A DNA stretch of 64,000 bases from a virus (lineage: Duplodnaviria > Heunggongvirae > Uroviricota > Caudoviricetes): IMG/VR virus record IMGVR_UViG_3300042341_001208; one strand, given 5' to 3'. A model generated the notes under the pieces. The model was not told where the DNA came from, made no database searches, and saw nothing but the letters and a program-made list of their open reading frames with translations. The translations under genes were made by a program, and so were the position numbers. Shown here one piece after another: positions 1 through 64,000 of the stretch (positions are counted from its first letter, which is position 1; every line of letters starts with the position of its first letter).

Positions 1-105
1 CCTGGGCCAAAACCCAAACCTCAGGCTTTCTACGAGGTTTTCAGAGAAGGTGACAGAGACTCCCCCTCTGAAGAGCCGGCCAAGATTGTATTCAACAACG
101 ATTTA

Positions 106-636
106 ATGACTTCATCTCAGACGTTCACAATTTTACTCAACGATAAAGAGTCTTGGAATGAGCTCTTTAAGCTGCTCTATTTTGCCCAGTTTGAAGGAAA
201 AATATCAGGACCTACTTGGAGGGGATTAAAACACATTATGGAACTCTTCTCTTCGGATTTGGAGTCTTTTTACAAGACCGGAAATCTGGGAATAGTTGGA
301 GTGAAAAAGGATTGCAACCCTTATGGAGGACACTACGAGTCCTCAGTTGATTTTCTGAAGAACCTTCCTTATGGCATCTTTGATGATCTGAAGGCTGGAT
401 TTGTCAAGAAGATGAAAGAAGATCCTGCGGAGATTCAGTATGCAATTTCTCAGTGTCAACTTCCGAAAGGAACAGCAGAGACCGTATTTGGCACAGCTAG
501 ACTCTACCCAGAAAATGAGGTGCTGAACTTCTACAATCTGATGAAGCAAGAAGGTTATGTTCCACCGGCCGGATTTGACGAAGAAACTGGGGAAATTTCA
601 GATATACACAAATCTCTAGGGGACATCGGTCTGTAG
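106..636 (+). CDS. hypothetical protein; C-terminus ends SLGDIGL (shared D-L-x-x-V/I-G-L motif); TAG stop
   Basis: 176-aa ORF with ATG start; first gene of a paralog-rich block; no recognisable catalytic motifs. Confidence 0.45.
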   Translation: MTSSQTFTILLNDKESWNELFKLLYFAQFEGKISGPTWRGLKHIMELFSSDLESFYKTGNLGIVGVKKDCNPYGGHYESSVDFLKNLPYGIFDDLKAGFVKKMKEDPAEIQYAISQCQLPKGTAETVFGTARLYPENEVLNFYNLMKQEGYVPPAGFDEETGEISDIHKSLGDIGL

Positions 637-647
637 CATATAAGGAC

Positions 648-1226
648 ATGAAGCACATAAAACTATTTGAAGACTACTCAGACGAAGATTTAGCAGGACT
701 AATGTCCGATCTAGATGGGGTTGGTCTTATGAATAAAGTAATTGTTAGCTTCGGGGAAAAAATTCCAATTCCTCAAGAGGTGACCCATCCATCTTGGTGG
801 GCAGAGCCTTGGGGGAAATTTGCCATCGTGGAGATTTACACTCCAGAGAAAGGTCCAAAGGCAGAACAACTGGCTTTCGAAAAAATTAAAAAGGGAGACT
901 TCACTCAAGATTTATCGAAATTAGATACTGATGCTTACAAGAACAGAATTTCCAACATTCTGAAGTTTTTTAGTTCGGAGAGAATTCAGAAGGAAGCTCA
1001 AGAATCTCGGGACGTGGTGGAATTCAAAACTCGAATTCACGAAAAGTCGGGACAGATCCTATTTAACGAATGGGAAGGTATAGTCGAGAAATATCTCGAA
1101 GGAAAATCTGAAGATTATGCGAAAGAATTTTTCAACACGCTTTGGAAATCCACCCCCAAATCAGCCAAGCAAGAGATTGCCGGATCCACAGCAATAAAAG
1201 TTTTGCAAACCGAAGTAAATAAATGA
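648..1226 (+). CDS. hypothetical protein, member of MKHIKLFEDYSDE / DLxxVGL paralog family
   Basis: N-terminus MKHIKLFEDYSDEDLAGLMSDLDGVGL is nearly identical to the next gene's; internal GDFTQ motif shared with 1223..1795. Confidence 0.55.
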   Translation: MKHIKLFEDYSDEDLAGLMSDLDGVGLMNKVIVSFGEKIPIPQEVTHPSWWAEPWGKFAIVEIYTPEKGPKAEQLAFEKIKKGDFTQDLSKLDTDAYKNRISNILKFFSSERIQKEAQESRDVVEFKTRIHEKSGQILFNEWEGIVEKYLEGKSEDYAKEFFNTLWKSTPKSAKQEIAGSTAIKVLQTEVNK

Positions 1227-1795
1227 AGCACATAAAACTATTTGAAGACTACTCAGACGAAGAAATCAAGTCCCTCATGGGGGACCTTGCCGAGGTTGGT
1301 CTGGGAAAGAAATGGAGGGTTGTTGGATCAATATCCACAGTTACCCCAGAAGTCAACTACTATAGAAACTGGGAAGAACAAGTCCATGAGGTTTTCATTG
1401 TGGAAGTTGCTGCAGATTCAGAGAAGACGGCATATTTAGAGGCCTTTGAAAAACTTAAATCTGGAGACTTCACTCAGAAACTTTCAGATGAAATGGAAAA
1501 ATGGAATAACGTTCTGAATAAAATTCCAGAGGTGGGAAAAATTCTTTCCAAAGACAACATCATCAAAGCTGCTAATGGAAAGGCAAATCAGCAGCCAATG
1601 GAGAGGAAGGACATTACAGGAAATCCAATCTATGACGGAAAAATTAGATGGGTCATGACTGTTGATCTTGTGGGTCCGACTGAAGAGGCAATTCTAAATA
1701 AGATAAAGTCCATGACAGGAGGTGTTGTTAGCCCAGAGATGGAGGAATTTGTTAACGAAAATGTGGGTTGGAACTTAAGAGCAGAAGAAATATGA
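1223..1795 (+). CDS. hypothetical protein, tandem paralog of 648..1226
   Basis: N-terminus MKHIKLFEDYSDEEIKSLMGDLAEVGL; shares AFEKxKxGDFTQ motif with upstream gene; ATGA start/stop overlap. Confidence 0.55.
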   Translation: MKHIKLFEDYSDEEIKSLMGDLAEVGLGKKWRVVGSISTVTPEVNYYRNWEEQVHEVFIVEVAADSEKTAYLEAFEKLKSGDFTQKLSDEMEKWNNVLNKIPEVGKILSKDNIIKAANGKANQQPMERKDITGNPIYDGKIRWVMTVDLVGPTEEAILNKIKSMTGGVVSPEMEEFVNENVGWNLRAEEI

Positions 1796-1863
1796 GACGC
1801 TTAAAGTCATATAAAATATTCGAGGCTAATAAGCCTACAAGTCTATAACAATCGAAATTTATT

Positions 1864-1873
1864 TACCGTATCT
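1864..1873 (+). promoter_or_regulatory. degenerate copy (TACCGTATCT) of GACCGTATAT promoter-like motif
   Basis: 15 nt upstream of ATG 1888. Confidence 0.25.
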
Positions 1874-1887
1874 TTCTATAACATAAT

Positions 1888-2547
1888 ATGGAAGATCAAG
1901 AATTGTGGGATCTCATGGGAGACCTTGAAGACGTTGGGCTTGGAGATAGTATCACCAAGGCTTATTCGATTACGGGATTTTATGAAGATGGGGAAGAGCA
2001 TCTCGACAACGACATTTTGACTGCTAATATCTTGAATGCTTTTATTGAAGTCAATGAATCAGATGGGGCTGATTTATTTCTTGACAAACTAGACGAGCCA
2101 AAATCTCCTCATATGGACCCTTTAGTTTCCTCCTGGTTTGGTGACAACTACCTTATAATCAAAGGAAACTTCACCAGGGTTAGATCAGTCGAAGAAAGGC
2201 TAAGAAAAGAGTTTGTAATCGAAAAAGAGGTTGAGCTTAAAGACTATAAAAAATTAGAGCTTAGTGGAAGTTCCGGATCTTACGGTGCGACTGGAATTTC
2301 AGGAACTCCTGGAATTTCAGGAACGACTGGATATGCTGGAACTACCACGGTTGTATATTCTTCCCCAGGATTGAGCGGGTCTTGGTCCACCTCAGGAGTA
2401 ACGGTTTCTGTCTCAACTCCAAAGATGATCCAAACTTCTGTCAAGATCGAAATGCCGATCAGGGAGCTAAAAGATCCACCAGAAGATGAGGTTGAGACCT
2501 ACGGACATCCTCTTTGGGAAAAGATTAAAGGTAAACTAGGATTCTAA
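1888..2547 (+). CDS. hypothetical protein with DLMGDLEDVGL motif and a Gly/Ser/Thr-rich low-complexity segment
   Basis: 219-aa ORF; N-terminal LWDLMGDLEDVGLG matches family motif; GSSGSYGATGISGTPGISGTTGYAGTT repeat. Confidence 0.5.
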   Translation: MEDQELWDLMGDLEDVGLGDSITKAYSITGFYEDGEEHLDNDILTANILNAFIEVNESDGADLFLDKLDEPKSPHMDPLVSSWFGDNYLIIKGNFTRVRSVEERLRKEFVIEKEVELKDYKKLELSGSSGSYGATGISGTPGISGTTGYAGTTTVVYSSPGLSGSWSTSGVTVSVSTPKMIQTSVKIEMPIRELKDPPEDEVETYGHPLWEKIKGKLGF

Positions 2548-2556
2548 ACCGTATAT
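2547..2556 (+). promoter_or_regulatory. GACCGTATAT-family promoter-like motif (AACCGTATAT)
   Basis: 4-10 nt upstream of HD gene start (ATG 2561/2567). Confidence 0.4.
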
Positions 2557-2560
2557 TCTA

Positions 2561-3088
2561 ATGAATATGACAACTCAAGAATTTATAAAATTTTGCAAAC
2601 ATCAACACGATGTAGAATGCAACCAAAAGTATGGAAAGATCCATCCTTATTCCTTTCACCTTGATCTAGTAGCTACCCAAGCTAAAAAGTTCGAAGAACT
2701 CCTAGGTGATTTTGATCTAGACCTAGATAAAACAATTATGGCATCATGCTACGGTCACGATCTGATCGAAGATGCCAGAGTTACCTACAACGATATCAAA
2801 GAAATGGTGGGAGAGAAGATCGCAGATATTATCTACTGTTGCACCGAAGAGAAAGGTAAAAACAGAGATCAAAGACACAGTGAGAAGTATTTTGCCGAAC
2901 TGAAAGAAAACGAACTTGCAATCTTCGTTAAACTTTGCGACATCACTGCCAATGTTAAATATTCTCTTTTAACAGACTCTGGAATGTTTAAAAAATACAG
3001 AAAAGAATTTCCTAAAGTTAAAGAACATCTTTACGTAGAGAAATTCAAACCCCTGTTTGACCACCTAGAATCAATCCTTTCAATCTAA
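2561..3088 (+). CDS. HD-domain phosphohydrolase (175 aa)
   Basis: His...HD...D pattern: SFHLDLV, CYGHDLIEDARV, CDITAN; small HD hydrolase fold; promoter motif immediately upstream. Confidence 0.6.
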   Translation: MNMTTQEFIKFCKHQHDVECNQKYGKIHPYSFHLDLVATQAKKFEELLGDFDLDLDKTIMASCYGHDLIEDARVTYNDIKEMVGEKIADIIYCCTEEKGKNRDQRHSEKYFAELKENELAIFVKLCDITANVKYSLLTDSGMFKKYRKEFPKVKEHLYVEKFKPLFDHLESILSI

Positions 3089-3092
3089 TCAT

Positions 3093-3464
3093 ATGAACCA
3101 AGAATTTTTATGGCTATTTATTCTGTTGATCCACTTCTTAGGAGACTTTGGACTTCAGACTCACGATCAAGCAACTAATAAATCCTCTAGTGACAAATGG
3201 CTATTTTACCACGTTGGAGTTTACTCTATCATCTGGTTCCTTGCAACCTGGATTTGGTTCGGAGCTGCAGATAAAGCATTTGCTTTTGCCATCACAACTT
3301 TCGTCTTTCACTTTCTAACAGACTTTGCAACCTCTAGGATAGGTAAGCCTTTCTGGGAGAACAAGGACTTTCACAATGGATTTGTAGTGGTTGGATTCGA
3401 TCAAATTCTACACTACATTCAGCTTTATTTAACTTTTTCCCTTATTTCATCTCAAATGATCTAA
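3093..3464 (+). CDS. small integral membrane protein
   Basis: 123 aa, 3-4 hydrophobic helices (LWLFILLIHFLGDFGL, VGVYSIIWFLATWIWFGA, FAFAITTFVFHFL). Confidence 0.45.
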   Translation: MNQEFLWLFILLIHFLGDFGLQTHDQATNKSSSDKWLFYHVGVYSIIWFLATWIWFGAADKAFAFAITTFVFHFLTDFATSRIGKPFWENKDFHNGFVVVGFDQILHYIQLYLTFSLISSQMI

Positions 3465-3468
3465 CTCT

Positions 3469-3478
3469 GACCGTATAT
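3469..3478 (+). promoter_or_regulatory. GACCGTATAT promoter-like motif
   Basis: ctGACCGTATATtcaataaaataacaat, 28 nt upstream of ATG 3507. Confidence 0.5.
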
Positions 3479-3506
3479 TCAATAAAATAACAATTAAAAA
3501 AATCAA

Positions 3507-4064
3507 ATGGAAACTAAAAAAATCATCAAGTATGCAGTAATGGGCATCATCGGACTTTTTGTATTTGGTATCTTTACCAGCATCATTTCAACCTCAAACC
3601 AAGAGGTGGATTTGAGAAACAGATTCAAACAAAAGATGGACGAGAGAACAGCATTCTACGACAAAATGTGGAAAACTATTTCCCAGAAATCTCAAGTTGC
3701 TCTTCGAAATGACAGCTCATTTGCAAACAACGTGAATGCAATCATGGCAGGAAGAAAGGACGCACAAGGGCTATTTATGAAATGGGTTCAGGAATCAAAT
3801 CCGAATGCGAACTATGAAACCGTATCCTCTTTGTATGCCGATCTAAGCCGAACTATTGAAGGCCAGAGAGATGGATTCTTCATGGAAGAAAAAATGATCC
3901 AGTCGATAGTGCTAGAACATGATAACATCATGGGTAAATTTCCTTCAGGGGTTATTCTTTCAACCTTCATGGGCAGAACTAAGCTAGTCTACAAACCTAT
4001 AACTTCAGATGTTACCGACGAGGTCATCAAGACAGGTAAAGACAACAACACGAAAGTGTTCTAA
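3507..4064 (+). CDS. hypothetical protein with N-terminal transmembrane anchor
   Basis: 185 aa; N-terminal hydrophobic segment AVMGIIGLFVFGIFTSIIS; GACCGTATAT motif 28 nt upstream. Confidence 0.5.
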   Translation: METKKIIKYAVMGIIGLFVFGIFTSIISTSNQEVDLRNRFKQKMDERTAFYDKMWKTISQKSQVALRNDSSFANNVNAIMAGRKDAQGLFMKWVQESNPNANYETVSSLYADLSRTIEGQRDGFFMEEKMIQSIVLEHDNIMGKFPSGVILSTFMGRTKLVYKPITSDVTDEVIKTGKDNNTKVF

Positions 4065-4089
4065 TTCAAGCAAAATTAAAAAAACAGAT

Positions 4090-4917
4090 ATGAAAAAACT
4101 ATTAGTCGTTTTAATGGCACTATTCACAGTCTTAACAGCAAGTGCCAAGTGTGATTTTTCTAAAGTTAAAGTTCAACAATGGAATCAAGGAGTCTATTAT
4201 AAATGGTACACTTCAGGATGGGAAGTAGATTCTTGTAAATCGATGACCTTTCTTCTATTTGATTACCAAACCCAAAAAACCGATACACTATTTAGCTTCA
4301 GGGGTATTGTTGAAATTGCCTTTAATGCACCAGGTTCTTATAAACTTTACATTAAGCTATCTGACAGATGCAATAAATGTGATACCGCGATTTATCGAAT
4401 TGTAGAAATTCAAAGATGGTACCCTAAAGCAATGTATACTGATAAGTTTATTACCTGTGATAGCTTAGTCGGCGAAATGGGAATTATATCTAACATTAAA
4501 GACACCTGCTACAGCTATTATTACACCATATATAGTGGAAATGAGTTAGACGAATTGACTAAGAATGATTGGGGAGCTATGAAAGATCGAGATTTGATCG
4601 ATTATTATTCTTTTTCACTTGATGACATTCGATATTCTTCTTCCAATTCTAGAAGGATTAATTATAAATTCCCCAACGAAGGAAGATTTTTGATGGTAAC
4701 CCAGTACTATAATAAATGTAATAACCAAGATACTTTCTTTCTAAGAAGATATAATATTGACTGCAGTACAACAGGGATTACATCCATCACTAAACAGGAA
4801 CCTAAACTAATAGGTATGTTTGATGTCTTGGGAAGACCGGTTACGTACGTTCGAGAAAATGAACTTGTAATCTACCTCTACAGTGACGGTACATACAAAA
4901 AAATAATTAGGAACTAA
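4090..4917 (+). CDS. secreted Cys-rich hypothetical protein (signal peptide)
   Basis: Start moved to in-frame ATG 4090 (MKKLLVVLMALFTVLTASA signal peptide), so it no longer overlaps 3507..4064; multiple Cys; followed by a strong terminator. Confidence 0.5.
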   Translation: MKKLLVVLMALFTVLTASAKCDFSKVKVQQWNQGVYYKWYTSGWEVDSCKSMTFLLFDYQTQKTDTLFSFRGIVEIAFNAPGSYKLYIKLSDRCNKCDTAIYRIVEIQRWYPKAMYTDKFITCDSLVGEMGIISNIKDTCYSYYYTIYSGNELDELTKNDWGAMKDRDLIDYYSFSLDDIRYSSSNSRRINYKFPNEGRFLMVTQYYNKCNNQDTFFLRRYNIDCSTTGITSITKQEPKLIGMFDVLGRPVTYVRENELVIYLYSDGTYKKIIRN

Positions 4918-4934
4918 ATTTAAATTTAAACTTT

Positions 4935-4964
4935 AAAGGTCGCTAAATTTTAGCGACCTTTTTT
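4935..4964 (+). terminator. rho-independent terminator hairpin
   Basis: Perfect inverted repeat GGTCGCTAAA/TTTAGCGACC (4938-4958) followed by TTTTTT; A-run upstream allows bidirectional function. Confidence 0.75.
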
Positions 4965-4980
4965 GTGTTTATTATTTACT

Positions 4981-4990
4981 GACCGTATAT
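4981..4990 (+). promoter_or_regulatory. GACCGTATAT promoter-like motif
   Basis: ctGACCGTATATttactaaataataaa, 23 nt upstream of ATG 5014, just after terminator 4935-4964. Confidence 0.5.
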
Positions 4991-5013
4991 TTACTAAATA
5001 ATAAATCAAAAAT

Positions 5014-6222
5014 ATGTTAATCTGGCTTTGTCTACTAATTCCTCTCATTGGAGCAATCGTTCTTCTTAAATGGTACAAACACACCCTAGTCTGGTGGGAA
5101 GTTCTAGTCCCTCTAGTTTCCTGCTTCTTCTTTATCCTAATCTTCAAATTCACAGTTGAAAAGATTCAAACCAGCGACACCGAGTATAAAGGTGCTCTCA
5201 TAGTTGAAGCTAGATACTACGAGTACTGGGAAACTTATGTTAGAAAAACCTGTTATAGAACTCATAAAGTAGGGAAGACAACTATTACAACTTCCTATGA
5301 TTGTTCTTATTGCGATCACAATCCGGAACACTGGACGATGATAAATTCTTTGGGACAAGAATTCTCTATTACCAAGGAACACTACGAAAAATTAAGAAAG
5401 CTCTGGAATTCTACCCCTCAATTTTTAGAATTGAACCGTAGTATAAACCACAGCTTCTTTGGATGCGGTAAGGATGGAGATGCATACGTAATCAAATGGA
5501 ATTTAAATCCTTTGACCTCCAGATCTACCACGGAATCAAACACCTACGACAATAGGGTTCAAGCTGCACATTCTGCTTTTGATTTCTTAGAAGTATCTGA
5601 GGAAGATGTAAAAAGATATAAACTATTCGAATATCCAGAAATTAAAGGTTACACCCAAGAGAATGTATTAGGTCTAGATTCTATGCCCTATATTCCAAAA
5701 AGTAAAATTGACACTTTCAAAATTTTAGCTCATTATTTGAATGGAAAGCTAGGTCCAGAAAAACACGCCAGAATTTATTTCCTCTTCTTTGAGGCTAAAG
5801 ATCAGCTAACAGCATCCATGCAAGAGGCTTACTGGGACGGAGGTAATGATAACGAATTGGTTATCTGCATAGGAATAGATCCGAAGACTCAGAACCTAAA
5901 CTGGGTAAAACCCTTCTCCTGGACTCCTAATCGACAAGTGATACCGGAAATCCGAGAGGAGATTATGGAAGTAGGTAAATTTGATCCGGTAGCAATTTCT
6001 AACCGAGTGGAGGGTGTGGTTAGATCCAAATACAAAAGAAAAGACTTTAGAGAATTCTCTTATCTGACAGTAGATCCTCCAGCTTGGTCTATCTGGGTTA
6101 CCGCAATTCTTACCGCAATTATTACCTTCTTATTATCCAGATGGGCGGCAATCAACGATATAGGTAACGATGGAGATATGTCAGGAGACTTTTTTAGCAG
6201 AAAGAGAACTTACAGATGGTAA
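5014..6222 (+). CDS. membrane protein, function unknown
   Basis: 402 aa; N-terminal (LIWLCLLIPLIGAIVLL, VPLVSCFFFILIF) and C-terminal (IWVTAILTAIITFLL) TM helices; promoter motif 23 nt upstream. Confidence 0.5.
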   Translation: MLIWLCLLIPLIGAIVLLKWYKHTLVWWEVLVPLVSCFFFILIFKFTVEKIQTSDTEYKGALIVEARYYEYWETYVRKTCYRTHKVGKTTITTSYDCSYCDHNPEHWTMINSLGQEFSITKEHYEKLRKLWNSTPQFLELNRSINHSFFGCGKDGDAYVIKWNLNPLTSRSTTESNTYDNRVQAAHSAFDFLEVSEEDVKRYKLFEYPEIKGYTQENVLGLDSMPYIPKSKIDTFKILAHYLNGKLGPEKHARIYFLFFEAKDQLTASMQEAYWDGGNDNELVICIGIDPKTQNLNWVKPFSWTPNRQVIPEIREEIMEVGKFDPVAISNRVEGVVRSKYKRKDFREFSYLTVDPPAWSIWVTAILTAIITFLLSRWAAINDIGNDGDMSGDFFSRKRTYRW

Positions 6223-6239
6223 TTAGACTATAATAAGAA

Positions 6240-6830
6240 ATGGCAACAATAAAAGATAAGTGGCACTGGAAATTACAAAGATGGGTTAAACACGATTTAC
6301 CCTATCTGCATCTAGAATTTGCAAGGGGAATTAAAAACCTATGGAGATGGTTTCCTGTCATTTGGAAAGACAGAGATTGGGACGATCACTACATCTTTGA
6401 AATCCTGAAGACCAAGTTGAAGAACCAAGCAGAGTACATCGGAACTAGAAACATTCACACTAGAGCAAAGAGAGATTCTGAGATAATGCTTCTTTGTGCT
6501 AGATTGACGGAAAAGGTTCAGGAAGAATTTTATTCAATGGAATACATGGACTACCACGAGTCAAGATACAATTGGATCGACTCTGAAGATTTTCCAGATT
6601 CCAAACAATTAGAAATAGAGGAAATTTCTGAGAACTATGACGAGTATCTTGCAAAACACAAATTGGCAGTAAAAAGAGTTATCTCTGATCCTAAGCATCA
6701 AATTTTCAAATTGACAGAGGATGACTATAAACAAAGACTAGCGATGAACGTCTCCCATTATAATCACAAAAGAGCAAGAAAAATTCTTTTCGAATTAATG
6801 GAAAGAAATATTGAGGGCTGGTGGGATTGA
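6240..6830 (+). CDS. hypothetical protein
   Basis: 196-aa ORF, Trp-rich N-terminus, no recognisable motif. Confidence 0.45.
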   Translation: MATIKDKWHWKLQRWVKHDLPYLHLEFARGIKNLWRWFPVIWKDRDWDDHYIFEILKTKLKNQAEYIGTRNIHTRAKRDSEIMLLCARLTEKVQEEFYSMEYMDYHESRYNWIDSEDFPDSKQLEIEEISENYDEYLAKHKLAVKRVISDPKHQIFKLTEDDYKQRLAMNVSHYNHKRARKILFELMERNIEGWWD

Positions 6831-7250
6831 GCAGATTTCGTACCCTATATATGATATATAAATTGAATAATATTTACATATCAAGCCAAGAAAAAAACAT
6901 CTACTCATTATATTTAAAAAACAACCTGCACAATTACTAAAAAATTTTATATTGGGATTCTTTCTACATCTATTTTGGATGATGGATATTTAGGATCTGG
7001 AGTAAAATTAACCAGATCTGTTAAGAAATATGGAAAATACAATCACATTAAAGAAATTCTAGAATACTTGAGTGATAGAGAGTCTTTATTATAATAAAAG
7101 AATTATTAGTAAACGAAGATCTAATAAATGATCCATTTTGTATGAATTTAATAGTAGGAGGAAATTTTTCGGGGCTCAATTATCGTAAAGAACACACCGA
7201 AAAAACTAAAAATAAAATTTCTTCTAAATAAAGGGAAAATAGAAAAAATT

Positions 7251-10200
7251 ATGGCTCAAAAGTATTTGAGCAAAGCTTTGGCTTTCGCTTTAACCTTGTT
7301 TGCAACACAAGGAAATCTTCATGCAGCATGCGGGAATCTCACACCGAGTTTCAGTAATGCATCCAACAAAACCTGTGGTATACCTCAGGTAATTACACTT
7401 ACCAATACTTCCACTGGAAACAGTCGAAATGTAGCCACCTACAAGTGGTATGTGGGTACCACACTGCTGAGCACACAAGTTGGCAAATCCACCCAAAAAT
7501 ACACCATCAACACTGCAGGTAGCTATACCTTCAAGTTGGTGGCGATAGATACGGGTAAGGTGGGCTGTAAAGACAGCACAAGCACTACCATTACCATTTC
7601 GGCATCTGTTCCGAGAATTTTGGATGGCAATAGAGTAAATACCTATTCTCCCATTTGGGAAAATTGTATAAGTTCATTGGGGGTTCCTGACACCTTTGGT
7701 ATAAATATCAAACCTCAGGATTCATTGCGAAATTACACCATAGTTTGGGGGGATGGCACCGGTAATTCTACTGGCACTTTACTGCTTAGCAGCCAATCCC
7801 TCTACCATAAGTATAATTCACTAGGACAATTTACTTTATTAATCATCGGAACAAAGGGAAGTTGCACTGATACCCTTCGAGGTGTGGTGTCGAATGAAAG
7901 AAATCCTGTGGCTGGAATTGTGGGTCCACCAACAGGAACCAATGCAGGTTGTGTGCCCATTCGCATGCGTTTTATCAATAACTCTTCCTTAAGCTCACCT
8001 AGCACCACTTTTACCTGGGATTTTGGCAATGGCGAAACCATAGTAAGGGGATTCAATACCCACAAAGACACTTTATTTTATACCTATAAGCGCTTTTTGT
8101 GTAATGGCATCGTGAAACTTACTCAAACCAATAATTGTGGTTCGAGTTTTGCCACCTGGAACCCAATCATGGCTTCCTCTAAGGATACTGCCATTATTGC
8201 GCCGACCAATCCGACCAACTGCGATCTTGCTGTACCTTTTACGTTTAACAATACCTCTCAAAATCGTTTTTGTAGCACGCCAAACAATAAGAAATACCTC
8301 TGGGTTTGGGGCGACGGAACCAATTCTGGTTGGAGTACTTCTTCTGCTTCGCAGTCTAAAACCTACAGCAAGCGCGGTGTGTACCAGGTCTTGCTGATTG
8401 ATTCAAATGGCTGCGGTAAAGATACTGCAAGGTATACCTTGCGTATCGATAGCATGCCTACCATTTCTGCAGGCCCAGCGTCGGCTGCAGGATGCTCACC
8501 TTTGGTGGTAAACTTCAGAGACAACAGCATAAATGCAACTTCTAGAAATTGGGATTTTGGATATGCAACACCAACAAGCAGTGCGCAAAACCCAACCCAT
8601 ACCTATCAAACAGGTGGTACATATAGAGCAGTGCTGACAGTAGCCAACAATTGTGGATCATTAAAAGATACTGTCCTTATTACTGTCAAACAAAAAGTAA
8701 AGGCAAACTTCAATACACCGCTTACTGGCTGTGCTCCATTAACACAGAAATGGACCAATACATCTGTCAAAGGATTGGCAGGAACCCCTACATATTTCTG
8801 GGATTTTGGGGACGGAACAACTTCTACCCAGGTGAATCCTCCAGATAAAACTTACTCTACGTTAGGGACATATACCATTACACTCATTGCTACAGACTCA
8901 TGCGGTAAGGATACCATTAAAAAGACGTTTACCGTCCGTGGTAAGCCCTCTGCTACAATTACTTTGTTATCTTCAAGCCGGTGTGTGGGCAGCACTTTAG
9001 ATATTCGCTTTGTAACCTCACCCGTAAATACAGCTTCAGTTATCTGGGGTGATGGAACCAATGGCAGCAGTTATTTCGGATTGGGTGGTTCAGTTGACCG
9101 CACGGTTTCCAGAAAATACGACAGTCTGCGCACCTACAGATTTGGGGTAGTTATGGTGGATCCAAGCGGTTGCCGAGACACCAATTACCTAAACATTGCA
9201 ATGGATCCAAGGCCTACGATGAACTATACCTACACCACAACCAATGGTTGTGGTCCTTTGGATGTTACATTTACCAATACCAGTGCGCACAATGGAGGGG
9301 GTAACATCAACCAAATGAAGTTCTTATGGAACTTTAGTAATGGTATATTGGCTTACAGCAAAGATACTGCAGCTAGGTTCTTGCCGTTTAAAACAAGAGA
9401 CTCTATTTATCCCGTTAAATTAATTGGAACAAACGCCTTTGGCTGCAGAGATTCCATTACCAAAACGGTTCGAGTTTATCCAAAACCATTGAGTAAATTT
9501 AGTATTAGTGAAAAGGATGGTTGTGCACCTTTGGATATTACTACTACGAACAATTCTACTCCATATGACACGGGTTCTATAAACATAATGAAGTTTATAT
9601 GGGACTTTGGCAACGGCAGGAAAGCGTTTGGTAAAGATACTGCTGCTCGATTCTTAGCCAGTAAAACAAAAGATACTGTGTATACTGTTAGTCTGATATC
9701 TATTTCTGAACATGGTTGCCGAGATACCAGTTCAACCACAGTGCGTATTTATCCAAAACCTAAAGCCTTATTTACCAGAAGTAAAACTGAAGGTTGCAAA
9801 CCACTCGGGGTTACCTATGTCAACCAAAGTGTACCCTACGATACCGGCAATATATCAATAATGAGTTTTGCTTGGGATTTAGGAAATAGAATTACCTCAT
9901 TCGCTACAGAACCTGTGGGTATCTATAATGATGCGATAAACAAAGATACTACTTATAAGGTACGTTTGATTGCCACTAGTGAGCACGGATGCAAGGATAC
10001 TGCAAATTCCACTGTACTGTTACATCCGAATCCGGTGATTAAATTTGATATGAGCCGCACCAATGGCTGCGGTCCATTGCCTGTGAGCTTCTCGAACAAG
10101 AGCATCAACGGCGATGCATTTACTTGGGAGTTTGGCGTATATGGAACTGATACCGCAAAGAGTCCTAGTAAGGTATTCTATGGCCGCGATATTTTTGACT

Positions 10201-12344
10201 CAGTAGTAGTGGTGAAGCTTAGCGCGATGAGCAAATTTGGCTGCTTGAGTGATACGCTAAAAGACGAAGTGACGGTTTTTGGATTACCTATTGCCAACTA
10301 TCTAGTTTCAACAGATACCTTCTGTTTCCCTGACCTGACGCAGTTTTTGAACCAAAGTTTGGCTTCCTACAACTACACTTGGGATTTGGGCGATGGCACT
10401 GTAACAGGAACTACAAACCCCAAACATTTCTTCAAGAAAAGCTCAAGTCCATTTAGTGATACTACCTATTTCATCAAACTTGTTGCTACAAGCCCTTACG
10501 GATGTAAGGACACCGCAAACGGCAGTATGACCGTATTGCCTTACCCTATTCCAAAATTCAGTGTTGACAATCCTGCGGGTTGTGCGTCACACACAGTGAA
10601 GTTCAACAACCAGTCGGTAAACGTGTTGAATTACCTGTGGGTATTTGGAGATGGATATACATCAACCGATGTGAACCCTACCCATACCTTTATAAATACC
10701 GGTGCGAATGATACGGCGTATCAGGTTGTTCTTTATACCTACTCTTTGGATTGTGTAGACTCTACTAGTATTTGGATACCAGTTTACAAGCCCTCGTATT
10801 CATTCTTCAGAACGGACCGGGTAAATCCATGTGATGCTGGATATTTTAAATTCCAGAGCTTTGGCGAAAATGCGCCAATTGTGAAGTACAATTTTGGTGA
10901 TGGTAGCACATCAACTTTTCCCAACCTAACGCATTTATTCCCAACCTCACCTTACACCGATACAAGCTTCATCGTTACACTATACACCACAAGCAATCGC
11001 GGTTGCACAGACAGCTTTAAACGCACAGTTACGCTCCCACAGCGACTTTCTATCGGAATGAAAGACACCAGTTATGCGCTATGTGCTCCGACGGTAATTC
11101 AGTTTACAAACTACACAAGGGGTGCACGCACATATATTTGGGACTTTGGAGATAATGGAGGAAGTTCTCAGAAGAACCCAATTTATGAATACCAAAAACC
11201 GGGCTTATACGCATATAAGTTGTTTGCCTTTGACGCAAATGGGTGTATTGACAGTCAGGTTTCAAACGGCACTGTTCGTGTGGATGTGAGTCCTAAAGCG
11301 GATTTTGACTTTAGTCCTGGTAAAGGCCGCATGCCAAATGACAACCGTATTTTCTTTACTGACAAGAGCCGCAGTGTGATACCACTGACCTATTTCTGGG
11401 ATTTCTCGGATCCAGCGGGTATACCTGCAACGAGTACGATTCAAAATGCAACCCACGATTTTAGCGACTCTGGAGACTATAAAATCTGTTTGACGGTAGA
11501 TAATGGGGGTTGTAAGAATATATTTTGCAATTTTGTACGCATCGATCCGGCATTTCCAACCCCAGATTTCTCGGTGGGTGGGGATTCGGGTTGCCCACCT
11601 CTTACCGTGCAGTTTACCAACCTTTCTGTGAACTCTGACCGCTATATATGGTTCTTTGGTGACGGTGAAAGAAGCGAGGACAAAGACCCAGTCCATACCT
11701 ATAAGTACAGCGGATATTACGACGTGATTTTGATCGCAAAAGGTCCAGGGGGTGAGGGTAAAACGGAGAAGAAGCAGTTCATAAAAGTATTGAATGCACC
11801 ATTCACGTATTTCAATCTCACGCCCTCTATATTGTACCTTCCTGATGCCAAATTCACAACTCGAAACCTGACTACTGGAGCTGTAGGATATCAGTGGAAT
11901 GTGTACAACAGCAGCACTAGAAATCGAGTTGGGAATAGCCTTTTGGTGAATCCCTATTTCCAAGTAAACGATACGGGGCATTATGATGTGGAATTGATTT
12001 CAGTAAGCAGTCAGGTCTGTTATGATACCCTATTGTTGCCCAAGCCCATCTACGTGAATCCACGTGGCATATTGCATGTACCGGATGCCTTCACACCTAC
12101 CAATGATGAACGCAACGATGTGTTTAAACCAAGCGCGATAAACGTGCAAAAGGATTTCTATCTCTTCCAGATCTATAACAGATGGGGTGAAATCGTATTC
12201 GAAACCAAAGACCCCGATGAGGGTTGGGACGGCCGTAAAAAGGGCAAAATATGCCAAAGTGGAGTCTATGTATATAAAATCAATGCAAGACTCTTCAGCG
12301 GGGATGATATTTCAGCGGATGGTGTGGTTCACTTGATTCGATAG
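7251..12344 (+). CDS. giant secreted PKD-repeat protein with T9SS (gliding-motility-type) C-terminal sorting domain
   Basis: Signal peptide MAQKYLSKALAFALTLFATQGNLHAAC; at least 12 PKD-like repeats (GC.PL.V.F.N.S...W.FGDGT...NP.H.Y...G.Y.V.L.A...GC.DT); C-terminus LHVPDAFTPTNDERNDVFKP...YNRWGEIVFET...GWDG...GVYVY matches CHU_C/T9SS type-B CTD; TAG stop. Confidence 0.8.
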   Translation: MAQKYLSKALAFALTLFATQGNLHAACGNLTPSFSNASNKTCGIPQVITLTNTSTGNSRNVATYKWYVGTTLLSTQVGKSTQKYTINTAGSYTFKLVAIDTGKVGCKDSTSTTITISASVPRILDGNRVNTYSPIWENCISSLGVPDTFGINIKPQDSLRNYTIVWGDGTGNSTGTLLLSSQSLYHKYNSLGQFTLLIIGTKGSCTDTLRGVVSNERNPVAGIVGPPTGTNAGCVPIRMRFINNSSLSSPSTTFTWDFGNGETIVRGFNTHKDTLFYTYKRFLCNGIVKLTQTNNCGSSFATWNPIMASSKDTAIIAPTNPTNCDLAVPFTFNNTSQNRFCSTPNNKKYLWVWGDGTNSGWSTSSASQSKTYSKRGVYQVLLIDSNGCGKDTARYTLRIDSMPTISAGPASAAGCSPLVVNFRDNSINATSRNWDFGYATPTSSAQNPTHTYQTGGTYRAVLTVANNCGSLKDTVLITVKQKVKANFNTPLTGCAPLTQKWTNTSVKGLAGTPTYFWDFGDGTTSTQVNPPDKTYSTLGTYTITLIATDSCGKDTIKKTFTVRGKPSATITLLSSSRCVGSTLDIRFVTSPVNTASVIWGDGTNGSSYFGLGGSVDRTVSRKYDSLRTYRFGVVMVDPSGCRDTNYLNIAMDPRPTMNYTYTTTNGCGPLDVTFTNTSAHNGGGNINQMKFLWNFSNGILAYSKDTAARFLPFKTRDSIYPVKLIGTNAFGCRDSITKTVRVYPKPLSKFSISEKDGCAPLDITTTNNSTPYDTGSINIMKFIWDFGNGRKAFGKDTAARFLASKTKDTVYTVSLISISEHGCRDTSSTTVRIYPKPKALFTRSKTEGCKPLGVTYVNQSVPYDTGNISIMSFAWDLGNRITSFATEPVGIYNDAINKDTTYKVRLIATSEHGCKDTANSTVLLHPNPVIKFDMSRTNGCGPLPVSFSNKSINGDAFTWEFGVYGTDTAKSPSKVFYGRDIFDSVVVVKLSAMSKFGCLSDTLKDEVTVFGLPIANYLVSTDTFCFPDLTQFLNQSLASYNYTWDLGDGTVTGTTNPKHFFKKSSSPFSDTTYFIKLVATSPYGCKDTANGSMTVLPYPIPKFSVDNPAGCASHTVKFNNQSVNVLNYLWVFGDGYTSTDVNPTHTFINTGANDTAYQVVLYTYSLDCVDSTSIWIPVYKPSYSFFRTDRVNPCDAGYFKFQSFGENAPIVKYNFGDGSTSTFPNLTHLFPTSPYTDTSFIVTLYTTSNRGCTDSFKRTVTLPQRLSIGMKDTSYALCAPTVIQFTNYTRGARTYIWDFGDNGGSSQKNPIYEYQKPGLYAYKLFAFDANGCIDSQVSNGTVRVDVSPKADFDFSPGKGRMPNDNRIFFTDKSRSVIPLTYFWDFSDPAGIPATSTIQNATHDFSDSGDYKICLTVDNGGCKNIFCNFVRIDPAFPTPDFSVGGDSGCPPLTVQFTNLSVNSDRYIWFFGDGERSEDKDPVHTYKYSGYYDVILIAKGPGGEGKTEKKQFIKVLNAPFTYFNLTPSILYLPDAKFTTRNLTTGAVGYQWNVYNSSTRNRVGNSLLVNPYFQVNDTGHYDVELISVSSQVCYDTLLLPKPIYVNPRGILHVPDAFTPTNDERNDVFKPSAINVQKDFYLFQIYNRWGEIVFETKDPDEGWDGRKKGKICQSGVYVYKINARLFSGDDISADGVVHLIR

Positions 12345-12393
12345 ACTATCTGTGTAACAAGATGGCATAATGAAAATTGTAATAATAAAAATT

Positions 12394-12403
12394 GACCGTA
12401 TAT
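12394..12403 (+). promoter_or_regulatory. GACCGTATAT promoter-like motif
   Basis: 7 nt upstream of ATG 12411. Confidence 0.45.
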
Positions 12404-12410
12404 TTATAAA

Positions 12411-12761
12411 ATGGCAATAAAATACAAAGAGTTTAAAAAGAAATTACAAAACGAACCCCTAACCGAAGAGGAATTAACCATTATTCAGGAGACAGAAGAT
12501 TATATTGACTCTGAAATTCTAAACCAATTTCCGAAGAGCAATTACGGAGAGGTTCTAATTGATTTGACTTATCCGTCTTTTACCTACTCTCATCAAAGAG
12601 GTTCTTTGATGGACTCAAATTCATATAGAAGATCCTTGATGAGATCCGAATTAGAAAAAAGATACAAATCAGCCGGATGGAAGATAGAGGTTAAATTCGA
12701 CGATGGACTGGATGGACCTAATATGTCCGGTCCAGATTATTGGATATTAAAAGGAAAGTAG
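12411..12761 (+). CDS. hypothetical protein
   Basis: 116-aa ORF; promoter motif 7 nt upstream. Confidence 0.45.
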   Translation: MAIKYKEFKKKLQNEPLTEEELTIIQETEDYIDSEILNQFPKSNYGEVLIDLTYPSFTYSHQRGSLMDSNSYRRSLMRSELEKRYKSAGWKIEVKFDDGLDGPNMSGPDYWILKGK

Positions 12762-12771
12762 GACCGTATAT
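12762..12771 (+). promoter_or_regulatory. GACCGTATAT promoter-like motif
   Basis: gGACCGTATATttataaaaataacaatATG, 16 nt upstream of prs start 12788. Confidence 0.5.
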
Positions 12772-12787
12772 TTATAAAAATAACAAT

Positions 12788-13690
12788 ATGTTACAATTAA
12801 ATTTAGCAGACTCAGATAAGTCACAGATCAAATTTAAACCATCTGCATTTCCAGACGGCCAGCAATCAATCACTTTAGCTCTGTCCACAATCTCAGATCT
12901 AGAAATATCTTGCACAATCAAGTCCAGATTAAATTCTTTCAGGGATTTAGAACTCATAGTCTGCGCAGCAGCTGCATTGAGAGAAGCTGGAATGGAAAGA
13001 ATTCACCTTTATATTCCATACTGTCTAGGCGGAAGATCTGACATCAAATTTGAAGAAGGTGGCTTAAACTACATCAAGAGTGTAATTGCACCTATCATCA
13101 ATTTACAAAAATTTACTTCTGTTACCGTCATGGATGCTCACTCGATAGCTCTAGAAAATTGCATTGATAATTTGAAAAAGCTAGACAATTCTTATCTTGC
13201 AAAATGGGCAATCAAGGATCTATCTTCAGAAGGAGGAGATTTCAAATTGGTCTCTCCTGATGCTGGAGCACTAAAGAAAATATTCTCAACAGCTAAATCT
13301 ATCGGATATAAAGGAGAAATAATAGTTGCTGAAAAAGTTAGAGATTTATCTACCGGAAAAATTATTCACACCAAGGTACCTATAAACGTTTATGATGCAG
13401 ATAAAGATTTTATCATTATAGATGATATCTGTGACGGTGGGAGAACATTCATAGAAATCGCCAAGGCTATAGAAGAAATGAGATCTTTAAGTTCAGTGGT
13501 TCATCCAGATAAGCACGGAAAAAATTACCTTATCGTAACTCACGGCATCTTCAGCGCAGGATTTGAAGAACTTAGTAAATATTTTGATAGAATTTATACC
13601 ACCAATTCTATCTCCGAAATAAACGAGTCTGAAAATTACAAAGGTGCTGAATTTGATAAACAATTTGTTAAACAACTAAACGTATTCTAA
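12788..13690 (+). CDS. prs: ribose-phosphate pyrophosphokinase (PRPP synthetase)
   Basis: Start set to ATG 12788 just after the promoter motif; motifs VTVMDAHS, KLVSPDAGALKK, IIIDDICDGGRTF (PRTase-type PRPP loop), LIVTHGIFS. Confidence 0.75.
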   Translation: MLQLNLADSDKSQIKFKPSAFPDGQQSITLALSTISDLEISCTIKSRLNSFRDLELIVCAAAALREAGMERIHLYIPYCLGGRSDIKFEEGGLNYIKSVIAPIINLQKFTSVTVMDAHSIALENCIDNLKKLDNSYLAKWAIKDLSSEGGDFKLVSPDAGALKKIFSTAKSIGYKGEIIVAEKVRDLSTGKIIHTKVPINVYDADKDFIIIDDICDGGRTFIEIAKAIEEMRSLSSVVHPDKHGKNYLIVTHGIFSAGFEELSKYFDRIYTTNSISEINESENYKGAEFDKQFVKQLNVF

Positions 13691-13691
13691 A

Positions 13692-14165
13692 ATGAAAGAA
13701 ACACTAGAATTGAGAATGTATGGATTAGTTCCATATAACTTAAGCCCCATCCAGCAAGGGATCCAATTTGGACACGCAGTTGTTGAGTATGGGTTAACCC
13801 ATTTCGGAGAAAAAAATTACCGGGATTGGGCTAACAATCATAAGACCTTTATCATTCTCAATGGAGGGACTACTAATAATTCCATAGATAAAGAAACAGG
13901 AAATCCAAAAGGAACTTTAAATCAGCATGCGGTAAACCTTAGAGATATGGGGATTCCTTTTTGCACCTTTTATGAGCCTGACTTAGGGGATCAATTAACA
14001 GCAGTAGTTTTTCTAGTAGACGAACATGTCTTCAACAGAGAAAAATATCCGGATCCAAGAGATCCATTTAATCAGGATTGGGCTTGGTCTGAGCATCTTA
14101 GCACAGAAGAACTTTCTAGAGTTTTGCAAATGAGAGACTTTTTAAAACAATTTAGATTAGCATAA
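13692..14165 (+). CDS. PTH2-like (peptidyl-tRNA hydrolase 2 family) protein, divergent
   Basis: LRMYGLVPYNLSPIQQGIQFGHAV and FYEPDLGDQLTAVVFL parallel the KMILVVRNDL...AAQCSHA and DAG..T.l.igP segments of PTH2; paralog of the TAG-containing ORF at 25811. Confidence 0.4.
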   Translation: MKETLELRMYGLVPYNLSPIQQGIQFGHAVVEYGLTHFGEKNYRDWANNHKTFIILNGGTTNNSIDKETGNPKGTLNQHAVNLRDMGIPFCTFYEPDLGDQLTAVVFLVDEHVFNREKYPDPRDPFNQDWAWSEHLSTEELSRVLQMRDFLKQFRLA

Positions 14166-14686
14166 TGGAATCATACTCAGAAATAGAAGGAGATTTAATC
14201 TCATTAGCAAAGCAAGGTAAATTTGAAGTTATCACCCATGGATGTAATTGCAGATCCCAAATGGGAGCAGGGATTGCACCACAAATGGCAAAAGCATTTG
14301 GATGCGATAAATTCGAAATGGAAACTTGGGGTCCAACTATCGAAAAATTAGGCTGCATAGATTATGAAACTGTAGTTCTAGGAGAAAATGCAATCTGGAG
14401 TCTTCTGGATGCTAAAAATAACCGAAACGAACCTGAATTGGCCGTTGTTAATTCTTACACCCAAAACTACTACGGAAAGAATCACTCAGATGGGGTTTCC
14501 AAACCTTTAGACTACGAGGCTTTAACCCTTTGCATGAGGAAGATCAATTCTACCTTTAGAGGCAAACACATAGGAATGCCAAAAATAGGAGCAGGATTAG
14601 CTGGAGGAGATTGGAACAGAATAAAAAAAATCATACAGACCGAATTAAAAGACTGTAAAGTAACTATAGTAATATACAACAAATAA
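14165..14686 (+). CDS. macrodomain protein, TARG1/OARD1/DarG-like (Macro_2 type)
   Basis: GDLISLAKQGKFEVITHGCNCRSQMGAGIAPQMAKAFG matches the GDLF...SLAHCIS.D..MGAGIA..F...FG signature of TARG1-type ADP-ribose hydrolases. Confidence 0.6.
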   Translation: MESYSEIEGDLISLAKQGKFEVITHGCNCRSQMGAGIAPQMAKAFGCDKFEMETWGPTIEKLGCIDYETVVLGENAIWSLLDAKNNRNEPELAVVNSYTQNYYGKNHSDGVSKPLDYEALTLCMRKINSTFRGKHIGMPKIGAGLAGGDWNRIKKIIQTELKDCKVTIVIYNK

Positions 14687-14706
14687 ATTAAATAAAATAA
14701 AATATC

Positions 14707-15066
14707 ATGGACAATCAAATTGATGAAATGACCGGAACCTTGGAAGAAATGAAAGGTGCATTCGTAGGCTCTTTAGTGCGTAACAACAAAAAGATCCGCG
14801 AAGACAGAGCAATCGCAATCGCAGAAGCTGCTCAAATGCTCTACAAAAGAAAAGTTGAGGACACAGAATTAGCTATTAAACAGCTAAAAAGAGAAAGAGA
14901 ATCTATGTTAGACCTTAGTCCAACAACAGCAGATTCTTTGGTAATGGCTTCAGATTTTGACGCAGAAGCTTTCATCCAAAAGGATGTAGAGATCGGTCTC
15001 AAAATTAGAAATTTAGAGATCACTCTAGAAATTGCAAGAACTCGTTACAACCACTTATTTGAATAA
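14707..15066 (+). CDS. coiled-coil hypothetical protein
   Basis: 119 aa, heptad-like charged/hydrophobic pattern. Confidence 0.4.
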   Translation: MDNQIDEMTGTLEEMKGAFVGSLVRNNKKIREDRAIAIAEAAQMLYKRKVEDTELAIKQLKRERESMLDLSPTTADSLVMASDFDAEAFIQKDVEIGLKIRNLEITLEIARTRYNHLFE

Positions 15067-15071
15067 TCCGT

Positions 15072-15953
15072 ATGGGAAATTCAAGTTATTCTACCTATAA
15101 TAGATCCATCAGATCCGAATCTTTTGGCTATCATAGCAAATCAAGAAACGAGATCTTTACCCAAAGTAAAGAGGGTAAAGCTCACGAGCAAATGAGACCT
15201 AAAGGAATCGTCTACAGAGAATGTAGAGATTCCGAGGCTCACCCGAATGCTACCCCGATTCAGCTTTATTTGGACGTTACCGGAAGCATGGGACATATTC
15301 CCCACGAAATGATTAAAGACGGTTTACCAACTTTAATGGGGAATCTAATTCAAAGAGGTGTAGAGGATGCTTCCCTTATGTTTGGAGCTATCGGTGACCA
15401 CGAATGTGACAAATCACCTCTCCAAGTTGGACAGTTTGAATCTGGTGACGAAGAATTGGACATGTGGCTTACCAGAACCTGGCTCGAAGGCGGAGGTGGT
15501 GGAAACGGCGGAGAAAGCTATCCATTAGCTTGGTATTTCGCAGGAAATCACGTTGCAACAGATGCTTGGGAGAAGAGAAACCAAAAAGGATTCGTATTCA
15601 CTATCGGTGATGAGCCTTTCCTTAATTCTCTACCAATGTCTGCAGTAAAGGAAATCATGGGGGATTCAGCATCAGGCCAATCTACTTGGGATGCTACAGT
15701 TCTTCTAGAACAAGCTCAAAAGACAAATCACGTTTTCCATATCTTCTTAGAACATGGTTACAGAAAAGTTGATTCGGCTTGGAAAGAATTAATGGGAGAT
15801 CACCTTATAGTTGCAAAAGACTATAAAGATATCCCGAAAATTATCTCAGAAACAATTTTAACTATTCAAGGGGAAAGAAAACCTTCTGAGAATGCGACCG
15901 TATATTCTAGTAATACTACAGATGAAAAAGACTCTGTAGATATTATCCTATAA
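15072..15953 (+). CDS. von Willebrand factor A (vWA) domain protein
   Basis: MIDAS-like LYLDVTGSMG (DxSxS) then Rossmann-like layout; Gly-rich loop EGGGGGNGGE. Confidence 0.55.
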   Translation: MGNSSYSTYNRSIRSESFGYHSKSRNEIFTQSKEGKAHEQMRPKGIVYRECRDSEAHPNATPIQLYLDVTGSMGHIPHEMIKDGLPTLMGNLIQRGVEDASLMFGAIGDHECDKSPLQVGQFESGDEELDMWLTRTWLEGGGGGNGGESYPLAWYFAGNHVATDAWEKRNQKGFVFTIGDEPFLNSLPMSAVKEIMGDSASGQSTWDATVLLEQAQKTNHVFHIFLEHGYRKVDSAWKELMGDHLIVAKDYKDIPKIISETILTIQGERKPSENATVYSSNTTDEKDSVDIIL

Positions 15954-17011
15954 TGAATACGAGCAAAATAGTAATTGGACTAAACTACGGAGACGAAGGA
16001 AAGGGGTTAACCACCTCTTTCCTCTGTTCCCAATCTAAAAATCCCATCGTTGTTAGATTCAACGGGGGTCACCAAGCAGGTCACACAGTATCCTTCAAAG
16101 GAAAAAGACATGTGTTTTCTAGCTTTGGATCAGGAACACTTCAAAAAGTTCCAACGTACTGGAGCAAATATTGCACATTCTCTCCGACAGCATTTCTAAA
16201 TGAATTAAAATTTCTACTGGATAAATCTTTAAAATTCCCAGGATTTTATCTTGATCCTTTATGTCCAATCACAACACCTTACGATTTATACAGCAACCGA
16301 AAAGATTCCCAGAATGTGAGTCATGGAACAGTCGGGGTAGGATTTGGATCAACTCTTAAAAGACACGAAAACTTTTATAAGCTTTATGCACAGGATATGT
16401 TCTATCCAGAAGTCTTCAAAGCAAAATTAGAAAACATTGCTAAGTATTACGGAATGGAGGATCTCGAAATCGATAACTTTTTAGAAGACGTAACAATTGT
16501 AACTACTATAGTTCAATTGACAAATGAAAAAGTTCTTTTAAATTATTCAGATGCTATATTTGAAGGGGCTCAAGGGGTTCTTTTAGATATGGATTTTGGA
16601 TTTTTTCCAAACGTTACCAGATCTAATACAACATCTAAAAATGCACTGGAAATTTCTCCTCTGCATTCAAACGAAATCTACTACATCACAAGATCTTATT
16701 TAACTAGACACGGAGCTGGATTTCTTCCAGGAGAAAAAGAACTTCCCCTAATTAATAATGAATTGGAGACAAACGTCTCTCATGAATACCAAGGAAATTT
16801 TAGAACAGCAGATTTAGATTTGGATCTTCTAAACTATTCTTTAAAATGTGACTCTCATTTTTCTGAGGGTCAAACCAAAAATCTAGTAATTACCTGCATG
16901 GATCAATATCCAATAGATGTAGAAAAATTGCTAGAAAAATTAGAAATTAAATTCAATAAAGTGTTCGTCTCTTACGGGGATTCACTTGATAAAATACAAC
17001 AATTAAAATGA
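15953..17011 (+). CDS. short adenylosuccinate synthetase homologue (PurA family; PurZ candidate)
   Basis: GDEGKG P-loop (IGLNYGDEGKGL), GGHQAGHTV, EGAQGVLLDMDFGFFPNVTRSNTT, TRHGAGFLPGE; 352 aa, shorter than bacterial PurA (about 430 aa), like archaeal PurA and phage PurZ. Confidence 0.7.
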   Translation: MNTSKIVIGLNYGDEGKGLTTSFLCSQSKNPIVVRFNGGHQAGHTVSFKGKRHVFSSFGSGTLQKVPTYWSKYCTFSPTAFLNELKFLLDKSLKFPGFYLDPLCPITTPYDLYSNRKDSQNVSHGTVGVGFGSTLKRHENFYKLYAQDMFYPEVFKAKLENIAKYYGMEDLEIDNFLEDVTIVTTIVQLTNEKVLLNYSDAIFEGAQGVLLDMDFGFFPNVTRSNTTSKNALEISPLHSNEIYYITRSYLTRHGAGFLPGEKELPLINNELETNVSHEYQGNFRTADLDLDLLNYSLKCDSHFSEGQTKNLVITCMDQYPIDVEKLLEKLEIKFNKVFVSYGDSLDKIQQLK

Positions 17012-17481
17012 AAATAACAGAAAAATATGTCTTCTTTTGGAACGGGATTTATTCTCAGTGGCACAAAGCAAAAATGACAATCGACGGTGTTGAGTATAGC
17101 TCTTGTGAGCAATATATGATGCATCAAAAAGCTATCGTCTTCAGCGACTTTTATATTGCATCTCAGATACTTCTGACAGAGAATCCGAAAGAGCAAAAAG
17201 CACTCGGAAGACAAATTCAAGGGTTTGATAAAAACATTTGGGATTCGGTTTGCTTGAGCATAGTCTATAAAGGAAATCTAGCTAAATTTTCTCAAAATGA
17301 GGATCTAAAATCAGATCTTCTTTCCACCGAGAATAGAATCCTGGTAGAAGCTTCACCCTTGGATCAAATTTGGGGAATTGGAATGGCAGAGGATCATCCA
17401 AATATAGAATCTCCAGAACACTGGAGGGGACTGAACTTGCTTGGATGGGCGTTAAACTTAGTAAAAAAAGAATTAAATTAA
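17008..17481 (+). CDS. NADAR (YbiA/DUF1768) domain protein
   Basis: FFWNGIYSQW...IDGVEYSSCEQYMMHQKA...KALGRQIQ...IWD...KFSQNEDLKSDLLSTENRILVEASPLDQIWGIGM matches NADAR family conserved blocks. Confidence 0.65.
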   Translation: MKITEKYVFFWNGIYSQWHKAKMTIDGVEYSSCEQYMMHQKAIVFSDFYIASQILLTENPKEQKALGRQIQGFDKNIWDSVCLSIVYKGNLAKFSQNEDLKSDLLSTENRILVEASPLDQIWGIGMAEDHPNIESPEHWRGLNLLGWALNLVKKELN

Positions 17482-17721
17482 ATGAAAAGTACAGAATTTG
17501 CATATTGGTTACAAGGGTTCTTCGAACTTAGCGAAACTAACACCTTGTCGGAAAGACAGGTCGAAACTATTAAAAATCATTTGAAGCTGGTTTTCTATCA
17601 TGAGATAGATCCTTCCTATTCTACAGATCCTGTAGTACAGGAAACCATGCAAAAAATTCACGACGGAGAACCTCAAAAGAGAACTCCGAGAAATTCTAAC
17701 CCAAGAACTATAAAATGTTAA
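17482..17721 (+). CDS. hypothetical small protein (tandem paralog A)
   Basis: AYWLQGFFEL...RQVETIKNHLKLVFYHE parallels next gene. Confidence 0.4.
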   Translation: MKSTEFAYWLQGFFELSETNTLSERQVETIKNHLKLVFYHEIDPSYSTDPVVQETMQKIHDGEPQKRTPRNSNPRTIKC

Positions 17722-17984
17722 CCATGGAAGAAACAAGAAATTTTGTTATCTGGCTTGATGGATTTCTAGAAGCTTGCGGGCCAACTCCAACTAAGGAGCA
17801 GGTCGAAAAAATAAAATCCAGGCTGAATGGAATTTTTGAGCATGTTGCAGAAATCCCAGCTAAGGAGAACGAAAAACCGTCTCTAGAGGAATTAGGACAA
17901 GAACATGGATTTAATGTATATCCCGGATTTCCTGGATCAGGATTTCCTTTTAGAGATGAAGGTGGTGGTTTATTAAGATGCTAA
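17715..17984 (+). CDS. hypothetical small protein (tandem paralog B)
   Basis: FVIWLDGFLEAC...KEQVEKIKSRLNGIFEHV parallels the previous gene; Gly/Pro-rich tail. Confidence 0.4.
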   Translation: MLTMEETRNFVIWLDGFLEACGPTPTKEQVEKIKSRLNGIFEHVAEIPAKENEKPSLEELGQEHGFNVYPGFPGSGFPFRDEGGGLLRC

Positions 17985-18329
17985 ATGAGTAGAGTAATTT
18001 ATATAGCTTCTCCTTATTCTAATCCCGACCCTGATGTTACCGAGGAGAACTTTAAAAAAGTCTCGAGGCTTGCGGCTAAGCTTTGCTCAGAGGGTCAGGT
18101 TGCAATTTCCCCTATTACTTATGGTCACACGCTGGTTGGATTTAAACCAATGCCAATTGACTGGCCATTCTGGGAGAATTTTTGTCTTTCCATTCTCCAG
18201 GCTTGTGACGAAATCATAGTTTATAAAATGGAAGGTTGGGATAGATCGAGAGGTGTTGCAGAAGAGGTCGAATTTGCCAGAAGAAAAGGAATCCAGATCA
18301 CGTATATGGAATATGATCCTTCTATCTAA
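17985..18329 (+). CDS. nucleoside 2-deoxyribosyltransferase-like (DUF4406-type) protein
   Basis: VIYIASPYS...GQVAISP...DEIIVYKMEGWDRSRGVAEEVEFARRKG pattern of the Ndt/DNPH1-like flavodoxin-fold family. Confidence 0.45.
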   Translation: MSRVIYIASPYSNPDPDVTEENFKKVSRLAAKLCSEGQVAISPITYGHTLVGFKPMPIDWPFWENFCLSILQACDEIIVYKMEGWDRSRGVAEEVEFARRKGIQITYMEYDPSI

Positions 18330-18337
18330 CCGTATAT
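18328..18337 (+). promoter_or_regulatory. GACCGTATAT-family motif (AACCGTATAT)
   Basis: 17 nt upstream of ATG 18355. Confidence 0.45.
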
Positions 18338-18354
18338 TTAAATAAAATACCTTT

Positions 18355-18798
18355 ATGGAATTAAGAGAATATTTCGAAACAAATCCGGACTCTATCCCTT
18401 ATCTAGAAAGACTAGAAAGTGAATGGGAACAGTATGGAAAGATAATCATCGGATGTGATTATGACGACACAATTTCCCCATGGAAGATGGAGAATTTTAA
18501 TCCAGAAAGGGTTCTAGAAGTTCTAAAGGTTGCTAGAGAAACCGGAGCTTACATCGTAATCTTTACTTCTTGTGACAAAGCAAGATATCCAGAAATCGAA
18601 GACTATTGTAAAAGCATTGGCCTCACAATCGACTCGATCAATAAAAATCCAATCGACTTACCTTACGGTAAAAAAGGTAAAATCTATGCCAACATTTTCC
18701 TGGATGACAGAGGTGGAATGAATGAATCCCTAAACATTCTAGAAATGGCAACGTATAGAATTAGAGGAAAAAGAAGAGTTTTAGGAATCAACGTATAA
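18355..18798 (+). CDS. HAD-superfamily phosphatase-like protein
   Basis: Motif I IIIGCDYDDTI (DxDxT), motif III-like NIFLDDRGG; promoter motif upstream. Confidence 0.45.
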   Translation: MELREYFETNPDSIPYLERLESEWEQYGKIIIGCDYDDTISPWKMENFNPERVLEVLKVARETGAYIVIFTSCDKARYPEIEDYCKSIGLTIDSINKNPIDLPYGKKGKIYANIFLDDRGGMNESLNILEMATYRIRGKRRVLGINV

Positions 18799-18806
18799 TT
18801 AAGAAA

Positions 18807-18971
18807 ATGAAAATGAACCCAAAAGAAAAAGAATTGGAAAATATCCAATCCCAACAAAACCCTTCAAAAGAGGTTAATCCAACCGAGTCTGTAATAATAA
18901 AACAGATCGAGGATGATTTTGAATATCAAGAATATTATTCAGAAAATTCTCCTAATTTCGACGTAGATTAA
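18807..18971 (+). CDS. possible small acidic ORF (54 aa), not in supplied track
   Basis: ATG..TAA ORF MKMNPKEKELENIQSQQNPSKEV... fills the gap before the NAMPT promoter; coding status uncertain. Confidence 0.25.
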   Translation: MKMNPKEKELENIQSQQNPSKEVNPTESVIIKQIEDDFEYQEYYSENSPNFDVD

Positions 18972-18978
18972 TCAGGAG

Positions 18979-18988
18979 GACCGTATAT
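18979..18988 (+). promoter_or_regulatory. GACCGTATAT promoter-like motif
   Basis: gGACCGTATATtcaataaaataataaat, 20 nt upstream of nadV ATG 19009. Confidence 0.5.
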
Positions 18989-19008
18989 TCAATAAAATAA
19001 TAAATATT

Positions 19009-20538
19009 ATGTTTAAATGTAATTCACTATTCTACACAGACGGCTACAAAATTGGCCACAAAAGAATGCTAGCACCAGGAACAACTCGTTTATACGGAAC
19101 CTGGATTCCACGAAGTATTAAACACGCTCCAAAAGGAGTTAAAAAAATCGTATCGTTTGGCCAGCAACTAGCTGTTAAATGGTTACACGATGAATTCGAA
19201 GAAAATTTCTTCAAGCTTCCTTTAGAAGAAGCAATGGAATTCGGAAATGATATGGCAATGTATCTCGGCCTCGAGTATGATGCTTCTCATTTCGAAGCTC
19301 TCCACAAATTAGGTTACTTGCCTATCAAAGTTAAATCTTTACCAGAAGGTATCGAAACTCTTCCAAATGTTCCACACATGACCTTCATTAATACCGTGGA
19401 TGGATTTGCTTGGTTAACCCTTTATTTGGAAACCATCATCTCTTCATTAGCTTGGAAGCCTTCAACATCAGCTACAATCGCTTTACAGTACAAAAGAAAC
19501 CTGATCGAATGGGTAAGAAAAACAGACCCTAAAAACATCTGGTTAGTTCCTTTCCTAGCTCACGACTTCTCGGCTAGAGGTTTGTCTCCTTGGGACATGT
19601 TAGCAAGCGGTTTAGGACACGCTACATCATTCAGAGGTTCAGACACAATAGTTTGTATCCCAGCAGCTCGATACTTCTACAACGAGCCTAAAAACGAGGT
19701 CTGCATCAATTCTGTAAACGCTTCAGAACACTCAGTATCTACCACCAAAATTTTCACAGTCGGCGAACAACAAATGATAGCAGACTGGTTAAGAGAATTC
19801 GACAAAGGTATCCTTTCAATCGTTTCAGACACATTCGATTTATGGACACTAATCACCAAATATTTACCTGCCAACAAAGAGGCTATCATGGCCAGAGACG
19901 GTAAATTGGTTATCAGACCTGACTCAGGAGACCCAGTAGATATTATTTGCGGATTAGAAAATAAAGTTCTTGAGGAAGGAGTGGGATATAAAGAAGAATA
20001 CAAAGAAAGCCCAGAATACAAAGGAGTTATCGAATTACTTTGGGACATCTTCGGAGGTACAATCAACGAAGAAGGTTACAAAGTACTTGATCCTCACATC
20101 GGAGCAATCTACGGGGACTCTATTACCTTGGACAGACAAATCCAAATCTACGAAAGATTAGCAGCTAAAGGATTTGCAACTACCAATATCGTTTTAGGTA
20201 TCGGTTCTTACACCTACCAAATGAACACCAGAGACACCTTAGGCTTCGCAGCTAAAGGAGCATGGTTCGAAGTAGAAGAAAACGGTACTAAAGTAGGCTA
20301 CGACATCTACAAAGATCCTATCACAGACGATGGAACTAAGAAATCCTTAAAAGGACTTATTAGAGTCGATGAAGTTTCAGTAACTTCCGAGGAAACTGGA
20401 ATTACTTATACTAAGTATGAAGTAAAAACCCAATGTACCCCAGAACAAGAAGAAGGAGGCATCTTACAAACCATCTACGAAAATGGTAAATTCTACAATC
20501 AAACTACATTAACTGAAGTTAGATCAAAATTAAACTAA
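19009..20538 (+). CDS. nadV: nicotinamide phosphoribosyltransferase (NAMPT/NadV)
   Basis: LFYTDGYKIGH (TDSYK motif), LPIKVKSLPEGIETLPNVP, HDFSARGLS, FRGSDTI, VSDTFDLW, IRPDSGDPVD, GAIYGDSITLD all parallel NAMPT blocks. Confidence 0.85.
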   Translation: MFKCNSLFYTDGYKIGHKRMLAPGTTRLYGTWIPRSIKHAPKGVKKIVSFGQQLAVKWLHDEFEENFFKLPLEEAMEFGNDMAMYLGLEYDASHFEALHKLGYLPIKVKSLPEGIETLPNVPHMTFINTVDGFAWLTLYLETIISSLAWKPSTSATIALQYKRNLIEWVRKTDPKNIWLVPFLAHDFSARGLSPWDMLASGLGHATSFRGSDTIVCIPAARYFYNEPKNEVCINSVNASEHSVSTTKIFTVGEQQMIADWLREFDKGILSIVSDTFDLWTLITKYLPANKEAIMARDGKLVIRPDSGDPVDIICGLENKVLEEGVGYKEEYKESPEYKGVIELLWDIFGGTINEEGYKVLDPHIGAIYGDSITLDRQIQIYERLAAKGFATTNIVLGIGSYTYQMNTRDTLGFAAKGAWFEVEENGTKVGYDIYKDPITDDGTKKSLKGLIRVDEVSVTSEETGITYTKYEVKTQCTPEQEEGGILQTIYENGKFYNQTTLTEVRSKLN

Positions 20539-20550
20539 AAAAATCGGTAT

Positions 20551-20580
20551 CACCGGGGGGTTTCCCCGGTGACCGTATAT
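20551..20580 (+). promoter_or_regulatory. GC-rich stem-loop (CACCGGGG-ggttt-CCCCGGTG) fused to GACCGTATAT motif
   Basis: Perfect 8-bp hairpin 20551-20571 whose last base is the first base of the motif (20571-20580); 33 nt upstream of ATG 20614; no U tract, so not a canonical terminator. Confidence 0.45.
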
Positions 20581-20613
20581 CACCAAGAACAATTAATCAA
20601 TAAAAAATAAAAA

Positions 20614-22536
20614 ATGACAATCCAATTAGCTTTAAGCTACGCATGGGTATTAATCCCGCTCCTAGCAATTGTGTTTTACAAATTCACATTGCGAGTATTC
20701 TTCGGTATGATCATCATCCCGGAAGACAAAATCGGTCTAGTTACAAAGAAATTCGTTCTCTTTGGTTCTAATAGATCTCTACCAGACGGTAAAATTATCG
20801 CACTTAATGGAGAAGCAGGTTTCCAAGCAGATCCATTAGCTCCTGGTTTGTATTGGTTCTACTGGGTATGGCAGTATTCTGTCGATGAAGCTTCATTAAC
20901 CGTTATCCCACAAGGAAAAATTGGTCTATTATCAGCTAAAGACGGTAATCCACTTCCAACCGGTTCGATTTTAGCCCGTCACGTAGAATGTGATAATTAT
21001 CAGGATACCAGATCTTTCTTAACACAAGGTGGACAAAGAGGTAAACAGGTAGGTTATCTTAACAACGGTGTATATCGTATTAACACTTTCTTATTTGACA
21101 TCTCAGTTACTGAAATCACTTATATCGAAGATGGAATGGTAGGTGTAGTAACAGCTTTAGATGGTATTCCACTAGGTCCAGGTAGCATTGCAGGTAACCA
21201 AATCGAAGGTCACAACAACTTCCAGGACTTTGATAAATTCTTAGGAGCCGGCGGTCAAAGGGGTTTACAGACTCAAGTTATCCAGGCAGGTTCTTACTCA
21301 CTTAACCCTTGGGCAGTAGAGATTGAGAAAAAAGAAATGACTCAAATTCCTATCGGTCACGTTGGGGTAGTAATCTCATTCGTTGGAGAAGAAGGAGTAG
21401 ACACAAGTGGAGAGACCTTCAAACATGGTAATATCGTTAAGAAGGGTCAAAGAGGGGTATGGGCAACACCATTAGATCCAGGTAAATACGCAATCAACCC
21501 TTACACTCAAAAAATCGAGATCGTACCAACCACTAACTTGGTTCTTAACTGGGCAAATGCTCGTAACGAATCTCACAATCTGGACAAGAACTTAAGTACA
21601 ATTACAGTTCGTTCCAAAGACGGTTTTCCATTCAATATCGATGTATCTCAGATCATCCACATACCAGCAAATGAAGCACCCAAGGTAATCGCAAGATTTG
21701 GATCAATGGCTAACCTAGTATCTCAGGTTCTAGAACCAACGATCGGTAACTACTTCCGTAACTCTGCACAAGACTCAGATGTTATTGCTTTCTTGGCAAC
21801 TCGTCAGCAACGTCAAAATGCGGCCAAAGACAATATTTCTAAAGTATTGGATGAATACAACGTTCATGCAGTAGATACACTAATTGGGGATATCGTTCCC
21901 CCTGAATCTCTAATGAAAACCCTAACCGATCGTAAGATTGCACAGGAAGAAGAGATAACATTCGAAACTCAACGTAAAGCCCAAGACCAACGTAAGACTT
22001 TACAGTCAGCTAAAGCTCTAGCAGATATGCAAGGAGAGATGGTAAAAGCACAACAGTCAGTTGAAATTGCACAACGTGAAGCAGAAGCAGCAGTTAAGAA
22101 ATCTGAAGGATCTGCTAAAGCGTTAGAATTAACCGCTGGTGGTAACGCTAAAGCTCTAGAATTAAAAGCTAATGCAGAAGCTAAAGCTAAGAAAGTAATG
22201 GCAGAAGCAGAAGCCCAACAAATCAAATTGACCGGTGAAGCTCAAGCTTTATCTATCGAGGCAATTGGTAAATCAACAGCCGAGTCTTACAGATTACAAG
22301 TAGAAGCAATGGGAGGCGACAACTTTGCTAACTTCAAAATCACTGAAGCAATCGGAGAAAACAAAATCAAAATTATCCCTGAATTCCTAATCGTAGGAGG
22401 TAACGGAGAAGCTAACCCAATGTCAGGACTATTAGGCCTTGAATTACTTAAAAAGTTCCAAGGTAAAGACCAAGACAATTCGGTTAAAACGATCGAGGTT
22501 AAATCAGAGGTTAAAGAAGAACCTAAAAAGAAATAA
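20614..22536 (+). CDS. SPFH/band-7 (flotillin-like) membrane protein with C-terminal coiled coil
   Basis: N-terminal TM (LSYAWVLIPLLAIVFY); SPFH-like core (IHIPANEAPKVIARFGSMANLV...IGDIVPPESLMKTLTDRKIAQEE) then Ala/Glu/Lys-rich coiled coil. Confidence 0.6.
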   Translation: MTIQLALSYAWVLIPLLAIVFYKFTLRVFFGMIIIPEDKIGLVTKKFVLFGSNRSLPDGKIIALNGEAGFQADPLAPGLYWFYWVWQYSVDEASLTVIPQGKIGLLSAKDGNPLPTGSILARHVECDNYQDTRSFLTQGGQRGKQVGYLNNGVYRINTFLFDISVTEITYIEDGMVGVVTALDGIPLGPGSIAGNQIEGHNNFQDFDKFLGAGGQRGLQTQVIQAGSYSLNPWAVEIEKKEMTQIPIGHVGVVISFVGEEGVDTSGETFKHGNIVKKGQRGVWATPLDPGKYAINPYTQKIEIVPTTNLVLNWANARNESHNLDKNLSTITVRSKDGFPFNIDVSQIIHIPANEAPKVIARFGSMANLVSQVLEPTIGNYFRNSAQDSDVIAFLATRQQRQNAAKDNISKVLDEYNVHAVDTLIGDIVPPESLMKTLTDRKIAQEEEITFETQRKAQDQRKTLQSAKALADMQGEMVKAQQSVEIAQREAEAAVKKSEGSAKALELTAGGNAKALELKANAEAKAKKVMAEAEAQQIKLTGEAQALSIEAIGKSTAESYRLQVEAMGGDNFANFKITEAIGENKIKIIPEFLIVGGNGEANPMSGLLGLELLKKFQGKDQDNSVKTIEVKSEVKEEPKKK

Positions 22537-22552
22537 CCAAAGCTAACTAATA

Positions 22553-22583
22553 AAAATCCCAGTAGCAATGCTGGGATTTTTTG
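22553..22583 (+). terminator. rho-independent terminator
   Basis: AAATCCCAG-(tagcaatg)-CTGGGATTT hairpin followed by TTTTT, 17 nt after SPFH stop. Confidence 0.7.
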
Positions 22584-22640
22584 TTGTGAAACATAGGAGG
22601 TAAGACAATCTATAATACTTAAACATTATAAATAAACATT

Positions 22641-23120
22641 ATGGCAAAAGTAATCAAACCAACAGACTCAGATCAAGAAGTAGAATTTTATCCGGCAGTA
22701 TTTTTAGCAGGATCCATCGAAATGGGAAAAGCTGAAGACTGGCAAAAAACAGTTGAGAAAGAATTAGAAAAATTAGACGTTACAATTTTTAATCCTAGAA
22801 GAGATGACTGGGATAGCTCATGGACTCAAGAGCAATCTAATCCACAATTTAATCATCAGGTTAATTGGGAGTTGAACAAATTGGAAAGATGTGATGCCAT
22901 CTTCATGTACTTCTCTCCAGAAACACAATCTCCAATATCTCTACTAGAACTAGGAAGATATTCCACATACGGAAAAATGATTGTTTGTTGTCCTAAAGGA
23001 TTCTGGAGAAAAGGAAACGTAGATATCCTTTGCACCAGAGAAAATATTCCAGTATTTGAGGATCTACAATCTGCTATCGGGGCTTTGAAAACTAGAATCA
23101 ACCAACAAATAATAGATTAA
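22641..23120 (+). CDS. nucleoside 2-deoxyribosyltransferase-like (Nuc_deoxyri_tr2/DNPH1-like) protein
   Basis: AVFLAGSIEMG...W...IFNP...YFSPETQSPISLLELGRYSTYGKMIVCCPKGFWRKGNVDILC matches the family layout. Confidence 0.5.
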   Translation: MAKVIKPTDSDQEVEFYPAVFLAGSIEMGKAEDWQKTVEKELEKLDVTIFNPRRDDWDSSWTQEQSNPQFNHQVNWELNKLERCDAIFMYFSPETQSPISLLELGRYSTYGKMIVCCPKGFWRKGNVDILCTRENIPVFEDLQSAIGALKTRINQQIID

Positions 23121-23161
23121 TAGAATTAAATAATCCTCCTTTGTAAGATCTATTCATTATC

Positions 23162-23171
23162 GACCGTATAT
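23162..23171 (+). promoter_or_regulatory. GACCGTATAT promoter-like motif
   Basis: cGACCGTATATttaataaacaag, 18 nt upstream of ATG 23190. Confidence 0.5.
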
Positions 23172-23189
23172 TTAATAAACAAGAAATAA

Positions 23190-23639
23190 ATGGCAGTAAT
23201 CGGAATTAATTACGAGGGGGGAAATTACCACGACGAGGAAGACAATTTAGTTGAAGATGAGATTATTTACGAATTTGTTTATCTTCACACCTCGGAAAAA
23301 GAAATGATTTTTAACAGTGGAAATTTTCCCAAGGACTGGTATGATGCTAAGAAAGCTTTCATAACTTTACAGGAAGAAAATCCAAATGACCCTAATTATT
23401 TTCATTTATCTGGATCCTCTACATGCGATCATTTTATCATGGATGGTGCAAAATTTGACTCGGCTTACCTGCACGTGGAGGGAGAAACCCCCGTTCTAAA
23501 ATACTGTATTCCGTATGAGCATCCACCTTCAATCGAGACGATGGTCGAAAACAGATCAATTTATGAAGGAGGTTGGGAATTCTTTGTTCCAGAAGGAACT
23601 AAACCAACCTGGGAAGAATTAAAAGAATCATTTAAATAA
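23190..23639 (+). CDS. hypothetical protein
   Basis: 149-aa ORF, promoter motif 18 nt upstream. Confidence 0.45.
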   Translation: MAVIGINYEGGNYHDEEDNLVEDEIIYEFVYLHTSEKEMIFNSGNFPKDWYDAKKAFITLQEENPNDPNYFHLSGSSTCDHFIMDGAKFDSAYLHVEGETPVLKYCIPYEHPPSIETMVENRSIYEGGWEFFVPEGTKPTWEELKESFK

Positions 23640-23648
23640 AAAATCAGC

Positions 23649-24380
23649 ATGTTTAAATTTTATGAAGTTGGAGGAAAAATAAGAGACGAAATTTTAGAAT
23701 TATCTTCTAAAGATGTTGATTATGTAGCAGTTCCGAAAGAAGAATTACTAGATACAGTTGAGAAGGCAGAAGATATGTTCAGCATGTTAGAATCTTTTCT
23801 AAGAGTAGAAAAATTTGAGATCTTCTTGGTAACCCCAGACTGTTTTACAATTAGAGCAAAATTCCCAGCAGGACACAAATACTCAGGGGTTGCAGACTTT
23901 GTAATGGCCAGAAAGGAAATTGGTTATATTCCAGGAACTAGAACCCCAATTGTTAAGCCGGGAACCCTATTTGACGATCTTCAGAGAAGAGATTTTACCC
24001 TAAACGCTTTAGCAAAAGACGAGGACGGAACCATAATCGATTTCTTTGGAGGAATAGAGGATCTAAAGAAAAACCGTTTAAAAACTCCACTAGACTGCAA
24101 AATAACTTTTGATGACGATCCGCTTAGAATTCTTAGGGCCATCAGATTTTGTATAACTAAAGGGTTTTGGATTGGACCCTATATGGACGGGGTAATTCAG
24201 GATTACGACTACGAAGGAAAAATGGGGGTAGTTTCTATGGAGAGAATAAGAGAAGAATTGTTCAAATGTTTCAAACACGATACATTAAAAACCCTCAAAA
24301 CACTTCACGAATACCCAGCCCTAAGAAACTACATTTTTGAAAAAAATACACTTTGGTTAAAACCCACAATGGAGCAATAA
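23649..24380 (+). CDS. tRNA nucleotidyltransferase (CCA-adding enzyme/poly(A) polymerase family) head-neck domain
   Basis: YEVGGKIRDEIL..SKDVDYV (GGxVRD..D.D) and RRDFTLNALAKDEDGTIIDFFGGIEDL...DDPLRILRAIRF are class-II CCA-enzyme signatures; only 243 aa (minimal form). Confidence 0.7.
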   Translation: MFKFYEVGGKIRDEILELSSKDVDYVAVPKEELLDTVEKAEDMFSMLESFLRVEKFEIFLVTPDCFTIRAKFPAGHKYSGVADFVMARKEIGYIPGTRTPIVKPGTLFDDLQRRDFTLNALAKDEDGTIIDFFGGIEDLKKNRLKTPLDCKITFDDDPLRILRAIRFCITKGFWIGPYMDGVIQDYDYEGKMGVVSMERIREELFKCFKHDTLKTLKTLHEYPALRNYIFEKNTLWLKPTMEQ

Positions 24381-24385
24381 AATAT

Positions 24386-25072
24386 ATGATTTACGTATCA
24401 ATAGACATCGAAACTACAGGACTAAATCCTGAAACTTGCCAAATCCTTTCTATAGGAGCAGTTATAGAGGACACTCAAAAACAATTGGCTTTCGAGGAAA
24501 TTCCGAAATTCCATTGCGCAATACTGAAAAATGAAAGGGATATAATCTCCGGTGAGATTTATGCTTTGAATATGAATAGGGATTTGATAGAAAGCATCAC
24601 CTACTATTCTACAGCTAAAGATCAAGATGAAAAGAATGATCTAGTTCATTTTACAGGAATGCAGTTTGTTAGAGAAGAAGATATTGCAGAACATTTTTTC
24701 CAATTCCTTTATCGGAACGGATTCAAGCCAAACGAGTCTGATCTACCCCTGAATAAAAAAATTAAAATAATAAATGGAATATCTTATCCTGTTTTGGATT
24801 CTTCTGTAAAGCCAATCACCATAAATGTAGCTGGGAAAAATTTCTCTGGATTTGATAGAAAATTTCTAGATTTACTTCCTAGATGGAAGCAACTAATCAG
24901 AACAAGAAGTAGAGTTATAGATCCAGGTGTATTGTTTGTAGACTGGGAAAATGATGACGCAGTTCCTTCTTTAGATTCCTGCAAAAAAAGAGCACTAATA
25001 GAAGGAGTGGTTACCCATAATGCTTTAGAGGATGCTTGGGATGTTATTCAAGTCTTAAGAACAAAATACTAA
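24386..25072 (+). CDS. DEDDh 3'-5' exonuclease (DnaQ/RNase T-like)
   Basis: Exo I SIDIETTGL, Exo II-like NFSGFDRKFL, Exo III THNALEDAWD; start placed at in-frame ATG 24386 (track gives 24353, overlapping upstream gene). Confidence 0.6.
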   Translation: MIYVSIDIETTGLNPETCQILSIGAVIEDTQKQLAFEEIPKFHCAILKNERDIISGEIYALNMNRDLIESITYYSTAKDQDEKNDLVHFTGMQFVREEDIAEHFFQFLYRNGFKPNESDLPLNKKIKIINGISYPVLDSSVKPITINVAGKNFSGFDRKFLDLLPRWKQLIRTRSRVIDPGVLFVDWENDDAVPSLDSCKKRALIEGVVTHNALEDAWDVIQVLRTKY

Positions 25073-25656
25073 TGAAAATAATCTATTTAGACATAGACGG
25101 AGTTCTTAATTGTGAAAAAGCATACCGAGATGGATTTTGCAAATATCAAGAATGGCCAGATACCAAAAGGGAGGATGGTAAAAATTACCACCAGACTTTT
25201 TATCCCCCGGCTAAGGACCTTCTAAATAAGCTTATTCTAGAAACAGGTGCTAAGGTTGTTGTCTCTTCTACCTGGAGACATTCGGGTTTAGAATTTATTA
25301 AAAACGTTTGGACTCAAGAGAAAATGGAAGGAGAAATCATAGGGATAACCCCTTCCTTTAGAGGAGACATTGAAGGGTATACAATTCCTAGAGGATGTGA
25401 GATTGAATATCACCTTGAAAAAGAATTAGGATTTCATCACATCAATTGGGACAAAGACACTCAGCAAGAATATATTGACAAATCTAACGTCGATAATTAC
25501 ATTATCATAGACGACGATTCAGATATGTTGTACACGCAAAGAAATCATTTTGTTCATGTCTTACCTTCTCCTAGGAACAAAGAGGGATTTAACGAAAAAT
25601 ATTTTGAAGAAGCACTAAAAAAATTATCAAAAACAGTTATAGATTTGAACTACTGA
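25072..25656 (+). CDS. HAD-superfamily hydrolase (nucleotidase/polynucleotide phosphatase-like)
   Basis: Start at in-frame ATG 25072 (MKIIYLDIDGVLN = DxDGV motif I) overlapping previous stop; track start 25036 adds 12 unlikely residues. Confidence 0.5.
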   Translation: MKIIYLDIDGVLNCEKAYRDGFCKYQEWPDTKREDGKNYHQTFYPPAKDLLNKLILETGAKVVVSSTWRHSGLEFIKNVWTQEKMEGEIIGITPSFRGDIEGYTIPRGCEIEYHLEKELGFHHINWDKDTQQEYIDKSNVDNYIIIDDDSDMLYTQRNHFVHVLPSPRNKEGFNEKYFEEALKKLSKTVIDLNY

Positions 25657-25664
25657 CCGTATAT
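25655..25664 (+). promoter_or_regulatory. GACCGTATAT promoter-like motif driving the tRNA-like gene
   Basis: ctGACCGTATATttaaatgtaac, overlaps TGA stop of upstream gene; 21 nt upstream of tRNA-like 5' end. Confidence 0.5.
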
Positions 25665-25685
25665 TTAAATGTAACAAAAACAAAT

Positions 25686-25769
25686 GCTCTGAGAAATTAA
25701 TTTGACATTGGTAGTCAAGCCAGCTTCTAAACCTGGTTTTTAGGGGTTCGATACCTCTTCAGAGCACCA
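25686..25769 (+). tRNA. tRNA-like gene with CUA anticodon (putative amber suppressor), non-canonical 8-9 nt insert between acceptor and D stems, encoded CCA
   Basis: Acceptor GCTCTGA/TCAGAGC + A + CCA; D arm TTGAC-ATTGGTA-GTCAA (GG present); anticodon arm CCAGC-TTCTAAA-CCTGG (one C-C mismatch), anticodon CTA; T arm AGGGG-TTCGATA-CCTCT; GACCGTATAT motif 21 nt upstream. Confidence 0.45.
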
Positions 25770-25810
25770 AAGATGAAACTTTTAAAACAAAAAGATATAT
25801 AATAAACAAT

Positions 25811-26172
25811 ATGAAATAGATTAACAAATTTCAAGAAACAAAACTGGTAACTATTACCAGATCCGATATCCATCCAGGATATCAAATTCCTCAAACTGCT
25901 CACTCTATCGCAGATTTTGCATACGAGCATCCGGAAGCATTTAAAGAATGGAAAGAGACATCAAACTCTGTCATCTGCTTATCCGTACCATCAGAGGAAA
26001 AACTACTCGACCTTTATTCAAAATTATCAGGACAAACTCCGACGACCAAGTTCTTCGAGCCTGACATCAACCAATGGACTTCTATCTGTTTATACGGAAG
26101 CCCCGAGGTTAGGAAAAAACTTTCACATTTACCATTAGCACTTAAAAAAATCGAAGACTATGTTATAGATTA
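25811..26172 (+). CDS. PTH2-like peptidyl-tRNA hydrolase ORF with in-frame TAG at codon 3 (ATG AAA TAG then 117 sense codons)
   Basis: Downstream of TAG (25817-25819) the frame stays open to TAA 26170-26172 with no ATG/GTG/TTG inside; KLVTITRSDIHPGYQIPQTAHS, EAFKEWKETSNSVICLSVPSEEKLLDLYSKL, FFEPDINQWTSICLYGSPEVRKKLSHLPL align block by block to human PTRH2. Confidence 0.5.
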
Positions 26173-26192
26173 ATAACAAGAAAGAACTACTT

Positions 26193-26744
26193 GTGGCCAT
26201 GAAATCTTGTCCACAAACAGAAACCCAATCTGTTCTAGATCACGGATTTTCTGTTAAGAATTACCTATTCGATCTTCTGGATCATTTAGAAAAAGGAACC
26301 CCTTTGAAGTTCGAATGGAAACTTCCAGAATGGATCTACGAGGAGAAAGAATTTATTCTTAAGACCTTACCCTCAAGACAAACTTTAAAGATATACACGG
26401 TGTTTCACGACTGTGGTAAGCCTCAGTGTTTAACCATCGACGAGGAGGGCAAAAGACACTTCCCTAATCACGCAGAGGCTTCGTACAATACTTTCATCAA
26501 TCTCTTTGATGATAATGCAGCAGCGGACTTAATACGCAGAGATATGGACATTCATTTACTTAAGTCCGAAGGTGTATCTGACTTCTGTAAAAATCCCAAT
26601 GCAATAGCATCTTTAATTACTGGACTTGCAGAGATTCACTCTAACGCTGAAATGTTTGGAGGGATCGAGAGCACTAGCTTTAAGATTAAGTGGAAGTGCA
26701 TCTCCAAGAGAGGAAAACAAATTATTCAAACCATAAAAAAATAA
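26193..26744 (+). CDS. possible HD-domain protein
   Basis: VLDHGF, VFHDCGK, FPNHAEAS, D-rich segment in HD-like order; weak. Confidence 0.35.
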   Translation: MAMKSCPQTETQSVLDHGFSVKNYLFDLLDHLEKGTPLKFEWKLPEWIYEEKEFILKTLPSRQTLKIYTVFHDCGKPQCLTIDEEGKRHFPNHAEASYNTFINLFDDNAAADLIRRDMDIHLLKSEGVSDFCKNPNAIASLITGLAEIHSNAEMFGGIESTSFKIKWKCISKRGKQIIQTIKK

Positions 26745-26748
26745 AAAA

Positions 26749-27378
26749 ATGACAACAAAAGAATTTATCAAAATGCTCCAAGATGCAGATCCTACAGGGG
26801 AATCACACATCAGAATGGAAGGAGGGATCCCGATGTACGCAGAAAGAAAACCAGGTTACTGGGATGGACCTTACAGTTACTTCGACGAGGAGGGAAACTG
26901 GGTGTATAGCACAGGGGCATCTAAAGTAGACATCTACTGCGTAGACAGATATGACTATGTGTCTGATATGTTCAGCACTTATAATATTCCTACTTGGGAA
27001 GAAGTCCTTTCTAAGTTTAAATTTAGCCTGGGGTATTCTATTGAATCTCAAAGAAAAGAAAGAGAAGAGGGTAGTCTGAAGGATGCCAAAGAATCTTATG
27101 AACACTCGGTTGAGATGCATCAAAGATTTAGAAAAGAAGGAGAAGAACTGGCATTATCTAGATCGGAAAAGGGATGGACTTGGTTTCAGAATAAGTTGGT
27201 AGACGACACTTCTCTTAGACCAAACATGCACCACTACTATACCTGGATAGCTCTGGACGAGAATGGAAAGGATCAGGGATCTAATCTTCATAACGTCGAA
27301 GCAGTTTATAAGTCAGGTCTATTTGAAAAACACGACAATGGAGTCAAAAAAGGCTATTACCAATGGATAAAAAAATAA
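26749..27378 (+). CDS. hypothetical protein
   Basis: 209-aa ORF, Trp/Tyr-rich, no motif. Confidence 0.45.
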   Translation: MTTKEFIKMLQDADPTGESHIRMEGGIPMYAERKPGYWDGPYSYFDEEGNWVYSTGASKVDIYCVDRYDYVSDMFSTYNIPTWEEVLSKFKFSLGYSIESQRKEREEGSLKDAKESYEHSVEMHQRFRKEGEELALSRSEKGWTWFQNKLVDDTSLRPNMHHYYTWIALDENGKDQGSNLHNVEAVYKSGLFEKHDNGVKKGYYQWIKK

Positions 27379-27405
27379 CAATAAAAAAAATAACAATAAA
27401 AAATC

Positions 27406-27735
27406 ATGAAAACAATCGAACAAAAAAGAGAAGATGCTATAAAGTATCTAAGACAAACTTCAAAACACTTATTTATGGATAAGAAAGAAACCCTAGTAAG
27501 AGTAGTTGAAATCGGACCAGAGGAATTTGAAAGAGTTACCTTGACTAAAGAGGGAAAAGAAGACAAGAGAAAAATTGGACTCGAACATTTCTTTAAGTAC
27601 TATCCAAATGATCCAAAGAACATTTGCAAAGTAAACCTATTTCCAAAGGATCACGGACTAAAATCAGTCAAGATGAAGCTGCTAAAAAAATACCAGCAGA
27701 TGGAAACAATTCCAGATGCTGACCGTATAATTTAA
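27406..27735 (+). CDS. hypothetical protein
   Basis: 109-aa basic ORF. Confidence 0.4.
   Translation: MKTIEQKREDAIKYLRQTSKHLFMDKKETLVRVVEIGPEEFERVTLTKEGKEDKRKIGLEHFFKYYPNDPKNICKVNLFPKDHGLKSVKMKLLKKYQQMETIPDADRII
27721..27730 (+). promoter_or_regulatory. GACCGTATAA variant promoter-like motif
   Basis: 21 nt upstream of DNA methyltransferase ATG 27752. Confidence 0.4.
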
Positions 27736-27751
27736 TAAGAAAAAAAACTTA

Positions 27752-28693
27752 ATGGCAAAAAAATCAGATAGCGTTTACCAAAACGAAATTACCCCAACAG
27801 AAATTCTAACCACAAGATCAGCCATTCCGGCAGACTATCACACGGATGATTTCACAGAAAATTTTCTAGGAGAAATCTTTGATCTAAAGAGTGGAAAGTA
27901 CTACAGTCAGAATGCTAGATCTAGATACTACCCAAAGCAAGAGGACAAGCATCTTTGTCCAGGTCACTGGCAAGGCTACAGATGGGCAATTCAGAATTTG
28001 ACTGAACCTGGAGATTGGGTTTTTGATCCAACTTGCGGAACTGGAACCACTCTAGTTGAGGCTTATAATCACGGTAGAAATTCAGCAGGAGTTGAATTAG
28101 AATTTCCTAAAATCGCTAGGGCAAACATAGATCACCAAAGAGCTAGAACAGATGTATCTGCAAATCTAATGCAAGGTGATGCTAGAGAAACTGCTAAGAA
28201 TTTGGATTCATTGGGAATTAAAAAAGGTCAACTAAGTCTGGTTATTAACGGAACACCATATCCAAAAATCAGTGGTAAATCTTCGGATGCTCCGGAAAGA
28301 AAGAAACTTGTTAAGAAAGTAGAAGGTGAGGAAGAAGCTCCAGAAATGGTTGATAACACTTTTGATTATCAAAATCCTAACAACATCGGTTTAACAAAAG
28401 GAACTGAATATTGGGGATTGGTTAATTCGATGTATACCCAAGCCATTGAGTATTTAAAACCAGGTGGATATTTCGTTATCTTAATTAAGGACATGATTCA
28501 GAACAAGAAGCCATACCTTTTAAGCAGCATGATTGCCAACGAAGTTCTAGAGAACAATCCTGATGTTGAATACCACGGTTTGTATCTTCACAGACACATT
28601 CCAGAAACAATGTTTATGAGAACTTACCCTAAAATGTATCCGGGTGTTCCAGTTCCTTCTTACCAAGCAGGAATAGTTCTAAGAAAAAAATAA
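27752..28693 (+). CDS. DNA methyltransferase (amino-MTase, N6A/N4C type)
   Basis: SAM motif I VFDPTCGTGTTLVEA followed later by motif IV-like LVINGTPYP ((D/N/S)PPY class); promoter variant GACCGTATAA 22 nt upstream. Confidence 0.65.
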   Translation: MAKKSDSVYQNEITPTEILTTRSAIPADYHTDDFTENFLGEIFDLKSGKYYSQNARSRYYPKQEDKHLCPGHWQGYRWAIQNLTEPGDWVFDPTCGTGTTLVEAYNHGRNSAGVELEFPKIARANIDHQRARTDVSANLMQGDARETAKNLDSLGIKKGQLSLVINGTPYPKISGKSSDAPERKKLVKKVEGEEEAPEMVDNTFDYQNPNNIGLTKGTEYWGLVNSMYTQAIEYLKPGGYFVILIKDMIQNKKPYLLSSMIANEVLENNPDVEYHGLYLHRHIPETMFMRTYPKMYPGVPVPSYQAGIVLRKK

Positions 28694-28712
28694 TTTAAAA
28701 CTAAAACTATGA

Positions 28713-28743
28713 AGCTCTAGATTTTCGGATCTAGAGTTTTTTT
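28713..28743 (+). terminator. rho-independent terminator
   Basis: CTCTAGAT-(tttcgg)-ATCTAGAG hairpin followed by TTTTTTT, 20 nt after methyltransferase stop. Confidence 0.7.
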
Positions 28744-28779
28744 GTGAAATATAAATTCGGATTTAATCTATAACGGGTA

Positions 28780-29739
28780 GTGAAAATTACCGAGCACATT
28801 AAGAAAGGAAAAGAGAATAAAAAGACCCTGTTCTCTTTTGAAATACTTCCCCCTGTAAAAGGACAAGATATAAATTCAATCTACAATGCAATAGATGGAC
28901 TTTTGGAATTTAACCCATCATTTATAGATGTTACTTATCATAGGGAAGAATATGCTTTCAGAAAGAATCCCGATGGATCTCTAGTTAAATATTCAACCAA
29001 GAAGAGACCAGGAACAGTTGCTATCTGCTCGGCAATCCAAAACAAATACAATATAGATTCTGTTCCACATTTGATCTGTGGGGGATTTACTAAAGAGGAA
29101 ACTGAAAATGCCCTTATAGATTTAAATTTTTTAGGAATTGATAATATTCTAGCTCTCCGTGGGGATTCTATTAAAGGGGAATCTTCTTACTTGGCAAATC
29201 CAGAAGGAAATAAAAATTCAGTCGAGCTAATGTCTCAGATAAGGGATCTCAATGGAGGAAAATATCTCCTCGATGGATTTGAAGGGGACAAGTCCGATTT
29301 CTGCTACGGCGGAGCTTGCTACCCGGAAAAATATTCAGAATCTCCAAATATGGAATTTGATATAGAATGGATGAAGAAAAAAGTGGAATTAGGGTCAGAA
29401 TACTTCGTTACTCAGATGTTCTTCGATAATAAAGTCTACTGGAAATTTGTTCAAAAGTGCAGAGAGAATGGAATAGACGTTCCAATTATCCCAGGAATAA
29501 AACCAATCACAGCACAGAGTCAAATTTGGGGTTTACCCAAGATCTTTGGAATTCATCTTCCTTACGAGTTATCAAATGATCTAAGAAAAACCGGAACTAA
29601 TTCCGAAGCTGCTGAGATTGGAATCAAATGGGCTGTTGAGCAGTGCAAAGATCTAATTAGAGGGGGAGCTCCAGTTCTTCATTTCTACACGATGTCAAAA
29701 TCCAAATCAACTGCAGCTATCTGCAAGAAGATTTTCTAA
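28780..29739 (+). CDS. metF: 5,10-methylenetetrahydrofolate reductase (MetF/MTHFR family)
   Basis: LFSFEILPP (FEFFPP), FIDVTYH (VSVTYG), VPHLICG, ILALRGD, CYPEKY, VTQMFFDNKVYWKFVQKCRENGIDVPIIPGIKP, VLHFYTM all parallel E. coli MetF; apparent GTG start. Confidence 0.65.
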   Translation: MKITEHIKKGKENKKTLFSFEILPPVKGQDINSIYNAIDGLLEFNPSFIDVTYHREEYAFRKNPDGSLVKYSTKKRPGTVAICSAIQNKYNIDSVPHLICGGFTKEETENALIDLNFLGIDNILALRGDSIKGESSYLANPEGNKNSVELMSQIRDLNGGKYLLDGFEGDKSDFCYGGACYPEKYSESPNMEFDIEWMKKKVELGSEYFVTQMFFDNKVYWKFVQKCRENGIDVPIIPGIKPITAQSQIWGLPKIFGIHLPYELSNDLRKTGTNSEAAEIGIKWAVEQCKDLIRGGAPVLHFYTMSKSKSTAAICKKIF

Positions 29740-29777
29740 TTCGTTGGATATATAGGGGATAAAAATTACTCCCTTAA

Positions 29778-30890
29778 ATGGCTAAAACGTTATTACCCTT
29801 TGCTCTCTATGAAGAGCTTGAAAAGATAGAATCTTTAAATCCAGATGAAATGAGAAATTTCTTGTCTTCTCTTCAGAAGTATTGTGAATCTACAGGAAAA
29901 GATTTTACTAAAGTTTGTACTGACATTGGACTTGAAGCTCCTTCCTGGGCAGGAAAATTGACCCACAAACAGAATGTATTACTAAACTCCCTTATCTCAA
30001 GGGATTATTACAGTGAAGAAGATGAAGGAACCTCTTGGTCAATAAATCCCGAAACCGAAAGACTTGATGTAATTGGGAAATTTAAAATATCATCTTACAA
30101 TAAAGAGAAATGGGGGGAATTAATAGAAATGGGGATAAAAATTGGTAAGGTAAAAGGTTATTTCGACGTTTCCGATTGTGGCATTGATTCATCAGAGGGA
30201 TTCCCTACTGAAGTAACTGGGGATTTTAATATCAGTGGTAATAAATTAACCAATCTAGTTGGATGTCCCGTAAAAGTAGGGGGTAAATACAAATGTGATA
30301 GAAATAAATTAACCTCTTTAGAAGGAGCACCAGAACTATCAGACAATTTTGATTGCAGCGACAATAGTGGTCTAAGAAACTTAAAAGGAGGACCTAAGGA
30401 AGTAACCTCTATTTATTATGCTAATAGATGTAATCTGGATTCTCTAGAAGGGTTTCCTAGTATAATAAGTCCTTCTATATCCATTTATGTAGACAGTAAT
30501 AATCTTTATACACTAGAGGGTATTCCTCTAAGCCCTGCAATTTCTCCTTATAGAATCAGATGCAACAAGAACCCATTAAAAAGTTCAGTTTTAACAAATG
30601 CTTACAAAGAAGCAGCTAGAACTGGAAGCTGGGCAGTTGGATATCTAAGTATGTTTACCGATCCTGAATTCATCAAAACCGGAAAAGCTCCAAAGGATCC
30701 AATTAGAGAAAAATTATCTCCTGCGAATTTAAAGAAAGAAATTGAAACCAACGGGGAAGCTTTTGTAGTTGGTCTTAAATCAATCTGGAAGGATTTCAGG
30801 GTTCAAAAAATTCTAAAAGGAATTGAAATCCCAGAGGACACCAAAGCAGACGCAGAATTGCTAGCAGATTTAGATGACGTTGGACTTTAA
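29778..30890 (+). CDS. repeat protein (about 22-aa N.LTSLEG.P units), C-terminus ELLADLDDVGL
   Basis: Tandem units GDFNISGNKLTNLVGCPVKVGG / KYKCDRNKLTSLEGAPELSDN / CSDNSGLRNLKGGPKEV / RCNLDSLEGFP; terminal DLxxVGL family motif. Confidence 0.5.
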   Translation: MAKTLLPFALYEELEKIESLNPDEMRNFLSSLQKYCESTGKDFTKVCTDIGLEAPSWAGKLTHKQNVLLNSLISRDYYSEEDEGTSWSINPETERLDVIGKFKISSYNKEKWGELIEMGIKIGKVKGYFDVSDCGIDSSEGFPTEVTGDFNISGNKLTNLVGCPVKVGGKYKCDRNKLTSLEGAPELSDNFDCSDNSGLRNLKGGPKEVTSIYYANRCNLDSLEGFPSIISPSISIYVDSNNLYTLEGIPLSPAISPYRIRCNKNPLKSSVLTNAYKEAARTGSWAVGYLSMFTDPEFIKTGKAPKDPIREKLSPANLKKEIETNGEAFVVGLKSIWKDFRVQKILKGIEIPEDTKADAELLADLDDVGL

Positions 30891-30897
30891 TTAATAA

Positions 30898-31428
30898 ATG
30901 AAGTATCTAGAACTATTCGAAGCATTTAATCCCTCCGGGGATAAATTGGGATTTGGAAAACAAATTCAATCCCATATACAACAATTAGTTGGGAAGAATT
31001 TCGGAACCCCTTATGTGGTTACTTCAGCAGAGGTAACAAGAGCTGAAAGTGAAGGGTTTGCAGATCAAAGCGGACAAGGGGATTTAGTTCTAACTTTCAA
31101 AAAAGAATCTCCGGATGAGCTGGACGAACTTATTTCTGATTTAACCTCTGTAGGATTATCAGAAGAAAGGAAGATAGAATTTGGGTGGGACGTTATTGCT
31201 ACGATGGAAACAGAATCTTCTCCAGACGGAGACCCTCTTTGGGATTTAACCTATAACATCTATACAGACTCCCCCGTAGTTTTTCTACAGTTCCCTGAAA
31301 TATTCAGGGGTGAAGTAAAACACCTCTACGACATGTCTTATGGAGTTGGCAGCGTAATCAAAGGGTTAATAGAGAAAACAATAAATCGTTTAGTATACGA
31401 ATCTAAAATGGGTAATAAGAACAAGTAA
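30898..31428 (+). CDS. hypothetical protein of MKxLELFE / DLxxVGL family
   Basis: N-terminus MKYLELFEAFNPSG; internal ELDELISDLTSVGLSEE. Confidence 0.5.
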   Translation: MKYLELFEAFNPSGDKLGFGKQIQSHIQQLVGKNFGTPYVVTSAEVTRAESEGFADQSGQGDLVLTFKKESPDELDELISDLTSVGLSEERKIEFGWDVIATMETESSPDGDPLWDLTYNIYTDSPVVFLQFPEIFRGEVKHLYDMSYGVGSVIKGLIEKTINRLVYESKMGNKNK

Positions 31429-31433
31429 TACCT

Positions 31434-31769
31434 ATGAATCAAACAGTAAACCTACTTAAGACCGGATCCGAATATATTTTAGCTCTTCCGAGAGGGAAAA
31501 GACTAGAAAAAGGAGATTTTGCAATAGGGGTGTCCAACTCTTATTCAAAGGTTTCTTCTGTTAAAGAAGGGGATTATTTTGATGCTAGAATTTACTATCT
31601 TGAAGATGGTAGCTGTCTAGTAAACCCAATTAAAATTGTGGGATTTGAATCCGATATAGATCCAGAGGTTCTAACAAAAATAAAGGAACTTAAAGAAGTT
31701 CCTTTGTATATCGAGATCGTAGAAAACCAGATCGTTCGTGAATCTGGTAAGATTAAAGTTATTTATTAA
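31434..31769 (+). CDS. hypothetical protein
   Basis: 111-aa ORF; last + gene before strand switch. Confidence 0.4.
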   Translation: MNQTVNLLKTGSEYILALPRGKRLEKGDFAIGVSNSYSKVSSVKEGDYFDARIYYLEDGSCLVNPIKIVGFESDIDPEVLTKIKELKEVPLYIEIVENQIVRESGKIKVIY

Positions 31770-32728
31770 ACAAAGTTTCCTTTGCTGTCCATCGGAACGT
31801 GAATGTATTTACCAAATGGAGGTACGTTGAAATTCTTTCCTTTTTCGCAAATAAACCAGAAAACTCTCTTTACGTAATTGTTAATTCCATAGGAGGATTT
31901 ATCAGGATATTCGGCAAATGAATCTGTCAAGTAAATTACTACAGATGGATTAATTTTCTGCTTCTGAATCCAAGCAAACGGTGGAATAAATCCTTTAGCA
32001 TTACCTCCAGTAGAAGCAATCTTTCCAAAGTCTGGTTTACCACCTTTTTTAACAATATCAATAGAATCTATATCGTCTGAACAGTAGATGATATAGGTTG
32101 TGTCTATATCCATCTTTGTGGAAAGATAAAGAACTTCAGAGATAAAGGTTTTGATTTGTTCCTTAGAAATAGATCCCGAGGTATCTACAGGAAGAACTAA
32201 AGTTCTAAGAGTATCTTTACCTGCTCTCTTTCTTCCGTATAAAATATCACCAGATCCTAAAAATCTTCTATTTGGTAGTGTTTCTTCCCATTTATTCAAG
32301 GCACTATCCATGAACTTTTTAAGTTCTTTTTTCCAGTCAATCTTTGGCTTGGTTGTTCTTAAATCTATCAATAGTCTTCTTCCTTTTTCAGAAAGAGATG
32401 CTCCTGCAGAAGACATAGCTGCTCTTGTTGCATTTTCCCACATCGCGGAAACTTTTGATTTGCTTCCGCCCGATCCCATAGCTTGCTTAGAGGTATAGGA
32501 CTTGGTAGATGTTTTGGGTCCCTGTGATGGATTTCTCTCGTAACCTGGACCTGTTTTTGCATTTGGATCTAATTTAGGGGTTTCCACGTCTTCAGGAGCT
32601 TTTTCTAATTCCTGTGGTGAACTTGTTCCTTCTTTTTTATCCCCAGCTTGAGGTTTCTGTTGCCCTGGTTCTACAGTGTCAACATCTACTATAACGAATT
32701 CTCCTTTTTTAACTTGCATTTTATTCAA
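31766..32728 (-). CDS. vWA-domain protein
   Basis: MIDAS LVLPVDTSGSIS (DxSGS) in C-terminal half; N-terminal region basic/Ser-Pro-rich disordered. Confidence 0.6.
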   Translation of the reverse strand: MNKMQVKKGEFVIVDVDTVEPGQQKPQAGDKKEGTSSPQELEKAPEDVETPKLDPNAKTGPGYERNPSQGPKTSTKSYTSKQAMGSGGSKSKVSAMWENATRAAMSSAGASLSEKGRRLLIDLRTTKPKIDWKKELKKFMDSALNKWEETLPNRRFLGSGDILYGRKRAGKDTLRTLVLPVDTSGSISKEQIKTFISEVLYLSTKMDIDTTYIIYCSDDIDSIDIVKKGGKPDFGKIASTGGNAKGFIPPFAWIQKQKINPSVVIYLTDSFAEYPDKSSYGINNYVKRVFWFICEKGKNFNVPPFGKYIHVPMDSKGNFV

Positions 32729-33746
32729 CTATTATATCTCCGTTAGGAAGAACACTTTTTACTACCCCTATTTTACCTGCGTTGGGACCTACCGTAATTC
32801 TAACTCTTTTACCAACTATGCTCTGCTCTCCTTCTCCTGGTTTGTCTCCTTCTCCTGGTTTGTCTCCCGGTTTTCCCTTCCCCTCTTCTTCACCTGGCAT
32901 ATCCCCTGGTTTATCTCCTGGCATATCCCCTGGTTTATCTCCTGGCATATCCCCCGGTTTATCTCCTGGTTTATCTCCTCCTTCTCCCATTTCTTTTTCT
33001 TCTTCTGCCTGATCGTCTCTAACGTCCTGAACTACAGAATTTTCTGAATCCGGTTCTGATAAATCTTCATCAGAATCAATAACGTGGGTTCCAGATTCCT
33101 CGGATTCACCAGAATCCTCAGTTGCTTTTTTCTGCTGTTCTCTGTCTTCTTTTAGAAGATCGTAAATATCTTCAGCTCTCATACCGACATATTTCTCTTC
33201 GAACAATCCCATTCTGCTTCCATCTGGTTGTTTTGGCCACTCGAATTGTCCAGGAACTACTTCTTCATTTAAGATTGGATTGATTGCGTAATCTGCTGCA
33301 TAGTTCCAAAGTAAAGGATTTCTATTTCCTCTTCTGGTCATGTGATCACCTACACAATGTAGAATCTCGTGGCATAAAACAAATCTGATAGCTGCGTCCG
33401 ATTGGCTTAAAACGAAATCCGGATGATATTGAATGTTTAGACCGTTAGTACACATAGTTGTGTATCTTGGATCAGAACTTCCGTAGATGTTTAATTTTGC
33501 TAGTAGCTGAGCGAAGAATCCTTTCTTAGAATTGATCCATAAAAGATTTCTATTTACTTTTACTCTTGCTTGATTTTCTTTATCAGCATCTCCCTCAAAA
33601 AGTTCGTAACTGTTTTTCTCGACCACATATTGGCCAAATTTTTCAATTACTTTAATTCCTTTAGTAGAATTTCTGTTTGATTCTAGGGTAACATGAAACT
33701 TAGCAAACGAGTCTATGATATCGGTATGTATTTTCTTAAATTCCAT
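32721..33746 (-). CDS. DUF2201-type putative metallopeptidase-like protein with acidic, Pro-rich GD(K/M)P repeats
   Basis: VLCHEILHCVGDHMTRRGNRNPLLWNYAADYAINPIL matches putative-metallopeptidase domain usually partnered with vWA and MoxR ATPases; C-terminal (GDKPGDMP)n repeats. Confidence 0.55.
   Translation of the reverse strand: MEFKKIHTDIIDSFAKFHVTLESNRNSTKGIKVIEKFGQYVVEKNSYELFEGDADKENQARVKVNRNLLWINSKKGFFAQLLAKLNIYGSSDPRYTTMCTNGLNIQYHPDFVLSQSDAAIRFVLCHEILHCVGDHMTRRGNRNPLLWNYAADYAINPILNEEVVPGQFEWPKQPDGSRMGLFEEKYVGMRAEDIYDLLKEDREQQKKATEDSGESEESGTHVIDSDEDLSEPDSENSVVQDVRDDQAEEEKEMGEGGDKPGDKPGDMPGDKPGDMPGDKPGDMPGEEEGKGKPGDKPGEGDKPGEGEQSIVGKRVRITVGPNAGKIGVVKSVLPNGDIIVE
32831..32976 (-). repeat. 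in-frame tandem DNA repeats (18-nt x2, then 24-nt x3 plus partial) encoding GD(K/M)P peptide repeats
   Basis: cttctcctggtttgtctc x2 at 32831-32866; cctggcatatcccctggtttatct x3 at 32893-32964. Confidence 0.8.
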
Positions 33747-33756
33747 TAGCTAGAAA

Positions 33757-35310
33757 TTATACTAAACCTTTATCTTTCATTCCACCTTTTACCATCATTG
33801 CTGCTTCAATTCTAAGCTTTCCTTCCGGTGTATCTTTAATTTTTAGTGTTTCTTCGTTTACTCCAAATTCAGGATATTTTTCTTTGATTCTAGCATAAAC
33901 CCATGATAGGATTTCAAGATTGCTTAAACCTTGGTAGTATTTCATGATATTGAATAGATCCTGATCTGTTGCTTTTCCTCCTGACATTTCTTCAGCTTTT
34001 CTTAAAGCCATTTCAAATACTCCATAAGCTACTGAAGAGAAATCTGCTCCTTTTGAAAGTGGTTTAGCTTTTTCTGGATTCTTAACAATATCTTCCAAAT
34101 CTCTATCTGAAATTCTTCTAATAACATCAAGATAAGCTTTTAATTTACCTGCCGCTGATGGACCGATAGCATCTGAGTAGATGTTGTAGATCGTATCTGT
34201 TGGTAGGTCTCTCCAATTTGTAGCTCCCTCGTCTTCCATTTCATCCTTAAGAGATGCTGCTGCATCTGTCCAAGATCTAGGGGTTGGGAATTTAAGAGTT
34301 GCTTTTTCTGTATCTAAGTAGTGGAATAATTCTGGATTTCTTTCTACGAATCCAACAATTTCTGGTTCGAAATCCCCTGGTTTTGATTTAGCCCATTTAG
34401 ACCAAGATTCAACGTCAGGAACAAAGTTAACGATATTGAATCTGTCTGCCATAGCAAAGTCAAATTCTGCAACTTCTCCAGATCCGCTAACGTCTTCTGG
34501 TCTGTTACCAGCTGCTACGATAACCCATTTATCAGGTAATTGATAAGTTCCAACTCTACCCATTTGAACGAACTGCATGATAGCATTCAAAATATATTTG
34601 TTTGCTCTGTTCATCTCGTCCATGAATATAAATCCACCTTTACCTTCTGGTCCATTGTCCGTAGGTAAAACGATAGGAGGATTTGATCTTGTTATTCCTT
34701 TACCTGCAGAAATTAATCTTCCTTCTTCTCCATATTTAGGTTCTTCAATATCAACAACTTTAGGTATTCCTAAAAAGTCTTCCGGTGACATAAATTGCAA
34801 GTCTAAGTTAAGCATAGGAACTCCGGCTGCTTGAGCTGCTTGACCAACGATTTGGGTTTTTCCTATACCTGGAGCTCCGTAGATGAAGATAGGTTTTGCT
34901 CTACCTCCTCTTTGTTTAGATCTGTAAAGTTTACCTAACATGCTCTTAAGTTCAGTAGCGTCCACGTTTCTAACTGTTTGATCTTCTCCTGTATATTCCA
35001 GAGGAACTTGAGCTTCATCTAGGTCAGATATTAAAGACTCATTGACAGGATTCATCTTTGCAAATTCTGTTCCTTTATATAGATTATTAATCTGAGAAAC
35101 TATATTTCCGTTTGCTGGGTCAAAATAAGTAACTGAAGGTGTTCCTTTTTTTGGACCTGCAGGAATCATTTTGATAATACCATCTTTGATAGCCTTTGCG
35201 ATTCTAGCTATCCATCCACCGGCTTTAGAGAGAAAATCTCCAAATCTTGATTCGTTTGTTGTGCTTCTGTTGTTTACATAATCATCGAAGCTAAATACTC
35301 TTTTTCCCAT
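33757..35310 (-). CDS. AAA+ ATPase, MoxR/AAA_5-like
   Basis: Walker A IYGAPGIGKTQIV, Walker B FIFMDEMNRA, sensor region VIVAAGNRPEDVSG; adjacent to vWA + DUF2201 partners. Confidence 0.7.
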   Translation of the reverse strand: MGKRVFSFDDYVNNRSTTNESRFGDFLSKAGGWIARIAKAIKDGIIKMIPAGPKKGTPSVTYFDPANGNIVSQINNLYKGTEFAKMNPVNESLISDLDEAQVPLEYTGEDQTVRNVDATELKSMLGKLYRSKQRGGRAKPIFIYGAPGIGKTQIVGQAAQAAGVPMLNLDLQFMSPEDFLGIPKVVDIEEPKYGEEGRLISAGKGITRSNPPIVLPTDNGPEGKGGFIFMDEMNRANKYILNAIMQFVQMGRVGTYQLPDKWVIVAAGNRPEDVSGSGEVAEFDFAMADRFNIVNFVPDVESWSKWAKSKPGDFEPEIVGFVERNPELFHYLDTEKATLKFPTPRSWTDAAASLKDEMEDEGATNWRDLPTDTIYNIYSDAIGPSAAGKLKAYLDVIRRISDRDLEDIVKNPEKAKPLSKGADFSSVAYGVFEMALRKAEEMSGGKATDQDLFNIMKYYQGLSNLEILSWVYARIKEKYPEFGVNEETLKIKDTPEGKLRIEAAMMVKGGMKDKGLV

Positions 35311-35372
35311 TTTGGTTTTATTGATTTTTTAATTTTTAATTTGGGATATATATCAACAAACAAAAACGAATT

Positions 35373-35765
35373 ATGAAAAACATTAAATTTTTTGAGGACT
35401 TTAATTCCGAAGTTCCATCCCAAGAAATCCACGAAGGACACGGAGAAATGCAGAACTACATGTTCTTTCAAAATCTTCACACGCTTAAAAATGCAATTGA
35501 AGAATTGATTGAATTAGATCCTGTTAAAGTCGATGGTATTCTTGCAGACGGTCACGGATGGGCTTTAGATCACATTGCTACATCAGTAGATGACGTTGAG
35601 GAGGTTTATCACTTCTTATCTAACTCTATTGAAATGGGACATGAAGGGGAAGAACACGGGGAAGACCACGAAGAAGGTCACGAAGAAATGGGGATGGAAA
35701 TCCAAGTTTCACCAGACGAGGTAGAAGTTGAAACTGAAGACGAAGACGAAGAAGACGAAGACTAA
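35373..35765 (+). CDS. acidic His/Glu-rich small protein (MKNIKFFEDF family N-terminus)
   Basis: N-terminus MKNIKFFEDFNSE; C-terminal HEGEEHGEDHEEGHEE and EDEDEEDED tracts. Confidence 0.45.
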   Translation: MKNIKFFEDFNSEVPSQEIHEGHGEMQNYMFFQNLHTLKNAIEELIELDPVKVDGILADGHGWALDHIATSVDDVEEVYHFLSNSIEMGHEGEEHGEDHEEGHEEMGMEIQVSPDEVEVETEDEDEEDED

Positions 35766-35771
35766 TTAAAA

Positions 35772-36656
35772 ATGCCAGATCAGCCAAGCATACTAGGGGA
35801 TGGAAACATCCAAGTTAAATATGGTCCTGAGATGGAAAATATTTACCCCTTTCTTACCACATTATCTGGTGAGAAAAGGGTTCTCTTTATTACCACTAGC
35901 AATCGTGGTGAATACATTTCAAGCAAGGGAGAAAAACCAAAATCGACTAGACTCGCAGAGCACTTAGCAGATCTTCTAAAAGAAAAAGGAGTAGAGGTAG
36001 TAACAATGGATGCTGCCAAACTTAAAATCTACAATTGTCTTGGATGTGTTAGTGAGCTGAAGGGGAATATGTGTGGATCTCCTAAATCTAAATTAAAGGA
36101 TCCTGAAAAAAATCCCCATGGTCATTTGAAATGCTGGGCCTCTCTGGATCATAAAGACGACGAATTATGGAAAATAGCAAATGAATTGTATAACTCTGAT
36201 GCTGTTATATTCTTTGCTTCCAACAGATGGGGAAATCCAAATGCAATTTATCAAAAATTAATCGAAAGACTTGACTGGATAGAAAGCTCTTATACAACAT
36301 ATAATGGCCAAAATACAGTTAAAAATAAAAAAGCAGGAATGGTTCTGCTAGGCCAAAATTGGAGAGTTCAAGAATCTTTAGAGGTTCAGTATCACGTTTT
36401 GAATTTCTTCGGATTTGAAACACCCGAAGAACTATTTATGGGATGGCAATTCACTAGAGATACAGACGACGAAGAACAAAGATCGTACCAGGAATCTTCA
36501 AGTTCTTTTGAACAATCTTGGGGGATGGAAATTCCAAACAAAGAAGAAACCATTAAAAAAGAAGGTGGTTTGGTTAAAGAATCCACCGAGAGTAAATTTA
36601 CTAACGTCAAGGTTTCAGACTTTAGCAGTTTTATATCTAAATTAAACTGGAAATAA
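35772..36656 (+). CDS. possible flavodoxin-fold NAD(P)H-dependent reductase-like protein
   Basis: KRVLFITTSNRGEYISS then Cys-containing segment resembles FMN-reductase/iron-sulfur flavoprotein N-termini; weak. Confidence 0.3.
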   Translation: MPDQPSILGDGNIQVKYGPEMENIYPFLTTLSGEKRVLFITTSNRGEYISSKGEKPKSTRLAEHLADLLKEKGVEVVTMDAAKLKIYNCLGCVSELKGNMCGSPKSKLKDPEKNPHGHLKCWASLDHKDDELWKIANELYNSDAVIFFASNRWGNPNAIYQKLIERLDWIESSYTTYNGQNTVKNKKAGMVLLGQNWRVQESLEVQYHVLNFFGFETPEELFMGWQFTRDTDDEEQRSYQESSSSFEQSWGMEIPNKEETIKKEGGLVKESTESKFTNVKVSDFSSFISKLNWK

Positions 36657-36857
36657 ATGATCAGAAAAGATACTCATATCTTTAAGGTCAAAGTCGACGG
36701 AAGTGAGGATCCTCACATCATCAAAGACATTTATATTACTGAACCTGGGCATATTCTAGTTTCAGTTTACAACGAAAAAAAGAAGGTGTGTACTAATTAC
36801 ACCGTGTCTAAAATTCAGGAAGTTCTTCCTGACAAAATCAAAATTATTAAGAATTAA
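36657..36857 (+). CDS. small hypothetical ORF (66 aa)
   Basis: ATGA overlap with upstream stop; no motif. Confidence 0.3.
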   Translation: MIRKDTHIFKVKVDGSEDPHIIKDIYITEPGHILVSVYNEKKKVCTNYTVSKIQEVLPDKIKIIKN

Positions 36858-37612
36858 AGATCTGGTAAACCACCAATCTTTTTAGCTCTATTCTTATAGA
36901 GAGTGTAGATTTCTTGTTTCTTGTTAGCAGGAACAATTCCTTTAGCTATTCTATCATTTAAGAATTTGATGATCATTTCTTGAAAAGGTCTTTTTCTAGT
37001 TTTTGCCTCTGCATAGATTCCATGTAGATTAGCATCAACCTCATCTTTTAGTTTATAGTACTTATAATAGTTTTCTGGATTTGATTGGATTTTAATCCTC
37101 TGAGCATAATTTCTCTTCATTGCCTTAGCAGGAATAGTATTCCATCCTCTCTGGGTTAAATGCTCTATCTCATGTCTGATTAAATTTCTCAACTCTGGTG
37201 CAAGTTCTACATAACATTGAGGTTCAGTAGCAGGATTTACAGTAAGTTCAATATAGAGAATTGCTGGGTCCTCGTCTGCATTACCGTCCAGAATAAAAGA
37301 TTCGGTGTATGTAGGAGCTTCGTCCCTTACGATAACCAATTTAACAAAGACGTCAAGATTTGTACCCGGATCTAAATAGTTTCCAACGTCCAAGAATTGC
37401 ATGTCGTCTATTAGAGTTTCAAAACTTGGAACATCGTCTTTTTCGGTGTACCTAATTTTTACTCCTTCATATTCACCATTTGGTGTATTACTATCTTTTA
37501 TGAGTTTCATAGCATCGGCTGAAATTTGACCAACTAATCTGTCATACTTTCCTTCGAAAAGAAAACCCTCAGATTCGGAAATAAAATCAGCAAAAGACTT
37601 AGTGAAACTCAT
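36854..37612 (-). CDS. hypothetical protein
   Basis: 252-aa minus-strand ORF, first of a 3-gene minus block. Confidence 0.45.
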   Translation of the reverse strand: MSFTKSFADFISESEGFLFEGKYDRLVGQISADAMKLIKDSNTPNGEYEGVKIRYTEKDDVPSFETLIDDMQFLDVGNYLDPGTNLDVFVKLVIVRDEAPTYTESFILDGNADEDPAILYIELTVNPATEPQCYVELAPELRNLIRHEIEHLTQRGWNTIPAKAMKRNYAQRIKIQSNPENYYKYYKLKDEVDANLHGIYAEAKTRKRPFQEMIIKFLNDRIAKGIVPANKKQEIYTLYKNRAKKIGGLPDL

Positions 37613-37973
37613 CCAATTTTTTAATTTTAAAAATTAAAGATTCCATGGCTCCCGGATATTTTCCGTTGTCGCTAGATCTCTCTGGATATTCGGTTAAATA
37701 AGGATCTTCTAATTTCACTTTCTTACCTTTATGATTAGAAACGGTTTTATCCTCGTAGTAAAGAAGATCTAAATCCATTAGGGATCCAAGCATTTTATCA
37801 ACTTCAAAATCTTCTTCTTCTAAACCGGTTAGATTTATAAACATTTCTATGGCATATTTCGGATCTATCCAACCCATCCCAGAAGTAACTATATCAATGA
37901 TATTATCTGTAGCGGATTTAGGATCCATAGATTCGTTCAAAAACTCACCATATTCTTTAATATTGATTCCCAT
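37599..37973 (-). CDS. hypothetical protein
   Basis: Start set to internal Met (MGINIKEYGEF) at 37973 so it abuts rather than overlaps the upstream gene. Confidence 0.4.
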   Translation of the reverse strand: MGINIKEYGEFLNESMDPKSATDNIIDIVTSGMGWIDPKYAIEMFINLTGLEEEDFEVDKMLGSLMDLDLLYYEDKTVSNHKGKKVKLEDPYLTEYPERSSDNGKYPGAMESLIFKIKKLDEFH

Positions 37974-37975
37974 TT

Positions 37976-38722
37976 TTATAAAAGTTTTTTTGCTTCTTCG
38001 AAATCTTCTGCAGTTAAATTCCATCCAGCTATTTTTTCTTTGATGAATTTCTTAGCTTCTGGATATGTTGCGTCAGTGTTATCTTTTAAATATGCTAACA
38101 ATTTTTCTCTAATCGCCGGATGAATTCCTTCAGATTCTAAAATTTCTTCCGGAAACTCAAATTCTAAGCTTTCGGTTGTCAATTTAATTTCTGATAAAAT
38201 CTTTTTCAATTCCTCCTGGACTTTTATTTTATCTCTTCTAGATGCTCCTCCTTGACCGATGAAAACATTAAATTCTTCGATCATATCATCGGTTAATTCC
38301 TCATCCAGTTCAACTAATGGTTTTTCTGAATTTTCCCAATCGTCTGTTCCAAATCCTATTTCCATCACCGGAACGTCGTTAGCAGCAGCTTCTATTCCCA
38401 TTGAATCTGGATCTTGGTATTCTTGAGCATCTTCGTCCCAAATCTTGTAATTTTCCTCGAACTCCGGAGAGGTTGAATCAAAATAGAAAATGTAGTTTTT
38501 ACCTGTTTTTTGATCTTTTAATGTTGCAAACTCAAGAAAATCTGTAGATGTTAATTTTAAGTTGTGCTTGGAGGGATTGATTCCTCTAAGATCCTCAACT
38601 TCTCTATAATCATCTTCTCTGTACCCGGGAGGGAGGTTTCCGGATGGAGAGGTAGTTACACCAAATAAGTCTGCCTCGTTATTTTTTAGATGAAATTCAT
38701 CGAAAGATAAAATTTTTGCCAT
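37976..38722 (-). CDS. acidic hypothetical protein
   Basis: 248-aa ORF, Asp/Glu-rich (DDWENSEKPLVELDEELTDDMIEEF). Confidence 0.45.
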   Translation of the reverse strand: MAKILSFDEFHLKNNEADLFGVTTSPSGNLPPGYREDDYREVEDLRGINPSKHNLKLTSTDFLEFATLKDQKTGKNYIFYFDSTSPEFEENYKIWDEDAQEYQDPDSMGIEAAANDVPVMEIGFGTDDWENSEKPLVELDEELTDDMIEEFNVFIGQGGASRRDKIKVQEELKKILSEIKLTTESLEFEFPEEILESEGIHPAIREKLLAYLKDNTDATYPEAKKFIKEKIAGWNLTAEDFEEAKKLL

Positions 38723-38894
38723 TGATTTAAATTAATTTGTTTATATATCCCAGTCACATCAAAATCTTTTGTTTGAAATATTTCAATTATTTTTTAATTT
38801 TAAGAAACTTTTCTATAAAAACCATCTAAAAGAATTACTTATATTCCCTGGAGAAGTATCTATTATTATCTAGGAGCCGCCGTTAAGGTCTCAA

Positions 38895-38924
38895 CAAAAA
38901 ACCCAAACTCGAAAGTCTGGGTTT
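38895..38924 (-). terminator. probable rho-independent terminator for minus-strand gene 38943..39548
   Basis: AACCCAAAC-(tcgaaa)-GTCTGGGTT hairpin (8 of 9 bp) with T-run on minus strand (A-run 38895-38899 on plus). Confidence 0.45.
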
Positions 38925-38942
38925 ACATAAGGTCTATTCTTC

Positions 38943-39548
38943 TTATTTTAAACTTAGAAGGTATTTAGTTTGATCTATCAGACTCAAAATTTCCTGAATT
39001 ATATTAAAGATTTCCGGATCTTTATTTTCATCGAATGCAGAGATACATTCTTCTCTGTAACAAACATCTAAATGAGCTATGAATCTAGGAAGTCCGTCTG
39101 GGGATTCTGGAGAATCGTAGTTATCTAATTTTAATGTTCTTTCCGAATCATTAAAAACGGGTCTACCATATTTTCCCATGATTGATTCTATCAAAGTATC
39201 TGAGATTTCAATAAACTCTTCAAAGAAATTATCTAAAGCTTTGTGCTCGGAATATGAATTGGTCTGCCAATGCAAAAGTTTTGCTTGAGTCATATTTTGA
39301 AGAACCCTACTTGCAACCTGGCTTGTTTTAGAGCTAGGGGTTTGGGTCTTATCTGGAGCTGCACTAGGAGTTTTGGGAATACTAATAGGTTTTAGAGGGA
39401 TAATTTCCGCATCAGTCTCTACCTCCGGACCTTTGGGTTGTTCTGGGTTATATTTTCTTTTACCTGCAGGTTCTATAATTTCACCAAAGGCACTTAGATT
39501 TAATACGTTGTCCGCCATATATTTTTTTTCTTTTTTGTTATATATCAA
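38943..39548 (-). CDS. hypothetical protein
   Basis: 201-aa minus ORF; alternative start at Met11 (39518); Pro/Thr/Ser-rich middle. Confidence 0.45.
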   Translation of the reverse strand: MIYNKKEKKYMADNVLNLSAFGEIIEPAGKRKYNPEQPKGPEVETDAEIIPLKPISIPKTPSAAPDKTQTPSSKTSQVASRVLQNMTQAKLLHWQTNSYSEHKALDNFFEEFIEISDTLIESIMGKYGRPVFNDSERTLKLDNYDSPESPDGLPRFIAHLDVCYREECISAFDENKDPEIFNIIQEILSLIDQTKYLLSLK

Positions 39549-39572
39549 GTACGACCGAAATTTTTTTAAAAA

Positions 39573-39582
39573 TGCCGTATAT
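39573..39582 (+). promoter_or_regulatory. TGCCGTATAT variant promoter-like motif
   Basis: 9 nt upstream of ATG 39592, at the minus-to-plus strand switch. Confidence 0.4.
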
Positions 39583-39591
39583 TAAATAGAA

Positions 39592-40059
39592 ATGGAACAG
39601 ATGTTTGACGAATGGAGAAGTCTAGGTGATCGTAAGAAAATTGATCCTATGAAACACCTAGCAGAATGGACTTTAGTAAATCCTGACTACAAGATTTACA
39701 TTGGTTGTGACTCAAGTAATATGGGTGACAAGACCACGTATGCTACCGTAATTGTTCTACACAAGGAGAATAAAGGTGGACACGTTATCTACAGCAGAAA
39801 GTCGGAGCCCAGAATTAAATCCAGATATGAGAGATTATGGAAAGAAGTTGAACTCAGTGTTTCTGCTGCTCATCTGTTAGAAATGTGGGGATTCGGAAAA
39901 CCGGACTTCATTGATATTGATTTAAACCCAGATCCTAGATACCAATCTAATACTTTACTAGCTTCTGCAGTTGGTATGGTGGAATCACTTGGAATCAAGG
40001 CTAGATGGAAATCTAAATCACCTTGGGCAATTTCTATTGCTGACTCAATTTGCAGATAG
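39592..40059 (+). CDS. hypothetical protein (possible RNase H-like DUF458 fold)
   Basis: IYIGCDSS...TTYATVIVLH pattern; promoter variant TGCCGTATAT 9 nt upstream; weak. Confidence 0.35.
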   Translation: MEQMFDEWRSLGDRKKIDPMKHLAEWTLVNPDYKIYIGCDSSNMGDKTTYATVIVLHKENKGGHVIYSRKSEPRIKSRYERLWKEVELSVSAAHLLEMWGFGKPDFIDIDLNPDPRYQSNTLLASAVGMVESLGIKARWKSKSPWAISIADSICR

Positions 40060-40091
40060 GGGAATATATAGTTTAAATCCATTAAAAAACT

Positions 40092-40352
40092 ATGGAATTA
40101 AACAAACCAGATCTTGATTTTTCCAATCCGCAAGAAGTCTTTAATACTACAGATAGAATAATCACAAATATAAAATCTCTAGAAAAGGAATTAGAAGCTA
40201 TCCAATCTGCTTGTCCTCATCCAGACTACACGGTTAAAAATTTTAACATCCATGGAAATAATAATTTTTCTGTGAAGAAAGTTTGTGATCTGTGTCAAGC
40301 AGATATTGGATACCCAACCCAAGAGGAAGTAAATTCCTGGATTAGATCCTAA
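40092..40352 (+). CDS. small zinc-ribbon protein
   Basis: CPHPDYT ... CDLCQ four-Cys arrangement. Confidence 0.4.
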   Translation: MELNKPDLDFSNPQEVFNTTDRIITNIKSLEKELEAIQSACPHPDYTVKNFNIHGNNNFSVKKVCDLCQADIGYPTQEEVNSWIRS

Positions 40353-40401
40353 TAAAATGAATCATTATGGATCATCTGATCTATAATAAAGAAATATAAT
40401 T

Positions 40402-42531
40402 ATGACTGAAAACAATATAATTGGAGAGAACTTATTGGGAGATATCTTATACACTCCTCCTAAAATTTCAATGGGACCTATCGATGACGATGATATTGAT
40501 GATGTTCCAAGCTACAAATCTAATCCAACCTCTTCAACCACTCCTGCCCTAGATTCTTTTAGCAGGGATTTAACAGCTCTAGCTGCAAAGGGAGAACTTG
40601 ATCCAATTGTAGGAAGAGATTCTGAGATCGAAAGAGTTTCTCAAATTCTAGGTCGTAGGAAAAAGAACAATCCAGTTCTAATAGGGGAACCCGGGGTTGG
40701 TAAATCAGCAATTGCCGAAGGACTAGCACTTAGAATTTTCCAAAGAAAGGTTTCTAGAAATCTACTAAATAAGAGAGTAGTTAGTTTGGATATGGGTCTA
40801 ATTGTTGCCGGAACTAAATACAGGGGTCAGTTTGAAGAGAGAATGAAGTCCATTATGGATGAGCTAAGAAAAAATCCAGATGTAATTATTTTCATCGATG
40901 AATTGCACACTCTAGTTGGTGCCGGTGGTTCATCAGGATCTTTGGATGCTTCTAACATGGTAAAACCTGCACTAGCAAGAGGGGAATTTCAATGTGTTGG
41001 AGCAACAACTCTAAATGAATATAGACAGTATATCGAGAAAGACGGAGCACTAGAAAGAAGATTTCAAAAAGTTATCATTGAAGCTCCAACTGCAGACGAG
41101 ACAATTATAATTCTAAACAATATCAAGGCTAAGTACGAGGATCATCATAATGTTCAATACACTGACGATGCTATCATCAATTGTGTTAAGTTAACAGAAA
41201 GATACATTACCGACAGAAACTTCCCAGACAAAGCTCTAGATGCTTTAGACGAAGCGGGTAGCAGATCTCAATTAACCCAAGTTAAGGTTCCTGATGCATT
41301 GGTTAATTTAGAGAAGAATCTAGAGAAAACTACAGAGGAGAAAAAGAAGTGTGTTACCAAACAGGACTATGAAGGAGCTGCCAAATATAGAGATCTGGAA
41401 AGAAAGATTAAAGCTGGCATCGAATCGGAAACTAAAGCCTGGGAGCAAAAGCTAAAAGAGAAGAAGAAAATCGTAGACGGTGAAAAAGTTGCTGAAGTAG
41501 TTTCTTTGATGACTGGGATTCCTCTACAAAAGATCAGTCAGGACGAAAACGAAAGACTTGCTAAAATGGCTGAAGCTTTAAGAGATAGAGTTATTGGACA
41601 AAATGAAGCAGTTGAAAAAATATCAAAGGCAATTTTAAGAAATAGAATCGGTTTAAAAGACCCAAATCGTCCAATCGGATCATTTGTTTTTCTAGGACCT
41701 ACCGGAGTTGGTAAAACCCAATTGGCTAAGGAATTGGCTAAAATGGTATTCGGTGATGCCGATGCAATGATTAGAGTTGATATGTCCGAGTACATGGAGA
41801 AATTCAATTCAACCAAATTGATTGGAGCTCCTCCAGGATATGTTGGACACGAAGATGGTGGTCAATTAACAGAGAAAGTTAGAAGAAAGCCATATTCAGT
41901 AGTTCTATTTGACGAGATTGAAAAGGCCCATCCGGATATTTTCAACTCTCTATTACAAATTCTAGACGAGGGTATGATTACCGATGGATTAGGAAGAAAG
42001 ATTAATTTTAAAAATTGTTTAATCATCTTGACTTCTAACGTTGGTCAAAGAAAGGCTGCCGAATTTGGAGGAGGTGTAGGATTCAAATCTTTAGATAAGA
42101 GCAATGTGGAAAAAGAATCAAAGATCACGATCAGAAAAGAATTGGAAAAAACTTTCTCTCCGGAATTTCTAAACAGAATAGATGAAATTATAAACTTTAA
42201 TTCTCTAACTCAAGATGATCTAATTAAGATTATAGACGTTGAAATTAAAAAGATGACTCCGAGATTTGAAGATCTAGGGTTTAAATTAGTCATCTCTAAG
42301 GATCTAAAAGAAAAGATAGCAGAAAGAGGATATGACCCCAAATTTGGAGCAAGACCTCTGAAAAGACTTCTTCAAAAATATATCGAAGACACTATTGCAG
42401 AGCTCTTTATCCAAAAGAAAGTTGAATCAGGTTCTAAGATTACTCTATCCCTAGATTCTTCCAAAGATGCTGAGATCGAACCCCCAGTAAAGGTAAGAAT
42501 CACAAATCCAAAAAAGGGCTCAGAAGAGTAA
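40402..42531 (+). CDS. Clp/Hsp100 family AAA+ ATPase (ClpC-like, two nucleotide-binding domains, UVR-like middle motif, no N-domain)
   Basis: D1: GRDSEIERVSQILGRRKKNNPVLIGEPGVGKSAIAEGLA, IIFIDELHTLVGAG; UVR-like CVTKQDYEGAAKYRDLE; D2: GSFVFLGPTGVGKT, VVLFDEIEKAHPD, GARPLKR sensor. Confidence 0.8.
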   Translation: MTENNIIGENLLGDILYTPPKISMGPIDDDDIDDVPSYKSNPTSSTTPALDSFSRDLTALAAKGELDPIVGRDSEIERVSQILGRRKKNNPVLIGEPGVGKSAIAEGLALRIFQRKVSRNLLNKRVVSLDMGLIVAGTKYRGQFEERMKSIMDELRKNPDVIIFIDELHTLVGAGGSSGSLDASNMVKPALARGEFQCVGATTLNEYRQYIEKDGALERRFQKVIIEAPTADETIIILNNIKAKYEDHHNVQYTDDAIINCVKLTERYITDRNFPDKALDALDEAGSRSQLTQVKVPDALVNLEKNLEKTTEEKKKCVTKQDYEGAAKYRDLERKIKAGIESETKAWEQKLKEKKKIVDGEKVAEVVSLMTGIPLQKISQDENERLAKMAEALRDRVIGQNEAVEKISKAILRNRIGLKDPNRPIGSFVFLGPTGVGKTQLAKELAKMVFGDADAMIRVDMSEYMEKFNSTKLIGAPPGYVGHEDGGQLTEKVRRKPYSVVLFDEIEKAHPDIFNSLLQILDEGMITDGLGRKINFKNCLIILTSNVGQRKAAEFGGGVGFKSLDKSNVEKESKITIRKELEKTFSPEFLNRIDEIINFNSLTQDDLIKIIDVEIKKMTPRFEDLGFKLVISKDLKEKIAERGYDPKFGARPLKRLLQKYIEDTIAELFIQKKVESGSKITLSLDSSKDAEIEPPVKVRITNPKKGSEE

Positions 42532-42541
42532 TATATAGAGC

Positions 42542-42736
42542 ATGATTTTTATAGATTTAAAGAAGGAGAAATCTCTGGATTCAGCTTTAAAGAAGCTAAA
42601 AAATAAATTTTCTGAACGTAAGACAAAAGACGAACTTAACGAGAGAAGAGAATTCACCAAACCATCTGTGAGAAGAAGAAATCAAATAAGAGACGCAAAG
42701 TATAGGCAATCTATCCGTACGTCCGAGATAAATTAA
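42542..42736 (+). CDS. rpsU: ribosomal protein bS21 homologue
   Basis: 64 aa, basic; LDSALKKLKNKFSERKTKDELNERREFTKPSVRRRNQ parallels bS21 (ALRRFKR...RRREFYEKPT..RKR). Confidence 0.55.
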   Translation: MIFIDLKKEKSLDSALKKLKNKFSERKTKDELNERREFTKPSVRRRNQIRDAKYRQSIRTSEIN

Positions 42737-42738
42737 AT

Positions 42739-43605
42739 TTGAAAAATATAATTCTATATGAGGAATTTTCCGACGGATTGAACCGTTTGAGATCGATTTT
42801 CGAATCTCTAGAATCAAATCCTATTGCTAACATAGAGGTTTATAACCGAAATATGGAAGCATCCTATCCGGATAAATTATTCTTTTTAGATATTATAAAT
42901 CCGGATGTTATCGTAGATTTTGGGTGTGCAGACGGAACGATCCTTTCCAAGATGAAGGAGAAAAATCCAGATGTTAAATTGATAGGATACGATCTTAGTA
43001 AAGCTATGCTTGCTAAAGCAAGAGCTAAACTAGGACCAGACGTTTTATTAACCGATTCTTGGAGTGAGGTTCAATCTGAATTGGAATCTTATGATAAACC
43101 AGCTCTTGTATTATCTTCGGTAATTCACGAAGTTTATTCTTATTCTCATCCTAAAGAAGTTAAAAAATTCTGGGAGGATAGAGTATTTGGTGGAGACTTT
43201 AAATGGATAGTAATCAGAGACATGATTCCTTCTGTTGAAATGAGTAGAAAAGAAGCATCCGAATTCCAGGACGATGTTGACAAAGTTAAATCTGCGGCAG
43301 ATCCAAAATACTTAAAGTCTTACGAAGAAAAGTGGGATGATATTGGAAGCAGCTATAAATTCTTAGCTCACTTTTTACTAAAATATAAATTCACAGATAA
43401 CTGGACTAGAGAAGTAGCAGAAAACTATCTTCCTCTTTCTCTTGAAACTCTATACAAGAAAATACCTCCGGGATATGAAATTATTTTTGAAGATAATTTT
43501 GTTCTTCCCTATCTAAAAAAAGAAGTCAAAAAGGACTTCGATGTAGACATTAAGCACACTACACATGCTAAAATGATTATAGAAAATAAAAATTTTGAAA
43601 AATGA
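42739..43605 (+). CDS. class I SAM-dependent methyltransferase (MKNIILYEEF family N-terminus)
   Basis: Motif I VIVDFGCADGTILSKM; acidic motif II-like region. Confidence 0.5.
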   Translation: MKNIILYEEFSDGLNRLRSIFESLESNPIANIEVYNRNMEASYPDKLFFLDIINPDVIVDFGCADGTILSKMKEKNPDVKLIGYDLSKAMLAKARAKLGPDVLLTDSWSEVQSELESYDKPALVLSSVIHEVYSYSHPKEVKKFWEDRVFGGDFKWIVIRDMIPSVEMSRKEASEFQDDVDKVKSAADPKYLKSYEEKWDDIGSSYKFLAHFLLKYKFTDNWTREVAENYLPLSLETLYKKIPPGYEIIFEDNFVLPYLKKEVKKDFDVDIKHTTHAKMIIENKNFEK

Positions 43606-43901
43606 AAAATCTAGCACTCTATGAATCTTTCACCGAATCTTTAAACGAATCAAGAACAAGAAAGAATCTAATGCACGAACTTCTTAACATTCCAGAAGAT
43701 AAAAAAATCTCTGACATTTATAAGAGCGGTAAGAAATTAGCAGAAGAATTGGTTGCAGCAATCAAGAAGAGCAACATAGTTCCAGAAAAAGAGGTTCAGA
43801 AAAAAGCTACCTCGATGCTAGCCTTTGTTGGTAACTGGCCTAATGATCCTAAGAATTCCGTTTTTGATGTTGCTCTGAGACACGTCAAATCTCTCTTTTA
43901 A
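43602..43901 (+). CDS. hypothetical protein (MKNLALYESF N-terminus)
   Basis: 99 aa; N-terminus shares the MKN..LYE.F leader. Confidence 0.4.
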   Translation: MKNLALYESFTESLNESRTRKNLMHELLNIPEDKKISDIYKSGKKLAEELVAAIKKSNIVPEKEVQKKATSMLAFVGNWPNDPKNSVFDVALRHVKSLF

Positions 43902-43936
43902 GAAACTTATCTTTCTTTTCCTGGTATAAATCAAAT

Positions 43937-44692
43937 ATGATCAAAGATTCAGACATAGTTTTTGTTACCCCTTCTTTATCCACTAAATGGATAAATTATC
44001 AACAGAGTATATTAAAATCAAATTTTCCTGAAAGTTCCTTCATTGTCGTCGACGGAAGAGGGGGATGGCCAAAGTCCTGGTTTCTTTGGATAAATGAGGT
44101 TAAGAAAACAAATCAAAAATGGTATATCCATATCGATGAAGATTGCTTCATCGAAAATAAATCTGAAGTAATTAAACTCCTTGAAAAAATGGAAATGGAA
44201 GATATTGGGATTTCTGCTATTTCTGAAGCATATTGTCATTTCAGAGGAAACAATCCAGTAGCTTTCAACTCTTTCTTTTTGGCTGGTAGGGTTGAAGATT
44301 TGCAGCATGTCAATTTAGATATTAAAAATATCGATTTCAAATACGATGGACAAAATTGGAAGAATTCTTTAGGAATTCATTTTAAGAAAGAATATTTGGA
44401 TGATTTCATATATCCTCACGATAAAATCTGGCCTCATGATAATATAGAATCTGAATGCGAACCTTTTTATCTTTTCTGCTGGCTGATGAAGGAGAACAAA
44501 ATAAAAATTCATTATCTTTACCCTTACTTTGATTCCAGATTTAAGTCAACCAATCCAAGGATTGAGAAAGATTCTCCTGACATAGCAATTCACATGTGGT
44601 ACACTAGATTGTGCGACAGTCCTATGGACGTACACGGTCTTCCTAATAATGAAAGATATCGTAGATTGGAAGATTACCTTAATTCTAAATAA
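43937..44692 (+). CDS. hypothetical protein at edge of glycan island
   Basis: 251-aa ORF, Trp/His-rich, no clear motif. Confidence 0.4.
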   Translation: MIKDSDIVFVTPSLSTKWINYQQSILKSNFPESSFIVVDGRGGWPKSWFLWINEVKKTNQKWYIHIDEDCFIENKSEVIKLLEKMEMEDIGISAISEAYCHFRGNNPVAFNSFFLAGRVEDLQHVNLDIKNIDFKYDGQNWKNSLGIHFKKEYLDDFIYPHDKIWPHDNIESECEPFYLFCWLMKENKIKIHYLYPYFDSRFKSTNPRIEKDSPDIAIHMWYTRLCDSPMDVHGLPNNERYRRLEDYLNSK

Positions 44693-44729
44693 ATTCTAAA
44701 TAAATTTGGATCTTTGATACATATTTTAT

Positions 44730-44951
44730 ATGCCAAAGAAAAAAATTAAGGAGGGGGAACTTTCTAGAAGAGAGCAAATGCTCATGAAAGAAAATGCTAT
44801 CATCAAAGGAAAATTAGGATTTGCCCTTGGTGTATTGGAAACTGTTCAAATCTTAACTAGAAACGTAAGTCCTGAAATACTAGAGAAAAATCTGGAGCAT
44901 CTGAGATTGACAATCCCGAGATCTCTAGAGGACCTTAGATCTGGTCTTTAA
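44730..44951 (+). CDS. small hypothetical protein
   Basis: 73-aa ORF with basic N-terminus. Confidence 0.3.
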   Translation: MPKKKIKEGELSRREQMLMKENAIIKGKLGFALGVLETVQILTRNVSPEILEKNLEHLRLTIPRSLEDLRSGL

Positions 44952-45505
44952 TCAACTTTAATCAGTTTAATTGTAGCACCTTTATATCCCTCTGCTTCTT
45001 TAGCAAGAGTTAAATTTTCTTGGCTATCATCAAAGAAAGTCAAATGCTTAAATCCTAAATCAATTAAATCTTTTATTGCTTCCTTTTTTCTATCTGCAAT
45101 GGTTCCTTTATAACCATACTGAGGATCACTTATAGCAATTACAAGTTGTGGATGTATGTCAATCCCATTTTCTAAAAAGAAGTCCCTCACGAGCTTGCTA
45201 GAGCTTCTAGCAGTCACAATAGCAACAGGGATTCCTCTCTTATAGTAGCTTTTGAGCTTGTTAAATATCTCATGGATAAATCTTCCCTGTCTTAGAATTT
45301 CAGGGTTTAGAAAATCCCCAAAATCCAGAACGTGCTTAGATGGTTTAGATTCGAATGTGTTGAATTCCTGAGGGGTTAAGGACTTGATAATTTTCCCGGT
45401 TTTTCTGTCTACAATTTTTATCTTTGCATCAGTTCTGACAATAGTATCATCTAAATCAAAAATAACTAATCTGTTACCGGTATCTATTCCTTTAATTTCT
45501 ATCAC
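44948..45505 (-). CDS. HAD-superfamily phosphatase
   Basis: Motif I LVIFDLDDTIV (DxDxT); later KGIPVAIVTARS and FFDDS motifs. Confidence 0.55.
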   Translation of the reverse strand: MIEIKGIDTGNRLVIFDLDDTIVRTDAKIKIVDRKTGKIIKSLTPQEFNTFESKPSKHVLDFGDFLNPEILRQGRFIHEIFNKLKSYYKRGIPVAIVTARSSSKLVRDFFLENGIDIHPQLVIAISDPQYGYKGTIADRKKEAIKDLIDLGFKHLTFFDDSQENLTLAKEAEGYKGATIKLIKVD

Positions 45506-45533
45506 TCTTTGGGATAATTTCCCTTATATATTT

Positions 45534-46202
45534 TTAAATTTTAACTTTTACGATTCTAGTTTTATCTGAGATCTTCCTTTCTTCTAAGATTTCATATTTT
45601 AGAGTTGTTAATCCATCCGAATTTATTTTTTCCATCGCATTTTTTTGCCCTTCAGGGGAGCTAAATGAGAAATATTTTTTAAGATTCTCGTCATATAAAT
45701 CTTTGACAATATTTCTTTCGTGAGCTAACGATCTATATCTTCCATTTTTCCTAGATGTTGGGATCCCATTTAAAATGCATCTCAACATAACGTCGTCATC
45801 CTCTGCTCCCCACCCCCAGTAATCGTTAGAATATCCATTTGCCTTGATAAAGGAATGCTTATCGAAAATGGTAACCCCTCCGAAATACTTATGGTAAGGG
45901 AGTTTGTATCCAAATTGCTCCGCTTCAGCTGCTAAATGGGTTGGATTCGGGGTATAAGTATAATCCGATGTTATTGGTAACATATCAACGTCATGGAAAC
46001 AATAGTAATCTGCAGAAGGTGATTCAAGTGCTCCGACGTTTAATAATTTTCCTCTGTTGAAAGGTTTATCGTCCTGTTCAACAATTACAATCTCGTAATC
46101 CAAATCCCTTAAGAATTCTGAATTCTCCATATGGGGAACAAATTTTTTTAAATGTTCTTCTCTGTCCCTATATGGAACTATGATAGATAATTTTTTAGAC
46201 AT
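45534..46202 (-). CDS. beta-1,4-galactosyltransferase-like glycosyltransferase (GT7-type)
   Basis: FNRGKLLNVGA, DVDMLP and WGWGAEDDD reproduce the three hallmark B4GALT motifs (FNRAKLLNVGF, DVDLIP, WGWGGEDDD). Confidence 0.7.
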   Translation of the reverse strand: MSKKLSIIVPYRDREEHLKKFVPHMENSEFLRDLDYEIVIVEQDDKPFNRGKLLNVGALESPSADYYCFHDVDMLPITSDYTYTPNPTHLAAEAEQFGYKLPYHKYFGGVTIFDKHSFIKANGYSNDYWGWGAEDDDVMLRCILNGIPTSRKNGRYRSLAHERNIVKDLYDENLKKYFSFSSPEGQKNAMEKINSDGLTTLKYEILEERKISDKTRIVKVKI

Positions 46203-46279
46203 CAGATATTTTAGTTCATACTTTTGTTAAAGTTTCCGAAACATTATTCTTCTTCCCCGGTATAATTTTAAATTATTCT

Positions 46280-47128
46280 ATGATTTATTTTAGAAGCATC
46301 GGCTACATGGGAAGGCTTGGAAATCAGATGTTCCAGCTTGCTTCAACAGTAGGAATAGCAAAAGAAAGAGGATTTGGTGCCGGAATTCCTATTGAGAATT
46401 GCACCAGAAAAATTGGAAGCGGACCAATTGACGTTAAAACCGGATTACAGACGAATGTTAAGTGCGATCTTTTAGATTGTTTCAATATCCCGTCAAAATA
46501 TTTAATTCCGTTCAGTGAGGTAAAACCTCAGTACATTTACTACGAGGGGGATTTTAAATTCAATCCTCAGGTTCTATCTTTGGAACCATATACAGATTTA
46601 TCTGGATACTTTCAAACCGAGGAATATTTTAAAAAATATAGGGAAGAAATTCTAGAAATCTTTACTTTTAAAAAAGAAGATGAAGAAGAAGCAAGAAATT
46701 TTCTATTAGAGAAGGTTCATTCTCTATCATCAAATAAGAATGTAATTTCTATTCACGTAAGAAGGGGGGATTATACGCTATATCCAAACCATCATCCGGT
46801 TTGTTCCGATGACTATTATAAATCTGCAATTGAAAAATTCGATCTAAAAAATTCTGTGTTTCTAGTTTTTTCTGACGATATCGAATGGTGCAAGAAAAAA
46901 TTTGAAGGAGACAGTTTTATATTTTCAGAAACTAACAATCCATATGTGGATCTTGCAATTATGACAATGTGTGACCATCACATTATTGCAAACTCTTCTT
47001 TTAGCTGGTGGGGTGCCTGGTTAAATAGATCTAAGGACAAGAGAGTTATAGCTCCTTCCAGATGGTTTGGTCCTTCTTTACCTAAAGACACGAGTGACAT
47101 ATATTGCGAGGGATGGGAAATAATATGA
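46280..47128 (+). CDS. alpha-1,2-fucosyltransferase-like glycosyltransferase (GT11)
   Basis: GRLGNQMFQLAS N-terminal motif and ANSSFSWWGAWL C-terminal motif of GT11. Confidence 0.7.
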   Translation: MIYFRSIGYMGRLGNQMFQLASTVGIAKERGFGAGIPIENCTRKIGSGPIDVKTGLQTNVKCDLLDCFNIPSKYLIPFSEVKPQYIYYEGDFKFNPQVLSLEPYTDLSGYFQTEEYFKKYREEILEIFTFKKEDEEEARNFLLEKVHSLSSNKNVISIHVRRGDYTLYPNHHPVCSDDYYKSAIEKFDLKNSVFLVFSDDIEWCKKKFEGDSFIFSETNNPYVDLAIMTMCDHHIIANSSFSWWGAWLNRSKDKRVIAPSRWFGPSLPKDTSDIYCEGWEII

Positions 47129-47883
47129 GCAACAACTTCTTTTCCATAACGATAAACACCTTTAATCACGAGAATTGGATAGAGGGATGTCTATACAGCT
47201 GTTTAAACCAGGATTATGATAACTTTGAAGTTATCGTTATAGACGACATTTCAACCGATAAGACTTTTGAGATATGCTCCAGGATACAAAAAGAATTTCC
47301 AGGAAAATTAAGAGCTATAAGAAATGAGAATAAAATATTCTCGCAGGTCCGAAATATTCTAGAGCTCACTCTTCTTTCTAAGGAAAATTCTATAGTGGTT
47401 TCTGTCGATGGGGATGATTGTTTAAAAAACAACCAGGTTCTAAAAAAACTAAATGAGGTCTATAATTCCGGAGAAGTCTGGATGACCTATGGAAGATATG
47501 AAGAATATCCTTATAACGACGTTTCTGGAAGTTATTATGCTTACCCAGATCATATAATACAAGGAAATTTATTTAGGGAATACAGATGGATGGCTTCTCA
47601 TCTAAGAACTTATAGAAGAGAATTGTTTTTGAAAATCAAGGAAGAGGACTTTAAATTACCCGATGGTGAATGGCTTGACGTAACAGGGGATCAGGCATTT
47701 ATGCTTCCAATGTTGGAGATGTCAAAAGAGAGAAGCAGATTTATTCCTGATATTCTTTATGTTTATAACGTAGCTAATCCCACAAGGGACGGAGCAACTA
47801 AAGTTCATAGACAAGAAGAGGTAGCAAGATACATTAGATCAAAAGAAAAATACACCAGATTAGAAACATTAAATGAAAGATAA
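47125..47883 (+). CDS. family 2 glycosyltransferase
   Basis: Start at ATG 47125 overlapping upstream stop; FSITINTFNHENWIEGCLYSCLNQDYDNFEVIVIDDISTD (GT-A, DxD). Confidence 0.6.
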   Translation: MSNNFFSITINTFNHENWIEGCLYSCLNQDYDNFEVIVIDDISTDKTFEICSRIQKEFPGKLRAIRNENKIFSQVRNILELTLLSKENSIVVSVDGDDCLKNNQVLKKLNEVYNSGEVWMTYGRYEEYPYNDVSGSYYAYPDHIIQGNLFREYRWMASHLRTYRRELFLKIKEEDFKLPDGEWLDVTGDQAFMLPMLEMSKERSRFIPDILYVYNVANPTRDGATKVHRQEEVARYIRSKEKYTRLETLNER

Positions 47884-48568
47884 ATTTTTTATGGCTATTC
47901 TTTCTCATAAGGGAAGTAAGCACAGGGATGAACAAAAAAAACATCTCCTAGAAACAAACAACGGTGATATTATATTCTATTATTTTATAGGAGATTTAAA
48001 TCTAGACTCGGAATATAAAGTAGACGAAGAGAACAAAATAGTCTATCTAAAAGTTCCTGATAACTACGAATCTCTTCCCTTAAAAACACAAGCAGCTGTT
48101 TCTTTTGTGAATGAAAATTATTCCGACTCGATTAAAGGAATGATAAAAACAGACGATGATATAGAACTGGATATCGAAAAGATTTATTCTTGCCTTTCTA
48201 TTCACGGAGATAAAGATTATTTTGGAATAGTTACACAGATAACTAACCCTGAAAACGTATCGACCTGGCACATGGGAAAATGTGAATCCGCAGAGATGAA
48301 TAGAACCCCAGTAAGAGTTCCTCTTTGTACCTATTGTGGTGGTGGAGGATATTACTTAAGTAAAGAATCTATCTCTAAAATTTCCCAATCAAAGGAAAAA
48401 TATTCCACCATGGTATTTGAAGACGCAGCTACCGGATACGTTTTAAATTCATTTGGAATCTATCCAACGTTTATTCACATGGGACAGAATGGATTCGATT
48501 GGCCTAATATGGTACCTCCTTCTCCTCCAGAATCTAAGGTTCAAGTCAATCCAATGTTAATAAGATAA
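47873..48568 (+). CDS. putative glycosyltransferase (GT31/fringe-like DDD motif)
   Basis: IKTDDDIELD and downstream Cys/Gly-rich GGGGYYLSKES segment typical of galactosyltransferase-like GT-A enzymes; weak. Confidence 0.4.
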   Translation: MKDKFFMAILSHKGSKHRDEQKKHLLETNNGDIIFYYFIGDLNLDSEYKVDEENKIVYLKVPDNYESLPLKTQAAVSFVNENYSDSIKGMIKTDDDIELDIEKIYSCLSIHGDKDYFGIVTQITNPENVSTWHMGKCESAEMNRTPVRVPLCTYCGGGGYYLSKESISKISQSKEKYSTMVFEDAATGYVLNSFGIYPTFIHMGQNGFDWPNMVPPSPPESKVQVNPMLIR

Positions 48569-48569
48569 G

Positions 48570-49253
48570 ATGATATCAATTTGTATACCTTGTTACGAGA
48601 TGCACGGGAGAGGAAAGGATTTTCTAGACTTTAATTTGGAAAAAATTAAAGAACAGACCTATCAAGACTTTGAAGTTGTAATTTCAGACCACAGCCAAAA
48701 CGAGGAGATTAAATCTGTATGCGAGAAATATTCATCATTGGGTATGGATGTTAAATATTTTAAAAACGAAAATAATAGGGGGAATTCCTCTAGTAATATT
48801 AATAATGCAATTTCTAATTCTACTGGTGAAATAATTAAAATTATTTTCCAGGACGATTTTCTATATCACATTAATTCTCTAAAAGAAATAAGAGATTCTT
48901 TTTCTTCTAATGATATAGACTGGCTGGTAACAGCTTCTTGTCACACTACAGATGGAATTAACTTCGAGAGATTTTATTATCCAAGATATACAGAAGACAT
49001 TATGACGGGGAATAATTTAATAAGCTCTCCGAGTGTTTTAAGTTTTAAAAATACCGGAGATGTTTGGTTTGACTCAAATTTAATCTGGCTAATGGACTGC
49101 GATATGTACAAAAGACTCTATATGAGATATGGGGATCCTTTCTATTTAAATCGAATTAATGTTGTTAACAGAACTTGGGAAGGTCAGTATAATAATCACA
49201 TCCCTTGGGAAAGAAAAAAATGGGAAATAGAATACGGGAGACATAAATACTAA
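48570..49253 (+). CDS. family 2 glycosyltransferase
   Basis: ISICIPCYEMHGRG...EQTYQDFEVVISDHSQ ... FQDDFL (DxD-like). Confidence 0.55.
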   Translation: MISICIPCYEMHGRGKDFLDFNLEKIKEQTYQDFEVVISDHSQNEEIKSVCEKYSSLGMDVKYFKNENNRGNSSSNINNAISNSTGEIIKIIFQDDFLYHINSLKEIRDSFSSNDIDWLVTASCHTTDGINFERFYYPRYTEDIMTGNNLISSPSVLSFKNTGDVWFDSNLIWLMDCDMYKRLYMRYGDPFYLNRINVVNRTWEGQYNNHIPWERKKWEIEYGRHKY

Positions 49254-49269
49254 TAATATATAAAATAAA

Positions 49270-49833
49270 ATGAATAATTTAGAACAAATTTACCTTAATA
49301 AATGCGCTACTGCATTAGACATCAACGAGCATTTACCTACTTTAAGGAGATACACAGAAGAATGCGACGTTGTTATCGAAATGGGGGTTAGAAGCATAGT
49401 TTCAACCTGGGCTTTTTTACTAGGGCAGCCAAAAAAATTAATCTCTGTGGACATCGTTCATCCTAAAACTTATATCAATCATGACCCGTCTGGATGCAAT
49501 TTAGATTTGGTTTATGAAATTGCAGAAGAGAGAGAAATTGAATTTGAATTTATAGAGTCAGATACCTTAAAAATGGATCCCATTGAATGTGATTTTTTAT
49601 TCATCGATACCCTTCATGATTACGATCAACTAAAGGAAGAATTAAGAATCCATTCGCCTTCTGTTAAAAAATACATAGGCCTTCACGATACAGAAACTTT
49701 TGCAATCAAAGGAGAAACCCCAGGAAAAGAAGGAATCTGGAGAGCAGTGGAGGAATTCCTATCTGAAGGAGAATGGAGAATTGGAGAAAGGTTTACAAAC
49801 AATAACGGACTTACTATTCTATCTAGGATTTAA
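49270..49833 (+). CDS. putative class I methyltransferase-fold protein (sugar O-methyltransferase/CmcI-like)
   Basis: VIEMGVRSIVSTW and FLFIDTLHDYDQL blocks resemble TylF/CmcI-type methyltransferases; weak. Confidence 0.35.
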   Translation: MNNLEQIYLNKCATALDINEHLPTLRRYTEECDVVIEMGVRSIVSTWAFLLGQPKKLISVDIVHPKTYINHDPSGCNLDLVYEIAEEREIEFEFIESDTLKMDPIECDFLFIDTLHDYDQLKEELRIHSPSVKKYIGLHDTETFAIKGETPGKEGIWRAVEEFLSEGEWRIGERFTNNNGLTILSRI

Positions 49834-49855
49834 TGAACAACCCCCGAAATAAGAT

Positions 49856-50521
49856 ATGCTTAAACTAGAAAACGTAACTCTCATAGCTTTAACAAGCGTT
49901 AGAATCCCTCAGACAATAAAAGCTCTGGAATATAGTTGCAGGGGAATCCAATTTGGAGATGTTAAATTAGCTTCCGATATAAAACCAGAAAATTTACCTG
50001 CTTTCATAAAACATGAGTATACCGAAAGAAGTTCAAATATTGATGAGTGGAATTATAATATAATTTATAATCTATCCAAACATATAGAAACAGATTATGC
50101 AATTCTCATTCACGATGATGGTTTTATAGTAAATCCGGAATCTTGGAGGAATGAATTTTTAGAATATGATTACATAGGAGCTCCTTGGGCTTTACCTTCA
50201 GATGATTATTCGTACCGTGATATAAATGGAGAAATCGTTCGCCAGGGAAATAGTGTTTCTCTAAGAAGTAAAAAATTAATAGATATTCCAAATAAATTAA
50301 ATCTGGAATGGAAGTCTTTCTATGGATTTACAAATGAAGACGGATTTATATGTGCGCATTATAGGCATAGGTATATAGAAGAAGGATGTAAATTTGCAGA
50401 CATTGATGTTGCCAAATACTTCTCACACGAAACAATGATACCAGAAATAGAAGGAATAAAACCATTTGCATTTCATAGACACTTTGGTACCAATTCGATT
50501 TACCCTAATTATGGAAGATAA
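49856..50521 (+). CDS. hypothetical protein (glycan-locus associated)
   Basis: 221-aa ORF; HDDGFIVNPESW segment; no firm motif. Confidence 0.4.
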   Translation: MLKLENVTLIALTSVRIPQTIKALEYSCRGIQFGDVKLASDIKPENLPAFIKHEYTERSSNIDEWNYNIIYNLSKHIETDYAILIHDDGFIVNPESWRNEFLEYDYIGAPWALPSDDYSYRDINGEIVRQGNSVSLRSKKLIDIPNKLNLEWKSFYGFTNEDGFICAHYRHRYIEEGCKFADIDVAKYFSHETMIPEIEGIKPFAFHRHFGTNSIYPNYGR

Positions 50522-51200
50522 AGAATTGGTGATATCCGCTTATGATAAACCAATCGATTGGTTGTCGTTAATTGATGATAATGTTAAAAAAACAATTTAT
50601 CGAAAGGGAAATGCACTCCCATTGTCTAGTGGTGAAATTTTAATTGAACCAAATATTGGCAGATGCGTACATAGTTTTTTCAATCATATTAAAAATAATT
50701 ATTACAATTTATCCGATTATACATTTTTTGCTCAGGATTACCCATTTGATCATTGGGAAGATTTAATCTATGTTGTTAATGGTAATATTGAAACCTTTAT
50801 AAATCGTTCAGCATTGAATATTGGTGGGTATTATGGATATCACTTTAATACTATTAAGGTTCCCTCAGAAAGAGGGGGGGTAATGCACACGATGCATCCG
50901 TCACAGCATCACGGGAAAGGTAATGTAATCTCCTGTTATAGCAACGGGATGCCTCATGACCACAATCCAAATATCAACGTTGATGTGTACTGGGATTTAT
51001 TATTTGATGAACCCAGGCCAAATATGTATGAATTCATACCAGGGGGTCATTTCGGAATATCCAAAGAACATGTTCATTTAAGATCCCTTGATTTTTATAT
51101 AAAAGTGACTTCTTTATTGGAAGAAAACGAAACAGCCCCGTGGTTAATTGAAAGACTTGAATGCTACATATTTAATTCAAAATACAAGACAAAATTATGA
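50511..51200 (+). CDS. hypothetical protein
   Basis: Start set to ATG 50511 (MEDKEL...) rather than track 50466; His-rich (MHTMHPSQHHGKG). Confidence 0.4.
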   Translation: MEDKELVISAYDKPIDWLSLIDDNVKKTIYRKGNALPLSSGEILIEPNIGRCVHSFFNHIKNNYYNLSDYTFFAQDYPFDHWEDLIYVVNGNIETFINRSALNIGGYYGYHFNTIKVPSERGGVMHTMHPSQHHGKGNVISCYSNGMPHDHNPNINVDVYWDLLFDEPRPNMYEFIPGGHFGISKEHVHLRSLDFYIKVTSLLEENETAPWLIERLECYIFNSKYKTKL

Positions 51201-52057
51201 GTAAAGTACAAATAATTTCTATTTTTGATAAACATGAAGATTTTATTAAATTACAATATGAGAGTATTGTAAATCACGTTGAAGGAGATTATGAATACAT
51301 TATTTTTAATAATGCTTCTGATGAATTGCAAGCAATTCAAAATAAAAAAATGTGTGAAGAATTAGATATCAAATGTATTAGAATTCAAGTTAACTACAAC
51401 TTAGACCCATCAAATATTGCTGGGGCTGCTCTTAACGAAGCTTTTAGTTATTTTTCAGAAGAATCAGTTTTTAAAATTGATTCTGATATGTTTTTTATTT
51501 CAAATATTAACCTGACTGAACTTTTTGAATCTTCAGACCTGATATACATACCAAATTATGTTCTGGGCTTGGAAATCATGTGGAGTGGTGTTTTTGGGAT
51601 AAATATGAAAAAAATTGATATCTCATTAAATTTTAAGCCAAGCGTTATACCACAAACAGACACGTTTGACCAGTCATCATTATTGACAAAAAATAACAAA
51701 TATATTAAAAAAATATTTAAACTATATTCTATTCAAAATATAACGGATAATGTTGTTATTTCTTCTTTAAATAATGATTGTGGAATCTATATAAAGGACA
51801 ATGAAATAATATTCAACGAAAAGCCAGAATATTATTCAGATAAAGAAACCTTGGTAAATTTAAATGATAAAATTTTGGGGATTTTAAATATTATGAAATT
51901 ATATGAATTTCCAGTACCATACAATGTAGATATGATTGAAATTAACGGGGTTAATTTCATGTTTCATTTTAAATCCTCTAATTGGTGTCCCTGGTATACA
52001 GACCAATATGTTACACTAAAAAAAGACTCCTTAATAAAATACTTAAAAAATAATTAA
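51197..52057 (+). CDS. hypothetical protein
   Basis: 286-aa Asn/Ile-rich ORF with ATGA overlap. Confidence 0.4.
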   Translation: MSKVQIISIFDKHEDFIKLQYESIVNHVEGDYEYIIFNNASDELQAIQNKKMCEELDIKCIRIQVNYNLDPSNIAGAALNEAFSYFSEESVFKIDSDMFFISNINLTELFESSDLIYIPNYVLGLEIMWSGVFGINMKKIDISLNFKPSVIPQTDTFDQSSLLTKNNKYIKKIFKLYSIQNITDNVVISSLNNDCGIYIKDNEIIFNEKPEYYSDKETLVNLNDKILGILNIMKLYEFPVPYNVDMIEINGVNFMFHFKSSNWCPWYTDQYVTLKKDSLIKYLKNN

Positions 52058-52873
52058 ATGAAGAAAAAAATAGCATTGGTGACAATGGCAAAAGATGAAG
52101 ACTTGTATATTCAAGAGTGGATCGATTATCATTTGAAATTAGGATTTGATAGTATATTCATCTATCAAAACAATTGGAGATTTAATAGTGAAGACTTGGA
52201 TGAAAGAGTTCATCTTTTAGAGTGGGATATAGATTCCCCAGGTGATATGGATAACACCCCATGGTTATCAAATAGAATTGCTATGGCTTACACTCATTTT
52301 GGAAAAACATATCACGATCAATTTGAATGGGCTGCTTTTATTGATGTCGACGGGTTTCTGGTATTGAAGCAAACGAACGATGTCAAAGAGTTTATTGCTA
52401 AATTTGACAACGTTCCCCAAAGACAAGTTGTAATCAATCTAGCACAATTTGGTGATAATGGTCATACCGAGTTTGATCCGAACAACGCAAGTGTATTGGA
52501 AAGATTTACTAAAAGATGGGGTAAACCTTATACTCACACCTACTATCATGTTGGACCAATATGCAAATTACACGAAAACTTTGATAAGCATGGGGTTCAT
52601 ATGGTACACGATGAAGAATGGATTGATGTAGATGGTGTAGTAGGCATAGGTACTTCAACTATTTTGAATTGCTCAAGAAAGGTATCATACGATACAGCAC
52701 AACTAAACCACTATTATACAAAGACTCTACCAGAATGGCTTAATAAATGTAATAGAACTCGTCCAGAGGGTGATCAGTATAGGAGTACGATTGAAGGTTT
52801 TTTTGAACACAACCACAACGATGTAGAAGACTTTCATGCTTTAAACTTTTTTAGAAATCAACAAACTTTGTAG
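52058..52873 (+). CDS. GT92 (DUF23)-like glycosyltransferase
   Basis: LVTMAKDEDLYIQEWIDYHLKLGFDSIFIYQNNW matches GT92 motif (EWIEYH..lGvdhfyiYdn); later DVDGF. Confidence 0.5.
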   Translation: MKKKIALVTMAKDEDLYIQEWIDYHLKLGFDSIFIYQNNWRFNSEDLDERVHLLEWDIDSPGDMDNTPWLSNRIAMAYTHFGKTYHDQFEWAAFIDVDGFLVLKQTNDVKEFIAKFDNVPQRQVVINLAQFGDNGHTEFDPNNASVLERFTKRWGKPYTHTYYHVGPICKLHENFDKHGVHMVHDEEWIDVDGVVGIGTSTILNCSRKVSYDTAQLNHYYTKTLPEWLNKCNRTRPEGDQYRSTIEGFFEHNHNDVEDFHALNFFRNQQTL

Positions 52874-52876
52874 ATT

Positions 52877-53617
52877 ATGGATATTATAAATACAAATTTG
52901 AATGTGCAAAAGATTAGTGATCCGTATGATATATGGATTATTGATAATTTTTTAAAAGAACATACTTTGAAAGGTATTAAAGATGCATGGCCATCTTATG
53001 AAAATGATGCTTGGTATGTTGGACACCCTGAAATAGACGGTAAAAAGAATATATTAGAACAGGGTATGCTAGGAATTAGTAAAGTAGGGGAAATGCCTGA
53101 ATTCATTAGCAATGTTATGAGTTATATCCACACAAAAGAGTTTACAGAAAGGATATCTAACCTTTTAAATTTACAAAACCTATTTCCAGATGAGCATATG
53201 AGATGGTCAGGTATGAGAACAATGCTTCCAAATTCATTCCAATTGATTCATAGTGATGCTAGAAAATCACCTAATTCAGGAATGCGTAAAGAGGTAACTT
53301 GTTTATTGTATCTGAATGAGAACTATAATAAAGAAAATGATGGCGGTTGTTTAGAAGTCTGGTCCGATGATATGTCAACTTGTATGCATGAAATTGAACC
53401 TATCTCAAATAGGTTTGTTGCTTTTTTAAACAGCGATACTTCCTACCATGGTGTACCAACTGTAAAATCAGAAAGAAAGTTAATTACATTCTCTATTTTA
53501 GCAAATGATAGTTCTACCGATCGATATAAAGCTCTATTCGTTGCAAGACCTACCGATTCTGTTGAAGTTGGAATCGAAGGTGTTAAAAGGTCACAAATAA
53601 AAGATATTAAAAAATAA
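52877..53617 (+). CDS. 2OG-Fe(II) oxygenase, prolyl 4-hydroxylase-like
   Basis: HSDA (HxD), RKEVTCLLYLNENYNKENDGGCLEVW (R..T.L.YLN...GGE..F) and YHGVPTVKSERK (distal His + basic 2OG ligand). Confidence 0.55.
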   Translation: MDIINTNLNVQKISDPYDIWIIDNFLKEHTLKGIKDAWPSYENDAWYVGHPEIDGKKNILEQGMLGISKVGEMPEFISNVMSYIHTKEFTERISNLLNLQNLFPDEHMRWSGMRTMLPNSFQLIHSDARKSPNSGMRKEVTCLLYLNENYNKENDGGCLEVWSDDMSTCMHEIEPISNRFVAFLNSDTSYHGVPTVKSERKLITFSILANDSSTDRYKALFVARPTDSVEVGIEGVKRSQIKDIKK

Positions 53618-53621
53618 AAAT

Positions 53622-54767
53622 ATGGAAGTAAAAAATTATCCTATATTCAAGGTTCATGTCGATGTAGATGGAGCTTTAGAAAATTTAAAAACGGTATTAA
53701 CTAGTGGTTTTTTGAATGAAGGTGAGTGCGTAACACAATTTACCGATTTTTTAAATAATTATCTAAACCATAAAAATGTAGTTTTATTAAATAGCTGTAC
53801 ATCAGCACTTACGTTAGCATTAAAATTGGCTGGGGTTTCTCCTAATGATGAAGTTATTACGACGTCGATGACGTGTGTTGCTACTGTCACCCCAATATCT
53901 AATTTAGCAGCAAAAGTAGTTTGGTGTGATATTGATTACAAAACAGGAAACATAGACCCGTTGAAGATAGAGTCATTAATCACCAAAAAAACCAAAGCTA
54001 TTCTGTGTGTGAATTGGGCTGGTATTCCGTGTGATTTGGAAATGCTACAAGCAATCTGCAAAAAACATGGCATCAAACTTATACAAGATGCAGCACATTC
54101 CTTTGGCGCAAAGTATAATGGAGAGTCCATATGCCACTATGCAGACTATACTTGTTTTAGTTTTCAAGCTATTAAGCATATAACTACCGGGGATGGAGGA
54201 GCTTTGATCTGCAAATCTGAACAGGATTTTGAAAGGGCTAAAAAATTAAAATGGTTTGGTATTGATAGAGATGCTACTAAAAATGAAAAGGGTGAGTGGA
54301 AAGGTCAGAGATGGGAAGTAAATATATTGGAAGCTGGATATAAGTTTCATATGAATAACGTATCGGCTGCTATTGGATTGTCCCAAATTCCCCATATTGA
54401 TAACATAATACAATCTCACATCGATAATGCAAATATTTATGATAATTTATTTAAAGACAATCCACACATAAAACCTTTAAAAATTAATAAAAATACACAA
54501 CCGACATATTGGGTATACACTGTAATACTGGATGAAAGTATTAATCGTAATGATGTTTTAGAAAAAATGAACAAACAAGGCATAGCTGCAGGGTTAGTAC
54601 ATATTCCATGTGATGGATATCAGTGTTTTGAAGATAGTAAAACAGACCTACCACATACAAAGTATTTTTACGAGCATCAGCTATCTCTTCCGTGTGGGTG
54701 GTGGTTAAATTCAGAAGATATTAATTTCATAACCAATACACTAATTAAAATTCTACACAATGAATAA
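53622..54767 (+). CDS. DegT/DnrJ/EryC1/StrS-family sugar aminotransferase (PLP-dependent)
   Basis: Conserved Lys motif CFSFQAIKHITTGDGGAL (SF..K....GEGG) and fold-type I layout. Confidence 0.75.
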   Translation: MEVKNYPIFKVHVDVDGALENLKTVLTSGFLNEGECVTQFTDFLNNYLNHKNVVLLNSCTSALTLALKLAGVSPNDEVITTSMTCVATVTPISNLAAKVVWCDIDYKTGNIDPLKIESLITKKTKAILCVNWAGIPCDLEMLQAICKKHGIKLIQDAAHSFGAKYNGESICHYADYTCFSFQAIKHITTGDGGALICKSEQDFERAKKLKWFGIDRDATKNEKGEWKGQRWEVNILEAGYKFHMNNVSAAIGLSQIPHIDNIIQSHIDNANIYDNLFKDNPHIKPLKINKNTQPTYWVYTVILDESINRNDVLEKMNKQGIAAGLVHIPCDGYQCFEDSKTDLPHTKYFYEHQLSLPCGWWLNSEDINFITNTLIKILHNE

Positions 54768-55629
54768 CATTCACAGTACTTCATTCATAGATCCATATAT
54801 TCAGCTCGGAAAATTTAATCACGTTGGGAAAAATGTACAAATCAAGTACCTTGACGAAAATAACAAGCCATCCGTTGTAATCGGAGATAATAACATTATC
54901 AACGATAATACAAGAATCTTAATAGGGGAAAATCCACTGAGTATAGGAGATTGGAATGTTTTTCATAACGACATGCTAGTTATGGTTGGTAAAAAGATTG
55001 ACATTGGTCATAATTGTTGGTTCGGTCAAAATACAATTTTAGATGGATCCGGAGGACTTTCTATAGCTAACGGGGTTAGAGTTGGAATGTATTCTCAAAT
55101 ATGGACACACGTTGCTAGCGGTGAATTAATAGAGGGATGCTTATTGTTTGGAGACAGTAAGACAAACATCGAAGACGATGTTTGGTTAGTTGGAAGCTGT
55201 ACAGTTTCTCCAGGGGTTTGTTTAAGAAAAAAATCAGTTTTTTTAATAGGATCCATAGTAACAAAGGACTCGGAAATCGAAAAGGTATACTCAGGAACAC
55301 CAGCCACTATTAATGATAAAATAAAAGCTTGGAAAGAGATCTATCCTGTTGATAAATTAAAAATGCTACTTGAATGGAGTGAGATTTTTTGTATCGGTAA
55401 AAAATACGAAATTGACAATCAAATCGAATCGGGATACTTTACCGTCAAATCTACCGAAGATAAAGAGATGTTAATTTTTTTTATCAATGGGGGATTTTCG
55501 ATACCAAACGAATATGTTGTCAGTTTATTTAATGTATTGGACAAGACACTTACCAAAAAAAATAGTCTCTTAGAAAGAACATTTTATAAATCTATTTATA
55601 ATAATAAAGCTAGATTTCGTATCATATAA
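54760..55629 (+). CDS. hexapeptide-repeat (left-handed beta-helix) sugar N-acetyltransferase
   Basis: Repeated [LIV]G..... hexads: IDIGHNCWFGQNTILDGSGGLSIANGVRVGMYSQIWTH. Confidence 0.6.
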   Translation: MNNIHSTSFIDPYIQLGKFNHVGKNVQIKYLDENNKPSVVIGDNNIINDNTRILIGENPLSIGDWNVFHNDMLVMVGKKIDIGHNCWFGQNTILDGSGGLSIANGVRVGMYSQIWTHVASGELIEGCLLFGDSKTNIEDDVWLVGSCTVSPGVCLRKKSVFLIGSIVTKDSEIEKVYSGTPATINDKIKAWKEIYPVDKLKMLLEWSEIFCIGKKYEIDNQIESGYFTVKSTEDKEMLIFFINGGFSIPNEYVVSLFNVLDKTLTKKNSLLERTFYKSIYNNKARFRII

Positions 55630-55641
55630 AAATAAAAAATC

Positions 55642-56601
55642 ATGAAAAATAAAAAAATACTCCTAATAGGAGGAAGCGGAGCTCTTGGAAAAACTCTAAT
55701 AGGGCTCTATCAAAACGTGAATCAAATCAAAGTATTGAGTAGGGACGAACACAAACAAGTCAATTTAATATCTTCAGATTGGGTAAACAAAGAAAACGTT
55801 AGTTTTATGATCGGAGACGTTAAGGATAAAGATTGTATCCTAAACGCTATAGAAGATTATAGACCAGATATAATCATAAACGCAGCTGCGTTGAAGCACG
55901 TTCCTGTGTGTGAAATAAACCCATACGAATCGGTTAACGTGAATATAATTGGGCATCAAAACTTGTTAGAGGCTGTGAGACGTAGTAAGCATACTATAGA
56001 GACTTTGATTTATGTATCATCTGATAAAGCGTGTAAACCGGTAAACATCTACGGAATGTGTAAAGCAATCTCTGAAAGATTGTATATTGAATTTGCAAAA
56101 AAACAAACGGATATAAAAGTTTGCTTAGTTCGATATGGAAACGTTTTGGAATCTACAGGTTCTGTTATTCCATACTTTAAGCAGCTATTAAAAGATGGAG
56201 TAACAGAACTACCCATCACAGATTTACGTATGACAAGATTTTTATTAACACTGGAATCAGCAGCTAAGCTAATAGAATGGGCATACTACAGTCCCATATC
56301 ACACGGTAAGATAGCAATACCTAAAGTACAATCATTTAAGATAATAGATATCGCAAATGCTTTAATATCAGAATATCATCCAAATTCAGACATTAAATTG
56401 AAAGTTGTAGGAATACGAAAAGGTGAAAAATTACACGAGGAAATGATATCTTCCGAAGAGTGGTTGCGTACTGAAGATCACGAAAACTATCTTATTACAG
56501 ATGAAATAATTAGAGAAGAGGGGATTTCTTATAATTCCTATGACAGTGTGATGCACGAAGAGAAAGTTCATGATTTCTTAAAGCTTTGCGGTGTGATCTA
56601 A
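55642..56601 (+). CDS. UDP-HexNAc 4,6-dehydratase-like SDR (PseB/FlaA1/CapD-type)
   Basis: Rossmann ILLIGGSGALGKTL; YVSSDKACKPVNIYGMCKAISE reproduces S.DKA..P.N.YG.TK catalytic block (YxxxK). Confidence 0.65.
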   Translation: MKNKKILLIGGSGALGKTLIGLYQNVNQIKVLSRDEHKQVNLISSDWVNKENVSFMIGDVKDKDCILNAIEDYRPDIIINAAALKHVPVCEINPYESVNVNIIGHQNLLEAVRRSKHTIETLIYVSSDKACKPVNIYGMCKAISERLYIEFAKKQTDIKVCLVRYGNVLESTGSVIPYFKQLLKDGVTELPITDLRMTRFLLTLESAAKLIEWAYYSPISHGKIAIPKVQSFKIIDIANALISEYHPNSDIKLKVVGIRKGEKLHEEMISSEEWLRTEDHENYLITDEIIREEGISYNSYDSVMHEEKVHDFLKLCGVI

Positions 56602-56673
56602 TAATATAATGGGAGTAACAGAAATATACAACGGACAAAGATCAAGTAATTTACTAAGGAAAAATAGGATCTT

Positions 56674-57585
56674 ATGATAACAACAAATTTAACAGGTAAC
56701 TTAGGAAATCACATGTGGCAATATGCTGTATGTAGAGCCATATCCGAAAAACTTGGATATGAATGGGGGATAAATCCTTCTCCCTCGCATGACTATCACA
56801 ATGGGATGAACCAAATGTATTTTATGGATGTGGATTTTGGGAAATTTCCAGAAGGTGAATTTGTAGACTTTCATGAAAAATGGACAACATATAGACACAT
56901 AGATGATGTCAATATCACTTTTTTAGATCCTAGAGTTTATCAGATTCCAGATGGGACTCGAATGATAGGAGATAATGGAGCATTGGGAGGAATTTATCAA
57001 TGTGAAGATTATTTGATAGAAAGGAAGGAAGAGATATTAAAATGGTTCAGCATCAGGAACGAATACAAGAATAAGTTTGATTTGGAGATGGAAAAAATGG
57101 GAATTGTTCTTGATGAAAATACCTGTGTTATAAATTTCAGAGGTGGAGAATATAGGGGCCTTAGTAATGTAATTCTAAGAAGAGAATATTGGAGGGACTC
57201 TATAAATCATATGCTTTCTCTAAATCCTCAAATGAAATTCGTAATTGTCACAGACGATCCGGGATGCGCTTCCTCGTTTATGCCATTTGACATTCCGACT
57301 GTACACGGAGAGATTGGATTAGATTTTTATACAGTTAATCAATCAAAATGGGTAATTTTATCCAACTCTACTTTTGGATGGTGGGCAGGATGGTTAAACA
57401 CCAGGGCAGAAAAAATCATAGCTCCAAAATATTGGGCAAGACACAATGTTAGTGATGGGTACTGGGCAACTGGGGAATCTTATACCAGAGGATTCACATA
57501 TCTTGATAGAGAAGGATCTCTATCTGACTACGAAACTTGTAAAAAAGAAGCTTTAGATTACTATAAATTAAAAAATATTATATGA
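56674..57585 (+). CDS. alpha-1,2-fucosyltransferase-like glycosyltransferase (GT11), second copy
   Basis: GNLGNHMWQYAVC and SNSTFGWWAGWL GT11 motifs. Confidence 0.65.
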   Translation: MITTNLTGNLGNHMWQYAVCRAISEKLGYEWGINPSPSHDYHNGMNQMYFMDVDFGKFPEGEFVDFHEKWTTYRHIDDVNITFLDPRVYQIPDGTRMIGDNGALGGIYQCEDYLIERKEEILKWFSIRNEYKNKFDLEMEKMGIVLDENTCVINFRGGEYRGLSNVILRREYWRDSINHMLSLNPQMKFVIVTDDPGCASSFMPFDIPTVHGEIGLDFYTVNQSKWVILSNSTFGWWAGWLNTRAEKIIAPKYWARHNVSDGYWATGESYTRGFTYLDREGSLSDYETCKKEALDYYKLKNII

Positions 57586-58445
57586 GAATTTTTGACGGAT
57601 TTTGTTTCTTTAACGAGCTTGACATACTAGAAATTAGATTAAATACCCTGGATCCCCATGTTGATTATTTTATAATAGTAGAATCCTCCGTAACACACAC
57701 TGGAAATCCTAAACCCTATTATTTTGAAGAAAATAAAGAAAGATTCAAAAAATTTCTACCAAAAATCATACATTTGAAAATAGAAGATACCCCTAATAAT
57801 TTCACTGATCTGGGAGAAGATTTATTAGGTTCTGATTTTGATTCTCTAGAAGTTAATAGGATAAGTGGATTTATAAAAAATCAAAGTTGTTTTAATATAA
57901 ACCACGAGATTCATTATGGGAGGGATTTTTACCAAAAAGAATGTGTCAGAAGAGGATTTGAGTTCTGCGAAGACGATGATATTATAATTTTTTCAGATTG
58001 CGACGAAATTCCAAATCCTGAAATTCTAAAATCTTTAAAGACCTTTTATAACCCAGATTTGTTCTATGATTTTTTACAGACTACTTATTATTATTATTTA
58101 AATGTTCTCAAGGAAAAAAACTGGAGAGGATCTTCTATGGGGTCTTTTAAAAGATTAAAGGAATTTTCTCTTAATCAATTAAGGGCTCAGAAAAATCAAG
58201 AAATTGAAAATGGAGGATGGCATTTTAGTTTTATGGGAGGTCCAGAAAAAGTAAGAACTAAGATAACATCCTATTCCGCTCAGGAAATGCTAAATGCAAA
58301 TGTATTACAATCTATAGAGAACAATATAAATAATAATATAGATCCTTTCTTTCGAAGTACTCTTTCGACAGTGTGGATAGATTCATCATACCCTTCATAT
58401 ATTACCGAAAATCTACCTAAATTTAATCACATGATAAAAAAATAA
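57582..58445 (+). CDS. GT17-like glycosyltransferase (MGAT3 family fold)
   Basis: FDGFCFFNELDILEIRLNTLDPHVDYFIIVESSVTHTGNPKP matches the GT17 N-terminal signature (D.F.F..ELD.LE.RL..L...VD.FvivES..T..G.PK). Confidence 0.6.
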   Translation: MRIFDGFCFFNELDILEIRLNTLDPHVDYFIIVESSVTHTGNPKPYYFEENKERFKKFLPKIIHLKIEDTPNNFTDLGEDLLGSDFDSLEVNRISGFIKNQSCFNINHEIHYGRDFYQKECVRRGFEFCEDDDIIIFSDCDEIPNPEILKSLKTFYNPDLFYDFLQTTYYYYLNVLKEKNWRGSSMGSFKRLKEFSLNQLRAQKNQEIENGGWHFSFMGGPEKVRTKITSYSAQEMLNANVLQSIENNINNNIDPFFRSTLSTVWIDSSYPSYITENLPKFNHMIKK

Positions 58446-58504
58446 TAATTTCCTGAAATTATTCCTGAAATTTTATCTAAGATAATCTATACAAATTCAA
58501 AAAA

Positions 58505-59791
58505 ATGATAAACCAAGAAAGTATTAAAAGTCTGGTGGGAAATCACGTTTCCCCCTACATATACAACTCCAAAGAGTTCAAGCCCGGAAAAACCCCCATC
58601 TATTATTCAGGTCCATATTGGGACAATAGAGAAGCAGAAGCAGCTATAGACTCTTTGCTTAATGGAAGATGGATAACAGCAGGGGAAAAAGTCTTTTTGT
58701 TTGAAAGAAAGTTCAGCAAAAGATTTAATGTACAGCATTCTCACATGGTAAATTCAGGCAGTTCTGCAAATCTTGTTATGATAACTGCTTTGAAGACTAG
58801 ATTTGGCTGGGAAGACGATGACGAAATTATAGTTTCCCCAGTTGGATTTCCAACAACCATTTCTGTTTTGCACCAGAATAGATTAAAACCTGTATTTGTT
58901 GATATCGAATGGGAAACCTTAAATTTTGATGTCAGCAGAATCGAGGAAAAAATCACTCCAAAAACAAAGGGAATTTTCGTTTCTCCTGTTCTGGGTAATC
59001 CTCCAGACATGGATGAAATTCTAAGAATTGCAGAGAAACATAATCTTAAAATTATAGGCGACAATTGTGATTCTTTAGGAAGTAAGTGGGATGGAAAATA
59101 CCTAAATGAATACTATGTTGCTTTCTCAAATTCTTTCTACCCGGCACACCATATTTCTACTGGAGAAGGTGGAATGATCTGCACAAATGACGAGGAAATT
59201 AAAAAGCTTCTTGTTAGTATTTCATGGTGGGGCAGAGACTGCTATTGTGTTGGATCTGCTAATCTACTTTCTTGTGGGACTTGTGGAAAGAGATTTGACA
59301 ACTGGTTAGAATCTTATGACGGAATTGTGGATCACAAATATGTCTTTTCTAATATGGGATACAATCTAAAGCCTTTAGATCTTCAAGGTGCTATAGGACA
59401 AGTTCAACTTGAGAAGATAGACGAAATAGAAGAAAACAGGAAAAAATCTAAGAGCCGAATAGAAGAAATTTTCATCTCCAATATTAAGGGGATAAAACCG
59501 GTTCAAACTCATGCAAAATCAGATGTTTGTTGGTTCGGTACCCCGTTTATTTGCGAAGAAGAAGGACTAAAACACAGACTTGTTGATTACTTAGAAGCCA
59601 ATAAAATTCAAACCAGAAATTATTTTGCTGGTAATATTTTACTTCATCCTGGTTACAAATTCCTAGATGATTTTAATAACTACCCAGAGGCAAATAAAGT
59701 TCTTGATAAGGTTTTCTTCATAGGAGCAGCTCCCCACTATACAGAGGTAGTTTTCGATTACATTGAAGAGGTTGTTAAAAATTTTAAATGA
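58505..59791 (+). CDS. PMP/PLP-dependent sugar 3-dehydratase (DdhC/AscC/ColD-like) with Cys cluster
   Basis: DegT fold but active-site motif FYPAHHISTGEGG has His in place of Lys as in E1/ColD dehydratases; CYCVGSANLLSCGTCG Cys cluster as in [2Fe-2S] E1. Confidence 0.6.
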   Translation: MINQESIKSLVGNHVSPYIYNSKEFKPGKTPIYYSGPYWDNREAEAAIDSLLNGRWITAGEKVFLFERKFSKRFNVQHSHMVNSGSSANLVMITALKTRFGWEDDDEIIVSPVGFPTTISVLHQNRLKPVFVDIEWETLNFDVSRIEEKITPKTKGIFVSPVLGNPPDMDEILRIAEKHNLKIIGDNCDSLGSKWDGKYLNEYYVAFSNSFYPAHHISTGEGGMICTNDEEIKKLLVSISWWGRDCYCVGSANLLSCGTCGKRFDNWLESYDGIVDHKYVFSNMGYNLKPLDLQGAIGQVQLEKIDEIEENRKKSKSRIEEIFISNIKGIKPVQTHAKSDVCWFGTPFICEEEGLKHRLVDYLEANKIQTRNYFAGNILLHPGYKFLDDFNNYPEANKVLDKVFFIGAAPHYTEVVFDYIEEVVKNFK

Positions 59792-60486
59792 GAGTAGTTA
59801 TTCTAGGCGATGGTCTATTGGGAAGCTATCTAAGAGATAAAACCCAATGGGATTTTATAAGCAGGAAAAAAGACGGAATCGATTTTTCTAATCTAGATTC
59901 ATATTCTTCTAAATTGGAAGAATATGATGTTGTTGTTAATTGTATTGCAAATACCGACACTTATTCAGAAGATAGGAATTTGCATTGGGAAATCAACTAC
60001 GAAGGCGTTGCAAATTTAATTGATTTTTGCAACTCTTCAAATAAAAAAATAATTCATATCTCTACAGATTATATCTATACCTTTTCAAAAGATAACGCTT
60101 CAGAAAATGACGTTCCTGTCCATTCCAGAAATTGGTATGGATACACTAAATTACTTGGAGAGGGGTACGTTTTATTGAGATCTAAAAATTATCTAGTCAT
60201 AAGGACTACACAGAAAAAAACCCCATTTACTTATCCAAAGGCATACATAAATCAAGTAGGAAATTTTGACTATGTTGATAAGATAGGAGATTTGATAATA
60301 AGACTGATAGAATCTGGTGCTACTGGAATTTATAATGTGGGGACAGATAAAAAGTCTATGTACGATCTAGCTCTACAGACAAACGATAAAGTAGTTGCAA
60401 CTATGGATTTATTTGATCCAACGACACCAATTAATCTAACCATGGATTTATCGAAAATGAATAAATTCCTAGATGATGGTATATAA
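59788..60486 (+). CDS. short NAD(P)-dependent sugar reductase/epimerase-like protein (RmlD-like)
   Basis: N-terminal Rossmann MRVVILGDGLLGSYL; 232 aa, shorter than RmlD. Confidence 0.4.
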   Translation: MRVVILGDGLLGSYLRDKTQWDFISRKKDGIDFSNLDSYSSKLEEYDVVVNCIANTDTYSEDRNLHWEINYEGVANLIDFCNSSNKKIIHISTDYIYTFSKDNASENDVPVHSRNWYGYTKLLGEGYVLLRSKNYLVIRTTQKKTPFTYPKAYINQVGNFDYVDKIGDLIIRLIESGATGIYNVGTDKKSMYDLALQTNDKVVATMDLFDPTTPINLTMDLSKMNKFLDDGI

Positions 60487-60489
60487 TAA

Positions 60490-60574
60490 GGAGAGGTGGC
60501 AGAGCGGTCTAATGCGGCAGTCTTGAAAACTGTTGAAGGTCACACTTCCGGGGGTTCGAATCCCTCCCTCTCCG
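60490..60574 (+). tRNA. tRNA-Ser (anticodon UGA)
   Basis: Acceptor GGAGAGG/CCTCTCC, anticodon arm GCAGT-CTTGAAA-ACTGT (anticodon TGA), long variable arm GAAGGTCACACTTCC, T loop TTCGAAT; 85 nt without CCA; starts 4 nt after upstream stop. Confidence 0.85.
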
Positions 60575-60590
60575 CTCTTTAAAAACTAAT

Positions 60591-60620
60591 ATAGGATCCG
60601 TAACTGGATCCTATTTCTGT
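60591..60620 (+). terminator. stem-loop after tRNA-Ser (possible terminator/processing signal)
   Basis: Perfect 9-bp inverted repeat ATAGGATCC-(gtaact)-GGATCCTAT then TTCTGTG (weak U tract). Confidence 0.35.
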
Positions 60621-60846
60621 GTAATCTGATACCTTATAAATTCAAATTGAACTAAGCAGCAAAGAGATTATCAATCCATAGCAAGATATTAGAGGATTGA
60701 TCCTTTTCTTTGCATTTTATTTTCGAGTGATATATAAATCAAATTAAGAAATTTAAAATAAATGAAGGAAAAGTTTTTAATTTTTTAAGAATCGAAAATC
60801 GATATATAAGGAAGATATATAGTAAAAATATAAAAATAAAATCAAC

Positions 60847-62955
60847 ATGAGAAAAGTATACGACTTCTCCACATTCAACTTCATTTACGAAGCAGAAGCT
60901 GCAGCAGCTCCAAAAGCAGAAGCAGCTCCGGCAGCAGCAGGAGCACCAGCTGCAACAGAGGCTAGTAAACTTTATGACAAGACGTTAGGTCTTATCATAA
61001 CCACAGCTTTAAATTCTTACAGTTCAGAATTATCATTTCCTAGTAAACCTTATGATCAGAATATAGATGCTGACATTGCATCTGTAAAAGCTGTAGGAGC
61101 GACAGAAAAACCAGCAGCTCTGGTAAAGATCATGGAAAAAGTTAAAGCTGCTTCAGCAGATAACACTTTAGAAGGAGCAAAAGAAGCAGTAGATGCTTGG
61201 GTTGCTGCAGGAACAAAAGCAACTGAAGCTCTTAGCAAAATGATTGATCAGTATAAAGACAAGCCAGAAGAGCTTAAACACATTAACGATTTTGTTAATG
61301 CCCGCCTTGATGCTTACTTGAAAGGGATTCAAGATTCATCTAAGGCTAATACTCTTAAGGGAGCTTTAACTAAACTAGCAAATGAATCTAATTCCTATGA
61401 AGGATCTGATTTTATTTTCGAAGGAATTCTAGAAGGAAAAAAAGGAATGATCGGGGATATCTCTAAACAGATAACTCTAGTTAATGCTAAGCTTGCATCC
61501 CTTTTACAAACTCCAGGAATGGAAGCTGATGTTAAGAGACTTCAAAGCGAAGTAACTAAAATCTCAGCAGATATGGGAGCTCTTTTAGCGAAGAAGAATA
61601 GCGAAATTAGTAAAGACGATATCAAAAAAGCGGCGGCAAGACTTGCAGAAATACCAACTGAAGCAGATCAAGCAGCAGAAAAAATGCTTAAGCAAGATAC
61701 TACTAATAAAGAAGCAGCAGCAATCCTAGTTCAAGCATTAGGTTTAGTTGATGAAGCTAAAGATAAAGAAGTTGTTTATCTCGGTAAAAAAGAAGAAGCT
61801 TTACAAAAAGAAAAAGCAGCATCCTTCGTCAAATACGATAAAGATAAAGCTGGTGAAGCTAATCCTAAAGTTATGGAATTCCAAAAGCTTGTAATGGACA
61901 AATTTAAGGACGTTAAAGGAATTTCAGGTCTTTCTCAATTCAAAAATATGGGAACGTCTGGTAAATTTGGTCCAGCTACTGCATCAATGGTAAAAATTCT
62001 AAAAGATGGTTACGGACTTAAAGATTCAGATTCTTCTGATATTACAGGTGAACTTTTTGCAGAGCTAAAGAAAAATGAAGAAATCAAAGAATCTAGAATA
62101 CTTACTTTTGAAGGATTTGCAGGAATTAACGAAGGATTTAACGTTGAAGCAGCAACTAAATCTGCTTCTAAAAATACTTCAGGTGGAGGAAGTAAAAGTG
62201 GGGGAAGTAAAAGCGGAGGAAAATTTCTATACAAGAAAGGAGACACTGGTAACGTTGTTGTTGCGATCAATAGAATAGTAGGTCAAAAAGAAGACGAAAA
62301 GAAATACACAGATGATACTGTAGCAAGAGTTAAGGAATTCCAAAAACTTAATAGATTCAACGTGGACGGGATTGTAGGGGAAGATACTTTAATAGGACTT
62401 TACGACACTAGAGGTGAGTCAAAAAAACAAACTAAATTAAATGATGCAAAAGCTGTAAGAGGACCATGGTCTTATAAGATATTAGCGGATCTTCTAAAAG
62501 AAGTTTATACAGAAACTAAAGGTAAAGCTAAAGAAGAAGGAACCTTGACAGATGAAGATATATTAGGGGAAACTTCAGGACTATCTTCCTTTATTAATAC
62601 TATACTTCCAGCAGCTAAGTATGCAGCATTTCTAGGAATTGCAGGAATACCGGCAGCTGTATTAGGAACTTCCATAGACGCTCTTAAAGATAGAAGAAAC
62701 GGAGTTAAAGGAGTAGTAGACGCTCTTGATGGGTTTGTAAAAGAATCTGATCTTGCTTATGTTTTAACTATTGTTAAAGCTCTATCTGGTAAGAAAATGA
62801 AGGATGGAACTTCTGCAATTGAAAGATTTAAGAAGTTATATAAAATGGACGAAGGAGAAGATCTAAGAGAAGACGTTGAAAGCGTAGGAACCAAAACTAT
62901 GTCAGTTAAAGGAGATCTTATTAAAGAGGAAATTCTTAAATTGTTAGGAAAATAA
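60847..62955 (+). CDS. large protein with two peptidoglycan-binding (PG_binding_1-like) repeats and Ala-rich N-terminus
   Basis: ANPKVMEFQKLVMDKF...GKFGPATASMVKILKDGYGL and TDDTVARVKEFQKLNRFNVDGIVGEDTLIGLY match the PG-binding helical repeat; low-complexity AEAAAAPKAEAAPAAAGAPAA and GGGSKSGGSKSGG. Confidence 0.6.
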   Translation: MRKVYDFSTFNFIYEAEAAAAPKAEAAPAAAGAPAATEASKLYDKTLGLIITTALNSYSSELSFPSKPYDQNIDADIASVKAVGATEKPAALVKIMEKVKAASADNTLEGAKEAVDAWVAAGTKATEALSKMIDQYKDKPEELKHINDFVNARLDAYLKGIQDSSKANTLKGALTKLANESNSYEGSDFIFEGILEGKKGMIGDISKQITLVNAKLASLLQTPGMEADVKRLQSEVTKISADMGALLAKKNSEISKDDIKKAAARLAEIPTEADQAAEKMLKQDTTNKEAAAILVQALGLVDEAKDKEVVYLGKKEEALQKEKAASFVKYDKDKAGEANPKVMEFQKLVMDKFKDVKGISGLSQFKNMGTSGKFGPATASMVKILKDGYGLKDSDSSDITGELFAELKKNEEIKESRILTFEGFAGINEGFNVEAATKSASKNTSGGGSKSGGSKSGGKFLYKKGDTGNVVVAINRIVGQKEDEKKYTDDTVARVKEFQKLNRFNVDGIVGEDTLIGLYDTRGESKKQTKLNDAKAVRGPWSYKILADLLKEVYTETKGKAKEEGTLTDEDILGETSGLSSFINTILPAAKYAAFLGIAGIPAAVLGTSIDALKDRRNGVKGVVDALDGFVKESDLAYVLTIVKALSGKKMKDGTSAIERFKKLYKMDEGEDLREDVESVGTKTMSVKGDLIKEEILKLLGK

Positions 62956-62962
62956 AACCTCG

Positions 62963-63496
62963 ATGGGAAGACTTCTAAACATACAAGATTTTAAATCTTT
63001 CCATTTAATGGAAACAGAAAAGAGTCCCCTGAGTGGGACTTTTTCTGTTAACGAAGACGTAGTTCCAAGTCCGGTTAAAAAAGGTAAGGAAGAATCCTAC
63101 AGAAGCATAGCATATAAGCTTTCTGAAATTTTTGGCCTATATGGATTTTTCTTCGCTCAAAAACCTGGATTCATGAAGCCAGACCAATGGAAAAAATACA
63201 CTTCAGATATAGTAAAAATTACGGATCCAACTGAAAAGTGGAAAAAAATAATAGACACAGTATCTGAATTTCAAAATAAAGTTTCCTCTCCTGAGATCCT
63301 CCCTTCAAAAGGAGAATTTGGACATCTAGGACAATATAGTTACGAACAGGAAACATCTCAGCTTCCTACAGCAGCTAAATTGTTAAAGAATGCACATGAT
63401 GCGATTTTCAAAACTTTCAATCCAGAAGAGCAGAAAAAATCAATAACAATTTTAAATAGTATCATATCAGGTACTAAAGCATTAAGTCTCGAATAA
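62963..63496 (+). CDS. hypothetical protein
   Basis: 177-aa ORF. Confidence 0.45.
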   Translation: MGRLLNIQDFKSFHLMETEKSPLSGTFSVNEDVVPSPVKKGKEESYRSIAYKLSEIFGLYGFFFAQKPGFMKPDQWKKYTSDIVKITDPTEKWKKIIDTVSEFQNKVSSPEILPSKGEFGHLGQYSYEQETSQLPTAAKLLKNAHDAIFKTFNPEEQKKSITILNSIISGTKALSLE

Positions 63497-63500
63497 AAAA

Positions 63501-64000
63501 ATGGGGAAAAACGTATATCATATAACAGAGAAAGATCAGTATATGCCACCATCTTCTATGGATTTAATAACCATAGCAGACGCAATAGGGACAAGGCTGA
63601 TGAATGTTTACAATGAAATTGAAAATATCAAAGTTGCATATCCACAGGATTCTTCTAAATATACATCTTTTATAGATTCTTCCATCTTACCTCTTAATGA
63701 CAAGATAAAGTCCATTATTCAAACAGAAATACCAAAACTAGAAACTGTATCTGTTTCTAAATACAGAGGAGACACTTCTGCATATAAAGATCTTGGATAT
63801 TTGGTTAATACCGTAAAAGATAAAGCAACTCTAGATCTTCTTTTAAAATTAAAGGAATTTGAGAAAGAAGTATCTGAGATTGAAAAAAAATCCGAAGGGA
63901 TTAAAGCTTCTGTTAATTCAGCATATCAGGCATCCGATGCTACTAAATCTTACGAAGATGCAGTAAAAGCTATTATAGATAAGGTTAGAGCTGGCATCGA
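63501..64000 (+). CDS. hypothetical protein, 3'-truncated by window end
   Basis: ATG 63501 opens a frame that runs through the end of the window (MGKNVYHITEKDQYMPPSS...). Confidence 0.4.
   Translation, partial: MGKNVYHITEKDQYMPPSSMDLITIADAIGTRLMNVYNEIENIKVAYPQDSSKYTSFIDSSILPLNDKIKSIIQTEIPKLETVSVSKYRGDTSAYKDLGYLVNTVKDKATLDLLLKLKEFEKEVSEIEKKSEGIKASVNSAYQASDATKSYEDAVKAIIDKVRAGI

Follow-up and report, generated by a model that had tools for sequence, protein, structure and literature searches.

The locus at positions 12788 to 20538 of the window (the whole 64-kb stretch of DNA analysed here, from a Bacteroidota phage genome of ~400 kb) is very probably an expanded NAD+ reconstitution pathway 1 (NARP1) of a huge Bacteroidota phage, since it encodes both an Adps-type and a Namat-type enzyme. 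Judged by family membership, Adps would move the beta,gamma-pyrophosphate of ATP onto the distal ribose of ADP-ribose (ADPR), yielding ADPR-PP and AMP, and Namat would convert ADPR-PP and nicotinamide to NAD+ and PPi; with this chemistry, NAD+ would be rebuilt from both products of SIR2, TIR, and SEFIR NADases. Because the route from ADPR via ADPR-PP to NAD+ bypasses NMN, neither NMNAT nor PRPP nor NMN would be necessary. An earlier note on this DNA had called the two genes prs and nadV, considered them unambiguous, and proposed that they make PRPP and NMN. Its broader reading, a phage NAD+ reconstitution system of a type that has been shown to overcome NAD+-depleting defenses, is kept, while the enzymes themselves fall in the Adps and Namat subfamilies of NARP1 and not with canonical Prs and Nampt.

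All ORFs named in that note are present on the + strand at its coordinates, and the 300-aa and 509-aa products of adps and namat were recovered when genes were called independently on nearly identical metagenome contigs (Table 1).

Table 1. Features of the NARP1 locus and its surroundings (positions in the window).
Position	Strand	Feature	Basis
12788..13690	+	adps, ADP-ribose pyrophosphokinase (Prs-like), predicted NARP1 enzyme 1	TIGR01251 score, NJ clade, PP loop
13692..14165	+	157-aa PTH2-fold hydrolase-like protein	PHROG 3668, AF2 model, Foldseek
14165..14686	+	macro-domain protein, probable Adpp (ADPR-1''-phosphate phosphatase)	Gary Adpp homology, PHROG 335
14707..15953	+	two ORFs, 119 aa and 293 aa, putative lineage-specific inserts	293 aa: PHROG 2971
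15953..17011	+	352-aa short adenylosuccinate-synthetase-like protein	Pfam Adenylsucc_synt, E 2e-41
17008..17481	+	NADAR-domain protein, like phage AdfN	Pfam NADAR, E 5e-50; TIGR02464, 153 bits
17482..17984	+	two small ORFs, 79 and 89 aa, mutually similar	
17985..18329	+	DUF1937, nucleoside 2-deoxyribosyltransferase-like fold	Pfam DUF1937, E 1e-19
18355..18798	+	147-aa capless HAD-type phosphatase (putative)	HAD motifs, 2OBB profile match, NARP1 adjacency
18807..18971	+	54-aa ORF	kept in L007, L008, L020, L022
19009..20538	+	namat, nicotinamide ADP-ribose transferase (Nampt-like), predicted NARP1 enzyme 2	PDB matches, motif
20549..20573		GC-rich hairpin, 10-bp stem, possible transcription-unit end	directly after namat
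20614..22536	+	640-aa SPFH/Band 7 protein, recurrent NARP1 neighbor	Pfam Band_7, E 3e-26
22641..23120	+	159-aa Nuc_deoxyri_tr2-family protein, frequent NARP1 neighbor	Pfam, E 9e-38
25036..25656		HAD_SAK_2 protein	Pfam

The Two Proposed NARP1 Enzymes

By sequence, the adps product groups with verified Adps and not with canonical Prs. Its NCBIfam score against TIGR01251 (82.7 bits) lies below the cutoff of 113, as do those of the Adps of ICP1 (98) and Gary (100), whereas E. coli Prs reaches 423; Pfam Pribosyltran is likewise missed (22 bits, cutoff 26.3). PHROG 619 does not discriminate, because it gives E. coli Prs and the window protein similar scores. In neighbor-joining (NJ) trees with a small number of Prs-family comparison sequences, Adps and the window lineage split from seven other Prs-family sequences with 100% bootstrap in three trimming regimes. 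The published Adps criteria concern the PP loop, K185, and the absence of the alpha11-12 region (PMC13586617). The PP loop of the window protein reads DDICDGGRTF (EcoM2 Adps DDICDGGRTF, ICP1 Adps DDICDGAASF, E. coli Prs DDMIDTGGTL), equivalents of K185, R87, F92, H121, and D161 are kept, and the C-terminal alpha11-12 region is absent. In the R-x-D-R loop of Adps, the window protein and its nearest relative carry Ile in place of the Arg that follows the conserved Asp.

The namat product is, from sequence comparison, far nearer to Namat than to any Nampt. Its best PDB matches are the SPbetaL1 Namat structures 9W5X and 9W5W (383 bits, E 2e-113; PDB identities from PMC12774641), and 9KE8 gives 344 bits, compared to 164 bits for the Xanthomonas and 141 bits for the human Nampt structure. 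Similarly, it reaches 331–349 bits with NARP1-linked Namats and 165 bits with KVP40-type Nampt. The Namat signature GSXΦXΦXΦTRD is found as GSYTYQMNTRD at aa 399, where KVP40-type Nampt has GGGLLQQLDRD, and both the catalytic His (in HDFS) and the counterpart of R306 (in RPDSGD) are kept. Motif position 7, which stacks on adenine in SPbetaL1 Namat, is Met instead of Tyr or Phe in the window protein and the two relatives examined (L007, L010).

These scores and motifs make it very unlikely that the pair is a genuine PRPP synthetase plus a genuine Nampt producing NMN in a NARP2-like salvage, with NMNAT supplied by the host or from elsewhere. The similarity to Namat is twice that to Nampt, the Namat motif is present in the window and absent from KVP40-type Nampt, and the Prs-like protein sits within the Adps clade, 30 bits under the Prs threshold, although the folds are those of Prs and Nampt, the NF006629 threshold is passed, and the Met and Ile substitutions deviate from the verified enzymes. 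Namat enzymes retain residual PRPP to NMN activity in vitro (PMC12774641), which would fit such a salvage; in published surveys, however, Nampt-clade proteins accompany Nmnat and not a Prs-like gene, and the two pathways are never combined in one phage. The window is 64 kb of ~400 kb, so an NMNAT may lie elsewhere in the genome; within the window none was found: there was no CTP_transf_like Pfam match among the ORFs at 0.1–6.8 kb and 25.9–39.5 kb, no NMNAT among the best 25 of 59 Pfam families at 39.5–64 kb, and the sole match of a crude (H/T)xGH motif scan was a chance one inside DUF1937. The earlier note had indeed recognized no NMN adenylyltransferase, but had suggested that this step may be encoded elsewhere in the genome or supplied by the host, and such a step has no place in NARP1 chemistry. 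Its further candidates, the two deoxyribosyltransferase-like ORFs (DUF1937 and Nuc_deoxyri_tr2), are unsupported as NMNAT, being without nucleotidyltransferase homology in Pfam and PDB comparisons.

Layout of the Locus

In the expanded NARP1 proposed here, adps and namat are separated by 5.3 kb and 11 ORFs, an unusual split that exceeds the ±10-gene rule by which NARP1 is defined. In relatives of 45–59% identity they are separated by 0–2 genes, and in an Adps-seeded search Namat lay within 7 kb in 73 of 80 viral loci. An ancestral Adps-(macro/HAD)-Namat cassette may have been split by lineage-specific inserts. Likely inserts of this kind are the 119-aa and 293-aa ORFs; they are restricted to the close relatives L007 and L008 and have no Pfam or NCBIfam match. 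The 79-aa and 89-aa ORFs, both matching one and the same ORF in these two relatives, and the 54-aa ORF have no family match. The hairpin downstream of namat is the sole strong one within 12.2–23.2 kb, and the total count of terminator-like sites is not above that in shuffled sequence.

Probable Accessory Phosphatases

The macro-domain protein is probably Adpp, and the locus thus probably a NARP1-AP variant, as homology and gene position suggest. The domain is marginal in Pfam, but the protein aligns over its full length with Adpp from Vibrio phage Gary, which has been verified biochemically (28% identity, E 1e-15), and both belong to PHROG 335 "phosphatase" (144 and 171 bits). Eight NARP1-associated macro proteins listed in the aRES preprint (Table S1) also align with it over the full length, the best at 34.5% identity (E 2e-29). 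The equivalent of Poa1p H23 is kept, and the gene is the second downstream of adps, in agreement with the published detection rule. Such an enzyme would dephosphorylate ADPR-1''-phosphate from RES-type NADases (aRES) back to ADPR.

The putative HAD-type phosphatase, mentioned only in passing in the earlier note, is the most informative accessory gene of the locus. As gene neighborhoods indicate, it proves to be a widespread, recurrent third partner of NARP1, a link of which we found no mention in the searchable literature. The protein has no Pfam match; a profile of 11 family members matches the structure of the HAD-type phosphatase BT0820 (2OBB, E 9e-11), and these 11 distant members share the HAD motifs D35xD37xT39, T71, K109, and D117D118. 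In crAss-like, Lak, Herelleviridae, Demerecviridae, and other phages, the gene is placed between Adps and Namat or next to them, and of 9 curated phage lineages 8 have it beside NARP1 genes. Among IMG/VR loci collected from HAD peptide patterns only (n = 29), Adps was found within 8 kb in 23 and Namat in 24, the commonest order being Adps-HAD-Namat; HAD lay beside at least one of the two in 24 of the 29 viral contigs. HAD and macro genes are nearly mutually exclusive in NARP1 loci (58 dereplicated loci: HAD only 11, macro only 23, both 1, neither 23; Fisher p = 0.0096). Since HAD fills the slot of the macro gene in other phages, its substrate is probably a phosphorylated ADPR species, and, judged by gene neighborhood only, it would act as a second feeder enzyme.

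For these accessory genes, an unlikely alternative is that the macro protein is a DarG/TARG1-like de-ADP-ribosylase directed against DarTG2, a phage DarG2-like counter-defense being known (PMC13309987), and that HAD is an unrelated, hitch-hiking nucleotide or RNA-end phosphatase. Foldseek confirms the macro fold but ranks TARG1, Poa1p, and DarG together, leaving Adpp-like and DarG/TARG1-like function unseparated. The sole NCBIfam match of the macro protein is DarG (30 bits), which does not discriminate because verified Adpp gives a similarly weak match (35 bits); directly compared, the window protein scores 57–95 bits against Adpp-family proteins and 15 bits against DarG. As to HAD, one record annotates the protein as "polynucleotide kinase", Pnkp1 is a very weak profile match, and RNA-repair genes are close by; hitch-hiking, however, fails to explain why HAD occurs beside Adps and Namat across diverse phages and avoids macro-bearing loci.

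Other Neighboring Genes

The gene between adps and macro is translationally coupled to both. Its product has no Pfam match but belongs to PHROG 3668 "hydrolase" (E 1e-17), and its AF2 model (pLDDT 90.6) best matches archaeal and human peptidyl-tRNA hydrolase 2 (PTH2) in Foldseek (probability 1.0, E 1.5e-3). In 8 of 58 NARP1 loci a PTH2-like protein is encoded between Adps and Namat; elsewhere such proteins occur among RNA-repair genes without NARP1. NADAR is present in 7 of 58 loci, in 6 of them between Adps and Namat; phage AdfN is a DNA ADP-ribosyl-guanine glycohydrolase acting against DarTG1 (PMC11825919, PMC11543638), and the window protein would probably act apart from NARP1, stripping ADP-ribose from DarT1-modified DNA. 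A Nuc_deoxyri_tr2 relative (PDB match 4MCJ, uncharacterized) is found in 28 of the 58 dereplicated loci, in 12 of these between Adps and Namat, and DUF1937 (PDB 1T1J, hypothetical protein, E 4e-9) lies near HAD in 8 of 29 loci. SPFH/Band 7 also adjoins NARP1 in L033, L034, L040, the P0031 contig, and the crAss-like phage cr126_1. The PurA-like protein is probably not part of NARP1: the gene is absent from the 29 HAD-seeded loci, all NCBIfam PurA/PurZ models stay below cutoff (PurZ 40 bits, cutoff 300), and among PDB entries E. coli PurA matches best (103 bits).

By analogy with NARP1 and NARP1-AP, both described as counter-defenses (Osterman et al.), the presumed counter-defense role of the locus holds, and the clustering with ADP-ribose-processing genes pointed out earlier is supported by the macro and NADAR neighbors. 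That the locus instead serves general auxiliary metabolism, supplying more NAD+ for replication in a nutrient-poor host, is most improbable. Huge phages are rich in metabolic genes, the window also encodes MTHFR, PurA-like, and sugar-nucleotide enzymes, and NARP2 raises NAD+ irrespective of defense; the NARP1 substrates ADPR and nicotinamide, however, are the products of NADases, NARP1 reportedly causes no overproduction of NAD+ where none has been depleted, and the ADPR-processing neighbors are relatives of known counter-defenses.

Comparison With Known Systems

The NARP1 systems of SPbetaL1, Bas63, Fado, and ICP1 (Osterman et al., 2024; PMC12774641; PMC13586617) share with the window the same two subfamilies on one strand, the Adps PP loop and catalytic Lys, the Namat selectivity-helix motif and catalytic His and Arg, and, presumably, the chemistry and the role against NAD+-depleting defenses. 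In contrast to these systems, the window genes are not adjacent, their products are 30–43% identical to the characterized enzymes, Met replaces the second adenine-stacking aromatic residue of Namat, the host is a member of the Bacteroidota, and the phage genome is ~400 kb. The NARP1-AP of Vibrio phage Gary (Adps-Adpp-Namat; bioRxiv 10.64898/2026.01.28.702374) likewise has a PHROG 335 macro gene at most two genes from adps, but lacks the intervening PTH2-like ORF and the HAD-type phosphatase, which co-occurs with macro in a single dereplicated locus. NARP2 of Vibrio phage KVP40 (Nampt plus Nmnat/Nudix) also restores NAD+ with a Nampt-fold enzyme that uses nicotinamide; the window protein falls outside the Nampt clade and is accompanied by a Prs-like Adps and no detected Nmnat.

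AdfN, an orphan NADAR antitoxin-like counter-defense of T-even phages (PMC11825919), is, like the window protein, a stand-alone phage NADAR protein, but the latter sits inside a NARP1 locus and its best NCBIfam match is a YbiA-type N-glycosidase model. BT0820 (2OBB), the sole solved relative of the NARP1-linked HAD family, shares the small capless HAD fold and the DxDxT, T, K, and DD motifs; it is bacterial and was deposited as "Hypothetical protein", whereas linkage to Adps and Namat is what defines the phage family here.

Identity of the Pathway

In NARP1, ADP-ribose (ADPR) is phosphorylated to ADPR-PP by the enzyme Adps and then joined to nicotinamide by Namat, which yields NAD+ (Osterman et al.). 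Published surveys place Namat near 97% of Adps-clade genes; Nampt-clade genes accompany Nmnat, and both pathways occur together in no phage surveyed (Osterman et al.). In our own sampling, Namat lay within 7 kb in 73 of 80 viral loci seeded on Adps only. The locus described here is very probably NARP1, a known system, with its known macro-domain extension. An earlier note had read the genes "prs" and "nadV" as PRPP synthetase and NAMPT/NadV, making NMN from PRPP and nicotinamide; both names have to be replaced.

The "prs" protein scores 82.7 bits on TIGR01251, the NCBIfam Prs model, below its cutoff of 113 bits, and against Pfam it has only a sub-threshold Pribosyltran match and no hit to Pribosyltran_N or Pribosyl_synth, so that a canonical Prs identity was rejected. 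On the same model the verified Adps proteins of phage ICP1 and Vibrio phage Gary reach 98 and 100 bits, other NARP1-linked Adps 70-73 bits and E. coli Prs 423 bits. Neighbor-joining trees that included metagenomic relatives of the window protein (300 bootstraps, three column-trimming regimes) separated the window lineage and seven NARP1-linked Adps from seven other Prs-family sequences, of bacteria and one archaeon, with 100% support. BLAST gave the window protein 88-129 bits to six of the seven Adps and 27-56 bits to the seven other Prs-family sequences; the Adps of a Staphylococcus kayvirus, at only 41.6 bits, falls inside the latter range. Structural work has described a remodelled PP loop as a family-wide mark of Adps, and lists as criteria this loop, an equivalent of the catalytic Lys185 and loss of the C-terminal alpha11-alpha12 region (PMC13586617). 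The PP loop in the window, DDICDGGRTF, is identical to that of Felixounavirus Adps and close to that of ICP1 (DDICDGAASF); E. coli has DDMIDTGGTL, and DD[MI]IDT[GA]GT is found in five of the seven other Prs-family sequences. Equivalents of K185 (within AEKVRD), R87, F92, H121, D161 and D212/D213 are kept, and the alpha11-12 module is absent, leaving an alignment gap opposite the C-terminal helices of the E. coli enzyme. One deviation is Ile for the second Arg of the R-x-D-R loop (R90 in ICP1 numbering).

The "nadV" protein belongs, by its sequence, to the Namat clade and not to the Nampt clade. Its best matches among all PDB sequences are 9W5X and 9W5W (383 bits, E 2e-113), followed by 9KE8 (344 bits), compared with 164 and 141 bits to the Xanthomonas and human Nampt structures. 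Both top entries represent the NARP1 nicotinamide ADP-ribose transferase, Namat, from phage SPbetaL1 (PMC12774641). Pairwise scores agree: the NARP1-linked Namats of ICP1, Gary and a Staphylococcus kayvirus score 331-349 bits, and the Nampt of the type found in Vibrio phage KVP40 scores 165 bits. Namat is marked by a helix signature of its own, GSXΦXΦXΦTRD; the aromatic residues at X positions make stacking contacts with the ADPR-PP adenine (PMC12774641). The window has GSYTYQMNTRD, which fits at 10 of 11 positions, with Tyr at position 3 and Met at position 7; KVP40-type Nampt has GGGLLQQLDRD at this site. Met at position 7 recurs in two of the compared loci, L007, a close relative, and L010; in Lbo-JY46, ICP1, Gary and the Staphylococcus phage the residue is Tyr or Phe. 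Conservation extends to the catalytic His and the R306 equivalent. PHROG 619 and NF006629 were discarded as discriminators because canonical Prs and Nampt score about as well on them as Adps and Namat.

With these identities, Adps would turn ADPR into ADPR-PP, Namat would combine ADPR-PP and nicotinamide into NAD+, and the pathway is predicted to bring rescue from NAD+-depleting defense. The counter-defense conclusion drawn earlier is thereby upheld at the level of sequence, with NARP1 in place of the PRPP-to-NMN route. Since NARP1 has no NMN intermediate, the "missing NMNAT" is not missing, and it is the PRPP/NMN reading of Adps and Namat genes that creates this false problem. Pfam searches of 59 further ORFs (for 39.5-64 kb, among the matches listed) and a motif scan found no NMNAT in the 64-kb window, about 85% of the roughly 400-kb genome lying outside it. 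The sole motif match was a chance ITYGH in DUF1937, one of the deoxyribosyltransferase-like ORFs proposed for this step, which NARP1 does not require; the proposal that such an ORF supplies the NMNAT falls together with the PRPP-to-NMN route. The alternative NARP2, the KVP40-type pair of Nampt and Nmnat, was rejected, as the transferase lies outside the Nampt clade and Nmnat was not found in the window among the Pfam matches listed. The labels 'ribose-phosphate pyrophosphokinase' and 'nicotinamide phosphoribosyltransferase' are attached to thousands of phage genes that in fact encode Adps and Namat.

Organization and Genomic Context

The NARP1 of the window is a divergent, split member of the family from a huge Bacteroidota phage. 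Its genes lie in a run of co-directional ORFs at 12.4-23.1 kb, with boundaries that agree with the gene calls from near-identical metagenome contigs.

Features of the NARP1 region in the window
Feature	Position	Strand	Length	Remark
116-aa ORF		+	116 aa	first of the 12.4-23.1 kb run, before "prs"
adps ("prs")	12788..13690	+	300 aa	
157-aa ORF	13692..14165	+	157 aa	starts 2 nt past the "prs" stop; overlaps the next start in ATGA
macro-domain ORF	14165..14686	+		
two ORFs		+	119 and 293 aa	after the macro-domain ORF
adenylosuccinate-synthetase-like (PurA-like) ORF	15953..17011	+	352 aa	
NADAR ORF	17008..17481	+		
two small ORFs	17482..17984	+	79 and 89 aa	
DUF1937	17985..18329	+		
HAD-type ORF	18355..18798	+	147 aa	
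54-aa ORF		+	54 aa	between HAD-type ORF and namat
namat ("nadV")	19009..20538	+		
GC-rich hairpin	20549..20573			directly after namat
SPFH/Band 7 protein	20614..22536	+	640 aa	first ORF past namat
Nuc_deoxyri_tr2 protein	22641..23120	+		

In relatives, adps and namat are 0-2 genes apart; in the window, namat is the 12th gene downstream of adps. The gap, 5318 bp with 11 ORFs, comes close to the longest in the sampled NARP1 loci (maximum 5676 bp, median 601 bp). The operational rule for NARP1 asks for a Namat homologue within ten genes of adps (Osterman et al.), and the window falls outside it. NARP1 can thus be split by 11 genes, and would then escape the neighborhood rule of the pathway survey. 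The two genes share one strand with no strong terminator between them; promoter and terminator scans of the locus gave no more sites than in shuffled sequence. Among the intervening genes, the 119-aa and 293-aa ORFs were seen in close relatives only, and the adjacent 79-aa and 89-aa ORFs are mutually alike and both match a single 98-aa ORF in L007 and L008. The latter, a 391-kb relative, has a GIY-YIG/NUMOD3 homing-endonuclease gene inserted past its macro gene (11869..12636), and its namat (17489..19903) is broken in two by an inserted reverse-strand 262-aa ORF.

Contigs of 391-400 kb carry proteins 80% identical to those of the window along with T9SS-tail proteins, so the window is part of a huge phage with a Bacteroidota host. 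A 12-kb piece of the locus had no megablast match among 50,697 phage records, so that there is no close sequenced relative in this collection and the relatives were drawn from metagenomes. Immediately upstream of the locus, at 7251..12344, is the gene for a protein of 1697 aa in which many PKD repeats are combined with a C-terminal domain of the CHU_C gliding/T9SS type. Elsewhere the window has further genes of cellular type. Those for MTHFR, FMN reductase, a DNA methylase and a MoxR-like AAA/VWA pair lie at 26-39.5 kb (or 0.1-6.8 kb). Among the matches listed for 39.5-64 kb are a ClpB-like AAA+ protein and ribosomal protein S21, together with glycosyltransferases and sugar-nucleotide enzymes in a long block.

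The Macro-Domain Gene

The product left by RES-type NADases (aRES), ADPR-1''-phosphate, is unusable for NARP1; Adpp, a Poa1p-like macro phosphatase present in about 15% of NARP1 operons, turns it back into ADPR in the variant NARP1-AP (bioRxiv 10.64898/2026.01.28.702374). NARP1-AP is recognized by a macro gene (PF01661, PF14519 or PF20016) at most two genes from a NARP1 gene. In the window the macro gene is the second downstream of adps, within this distance; its protein scores 22 bits on PF01661, equal to the cutoff, and AF2 with Foldseek confirmed the macro fold. It aligns over its full length with the verified Adpp of Gary (28% identity, E 1e-15), falls with it in PHROG 335, and matches Poa1p (E 9e-5) with the H23 equivalent kept. 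Eight NARP1-linked macro proteins of Table S1 of the aRES preprint align end to end with it (E 2e-29 to 9e-8), the best of these at 34.5% identity (E 2e-29). The protein also has a weak match to DarG, and Foldseek on the model did not separate Poa1p-like, TARG1 and DarG functions. A DarG-like role is a minority alternative, because verified Adpp gives an equally weak DarG match, which makes this match non-specific; with folds that are inseparable and homology to Adpp, the protein is probably Adpp.

A HAD-Type Phosphatase Linked to NARP1

The 147-aa ORF shortly upstream of namat encodes, by its motifs and profile, a HAD superfamily phosphatase. Its sequence alone has no Pfam match; the HAD motifs DxDxT, T, K and DD are conserved in 11 family members at 27-59% identity, and the family profile matches 2OBB, the structure of the HAD-type phosphatase BT0820 (E 9e-11). 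A search of IMG/VR with HAD peptide patterns only recovered 29 loci at 47-74% identity, with Adps within 8 kb of the HAD gene in 23 and Namat in 24 of them, mostly in a tight Adps-HAD-Namat cassette. The family directly adjoins Adps and/or Namat in eight of nine annotated phage lineages examined. The order is Adps-Namat-HAD in Bacillus phage SalinJah (representing 54 Bacillus phage records with a HAD relative) and in Phass-1, Adps-HAD-Namat in Vibrio phage VPT02 and Aeromonas phage PhAER-3, Namat-HAD-Adps in the crAss-like phages DAC15 and cr126_1, HAD-Adps in the Lak-A2 megaphage and HAD-Namat in Tenacibaculum phage PTm1; Ralstonia phage RSL2 has a relative with no NARP1 gene nearby. The linkage extends over crAss-like phages, Lak megaphages, Bacillus Bastillevirinae, Vibrio Demerecviridae and huge environmental phages. 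Among the matches listed, these relatives are mostly annotated as 'hypothetical protein', 'phosphoheptose isomerase' or 'hydrolase'. In Phass-1 (1869..5384), a gene annotated 'nicotinamidase' is directly upstream of the three genes, an odd neighbor because the enzyme would consume the nicotinamide needed by Namat.

VPT02 and Gary belong to one phage subfamily and share flanking genes; between Adps and Namat, VPT02 has the HAD gene and Gary the macro gene. In an Adps-seeded, dereplicated sample of 58 NARP1 loci, 23 had macro only, 11 HAD only, one both and 23 neither (Fisher p = 0.0096). The same slot, the same strand and near mutual exclusion form a pattern of non-orthologous displacement, from which we infer that the HAD protein acts as a phosphatase feeding NARP1. 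The window is a rare locus in which both genes occur together, which suggests that they are not fully redundant.

A functional tie of the HAD gene to NARP1 is likely. That the protein is a phospho-ADPR phosphatase is a more tentative proposal, with somewhat less than an even chance. It may dephosphorylate ADPR-1''-P; alternatively, it could rescue other phosphorylated ADPR, for example 2'-phospho-ADPR from NADP+ cleavage, and breakdown products of ADPR-PP and ADPR-cyclic phosphate are other possible substrates. It is possible, though less likely than not, that the gene defines a NARP1 variant, Adps-HAD-Namat, undescribed in the literature searched, with a non-homologous analogue of Adpp. In the available part of Table S1 of the aRES preprint, macro is the only NARP1 neighbor listed, and NARP1 combined with any HAD term returned no paper in the limited literature searched, which is not proof of novelty. 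If real, the HAD variant would point to a bacterial NAD(P)+-cleaving defense beyond the reach of plain NARP1.

Other Neighboring Genes

A relative of the Nuc_deoxyri_tr2 gene occurs in 28 of the 58 dereplicated NARP1 loci, and 12 of these have it between Adps and Namat. The protein has an uncharacterised PDB relative, 4MCJ, and the literature searched gave no functional information on DUF1937, DUF4406 or Nuc_deoxyri_tr2. The protein could be a feeder enzyme, for example a glycosidase opening cyclic ADPR isomers to ADPR. The NADAR protein resembles AdfN, a phage orphan antitoxin that counters DarTG1 by removing the ADP-ribose placed on DNA by DarT1; NADAR genes lie between Adps and Namat in six of the 58 loci. 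The fold of the 157-aa protein is, with confidence, like that of PTH2 (peptidyl-tRNA hydrolase 2); the protein is highly conserved and belongs to no Pfam family. Translational coupling to adps and the macro gene made it a candidate NARP1 component, and it is found inside eight of the 58 loci; it stays no more than a candidate, because the family also occurs without NARP1 in RNA-repair neighborhoods, among genes for RNA ligase, CCA-adding enzyme, Thg1 and exoribonuclease.

The PurA-like gene overlaps the start of the NADAR gene, and its product is below all NCBIfam cutoffs for PurA and PurZ. On the PurZ model NF038379 it reached 40 of the required 300 bits, in a match confined to the N-terminal 57 residues, and the best PDB matches are PurA; these results ruled out the gene as a mark of a 2-aminoadenine (PurZ) genome. 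L010, from another phage lineage, has a second PurA-like gene (12507..13514), only 24% identical, three genes from Adps. An SPFH gene also adjoins NARP1 in L033, L034, L040, the P0031 contig and the crAss-like phage cr126_1. Downstream in the window, at 23649..25656, an RNA-repair-like cluster of a CCA-adding/PolyA_pol head-domain protein, an RNase T-like exonuclease and a HAD_SAK_2 phosphatase suggests defense against tRNA-cleaving systems. The distant relative L009, a 314-kb contig, has at 10001..11664 an Adps with 54% identity to that of the window and, as the next gene, a member of the SIR2 family (Pfam E 6e-42); no Namat was seen between this pair and the contig end. Apart from this SIR2 gene, Pfam gave nothing useful on the accessory genes of L002, L007, L009 and L010.

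Comparison With Known NARP1 Systems

NARP1 appears to attract accessory feeder enzymes; recent work has shown that the macro phosphatase counters a non-canonical NADase, aRES. Beside this known extension, a second, unrelated phosphatase family sits in the macro slot, including in crAss-like and Lak phages of the human gut. This linkage provides a testable prediction on a further layer of the NAD+ arms race, possibly involving undiscovered bacterial defense chemistry. Compared with the systems described in the literature searched, the new element here is a widespread NARP1 accessory, the HAD-type third gene, to which the Nuc_deoxyri_tr2 gene can possibly be added.

Follow-up and report, generated by a model that had tools for sequence, protein, structure and literature searches.

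Why should a large phage, its host probably a member of the Bacteroidota, carry a macrodomain gene and a NADAR gene in one run of genes? The question is raised by a 64,000-nucleotide stretch of viral DNA (the window), for which a first-pass annotation proposed that the two proteins together reverse DNA ADP-ribosylation by DarT toxins. Both ORFs, of 173 and 157 aa, are present on the + strand, and the motifs quoted (EGDLI..ITHGCNC..MGAGIA..FG) are there too. On balance, however, sequence comparisons favour another answer: the region is probably an expanded counter-defence operon of NAD+ reconstitution pathway 1 (NARP1). Its features are as follows:

12763..12771, +, promoter-like motif ACCGTATAT, upstream of Adps
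12788..13690, +, Adps-like PRPS-fold enzyme, putative ADP-ribose pyrophosphokinase of NARP1 (bit scores against phage Adps and PRPP synthetases, motifs)
13692..14165, +, 157-aa PHROG 3668 protein with a 'hydrolase' label (PHROG match 1e-17)
14165..14686, +, 173-aa macrodomain, SCO6735/BT1257 type (PHROG 335, PF01661, PDB and Foldseek matches)
14707..15066, +, 119-aa coiled-coil-like ORF, g119 (recurs upstream of the vWA-like gene)
15072..15953, +, vWA-fold protein, PHROG 2971 (Foldseek, MIDAS-type motif)
15953..17011, +, divergent PurA-fold ligase (PF00709)
17008..17481, +, 157-aa NADAR (YbiA-fold) protein, predicted ADP-ribosyl N-glycohydrolase with a Glu-type 'naked' core (PF08719)
17482..17984, +, two small paralogous ORFs of 79 and 89 aa (PHROG 35763/28500)
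17985..18329, +, DUF1937 protein, nucleoside 2-deoxyribosyltransferase-like fold (PF09152 at 1e-19)
18355..18798, +, candidate HAD-like phosphatase (weak NCBIfam BT0820 HAD phosphatase match, PHROG 1238)
19009..20538, +, Namat-like putative nicotinamide ADP-ribose transferase of NARP1 (SpbetaL1 Namat structure matches)

The genes are indeed co-directional, from 12411 to 20538, with intergenic gaps of no more than 37 nt. The ATGA overlaps reported for them come down to one, at the PurA-like/NADAR junction; two further junctions are TAATG one-base overlaps and the remainder short gaps. The motif ACCGTATAT occurs 11 times in the window, always on the + strand, against 0.21 expected, and 10 of the 11 copies sit 7-50 nt 5' of an ATG start. 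Within the island it is also found at 12395, 15897, 18329, 18980 and 20572.

The genes first labelled 'prs' and 'nadV', as parts of a NAD-salvage island, are there, although neither name fits. The 'prs' product misses all curated PRPP-synthetase (PRPS) cut-offs, and no solved PRPP synthetase gives it more than 50 bits, compared with 128 bits for the Adps of phi92-like phages and 96 bits for that of Vibrio phage Gary. It shares with phage Adps a DDICDGGRTF motif and a K-V-R-D hairpin, and its start is probably the ATG at 12788, equivalent to that in public gene calls, rather than the TTG at 12740 of the ORF listing. The 'nadV' product matches SpbetaL1 Namat (9W5X/9W5W) with E 2e-113 as against 1e-40 for canonical Nampt and is 42% identical to Gary Namat, whilst the Namat clamp is only partly kept (K, Y and M in place of R40, F392 and Y396). 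Because these scores favour Adps and Namat over PRPS and Nampt, the two proteins are read as homologues of Adps and Namat, which together make up the NARP1 pathway. In public viral contigs, 70 of 78 Adps-centred loci contain Namat.

The macrodomain protein matches PHROG 335 (1e-41) and, in sequence searches of the PDB, BT1257, SCO6735, Poa1p, OARD1 and DarG, the best scores of the family profile being 50 bits for BT1257 and 33 bits for SCO6735. A structure model of moderate quality (pLDDT 76) retrieves TARG1, BT1257, DarG and Poa1p through Foldseek, all ranked alike with E values of 1e-7 to 1e-6. Taken together, these matches place the protein in the ALC1/TARG1-like class, and to that extent the first-pass annotation was right. 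The Macro_2 signature that it named is not borne out, as the Pfam search gives no PF14519 match and only PF01661, exactly at the cut-off (22.0 vs 22). Curated DarG models score far under threshold (NCBIfam, 30 vs 250 bits; PADLOC, 31 bits across 40 residues). The structural and active-site comparison with DarG that had been suggested is similarly divided: the folds agree, but Gln100 aligns with TARG1 K84, DarG K80 and SCO6735 Q85, and Ala146 with TARG1 D125. Since Asn28 corresponds in turn to SCO6735 N27, the aligned site is of the SCO6735/BT1257 type, with the catalytic Lys of TARG1/DarG replaced by Gln and Asp125 of TARG1 by Ala.

What, then, might this site do? The protein aligns over its full length with Gary Adpp (28% identity, 57 bits, E 8e-15) and shares with it a Gln and GLAGG active-site pattern, whereas PhiKZ AdfM, a macrodomain proven to act against DarT2, gives no significant match (E 0.27). 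Of 28 non-identical macrodomain-centred loci from public viral contigs, 22 have Adps directly upstream of the macrodomain gene, 17 have Namat no more than 10 kb away, and one (L109) has the exact order Adps-Macro-Namat. Given the Adpp homology, the shared site and the shared position between Adps and Namat, the protein most likely serves a NARP1-AP operon as its Adpp-like ADPR-1''-phosphate phosphatase; the missing Lys and Asp and the two E values also tell against a DarG-type thymidine de-ADP-ribosylase. The residues themselves do not separate phosphatase from DNA hydrolase, because SCO6735, the closest solved relative of known function, has the same Asn/Gln/Gly site yet removes thymidine-linked ADP-ribose from DNA (PMC9411070).

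Membership of the second protein in the NADAR family is unambiguous from the profile search (PF08719, 170.5 bits, E 4.7e-50), as first proposed. Alignment with PnNADAR (8BAU, E 2e-13) indicates that the catalytic residues are kept: E43, K50, R79, W89, E125, D130 and W133 are conserved, with Cys in place of R93. The protein is an acidic bare core (pI 5.6) lacking the basic DNA-binding extension of DarG1 NADARs. Its orthologues with at least 59% identity adjoin Adps, Macro or Namat in 26 of 27 loci from public viral contigs, and 19 of the 27 have all three. Several show four consecutive genes, Adps-Macro-NADAR-Namat (L122, L124-L128), and the linkage survives where gene order is reshuffled (L132, L138). 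More distant NADARs (below 52% identity) have no NARP1 neighbours. Seen from Adps, NADAR occurs in 15 of 78 loci (14 of the 31 with Macro, 1 of the 47 without), an association with a Fisher p of 3e-6 that is uncorrected for relatedness in a sample of related phages whose locus counts are not independent. NADAR thus recurs as the fourth gene in Adps-Macro-NADAR-Namat operons, a role for which we found no published description, and the proposal that macrodomain and NADAR are functionally linked in a NAD/ADP-ribose counter-defence island is upheld.

Other genes of the operon recur as well. The PHROG 3668 protein, which matches neither Pfam nor NCBIfam, recurs in the interval from Adps to Macro, and 13 of the 28 macrodomain-centred loci have it next to these genes; the PHROG 35763/28500 pair also lies downstream of NADAR in four other loci (L130, L131, L137, L142). 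DUF1937 (11 of 78 Adps loci, 10 NADAR loci) and the HAD-like phosphatase candidate (18 of 78) are frequent NARP1-cluster accessories. Anti-defence genes also gather in islands without a common pathway.

The vWA-like and PurA-like genes do lie between the pair, but are not part of its function as had been suggested: elsewhere they adjoin each other in 80 of 80 PurA-like loci, only four of which have NADAR nearby, and the vWA-like gene occurs in none of the 78 Adps-centred loci. The two separate Macro from NADAR in the window's own contigs only, which are also the only macrodomain-centred loci with g119; this ORF, for which Pfam and PHROG give no family, precedes the vWA-like gene in three PurA-like loci (L006, L008, L009). 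All three genes would thus form a mobile cassette unrelated to NARP1, inserted in this phage's operon. The vWA-like protein resembles integrin beta-I and vWF A domains (Foldseek E 3e-6) and has an invariant MIDAS-type D68-x-T70-x-S72, with neither a Pfam nor a PDB sequence match. Its partner matches PF00709 (2e-41), with D13, K16, H41, Q224 and T239 invariant. Identity as PurA or PurZ was rejected: the NCBIfam models score below threshold (PurA, 128 vs 402 bits; PurZ, 40 vs 300 bits), and the protein has retained neither the residues that bind the phosphate of IMP (T129, R131, R143) nor those that bind Asp (T300, T301, R303, R305).

How might an expanded NARP1 operon work? Homology, active-site residues and synteny are observed; from these we infer the enzymatic activities, the NADAR substrate most tentatively, and consider the scheme as a whole probable. 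Adps would pyrophosphorylate free ADP-ribose and Namat would combine the product with nicotinamide, rebuilding NAD+ destroyed by host NADase defences. As an Adpp-type accessory, the macrodomain would take the 1''-phosphate off the ADPR-1''-P that RES-type NADases produce, making the ADPR usable by Adps. NADAR, as a second accessory, would cut an N-glycosidic ADP-ribose adduct, either the guanine-ADPr that DarT1-like toxins place on nucleic acid or an N-linked ADPR derivative in solution, to yield free ADP-ribose. Most likely, then, both proteins free ADP-ribose from blocked forms. There are precedents: RyDEP (PMC13232231) and Adpp (bioRxiv 10.64898/2026.01.28.702374), each embedded in a NARP1 operon, turn ADPR derivatives into ADPR.

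The explanation that survives next best, though we regard it as unlikely, is dual anti-DarT activity, in which the macrodomain removes T-ADPr (DarT2, like AdfM) and NADAR removes G-ADPr (DarT1, like AdfN), with the NAD genes as bystanders. The macrodomain's class fits, and SCO6735, with the same Gln-type site, also rescues cells from DarT. A role for NADAR as a DNA guanine-ADPr hydrolase is plausible, since every NADAR tested to date hydrolyses guanine-ADPr in vitro (PMC11125620) and orphan NADARs of phages, AdfN of Bas32 and Bas60 among them, protect against DarTG1 (PMC11825919). The window protein, catalytic residues intact, shows 35-39% identity to NADARs encoded by Vequintavirinae and Stephanstirmvirinae-like coliphages; the Vequintavirinae type (AdfN-Bas60 group, 35%), which does not adjoin NARP1 in phage W70, is the nearest tested experimentally and acts on DNA. 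Against this, the macrodomain lacks the catalytic Lys of DarG, TARG1 and AdfM and resembles DarG and AdfM poorly, and across relatives both genes lie inside Adps...Namat operons, like the proven phosphatase Adpp. The acidic NADAR core and neutral macrodomain (pI 6.8) argue weakly in the same direction. The NADAR half is compatible with the NARP1 explanation; the macrodomain half and the bystander NAD genes are disfavoured.

Less probable still is RNA-repair housekeeping, with a Poa1p-like macrodomain, perhaps with NADAR, clearing ADP-ribose 1''-phosphate or cyclic phosphate by-products of Tpt1/KptA-type 2'-phosphate removal as host-cleaved tRNAs are mended. [quoted passage not shown] However, a scan covering a subset of window ORFs detected neither KptA/Tpt1 nor a 2H phosphoesterase or RNA ligase, and it is Adps and Namat, rather than RNA-repair genes, that accompany both genes as conserved partners. 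Very improbable is metabolic housekeeping, in which a YbiA-type NADAR N-glycosidase clears reactive riboflavin-pathway intermediates, the macrodomain is incidental and adenylosuccinate or 2-aminoadenylosuccinate is the product of the PurA-like enzyme (making this a Z-genome phage): NADAR does exceed the TIGR02464 'riboflavin biosynthesis intermediates N-glycosidase' cut-off (NCBIfam, 152.6 vs 73.7 bits) and has the Glu defining the YbiA subfamily, and PHROG 1211 and RefSeq name the PurA-like family PurZ, but NADAR is closer to PnNADAR (54 bits) than to E. coli YbiA (30 bits), riboflavin genes are absent nearby, the PurA-like protein, besides its poor PurZ score and missing residues, has a GDEGKG motif whose Asp corresponds to Ser in PurZ, and the ORFs scanned include no DatZ- or MazZ-type match.

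How does the locus compare with known systems? The novelty claimed for an enzymatic phage anti-DarT is outdated, as AdfN (2025), AdfM (2026) and viral Macro-NADAR neighbourhoods and fusions (2022) have been published; phage DNA de-ADP-ribosylation is already known, and what appears to be new here is the regular place of NADAR in the NARP1 operon. Iyer, Burroughs and Aravind (2022; PMC9503650) described non-random Macro and NADAR co-occurrence in large phages and Macro-NADAR-SLOG neighbourhoods and fusions in DNA viruses, but their work predates NARP1 and draws no connection from the pair to Adps and Namat. The AdfN proteins (T4 gp30.3, Bas32, Bas60; PMC11825919) are, like the window NADAR, stand-alone with the catalytic Glu and Lys; at the subfamily-defining position, however, the window protein has Glu, the T4 type His and the DarG1 type Asp, and residence in NARP1 operons is not reported for AdfN. 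AdfM (PhiKZ gp104), a DarG2-like macrodomain from a chimallivirus, clears DNA of the ADP-ribose added by DarT2 and is a stand-alone phage protein of the same broad class, but keeps the catalytic Lys, and no NAD+-reconstitution operon is reported for it (PMC13309987). Within the ALC1-like macrodomains, the SCO6735/BT1257 subclass (PMC9411070) shares the Asn27, Gln85 and Gly128 equivalents, the long mobile loop and the lack of the TARG1 Lys84/Asp125 pair. SCO6735 itself differs as a strongly basic, DNA-damage-linked bacterial enzyme acting on proteins as well as T-ADPr DNA, whilst the window protein is neutral and phage-encoded in a NARP1 operon.

The closest system is NARP1-AP of Vibrio phage Gary, comprising Adps, the macrodomain ADPR-1''-phosphate phosphatase Adpp and Namat (Osterman et al., bioRxiv 10.64898/2026.01.28.702374). 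Sequence identity to these tested proteins is low (Adps 31%, Adpp 28%, Namat 42%). In the window, Adps and Namat are ~5.3 kb and 11 genes apart, NADAR is a recurrent extra member, and PHROG 3668, DUF1937, HAD-like and PF15891 accessories are common in operons of this type. Nevertheless, homologues of all three Gary proteins are present, with the macrodomain, its Gln/GLAGG site unchanged, between the other two. RyDEP, encoded in the NARP1 operon of a mycobacteriophage (PMC13232231), is unrelated in fold (RyR R12 domain) and cuts the O-glycosidic ribose-ribose bond of 2'/3'cADPR, whereas NADARs cleave N-glycosidic bonds; it too lies between or beside Adps and Namat and feeds ADPR to NARP1 from an ADPR-derived defence molecule, as we propose for the window accessories.

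Between positions 12411 and 20538 all genes of the window lie on the plus strand, separated by gaps of no more than 37 nt or by small overlaps (ORF listing and junction check):

From 12411, plus strand: 116-aa ORF, first gene of the co-directional run
12788-13690, plus strand: PRPS-fold protein (Adps-like); start at ATG 12788 according to public gene calls, at TTG 12740 in the ORF listing
13692-14165, plus strand: 157-aa PHROG 3668 protein
14165-14686, plus strand: macrodomain protein
Between the macrodomain gene and the 293-aa vWA-like gene, plus strand: 119-aa ORF
15072-15953, plus strand: 293-aa vWA-like protein
15953-17011, plus strand: PurA-like protein
17008-17481, plus strand: NADAR protein (PF08719)
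Directly after the NADAR gene, plus strand: two small ORFs
17985-18329, plus strand: DUF1937 protein
18355-18798, plus strand: HAD-like protein
Between the HAD-like gene and the NAPRTase-family gene, plus strand: 54-aa ORF
19009-20538, plus strand: NAPRTase-family protein (Namat-like, 509 aa)

The co-directionality had been noted in the first-pass annotation, together with ATGA overlaps that are found at the junction of the PurA-like and NADAR genes and at none of the others. We read the region as an expanded operon for NARP1 (NAD+ reconstitution pathway 1), which converts ADPR and nicotinamide to NAD+ (10.64898/2026.01.28.702374), with Adps and Namat the enzymes that would rebuild the cofactor. 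In this most likely mechanism the macrodomain would unblock ADPR-1''-P, a step with an experimental precedent in a homologue, and the NADAR would free ADPR from an N-glycosidic adduct, as suggested by gene context and by the family's general N-glycohydrolase chemistry.

Evidence for this NARP1 core comes from both of its predicted enzymes. In a PDB sequence search the 509-aa protein matches 9W5X and 9W5W, identified as structures of SpbetaL1 Namat (PMC12774641), at E 2e-113, versus about 1e-40 for canonical Nampts; at the Namat selectivity-clamp positions R40, F392 and Y396 (residues from PMC12774641) the alignment places K, Y and M in the window protein. The PRPS-fold protein falls under all curated PRPP-synthetase cut-offs; its score does not exceed 50 bits with any solved PRPS, compared with 96-128 bits for Adps of phages with NARP1 operons, with which it has the motif DDICDGGRTF in common. 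To judge from these comparisons, the window encodes a NARP1 pair, its Adps homologue standing apart from PRPP synthetase and its Namat homologue from Nampt, and the earlier labels 'prs' and 'nadV' should be corrected accordingly, to Adps and Namat.

The macrodomain protein matches PF01661 exactly at threshold (22.0 bits), PHROG 335 at 1e-41 and PDB sequences, and its AlphaFold2 model (pLDDT 76, moderate confidence) matches TARG1 (1.4e-7), BT1257 (1.9e-7), DarG (7.6e-7) and Poa1p (9e-7) in Foldseek, all of which supports a fold of the ALC1/TARG1-like class. The Macro_2 family named in the first-pass annotation (PF14519) gives no match even at E = 10. As for the proposed TARG1/DarG-type hydrolase, the fold stands but the catalytic residues do not: Gln100, invariant in 36 homologues, occupies the position of TARG1 K84, DarG K80 and the catalytic Lys of AdfM (the PhiKZ gp104 macrodomain that counters DarT2), and the window protein has GAGLAGGDW where TARG1 has GCGLDRLQW, with an invariant Ala146 at the position of TARG1 D125. 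Membership of DarG itself also fails, with 30.1 bits against a cut-off of 250 for NCBIfam NF048014 and 31.5 bits over 40 residues for the PADLOC DarG model; the protein is a single 173-aa domain lacking the C-terminal DarT-binding domain of DarG. The family's strongest PDB profile matches are BT1257 and SCO6735, and Asn28 (equivalent to SCO6735 Asn27), Gln100 (SCO6735 Gln85), G144/G147-G148 and the 100-114 loop correspond to the reference features of this subclass (Asn27, Gln85, Gly128 and a long mobile loop), pointing to the SCO6735/BT1257 subclass of ALC1-like macrodomains.

What such a protein might do is suggested by Adpp, the macrodomain carried by 15% of NARP1 operons, which turns ADPR-1''-P, made by RES-type NADases, into ADPR by removing the phosphate and so enables NARP1 to overcome RES-type NADase defence, as tested with the Adps-Adpp-Namat operon of Vibrio phage Gary (10.64898/2026.01.28.702374). 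Gary Adpp (KNV71_gp137) and the window macrodomain are 28% identical over 171 aa (57 bits, E 8e-15) and have the Gln + GLAGG pattern in common; the corresponding E-values are 2e-4 for TARG1 and 0.27 for AdfM (sequence from PMC13309987). We therefore favour an Adpp-like protein, a predicted ADPR-1''-P phosphatase by analogy with its tested homologue, and disfavour a DarG or AdfM equivalent. Fold searches are uninformative in telling phosphatase from DNA hydrolase, TARG1, BT1257, DarG and Poa1p all scoring alike, and a likeness to TARG1 does not separate the functions either, since TARG1 is also the top PDB match of Gary Adpp by sequence. On residues alone, removal of thymidine-ADPr would be possible for the window protein, because SCO6735, whose active site is the same, strips thymidine-ADPr from DNA (PMC9411070).

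Family membership of the NADAR protein is borne out by PF08719 (170.5 bits, cut-off 35.1), by the catalytic Glu and Lys and by the subfamily-defining acidic residue. Seven of the eight ADPR-contact residues of PnNADAR are kept (E43, K50, R79, W89, E125, D130 and W133), R93 being replaced by Cys. The protein is a 157-aa bare acidic core (pI 5.6) of the Glu type that marks the YbiA subfamily; DarT1-linked NADARs instead have an Asp, together with a basic extension. A DarG1-type (BC4488) NADAR can be dismissed: the residue is Glu rather than Asp, the basic N-terminal extension is missing and no ART or DarT gene lies among the neighbours. The closer comparison is with NADARs of Vequintavirinae and related coliphages, to which it is 35-39% identical (35% for the Vequintavirinae one), a group that includes AdfN-Bas60, whose action against DarTG1 has been shown by experiment (PMC11825919). 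In vitro, G-ADPr is hydrolysed by every NADAR assayed to date, whilst protection in vivo is specific (PMC11125620). AdfN-like action on G-ADPr DNA would fit the NARP1 model, because ADPR is released there too.

Whether the NAD genes are mere neighbours of the macrodomain and NADAR genes can be judged from related loci, in counts that include closely related contigs. Among 28 non-identical relatives of the macrodomain gene (53-82% identity, from IMG/VR and public contigs), Adps lies directly upstream in 22 and Namat within 10 kb in 17, one locus (L109) being exactly Adps-Macro-Namat. NADAR orthologues at least 59% identical have Adps, Macro or Namat beside them in 26 of 27 cases and all three in 19; the four genes are consecutive, as Adps-Macro-NADAR-Namat, in several loci (L122, L124-L128), and the linkage of NADAR is kept in L132 and L138 even though gene order differs. 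None of 25 more distant NADARs (<52% identity) has an Adps, Macro or Namat neighbour. No NARP1 genes were seen near the closest cultured-phage NADAR (Yersinia fHe-Yen9-04, 53% identity), nor at either record end for the closest cultured-phage macrodomain (Cellulophaga phi17:2, 49% identity), and a nucleotide search of the island against INPHARED gave no match.

A single-sequence scan of IMG/VR for Adps found one locus and was therefore redone with a profile; the resulting Adps-centred sample has 78 loci. Their neighbours comprise Namat (70 loci), a PF15891 deoxyribosyltransferase-like protein (35), Macro (31), a HAD-like protein (18), NADAR (15), DUF1937 (11), the PurA-like protein (1) and the vWA-like protein (0). 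NADAR is found in 14 of the 31 Macro-positive loci and 1 of the 47 Macro-negative ones (Fisher p 3e-6, a value that ignores phage relatedness), and its counts were unchanged when an HMM was used. NADAR is thus a regular, Macro-linked member of NARP1 operons in a large environmental phage clade, and the reading of the NAD genes as bystanders is disfavoured. Recurrence in these clusters (L178-L255, same phage clade) of DUF1937 (11 of 78), the HAD-like phosphatase (18) and the PF15891 nucleoside-deoxyribosyltransferase-like protein (35), encoded in the window at 17985-18329, 18355-18798 and 22641-23120, suggests further accessory steps in ADPR/NAD processing. The 157-aa protein at 13692-14165 (PHROG 3668, 'hydrolase', without a Pfam match) separates Adps from Macro in 13 of the 28 non-identical macrodomain-centred loci and is possibly a further accessory of NARP1.

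The vWA-like and PurA-like genes form a separate cassette. The ATGA overlap had suggested that they were functional partners of Macro and NADAR, but in the 80 loci that a search of IMG/VR with the PurA-like protein yields (L006-L085), the vWA-like gene is beside it in all 80, NADAR in only 4 (even with an HMM) and a macrodomain homologue in 2; the pair is absent from the 78 Adps loci, and only contigs identical to the window (L086-L089) have it between Macro and NADAR. This vWA-fold protein and divergent PurA-fold ligase make up an obligate two-gene module, present in about 240 cultured-phage records, 202 of them mycobacteriophages, with more than 4000 highly conserved vWA-like homologues; examples are Mycobacterium phage Tonenili (L257) and Vibrio phage phiKT1024 (L258). 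The latter (record 113785-121658) is one of the few cases with a NADAR nearby, about 2.9 kb upstream of the pair, and has a TROVE-domain protein downstream. Our literature search for a PurA-like and vWA module, including as an anti-defence system, found nothing.

The 293-aa protein has no sequence-level family and no Pfam match. The earlier vWA label nevertheless holds at the level of the predicted fold, because Foldseek pairs its model (pLDDT 72, moderate confidence) with vWA and integrin beta-I domains (E 3e-6, probability 1.0) and D68-x-T70-x-S72, of the MIDAS DxSxS type, is invariant in 36 homologues. The PurA-like family was compared with what we take to be the E. coli PurA sequence, residues 4-281 of which were matched against the 1CG3 alignment. 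It keeps the phosphoryl-transfer residues D13, K16, H41, Q224 and T239 and has lost the IMP-phosphate residues T129, R131 and R143 and the aspartate-binding residues T300, T301, R303 and R305. At the T301 and V273 positions it carries an invariant Gln and His particular to the family. With both substrate sites gone and an NCBIfam score of 128 against 402 bits, it is not PurA. PurZ, and with it a Z-genome, fares no better (NF038379, 40 against 300 bits; PDB PurZ entries absent among the matches): PurZ is recognised by a Ser in place of PurA D13 (PMC8342488), and all 68 aligned members retain the GDEGKG Asp. PHROG and RefSeq label the family '2-aminooxy adenylosuccinate synthetase', but the retained Asp, the lost substrate-site residues and scores far under the PurA and PurZ cut-offs suggest that this PurZ label, on about 240 phage records, is wrong, which matters for the prediction of Z-genome phages.

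The island may be divided into several transcription units. The window has 11 copies of the motif (G)ACCGTATAT, in most cases with tt/tcAATAAA next to it, always on the plus strand and in the first 26 kb (2548, 3470, 4982, 12395, 12763, 15897, 18329, 18980, 20572, 23163 and 25656), against 0.21 copies expected; ten of them precede an ATG start by 7-50 nt, and the motif looks like a phage-specific promoter or leader element. A scan for consensus sigma-70 promoters and terminators gave no excess over shuffle expectation. Directly 3' of Namat, at 20549-20573, a 10-bp GC-rich hairpin (CACCGGGGGG TTT CCCCGGTG) precedes a copy of the motif; it is the sole strong stem-loop of the island and likely a unit boundary.

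The window ORFs scanned yielded no hallmark virion gene, and assignment to a phage rests on IMG/VR relatives, PHROG matches and gene content. Directly upstream of the island, 7251-12344 encodes a 1697-aa protein that has numerous PKD repeats and ends in a CHU_C domain (type IX secretion sorting), an unusual phage cargo kept in identical public contigs, which points to a host in the Bacteroidota. Close homologues of the macrodomain (72-100% identity) number in the thousands in environmental metagenomes, on contigs of up to 403 kb; the phage clade is abundant, and bacterial MAG bins contain some of its contigs (among P0001-P0120, one falls in a Dolichospermum bin and one relative in a Flavobacteriales bin). 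Just downstream of the island, 23649-25656 holds an RNA-repair-like cluster (CCA-adding tRNA nucleotidyltransferase, RNase T-like exonuclease and HAD_SAK_2, 'Swiss Army Knife RNA repair'). Further along are an MTHFR homologue (28780-29739), a ClpB-like AAA+ protein (40402-42531) and, on the minus strand at 31766-35310, a second, unrelated vWA-type system (MoxR-like AAA+ ATPase, DUF2201_N metallopeptidase-like protein with a KOW motif and DUF2201 VWA-like protein). At 46280-59791, genes for glycosyltransferase, aminotransferase (two paralogues with 27% identity) and nucleotide-sugar epimerase form a run that resembles a cluster for modifying sugars or glycans.

Few strategies of bacteria against phages are commoner than NAD+ depletion, and phage NARP1 operons acquire accessory enzymes that widen the range of recyclable NAD+ breakdown products. 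We tentatively propose, as a reading we consider somewhat less probable than its negation, that NADAR is a third NARP1 'feeder' after the Adpp macrodomain and RyDEP and, separately, that the vWA and PurA-fold pair is a new two-gene system. As a feeder, NADAR would hydrolyse an N-glycosidic ADP-ribose adduct made from NAD+ by a host defence; candidate adducts are an N-linked cyclic or base- or amino-acid-linked ADPR molecule, or ADPr-guanine in nucleic acid. The freed ADPR, like that which the macrodomain would release by unblocking ADPR-1''-P, would be returned to NAD+ by Namat and Adps. In that case the Adps-Macro-NADAR-Namat operon would work as a multi-input NAD+ recycling machine, and operons that carry NADAR would point to undescribed defence chemistry in their hosts; the vWA and PurA-fold pair, for its part, would be a widespread phage system acting on a substrate that is neither aspartate nor IMP. 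The link of NADAR to NARP1 makes a testable prediction about a group of phage NADARs that is widespread, and may open a way to that chemistry.

Much of what surrounds this proposal is already described. Enzymatic phage anti-DarT NADARs (AdfN, 2025; PMC11825919) and an anti-DarT2 macrodomain (AdfM, 2026; PMC13309987) have overtaken the suggestion that the window holds the first enzymatic anti-DarT pair; of that dual anti-DarT model the NADAR half, directed at G-ADPr, is compatible with our results, whilst the macrodomain half is disfavoured. AdfB of ICP1 is a small DarT-binding protein, not a macrodomain. Co-occurrence and fusion of Macro and NADAR in DNA viruses were reported in 2022 (PMC9503650) and macrodomain phosphatases in NARP1 in 2026 (10.64898/2026.01.28.702374). 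One paper, with a single passing mention of NADAR, came up when full texts were searched for NADAR and NARP1 together, and a preprint on the NARP1-embedded enzyme RyDEP (PMC13232231) does not mention it; within the literature searched, the recurrent Adps-Macro-NADAR-Namat operon thus appears to be an undescribed variant of a known system. The nearest known arrangement is NARP1-AP, that is, NARP1 with Adpp: the window macrodomain is likewise a homologue of the Gary phosphatase and likewise lies between Adps and Namat, here in the order Adps-x-Macro...Namat.

What the first reader, a model, noticed from the sequence alone, without database searches (positions are those of the whole stretch)
25655..26172. 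Amber-suppressor-like tRNA(CUA) sits 41 nt upstream of a PTH2-like gene whose third codon is TAG
Positions 25686-25769 fold into a tRNA-like cloverleaf with a CUA anticodon, which would decode UAG. Acceptor: 7 bp + A + encoded CCA. D arm: TTGAC/GTCAA with a GG loop. Anticodon arm: loop TTCTAAA. T arm: TTCGATA loop. It is non-canonical: 9 nt instead of 2 separate the acceptor and D stems, and the anticodon stem has a C-C closing mismatch. 41 nt downstream, ATG(25811) AAA TAG opens an otherwise intact 117-codon frame ending at TAA 26172. That frame contains no ATG, GTG or TTG, so it is invisible to ordinary ORF finders. Its product aligns block by block with peptidyl-tRNA hydrolase PTH2 (KLVTITRSDI / QTAHS / FFEPDI..TSICLYG / LSHLPL). 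The sequence just before the ATG (ataaacaatATG) resembles other gene starts here (aaataacaatATG at 12788). The tRNA has its own GACCGTATAT promoter motif. Interpretation: a programmed amber read-through or stop-codon-recoding module, with a translation-quality-control enzyme made only when the phage suppressor tRNA is present. TAG reassignment with phage-borne suppressor tRNAs is established for several Bacteroidota-phage lineages. Here recoding cannot be global, because TAG also terminates at least two good ORFs (634-636, 12342-12344). That points to a gene-specific or temporally gated switch. An intact second PTH2-like paralog (13692..14165) has no TAG.
Basis: partly seen in the sequence, partly recalled or inferred. 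Interest (0 to 1): 0.9.

Follow-up and report, generated by a model that had tools for sequence, protein, structure and literature searches.

The report
Phage amber-suppressor tRNA gating one gene
A large phage carries an oddly shaped tRNA that reads the stop codon UAG, next to a tRNA-recycling-type gene whose third codon is UAG; every relative examined keeps this pairing although the genomes otherwise use the normal code, so it looks like a built-in one-gene translational switch that standard gene and tRNA finders miss.

Summary
Window 25686-25769 encodes a non-canonical tRNA with anticodon CUA. It has an 8-bp acceptor stem, a 4-bp T stem, a 4-bp anticodon stem with a 9-nt loop, and a short extra helix. 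Covariation in 22 distinct homologs supports this fold, yet ARAGORN and Rfam miss it. 41 nt downstream, ATG-AAA-TAG opens a gene with a Pth2 fold (pLDDT 92.8; TM about 0.7 to archaeal Pth2).

Every homolog I inspected keeps an in-frame TAG 1-8 codons after a start codon: 48 distinct sequences in the tabulated loci, then six huge phages and cultured Tenacibaculum phage pT24. Two mycobacteriophages (Bxz1, Myrna) show start codon-TAG-GTG. A tRNA(CUA) lies within 10 kb in about three quarters of loci.

The genomes are not recoded. The 64-kb window and a complete 634-kb relative show no other TAG-interrupted gene. Database homologs that show "Q" at this position are TAG translated under code 15.

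Best reading: a dedicated suppressor licenses translation of one Pth2-like gene inside a tRNA-end repair cluster. Decoding, charging and the purpose of the gate remain inferred. I found no description of this in the searchable literature.

The parts
25655..25664 (+). GACCGTATAT promoter-like motif, 22 nt upstream of the tRNA 5' end. No second copy lies between the tRNA and the PTH2-like gene, so co-transcription is likely.
   Evidence: 15 matches (up to 1 mismatch) against 1.95 expected, all on the + strand, mostly in short intergenic gaps upstream of genes between 480 and 27730.
25686..25769 (+). Non-canonical tRNA(CUA). Acceptor 25686-25693 pairs with 25758-25765 (8 bp). A sits at 25694. The extra-helix strand is at about 25694-25697 and pairs with about 25737-25740. 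The D-like hairpin is 25702-25718 (5 bp, GG loop). The anticodon arm is 25720-25736 (4 bp plus a 9-nt loop). The T arm is 25743-25757 (4 bp, loop TTCGATA). The discriminator is A25766, followed by an encoded CCA at 25767-25769.
   Evidence: 85.9 bits with the family model; 94.2% of cells paired against 64% when shuffled, 0/500; extra helix: matched beats mismatched, 0/5000.
25727..25729 (+). Anticodon CTA (reads UAG), within loop C-TTCTAAA-C. U33, A37 and A38 are present.
   Evidence: CTA at the anticodon position of every family-member row in the model alignment.
25811..26172 (+). Pth2-fold gene: ATG AAA TAG, then 117 codons, then TAA.
   Evidence: phrog_1866.
25817..25819 (+). In-frame TAG (codon 3), followed by ATT. 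The +4 nucleotide is A.
   Evidence: all 48 distinct homolog contexts have TAG; the +4 nucleotide is A in 40 and G in 6.
26193..26744 (+). HD-like partner gene immediately downstream. It is fused to the PTH2-like domain in some phages.
   Evidence: weak HD hit; conserved at about +350 nt in most loci; matches positions 90-267 of phrog_14850, whose N-terminal part matches the PTH2-like protein; pT24 BPT24_235 is a fusion-length CDS.
23649..24380 (+). CCA-adding tRNA nucleotidyltransferase (context: tRNA 3'-end repair and maturation cluster).
   Evidence: (phrog_24229, E 4.5e-60).
24386..25072 (+). DEDD/RNase T-type 3'-5' exonuclease (context).
25072..25656 (+). HAD_SAK_2 phosphatase domain protein (the HAD domain of 'Swiss Army Knife' RNA repair proteins) (context).
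   Evidence: E 1e-19.

Best explanation
The tRNA at 25686-25769 is a structurally unusual amber suppressor, and its main cis-linked client is the UAG at codon 3 of the adjacent Pth2-fold gene. Ribosomes start at ATG 25811. At UAG they either terminate through RF1, releasing only a dipeptide, or, if mature and charged tRNA(CUA) is available, insert an amino acid and make the full protein.

The rest of the genome uses TAG as an ordinary, rare stop codon. The pair therefore acts as a one-gene translational gate that ties production of the Pth2-like enzyme to the amount of functional suppressor tRNA. The same may hold for the HD partner gene that follows, which is fused to the Pth2-like domain in some phages.

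The gate sits inside a tRNA 3'-end maturation and repair cluster: a CCA-adding enzyme, a 3'-5' exonuclease, a HAD phosphatase and an HD domain protein. The likeliest purpose is to couple a peptidyl- or aminoacyl-tRNA hydrolase to the state of the (phage) tRNA pool, or to suppressor activity itself.

Shown: the structure and covariation of the tRNA, the family-wide conservation of the early TAG, the genomic linkage, and the absence of global recoding.

Inferred: aminoacylation (amino acid unknown), actual decoding, co-transcription, and the physiological purpose.
For: (1) The early TAG is conserved across the family. Close relatives L002-L005 keep ATG AAA TAG ATT at 65-95% amino-acid identity. 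All 46 IMG/VR loci have ATG, 0-8 sense codons, then TAG. In the tabulated set there are 48 distinct contexts and all are TAG, although TAA ends 62 of 80 genes in the window. Huge phages LR745206 and LR756500/501/502/504 and cultured Tenacibaculum phage pT24 show the same leader. Mycobacteriophages Bxz1 and Myrna have ATG/GTG-TAG-GTG.

(2) The 735-kb phage LR756501 has a second in-frame TAG at codon 37, inside the conserved domain. That one must be decoded for the protein to be intact.

(3) Database homologs with 'Q' at this position are TAG in the DNA. No homolog with a sense codon there was seen.

(4) The tRNA family covaries. The family model scores 52-87 bits in 22 distinct sequences. With the revised structure 94.2% of cells pair, against 64.1% when shuffled (0/500) and 36-50% when slid. 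The 8th acceptor pair forms in 22 of 22 sequences with four pair types.

(5) tRNA and gene are linked. A tRNA(CUA), non-canonical or canonical, lies within 10 kb in about 34 of 46 IMG/VR loci, 28 of them confident and often 35-90 nt upstream. The same holds in pT24, Bxz1, Myrna, LR756500, LR756501 and L071. Searching from the tRNA side found 9 contigs, and 8 of them already carried the TAG gene.

(6) There is no global recoding. Coding coverage in the window is 0.915 (code 11), 0.925 (TAG as sense) and 0.928 (TGA-as-sense control). In LR745206 (634,780 bp) it is 0.864, 0.882 and 0.881, with no recoded 20-kb bin. That genome holds one family tRNA(CUA). Its only short-leader-plus-TAG gene is the Pth2-like one. 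Internal TAGs in long ORFs number 4, against 31 for the TGA control.

(7) The context suits suppression. A purine follows TAG in 46 of 48 contexts. The anticodon loop is YUCUAAA, as in efficient E. coli amber suppressors (own knowledge).
Against: There is no expression, processing, charging or peptide data. The amino acid inserted is unknown. Similarity of the canonical CUA tRNAs to typed tRNAs is inconsistent, pointing to Arg-, Gly/Lys- or Glu-like origins.

The codon after TAG is usually ATT (34 of 48), and it is GTG in the two mycobacteriophages checked. Initiation right after the TAG therefore cannot be excluded in those genomes.

Twelve of the 46 IMG/VR loci show no tRNA(CUA) within 10 kb. 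In LR745206 the tRNA lies 169 kb from the gene.

Only 64 kb of this phage is visible, and no structural genes are in view.

The conserved Tyr aligned to the catalytic Lys of archaeal Pth2 leaves the enzyme's chemistry uncertain (the residue's role is from my own knowledge of S. solfataricus Pth2).

Why a co-transcribed tRNA should gate its neighbour is not explained.
Confidence: 0.72

Rival explanations
1. Mini-ORF plus re-initiation. ATG-(N)1-8-TAG is a tiny leader ORF that terminates at UAG, the only RF1-exclusive stop. The Pth2-like protein then starts at the next codon (AUU, AUA or GUG), so that RF1 availability or peptidyl-tRNA drop-off at the leader tunes expression. This would resemble prfB autoregulation or the lambda bar minigenes. 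The tRNA(CUA) would have another role.
For: The codon after TAG is ATT or ATA in 36 of 48 contexts. It is GTG, the annotated start, in Bxz1 and Myrna. A two-codon minigene in front of a peptidyl-tRNA hydrolase is conceptually attractive (own knowledge of the bar minigenes and pth).
Against: In other members the next codon is GTA, GTT, AAC, ACT or another non-start codon. LR756501 carries a second TAG inside the conserved domain. This model does not explain why a CUA-anticodon tRNA is linked to the gene across phyla, nor why that tRNA covaries as a functional RNA.
Confidence: 0.12
2. Ordinary genome-wide TAG reassignment (code 15). Late genes outside the window would be full of in-frame TAGs, and the Pth2-like gene is just one recoded gene that happens to lie in an otherwise unrecoded early region.
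For: Phage TAG-to-Gln recoding concentrated in late genes is established (Borges et al. preprint 10.1101/2021.08.26.457843; Peters et al. PMC9523058). Only 64 kb of accessory genes is visible here. Loci L033 and L009 gain more coverage with TAG as sense than with the TGA control.
Against: The complete 634.8-kb relative shows no recoding signal in any 20-kb bin, and fewer internal TAGs than the TGA control. About 80 window genes and most 20-kb loci show none. TAG terminates real genes here. pT24 and the cluster C mycobacteriophages are annotated and deposited under the standard code.
Confidence: 0.08
3. The tRNA-like RNA is not a decoder. It would be a tRNA mimic used by the neighbouring repair enzymes, for example as a decoy or substrate for host anticodon or CCA-end nucleases, or as a regulator. 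The UAG would then be read at a low level by near-cognate host tRNAs.
For: It lies inside a tRNA repair cluster. Its architecture is non-canonical. Other odd tRNA-like RNAs occur in related loci.
Against: The CUA anticodon is invariant while the stems covary. Several lineages use a perfectly canonical tRNA(CUA) in the same position. The only codon conserved in the partner gene is exactly UAG.
Confidence: 0.06
4. Pseudogene or sequencing error: a CAG-to-TAG nonsense mutation in a dead gene.
For: A single-locus view alone could not exclude it.
Against: TAG sits at the same place in every homolog inspected, across 30-95% identity, with an intact downstream frame and a confident Pth2 fold.
Confidence: 0.01

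Closest known systems
Phage stop-codon recoding with phage-encoded suppressor tRNAs (genetic code 15, TAG to Gln; crAss-like, Lak and other gut phages)
   Same: A phage-borne tRNA(CUA) reads in-frame TAG during infection of a standard-code host. TAG is depleted as a stop codon. Recoding has been proposed to act as a regulatory device.
   Different: In those phages tens to hundreds of mostly late genes carry TAG. Here one gene family carries it, always within the first few codons, and the genomes are otherwise standard-code. The tRNA is structurally non-canonical. This module could explain why standard-code phages keep suppressors, which is the proposed first step towards recoding.
Gene-specific recoding and programmed read-through (selenocysteine UGA, pyrrolysine UAG, Qbeta A1, MuLV gag-pol)
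   Same: A stop codon in a specific gene is decoded. For Sec and Pyl this is done by a dedicated, structurally unusual tRNA.
   Different: I noticed no SECIS/PYLIS-like element and no dedicated synthetase or elongation factor in the genes I annotated; I did not search for them systematically. The codon lies at the extreme N-terminus rather than at an active site or C-terminal extension. In different lineages the partner tRNA is either canonical or non-canonical.
8/4 tRNAs, allo-tRNAs and 'irregular' tRNAs (Mukai et al. 2017, PMC5389517; review PMC7609411)
   Same: A 12-bp acceptor/T branch split 8/4. Some occur in phages. Some may be nonsense suppressors. Those papers note an extra loop between the acceptor and D stems in some irregular tRNAs. 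Allo-tRNAs work on bacterial ribosomes.
   Different: There is no long variable arm. The D hairpin (with GG) and T loop are normal. The anticodon stem is 4 bp, unpaired at 31-39. A short helix joins the acceptor-D connector to the variable region. The anticodon is fixed as CUA, and the tRNA is tied to one client gene.
Pth2 (PF01981) and the PTH2 genes noted in jumbo phages as RNA-repair or ribosome-rescue factors (Iyer et al. 2021, PMC7824862)
   Same: Same fold and size. It occurs in jumbo phages next to RNA-repair genes.
   Different: That work does not mention the in-frame TAG or a suppressor tRNA. This family scores at the edge of the Pfam threshold and far below the NCBIfam equivalog cut-offs. 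It has Tyr where archaeal Pth2 has the catalytic Lys.
prfB (RF2) autoregulatory recoding and the lambda bar minigenes
   Same: An early in-frame stop codon makes expression of a translation-termination or recycling factor depend on how the ribosome handles that stop. Two-codon minigenes are linked to peptidyl-tRNA hydrolase physiology.
   Different: Those are, respectively, a +1 frameshift and toxic drop-off at a minigene. Here the frame is unchanged and a cognate suppressor tRNA is encoded alongside.

Membership tests
Canonical bacterial tRNA (Rfam RF00005 / ARAGORN) | Reaches the family's detection threshold | tested here: not met
   Rfam gives 16.9 bits against a gathering score of 29, and only locally. 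ARAGORN at default and at -ps80 finds nothing, and relaxed modes mis-assign the anticodon.
Canonical bacterial tRNA (Rfam RF00005 / ARAGORN) | 7-bp acceptor, 2-nt connector, 5-bp T stem, 5-bp anticodon stem with a 7-nt loop | tested here: not met
   The family has an 8-bp acceptor and a 4-bp T stem, a 4-bp anticodon stem with 31-39 unpaired in 19 of 22 sequences, and a long connector that pairs with the variable region.
Canonical bacterial tRNA (Rfam RF00005 / ARAGORN) | GG in the D loop, a TTCGA-type T loop, U33, and a discriminator followed by CCA | tested here: met
   The window sequence has ATTGGTA, TTCGATA, U33 and A-CCA. GG and the T loop are conserved in the family. CCA is not encoded in most relatives.
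Functional amber suppressor tRNA | CUA anticodon conserved while the stems covary | tested here: met
   CTA is at the anticodon position of every family-member row. The covariation score is 0.86 against 0.26 when shuffled.
Functional amber suppressor tRNA | Processed, aminoacylated and used on the ribosome | not testable with these tools
   This needs tRNA-seq or an acid gel, mass spectrometry, or a reporter assay.
allo-tRNA / (8/4) tRNA | 8-bp acceptor plus 4-bp T stem | tested here: met
   Column 8 pairs with column 77 in 22 of 22 sequences (GC 10, AU 4, CG 4, GU 4). The former first T-stem pair is unpaired in 19 of 22.
allo-tRNA / (8/4) tRNA | Long variable arm (tRNASec/Ser-like) | tested here: not met
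   The variable region is 4-7 nt.
tRNA-Pyl | 6-bp anticodon stem, small D loop without GG, 3-nt variable loop, 0-1 nt connector (features as summarised in PMC7609411) | tested here: not met
   Only the CUA anticodon is shared. GG is present, the anticodon stem is 4 bp and the connector is long.
Pth2 peptidyl-tRNA hydrolase (PF01981) | Sequence-profile match | tested here: met
   Pfam gives 24.0 bits against a cut-off of 23. The family profile hits PDB 2zv3 at E 2.2e-5. The NCBIfam Pth2 equivalog models are far below cut-off, at 18.6 against 126, so it is not an equivalog.
Pth2 peptidyl-tRNA hydrolase (PF01981) | Pth2 fold | tested here: met
   The AlphaFold model has pLDDT 92.8 and pTM 0.86. 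The top Foldseek PDB hits are all Pth2 (2zv3, 1wn2, 1q7s, 3erj, 1xty), with TM about 0.7 and E down to 1.8e-7.
Pth2 peptidyl-tRNA hydrolase (PF01981) | Catalytic residues (Lys18 and Asp86 of S. solfataricus Pth2; own knowledge) | tested here: inconclusive
   The second K of GKGK aligns to a nearly invariant Tyr in this family. An invariant Asp in the E-P-D motif lies near the expected position but was not aligned by HMMER.
Code-15 (TAG-recoded) phage | Many genes with in-frame TAG; low code-11 coding density rescued by reading TAG as sense | tested here: not met
   Window coverage is 0.915, 0.925 and 0.928 (code 11, TAG as sense, TGA control). LR745206 gives 0.864, 0.882 and 0.881. Only the Pth2-like gene fits the short-leader-plus-TAG pattern. 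The unseen remainder of this phage's genome was not tested.

The most novel reading that the evidence does not exclude
A natural single-codon, single-gene genetic circuit that is conserved from Bacteroidota huge phages to mycobacteriophages. An orthogonal-looking tRNA(CUA), in many lineages a new five-helix 8/4 architecture, would serve as a live reporter of tRNA integrity: 3'-end maturation or repair, charging, and escape from host tRNA-targeting defences. It would license translation of a Pth2-HD tRNA-end hydrolase by decoding one early UAG. Such a module would also explain why standard-code phages maintain suppressor tRNAs, making it the stepping stone to full TAG reassignment.
Probability: 0.25. 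Interest if true: 0.95.

Novelty: new variant of a known kind. Interest (0 to 1): 0.88.

Why it matters
1. It would be a gene-specific amber-decoding system in phages that otherwise use the standard code. It spans very distant phage groups, including cultured and genetically tractable ones (Tenacibaculum phage pT24, cluster C mycobacteriophages). The idea is therefore directly testable.

2. It adds a tRNA architecture that ARAGORN and Rfam's tRNA model did not call here: 8/4 stems, a connector-to-variable-loop helix, and a 4-bp anticodon stem. Such a scaffold may interest genetic-code-expansion work.

3. It exposes systematic annotation errors. The gene is called truncated, called under code 15, or started at an internal codon, and the tRNA is missed or labelled 'tRNA-OTHER', 'Undet' or 'Ser'.

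4. It gives suppressor tRNAs in non-recoded phages a selectable function. That fits the proposed evolutionary route to stop-codon reassignment: TAG depletion, then suppressor acquisition, then recoding.

5. It ties a Pth2-like/HD enzyme pair and a tRNA repair cluster to stop-codon decoding, which hints at a translation-surveillance or counter-defence role.

Tried and rejected
- ARAGORN at default, relaxed, intron and mitochondrial settings never gave a correct call.
- Rfam gave only a sub-threshold tRNA hit.
- The exact anticodon-arm pattern in IMG/VR returned only two chance matches inside coding sequence, L052 and L053.
- My first structured DNA pattern used too short a second gap and missed most family members. 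The corrected pattern worked.
- I first took 'Q' at codon 3 in database homologs as evidence for Gln. I rejected this after finding that the DNA has TAG and the callers used code 15.
- Assigning the amino-acid identity of the CUA tRNAs by similarity to typed phage tRNAs was inconclusive. The best matches were Arg, Gly/Lys or Glu, all weak.
- I tested whether the in-frame TAG at 52871, between two ORFs, is a conserved read-through fusion. No relatives were retrieved, so this stays unresolved.
- The literature on '4-bp anticodon stems' concerns the 27-43 pair, not 31-39, so I did not use it as a precedent.
- The genome-contig collection holds only one hit, a MAG contig that is probably a mis-binned phage, so there is no cellular reservoir.
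- Literature searches for suppressor tRNA plus peptidyl-tRNA hydrolase, or plus Bxz1, found no description of this pairing.
- The sigma-70 promoter and terminator scan was uninformative for this Bacteroidota-type phage.
Full report
**1. What is in the sequence**

Positions 25686-25769 read GCTCTGAGAAATTAATTTGACATTGGTAGTCAAGCCAGCTTCTAAACCTGGTTTTTAGGGGTTCGATACCTCTTCAGAGCACCA. The sequence folds as a cloverleaf with MFE -25.5 kcal/mol and z -2.43 against shuffles. ARAGORN finds only a tRNA-Ser at 60490-60575 in the window. Even relaxed settings recover just the boundaries of the element, with a wrong anticodon. Rfam's tRNA model gives a local 16.9-bit hit, below the gathering score of 29.

41 nt downstream, ATG AAA TAG is followed by 117 sense codons and TAA (25811-26172). 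No ATG, GTG or TTG follows the TAG in that frame. In a stop-by-stop scan it is the only long open frame in the 64-kb window that has a start codon just before a stop and none after it.

The product passes Pfam PTH2 narrowly, at 24.0 bits against 23. A family profile hits PDB Pth2 2zv3 at E 2.2e-5. An AlphaFold model (pLDDT 92.8) superposes on archaeal and human Pth2 structures at TM about 0.7.

It occurs 15 times against 1.95 expected, always on the + strand and mostly just upstream of genes. One copy ends 22 nt before the tRNA, and none lies between the tRNA and the gene.

**2. The TAG is a family-wide feature, not an accident**

The closest relatives keep ATG AAA TAG ATT while differing elsewhere. 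These are L002 (95% amino-acid identity), L003 (84%) and L004/L005 (65%).

A search of IMG/VR with the family alignment returned 46 loci, from contigs of 16-508 kb. In every one, the frame begins with ATG, then 0-8 sense codons, then TAG, and continues into the conserved K/ExKLxxITRxD core.

Database homologs that appear to start MKQI or MTHQV are not exceptions. Their DNA has TAG, and the gene callers used code 15.

Tabulating these loci gave 48 distinct TAG contexts, all TAG. The next nucleotide is A in 40 and G in 6, and the next codon is ATT in 34. For comparison, TAA ends 62 of 80 genes in the window.

A tblastn search of deposited phage genomes extended the family further:
- Five more huge phages, LR756500 to LR756504 (two are the same 735-kb sequence).
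- The cultured Tenacibaculum jumbo phage pT24.
- 207 Mycobacterium phage records. All those listed by name are Bxz1-like (cluster C) phages, at about 30% identity, mostly annotated 'peptidyl tRNA hydrolase'.

The leaders I read in these were:
- pT24: MK*ITK. Its annotated CDS starts internally.
- LR756500: MK*I.
- LR756502: MKN*I.
- LR756504: MT*I.
- LR756501 (735 kb): MS*I, plus a second TAG at codon 37 inside the conserved domain.
- Bxz1: ATG TAG GTG, where GTG is the annotated start.
- Myrna: GTG TAG GTG, likewise.

**3. The tRNA belongs to a covarying, non-canonical family**

nhmmer and folding found look-alikes on the same strand near the gene in many loci. A covariance model built from 15 of them scores 52-87 bits on 22 distinct sequences, while ordinary tRNAs score 48 bits or less.

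I counted base pairs on an alignment made with a model that did not contain the new pairs. That showed the following:
- Acceptor stem: 8 bp. The 8th pair forms in 22 of 22 sequences, as GC, AU, CG or GU.
- T stem: 4 bp.
- D-like hairpin: 5 bp with a GG loop, and all five pairs covary.
- Anticodon stem: 4 bp.
- Overall: 94.2% of cells pair, against 64.1% when shuffled (0/500) and 36-50% in slid registers.

The '9-nt spacer' has the consensus G-A-N-N-N-T-A-A-T. Its variable triplet is complementary to the variable region 3' of the anticodon arm. Examples are GCT/AGC, ACC/GGT, GTT/AAC, GGTT/AACC, ATCT/AGAT, ACAT/ATGT, AACG/CGTT and TCC/GGA.
- In a fixed register, 71% of cells pair and all three pairs show double changes.
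- With a flexible register, matched partners beat mismatched ones (mean 2.95 against 2.23; 0 of 5000 permutations).
- This fifth helix is short (2-4 bp), and I regard it as supported but provisional.

The anticodon is CTA in every family-member row of the model alignment. Most relatives do not encode CCA. The window copy does.

**4. tRNA and gene travel together**

Within the 10-kb flanks, a tRNA(CUA) is present in about 34 of the 46 IMG/VR loci. 28 of these are confident and 6 score lower. Many lie 35-90 nt upstream of the ATG, as in the window.

Several lineages use a canonical tRNA(CUA) instead: L006, L009, L010, L012, L043, L046 and L071. So do the following:
- pT24: annotated tRNA-Sup, 2.6 kb upstream.
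- LR756500: 1.1 kb downstream.
- LR756501: two in tandem.
- Bxz1: annotated 'tRNA-OTHER', 300 nt downstream.
- Myrna: annotated tRNA-Ser but with anticodon CTA, 130 nt downstream.

Searching from the tRNA side gave the reciprocal result. A structured pattern plus the model found nine IMG/VR contigs with the non-canonical tRNA. Eight already carried the TAG gene, and only 4 kb of the ninth is held.

The canonical suppressors resemble different tRNA types. This suggests repeated recruitment, and that decoding the UAG matters more than which amino acid goes in. That last point is an inference.

**5. The genomes are not recoded**

In the window, ORFs of at least 100 aa cover 0.915 of the sequence under code 11, 0.925 with TAG as sense, and 0.928 with the TGA-as-sense control. 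The loci behave alike, apart from L033 and L009.

TAG terminates genuine genes here. One example is the PKD/CHU_C protein at 7251-12344, whose C-terminal sorting domain ends 18 residues before the TAG.

I downloaded the entire huge-phage genome LR745206.1 (634,780 bp):
- Coverage is 0.864, 0.882 and 0.881 for the same three settings, with no recoded 20-kb bin.
- ARAGORN finds 59 tRNAs, none with CUA.
- The family model finds exactly one non-canonical tRNA(CUA), at 507,340-507,420, which is 169 kb from the gene.
- The Pth2-like gene (MNN*INETKL) is the only TAG case of 'short leader, stop, long frame without a start'.
- Internal TAGs in long ORFs number 4, against 31 for the TGA control.

**6. 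Genomic context**

The window is an accessory region of a jumbo or huge phage, with hints of a Bacteroidota host. Those hints are a CHU_C type IX secretion domain, NAD salvage genes, a ClpB-like ATPase and sugar-modifying enzymes.

The module sits in a tRNA-end cluster, in this order:
- CCA-adding nucleotidyltransferase (23649-24380)
- DEDD 3'-5' exonuclease (24386-25072)
- HAD_SAK_2 phosphatase (25072-25656)
- the tRNA
- the Pth2-like gene
- an HD-like protein (26193-26744)

The HD-like gene follows the Pth2-like gene in most loci. PHROG 14850 and pT24 BPT24_235 show the two fused. Iyer et al. 2021 (PMC7824862) already noted PTH2 genes in jumbo phages as RNA-repair or ribosome-rescue factors, without mentioning a TAG or a suppressor.

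**7. Interpretation**

The simplest account of four facts is that the tRNA decodes that UAG, so the enzyme is made only when functional suppressor is present. The four facts are:
- exclusive use of TAG;
- an invariant CUA anticodon on a covarying tRNA;
- physical linkage of tRNA and gene across phyla;
- standard-code genomes.

Placing the codon at position 2-9 means that a failed read-through costs only a tiny peptide. The purine after the TAG and the YUCUAAA loop are what efficient amber suppression favours (own knowledge).

The main rival is a UAG-terminated mini-ORF with re-initiation at the next codon. It is helped by the frequent ATT, and by GTG in the mycobacteriophages. It is hurt by the non-start codons in other members, by the second, internal TAG in LR756501, and by its silence on why a CUA tRNA is linked.

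The purpose of the gate is not established. The candidates are:
- matching a peptidyl- or aminoacyl-tRNA hydrolase to suppressor activity;
- feedback control of suppression;
- a checkpoint on tRNA maturation or repair.

Because tRNA and gene seem to share a promoter, simple temporal gating is unlikely.

**8. Novelty**

Phage suppressor tRNAs and TAG recoding are known (Borges et al. preprint 10.1101/2021.08.26.457843; PMC9523058; PMC7886860). 8/4 and other irregular tRNAs are known (PMC5389517, PMC7609411). Jumbo-phage PTH2 genes are known (PMC7824862).

In the searchable literature I found no description of three things:
- a conserved early UAG in this gene family;
- its pairing with a dedicated tRNA(CUA) in standard-code phages;
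- this tRNA architecture.

I class it as a new variant of a known kind, of high interest. All functional steps still await experiment.

Noticed in passing
window 480-41033 (+), e.g. 3469, 4981, 12394, 12762, 15896, 18979, 20571, 23162, 25655: The GACCGTATAT motif occurs 15 times against about 2 expected. All copies are on the + strand, mostly 20-40 nt upstream of gene starts and concentrated in the first 28 kb. It is probably a phage-specific promoter class.
   Followed up: partly
L014 7963-8045; L024 9074-9144 and 9386-9469; L033 9696-9783; L006 6772-6845: A second family of tRNA-like RNAs. They have a good acceptor stem (AGTCAGG...) and T arm (CAGGTTCGAATCCTG) but no recognisable anticodon arm. 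They lie in the same neighbourhoods as the tRNA(CUA).
   Followed up: no
window 52058-53617 (+), TAG at 52871-52873: A 271-codon ORF ends in TAG and is followed, one codon later and in the same frame, by the ATG of a 246-codon ORF (2OG-Fe(II)-oxygenase-like PHROG hits). With a suppressor present this would give a read-through fusion. No relatives were retrieved to test conservation.
   Followed up: partly
L008 5851-6756; L048 9077-9994: In two loci a roughly 300-codon upstream ORF runs in frame, without its own stop, into the ATG-NNN-TAG leader. The same TAG therefore ends the upstream gene, and suppression would fuse it to the Pth2-like protein.
   Followed up: no
window 23649-25656 and 26193-26744: A tRNA 3'-end maturation and repair cluster surrounds the finding: a CCA-adding enzyme, a DEDD exonuclease, HAD_SAK_2 and an HD-like protein. 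PHROG 14850 and pT24 BPT24_235 are Pth2-like plus HD fusions.
   Followed up: partly
window 7251-12344 (+): A 1697-aa phage protein with at least eight PKD domains and a C-terminal CHU_C type IX secretion sorting domain. This points to a Bacteroidota host and possibly to host-machinery-dependent export.
   Followed up: no
window 12788-13690, 19009-20538: NAD+ salvage genes typical of jumbo phages: ribose-phosphate pyrophosphokinase and an NAPRTase-family enzyme.
   Followed up: no
window 13692-14165 (+): A possible very distant Pth2-like paralog. BLASTP against the TAG gene gives E 6e-4 at 18% identity, with shared Q..H and F-x-E-P-D-L motifs. It has no Pfam PTH2 hit and no in-frame TAG.
   Followed up: partly
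L009 5835-5908; LR745206 407,364-407,437: ARAGORN reports tRNAs with apparent four-base anticodons (ttag, gtag) in related phages. These could be frameshift-suppressor-like tRNAs or mis-folds.
   Followed up: no
L144 4463-4534 (Myrna); L139 2157-2229 (Bxz1); L138 4091-4909 (pT24): Probable annotation errors in deposited genomes. Myrna gene 86 is labelled tRNA-Ser, but ARAGORN reads anticodon CTA. The Bxz1 tRNA(CUA) is labelled 'tRNA-OTHER'. The pT24 Pth2-HD CDS is annotated from an internal start, downstream of its MK*I leader.
   Followed up: partly
L010 9097-9170 and 9177-9258: One locus carries a canonical and a non-canonical tRNA(CUA) in tandem, 7 nt apart. The latter has the unusual loop CACUAAA, with A at position 33.
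   Followed up: no
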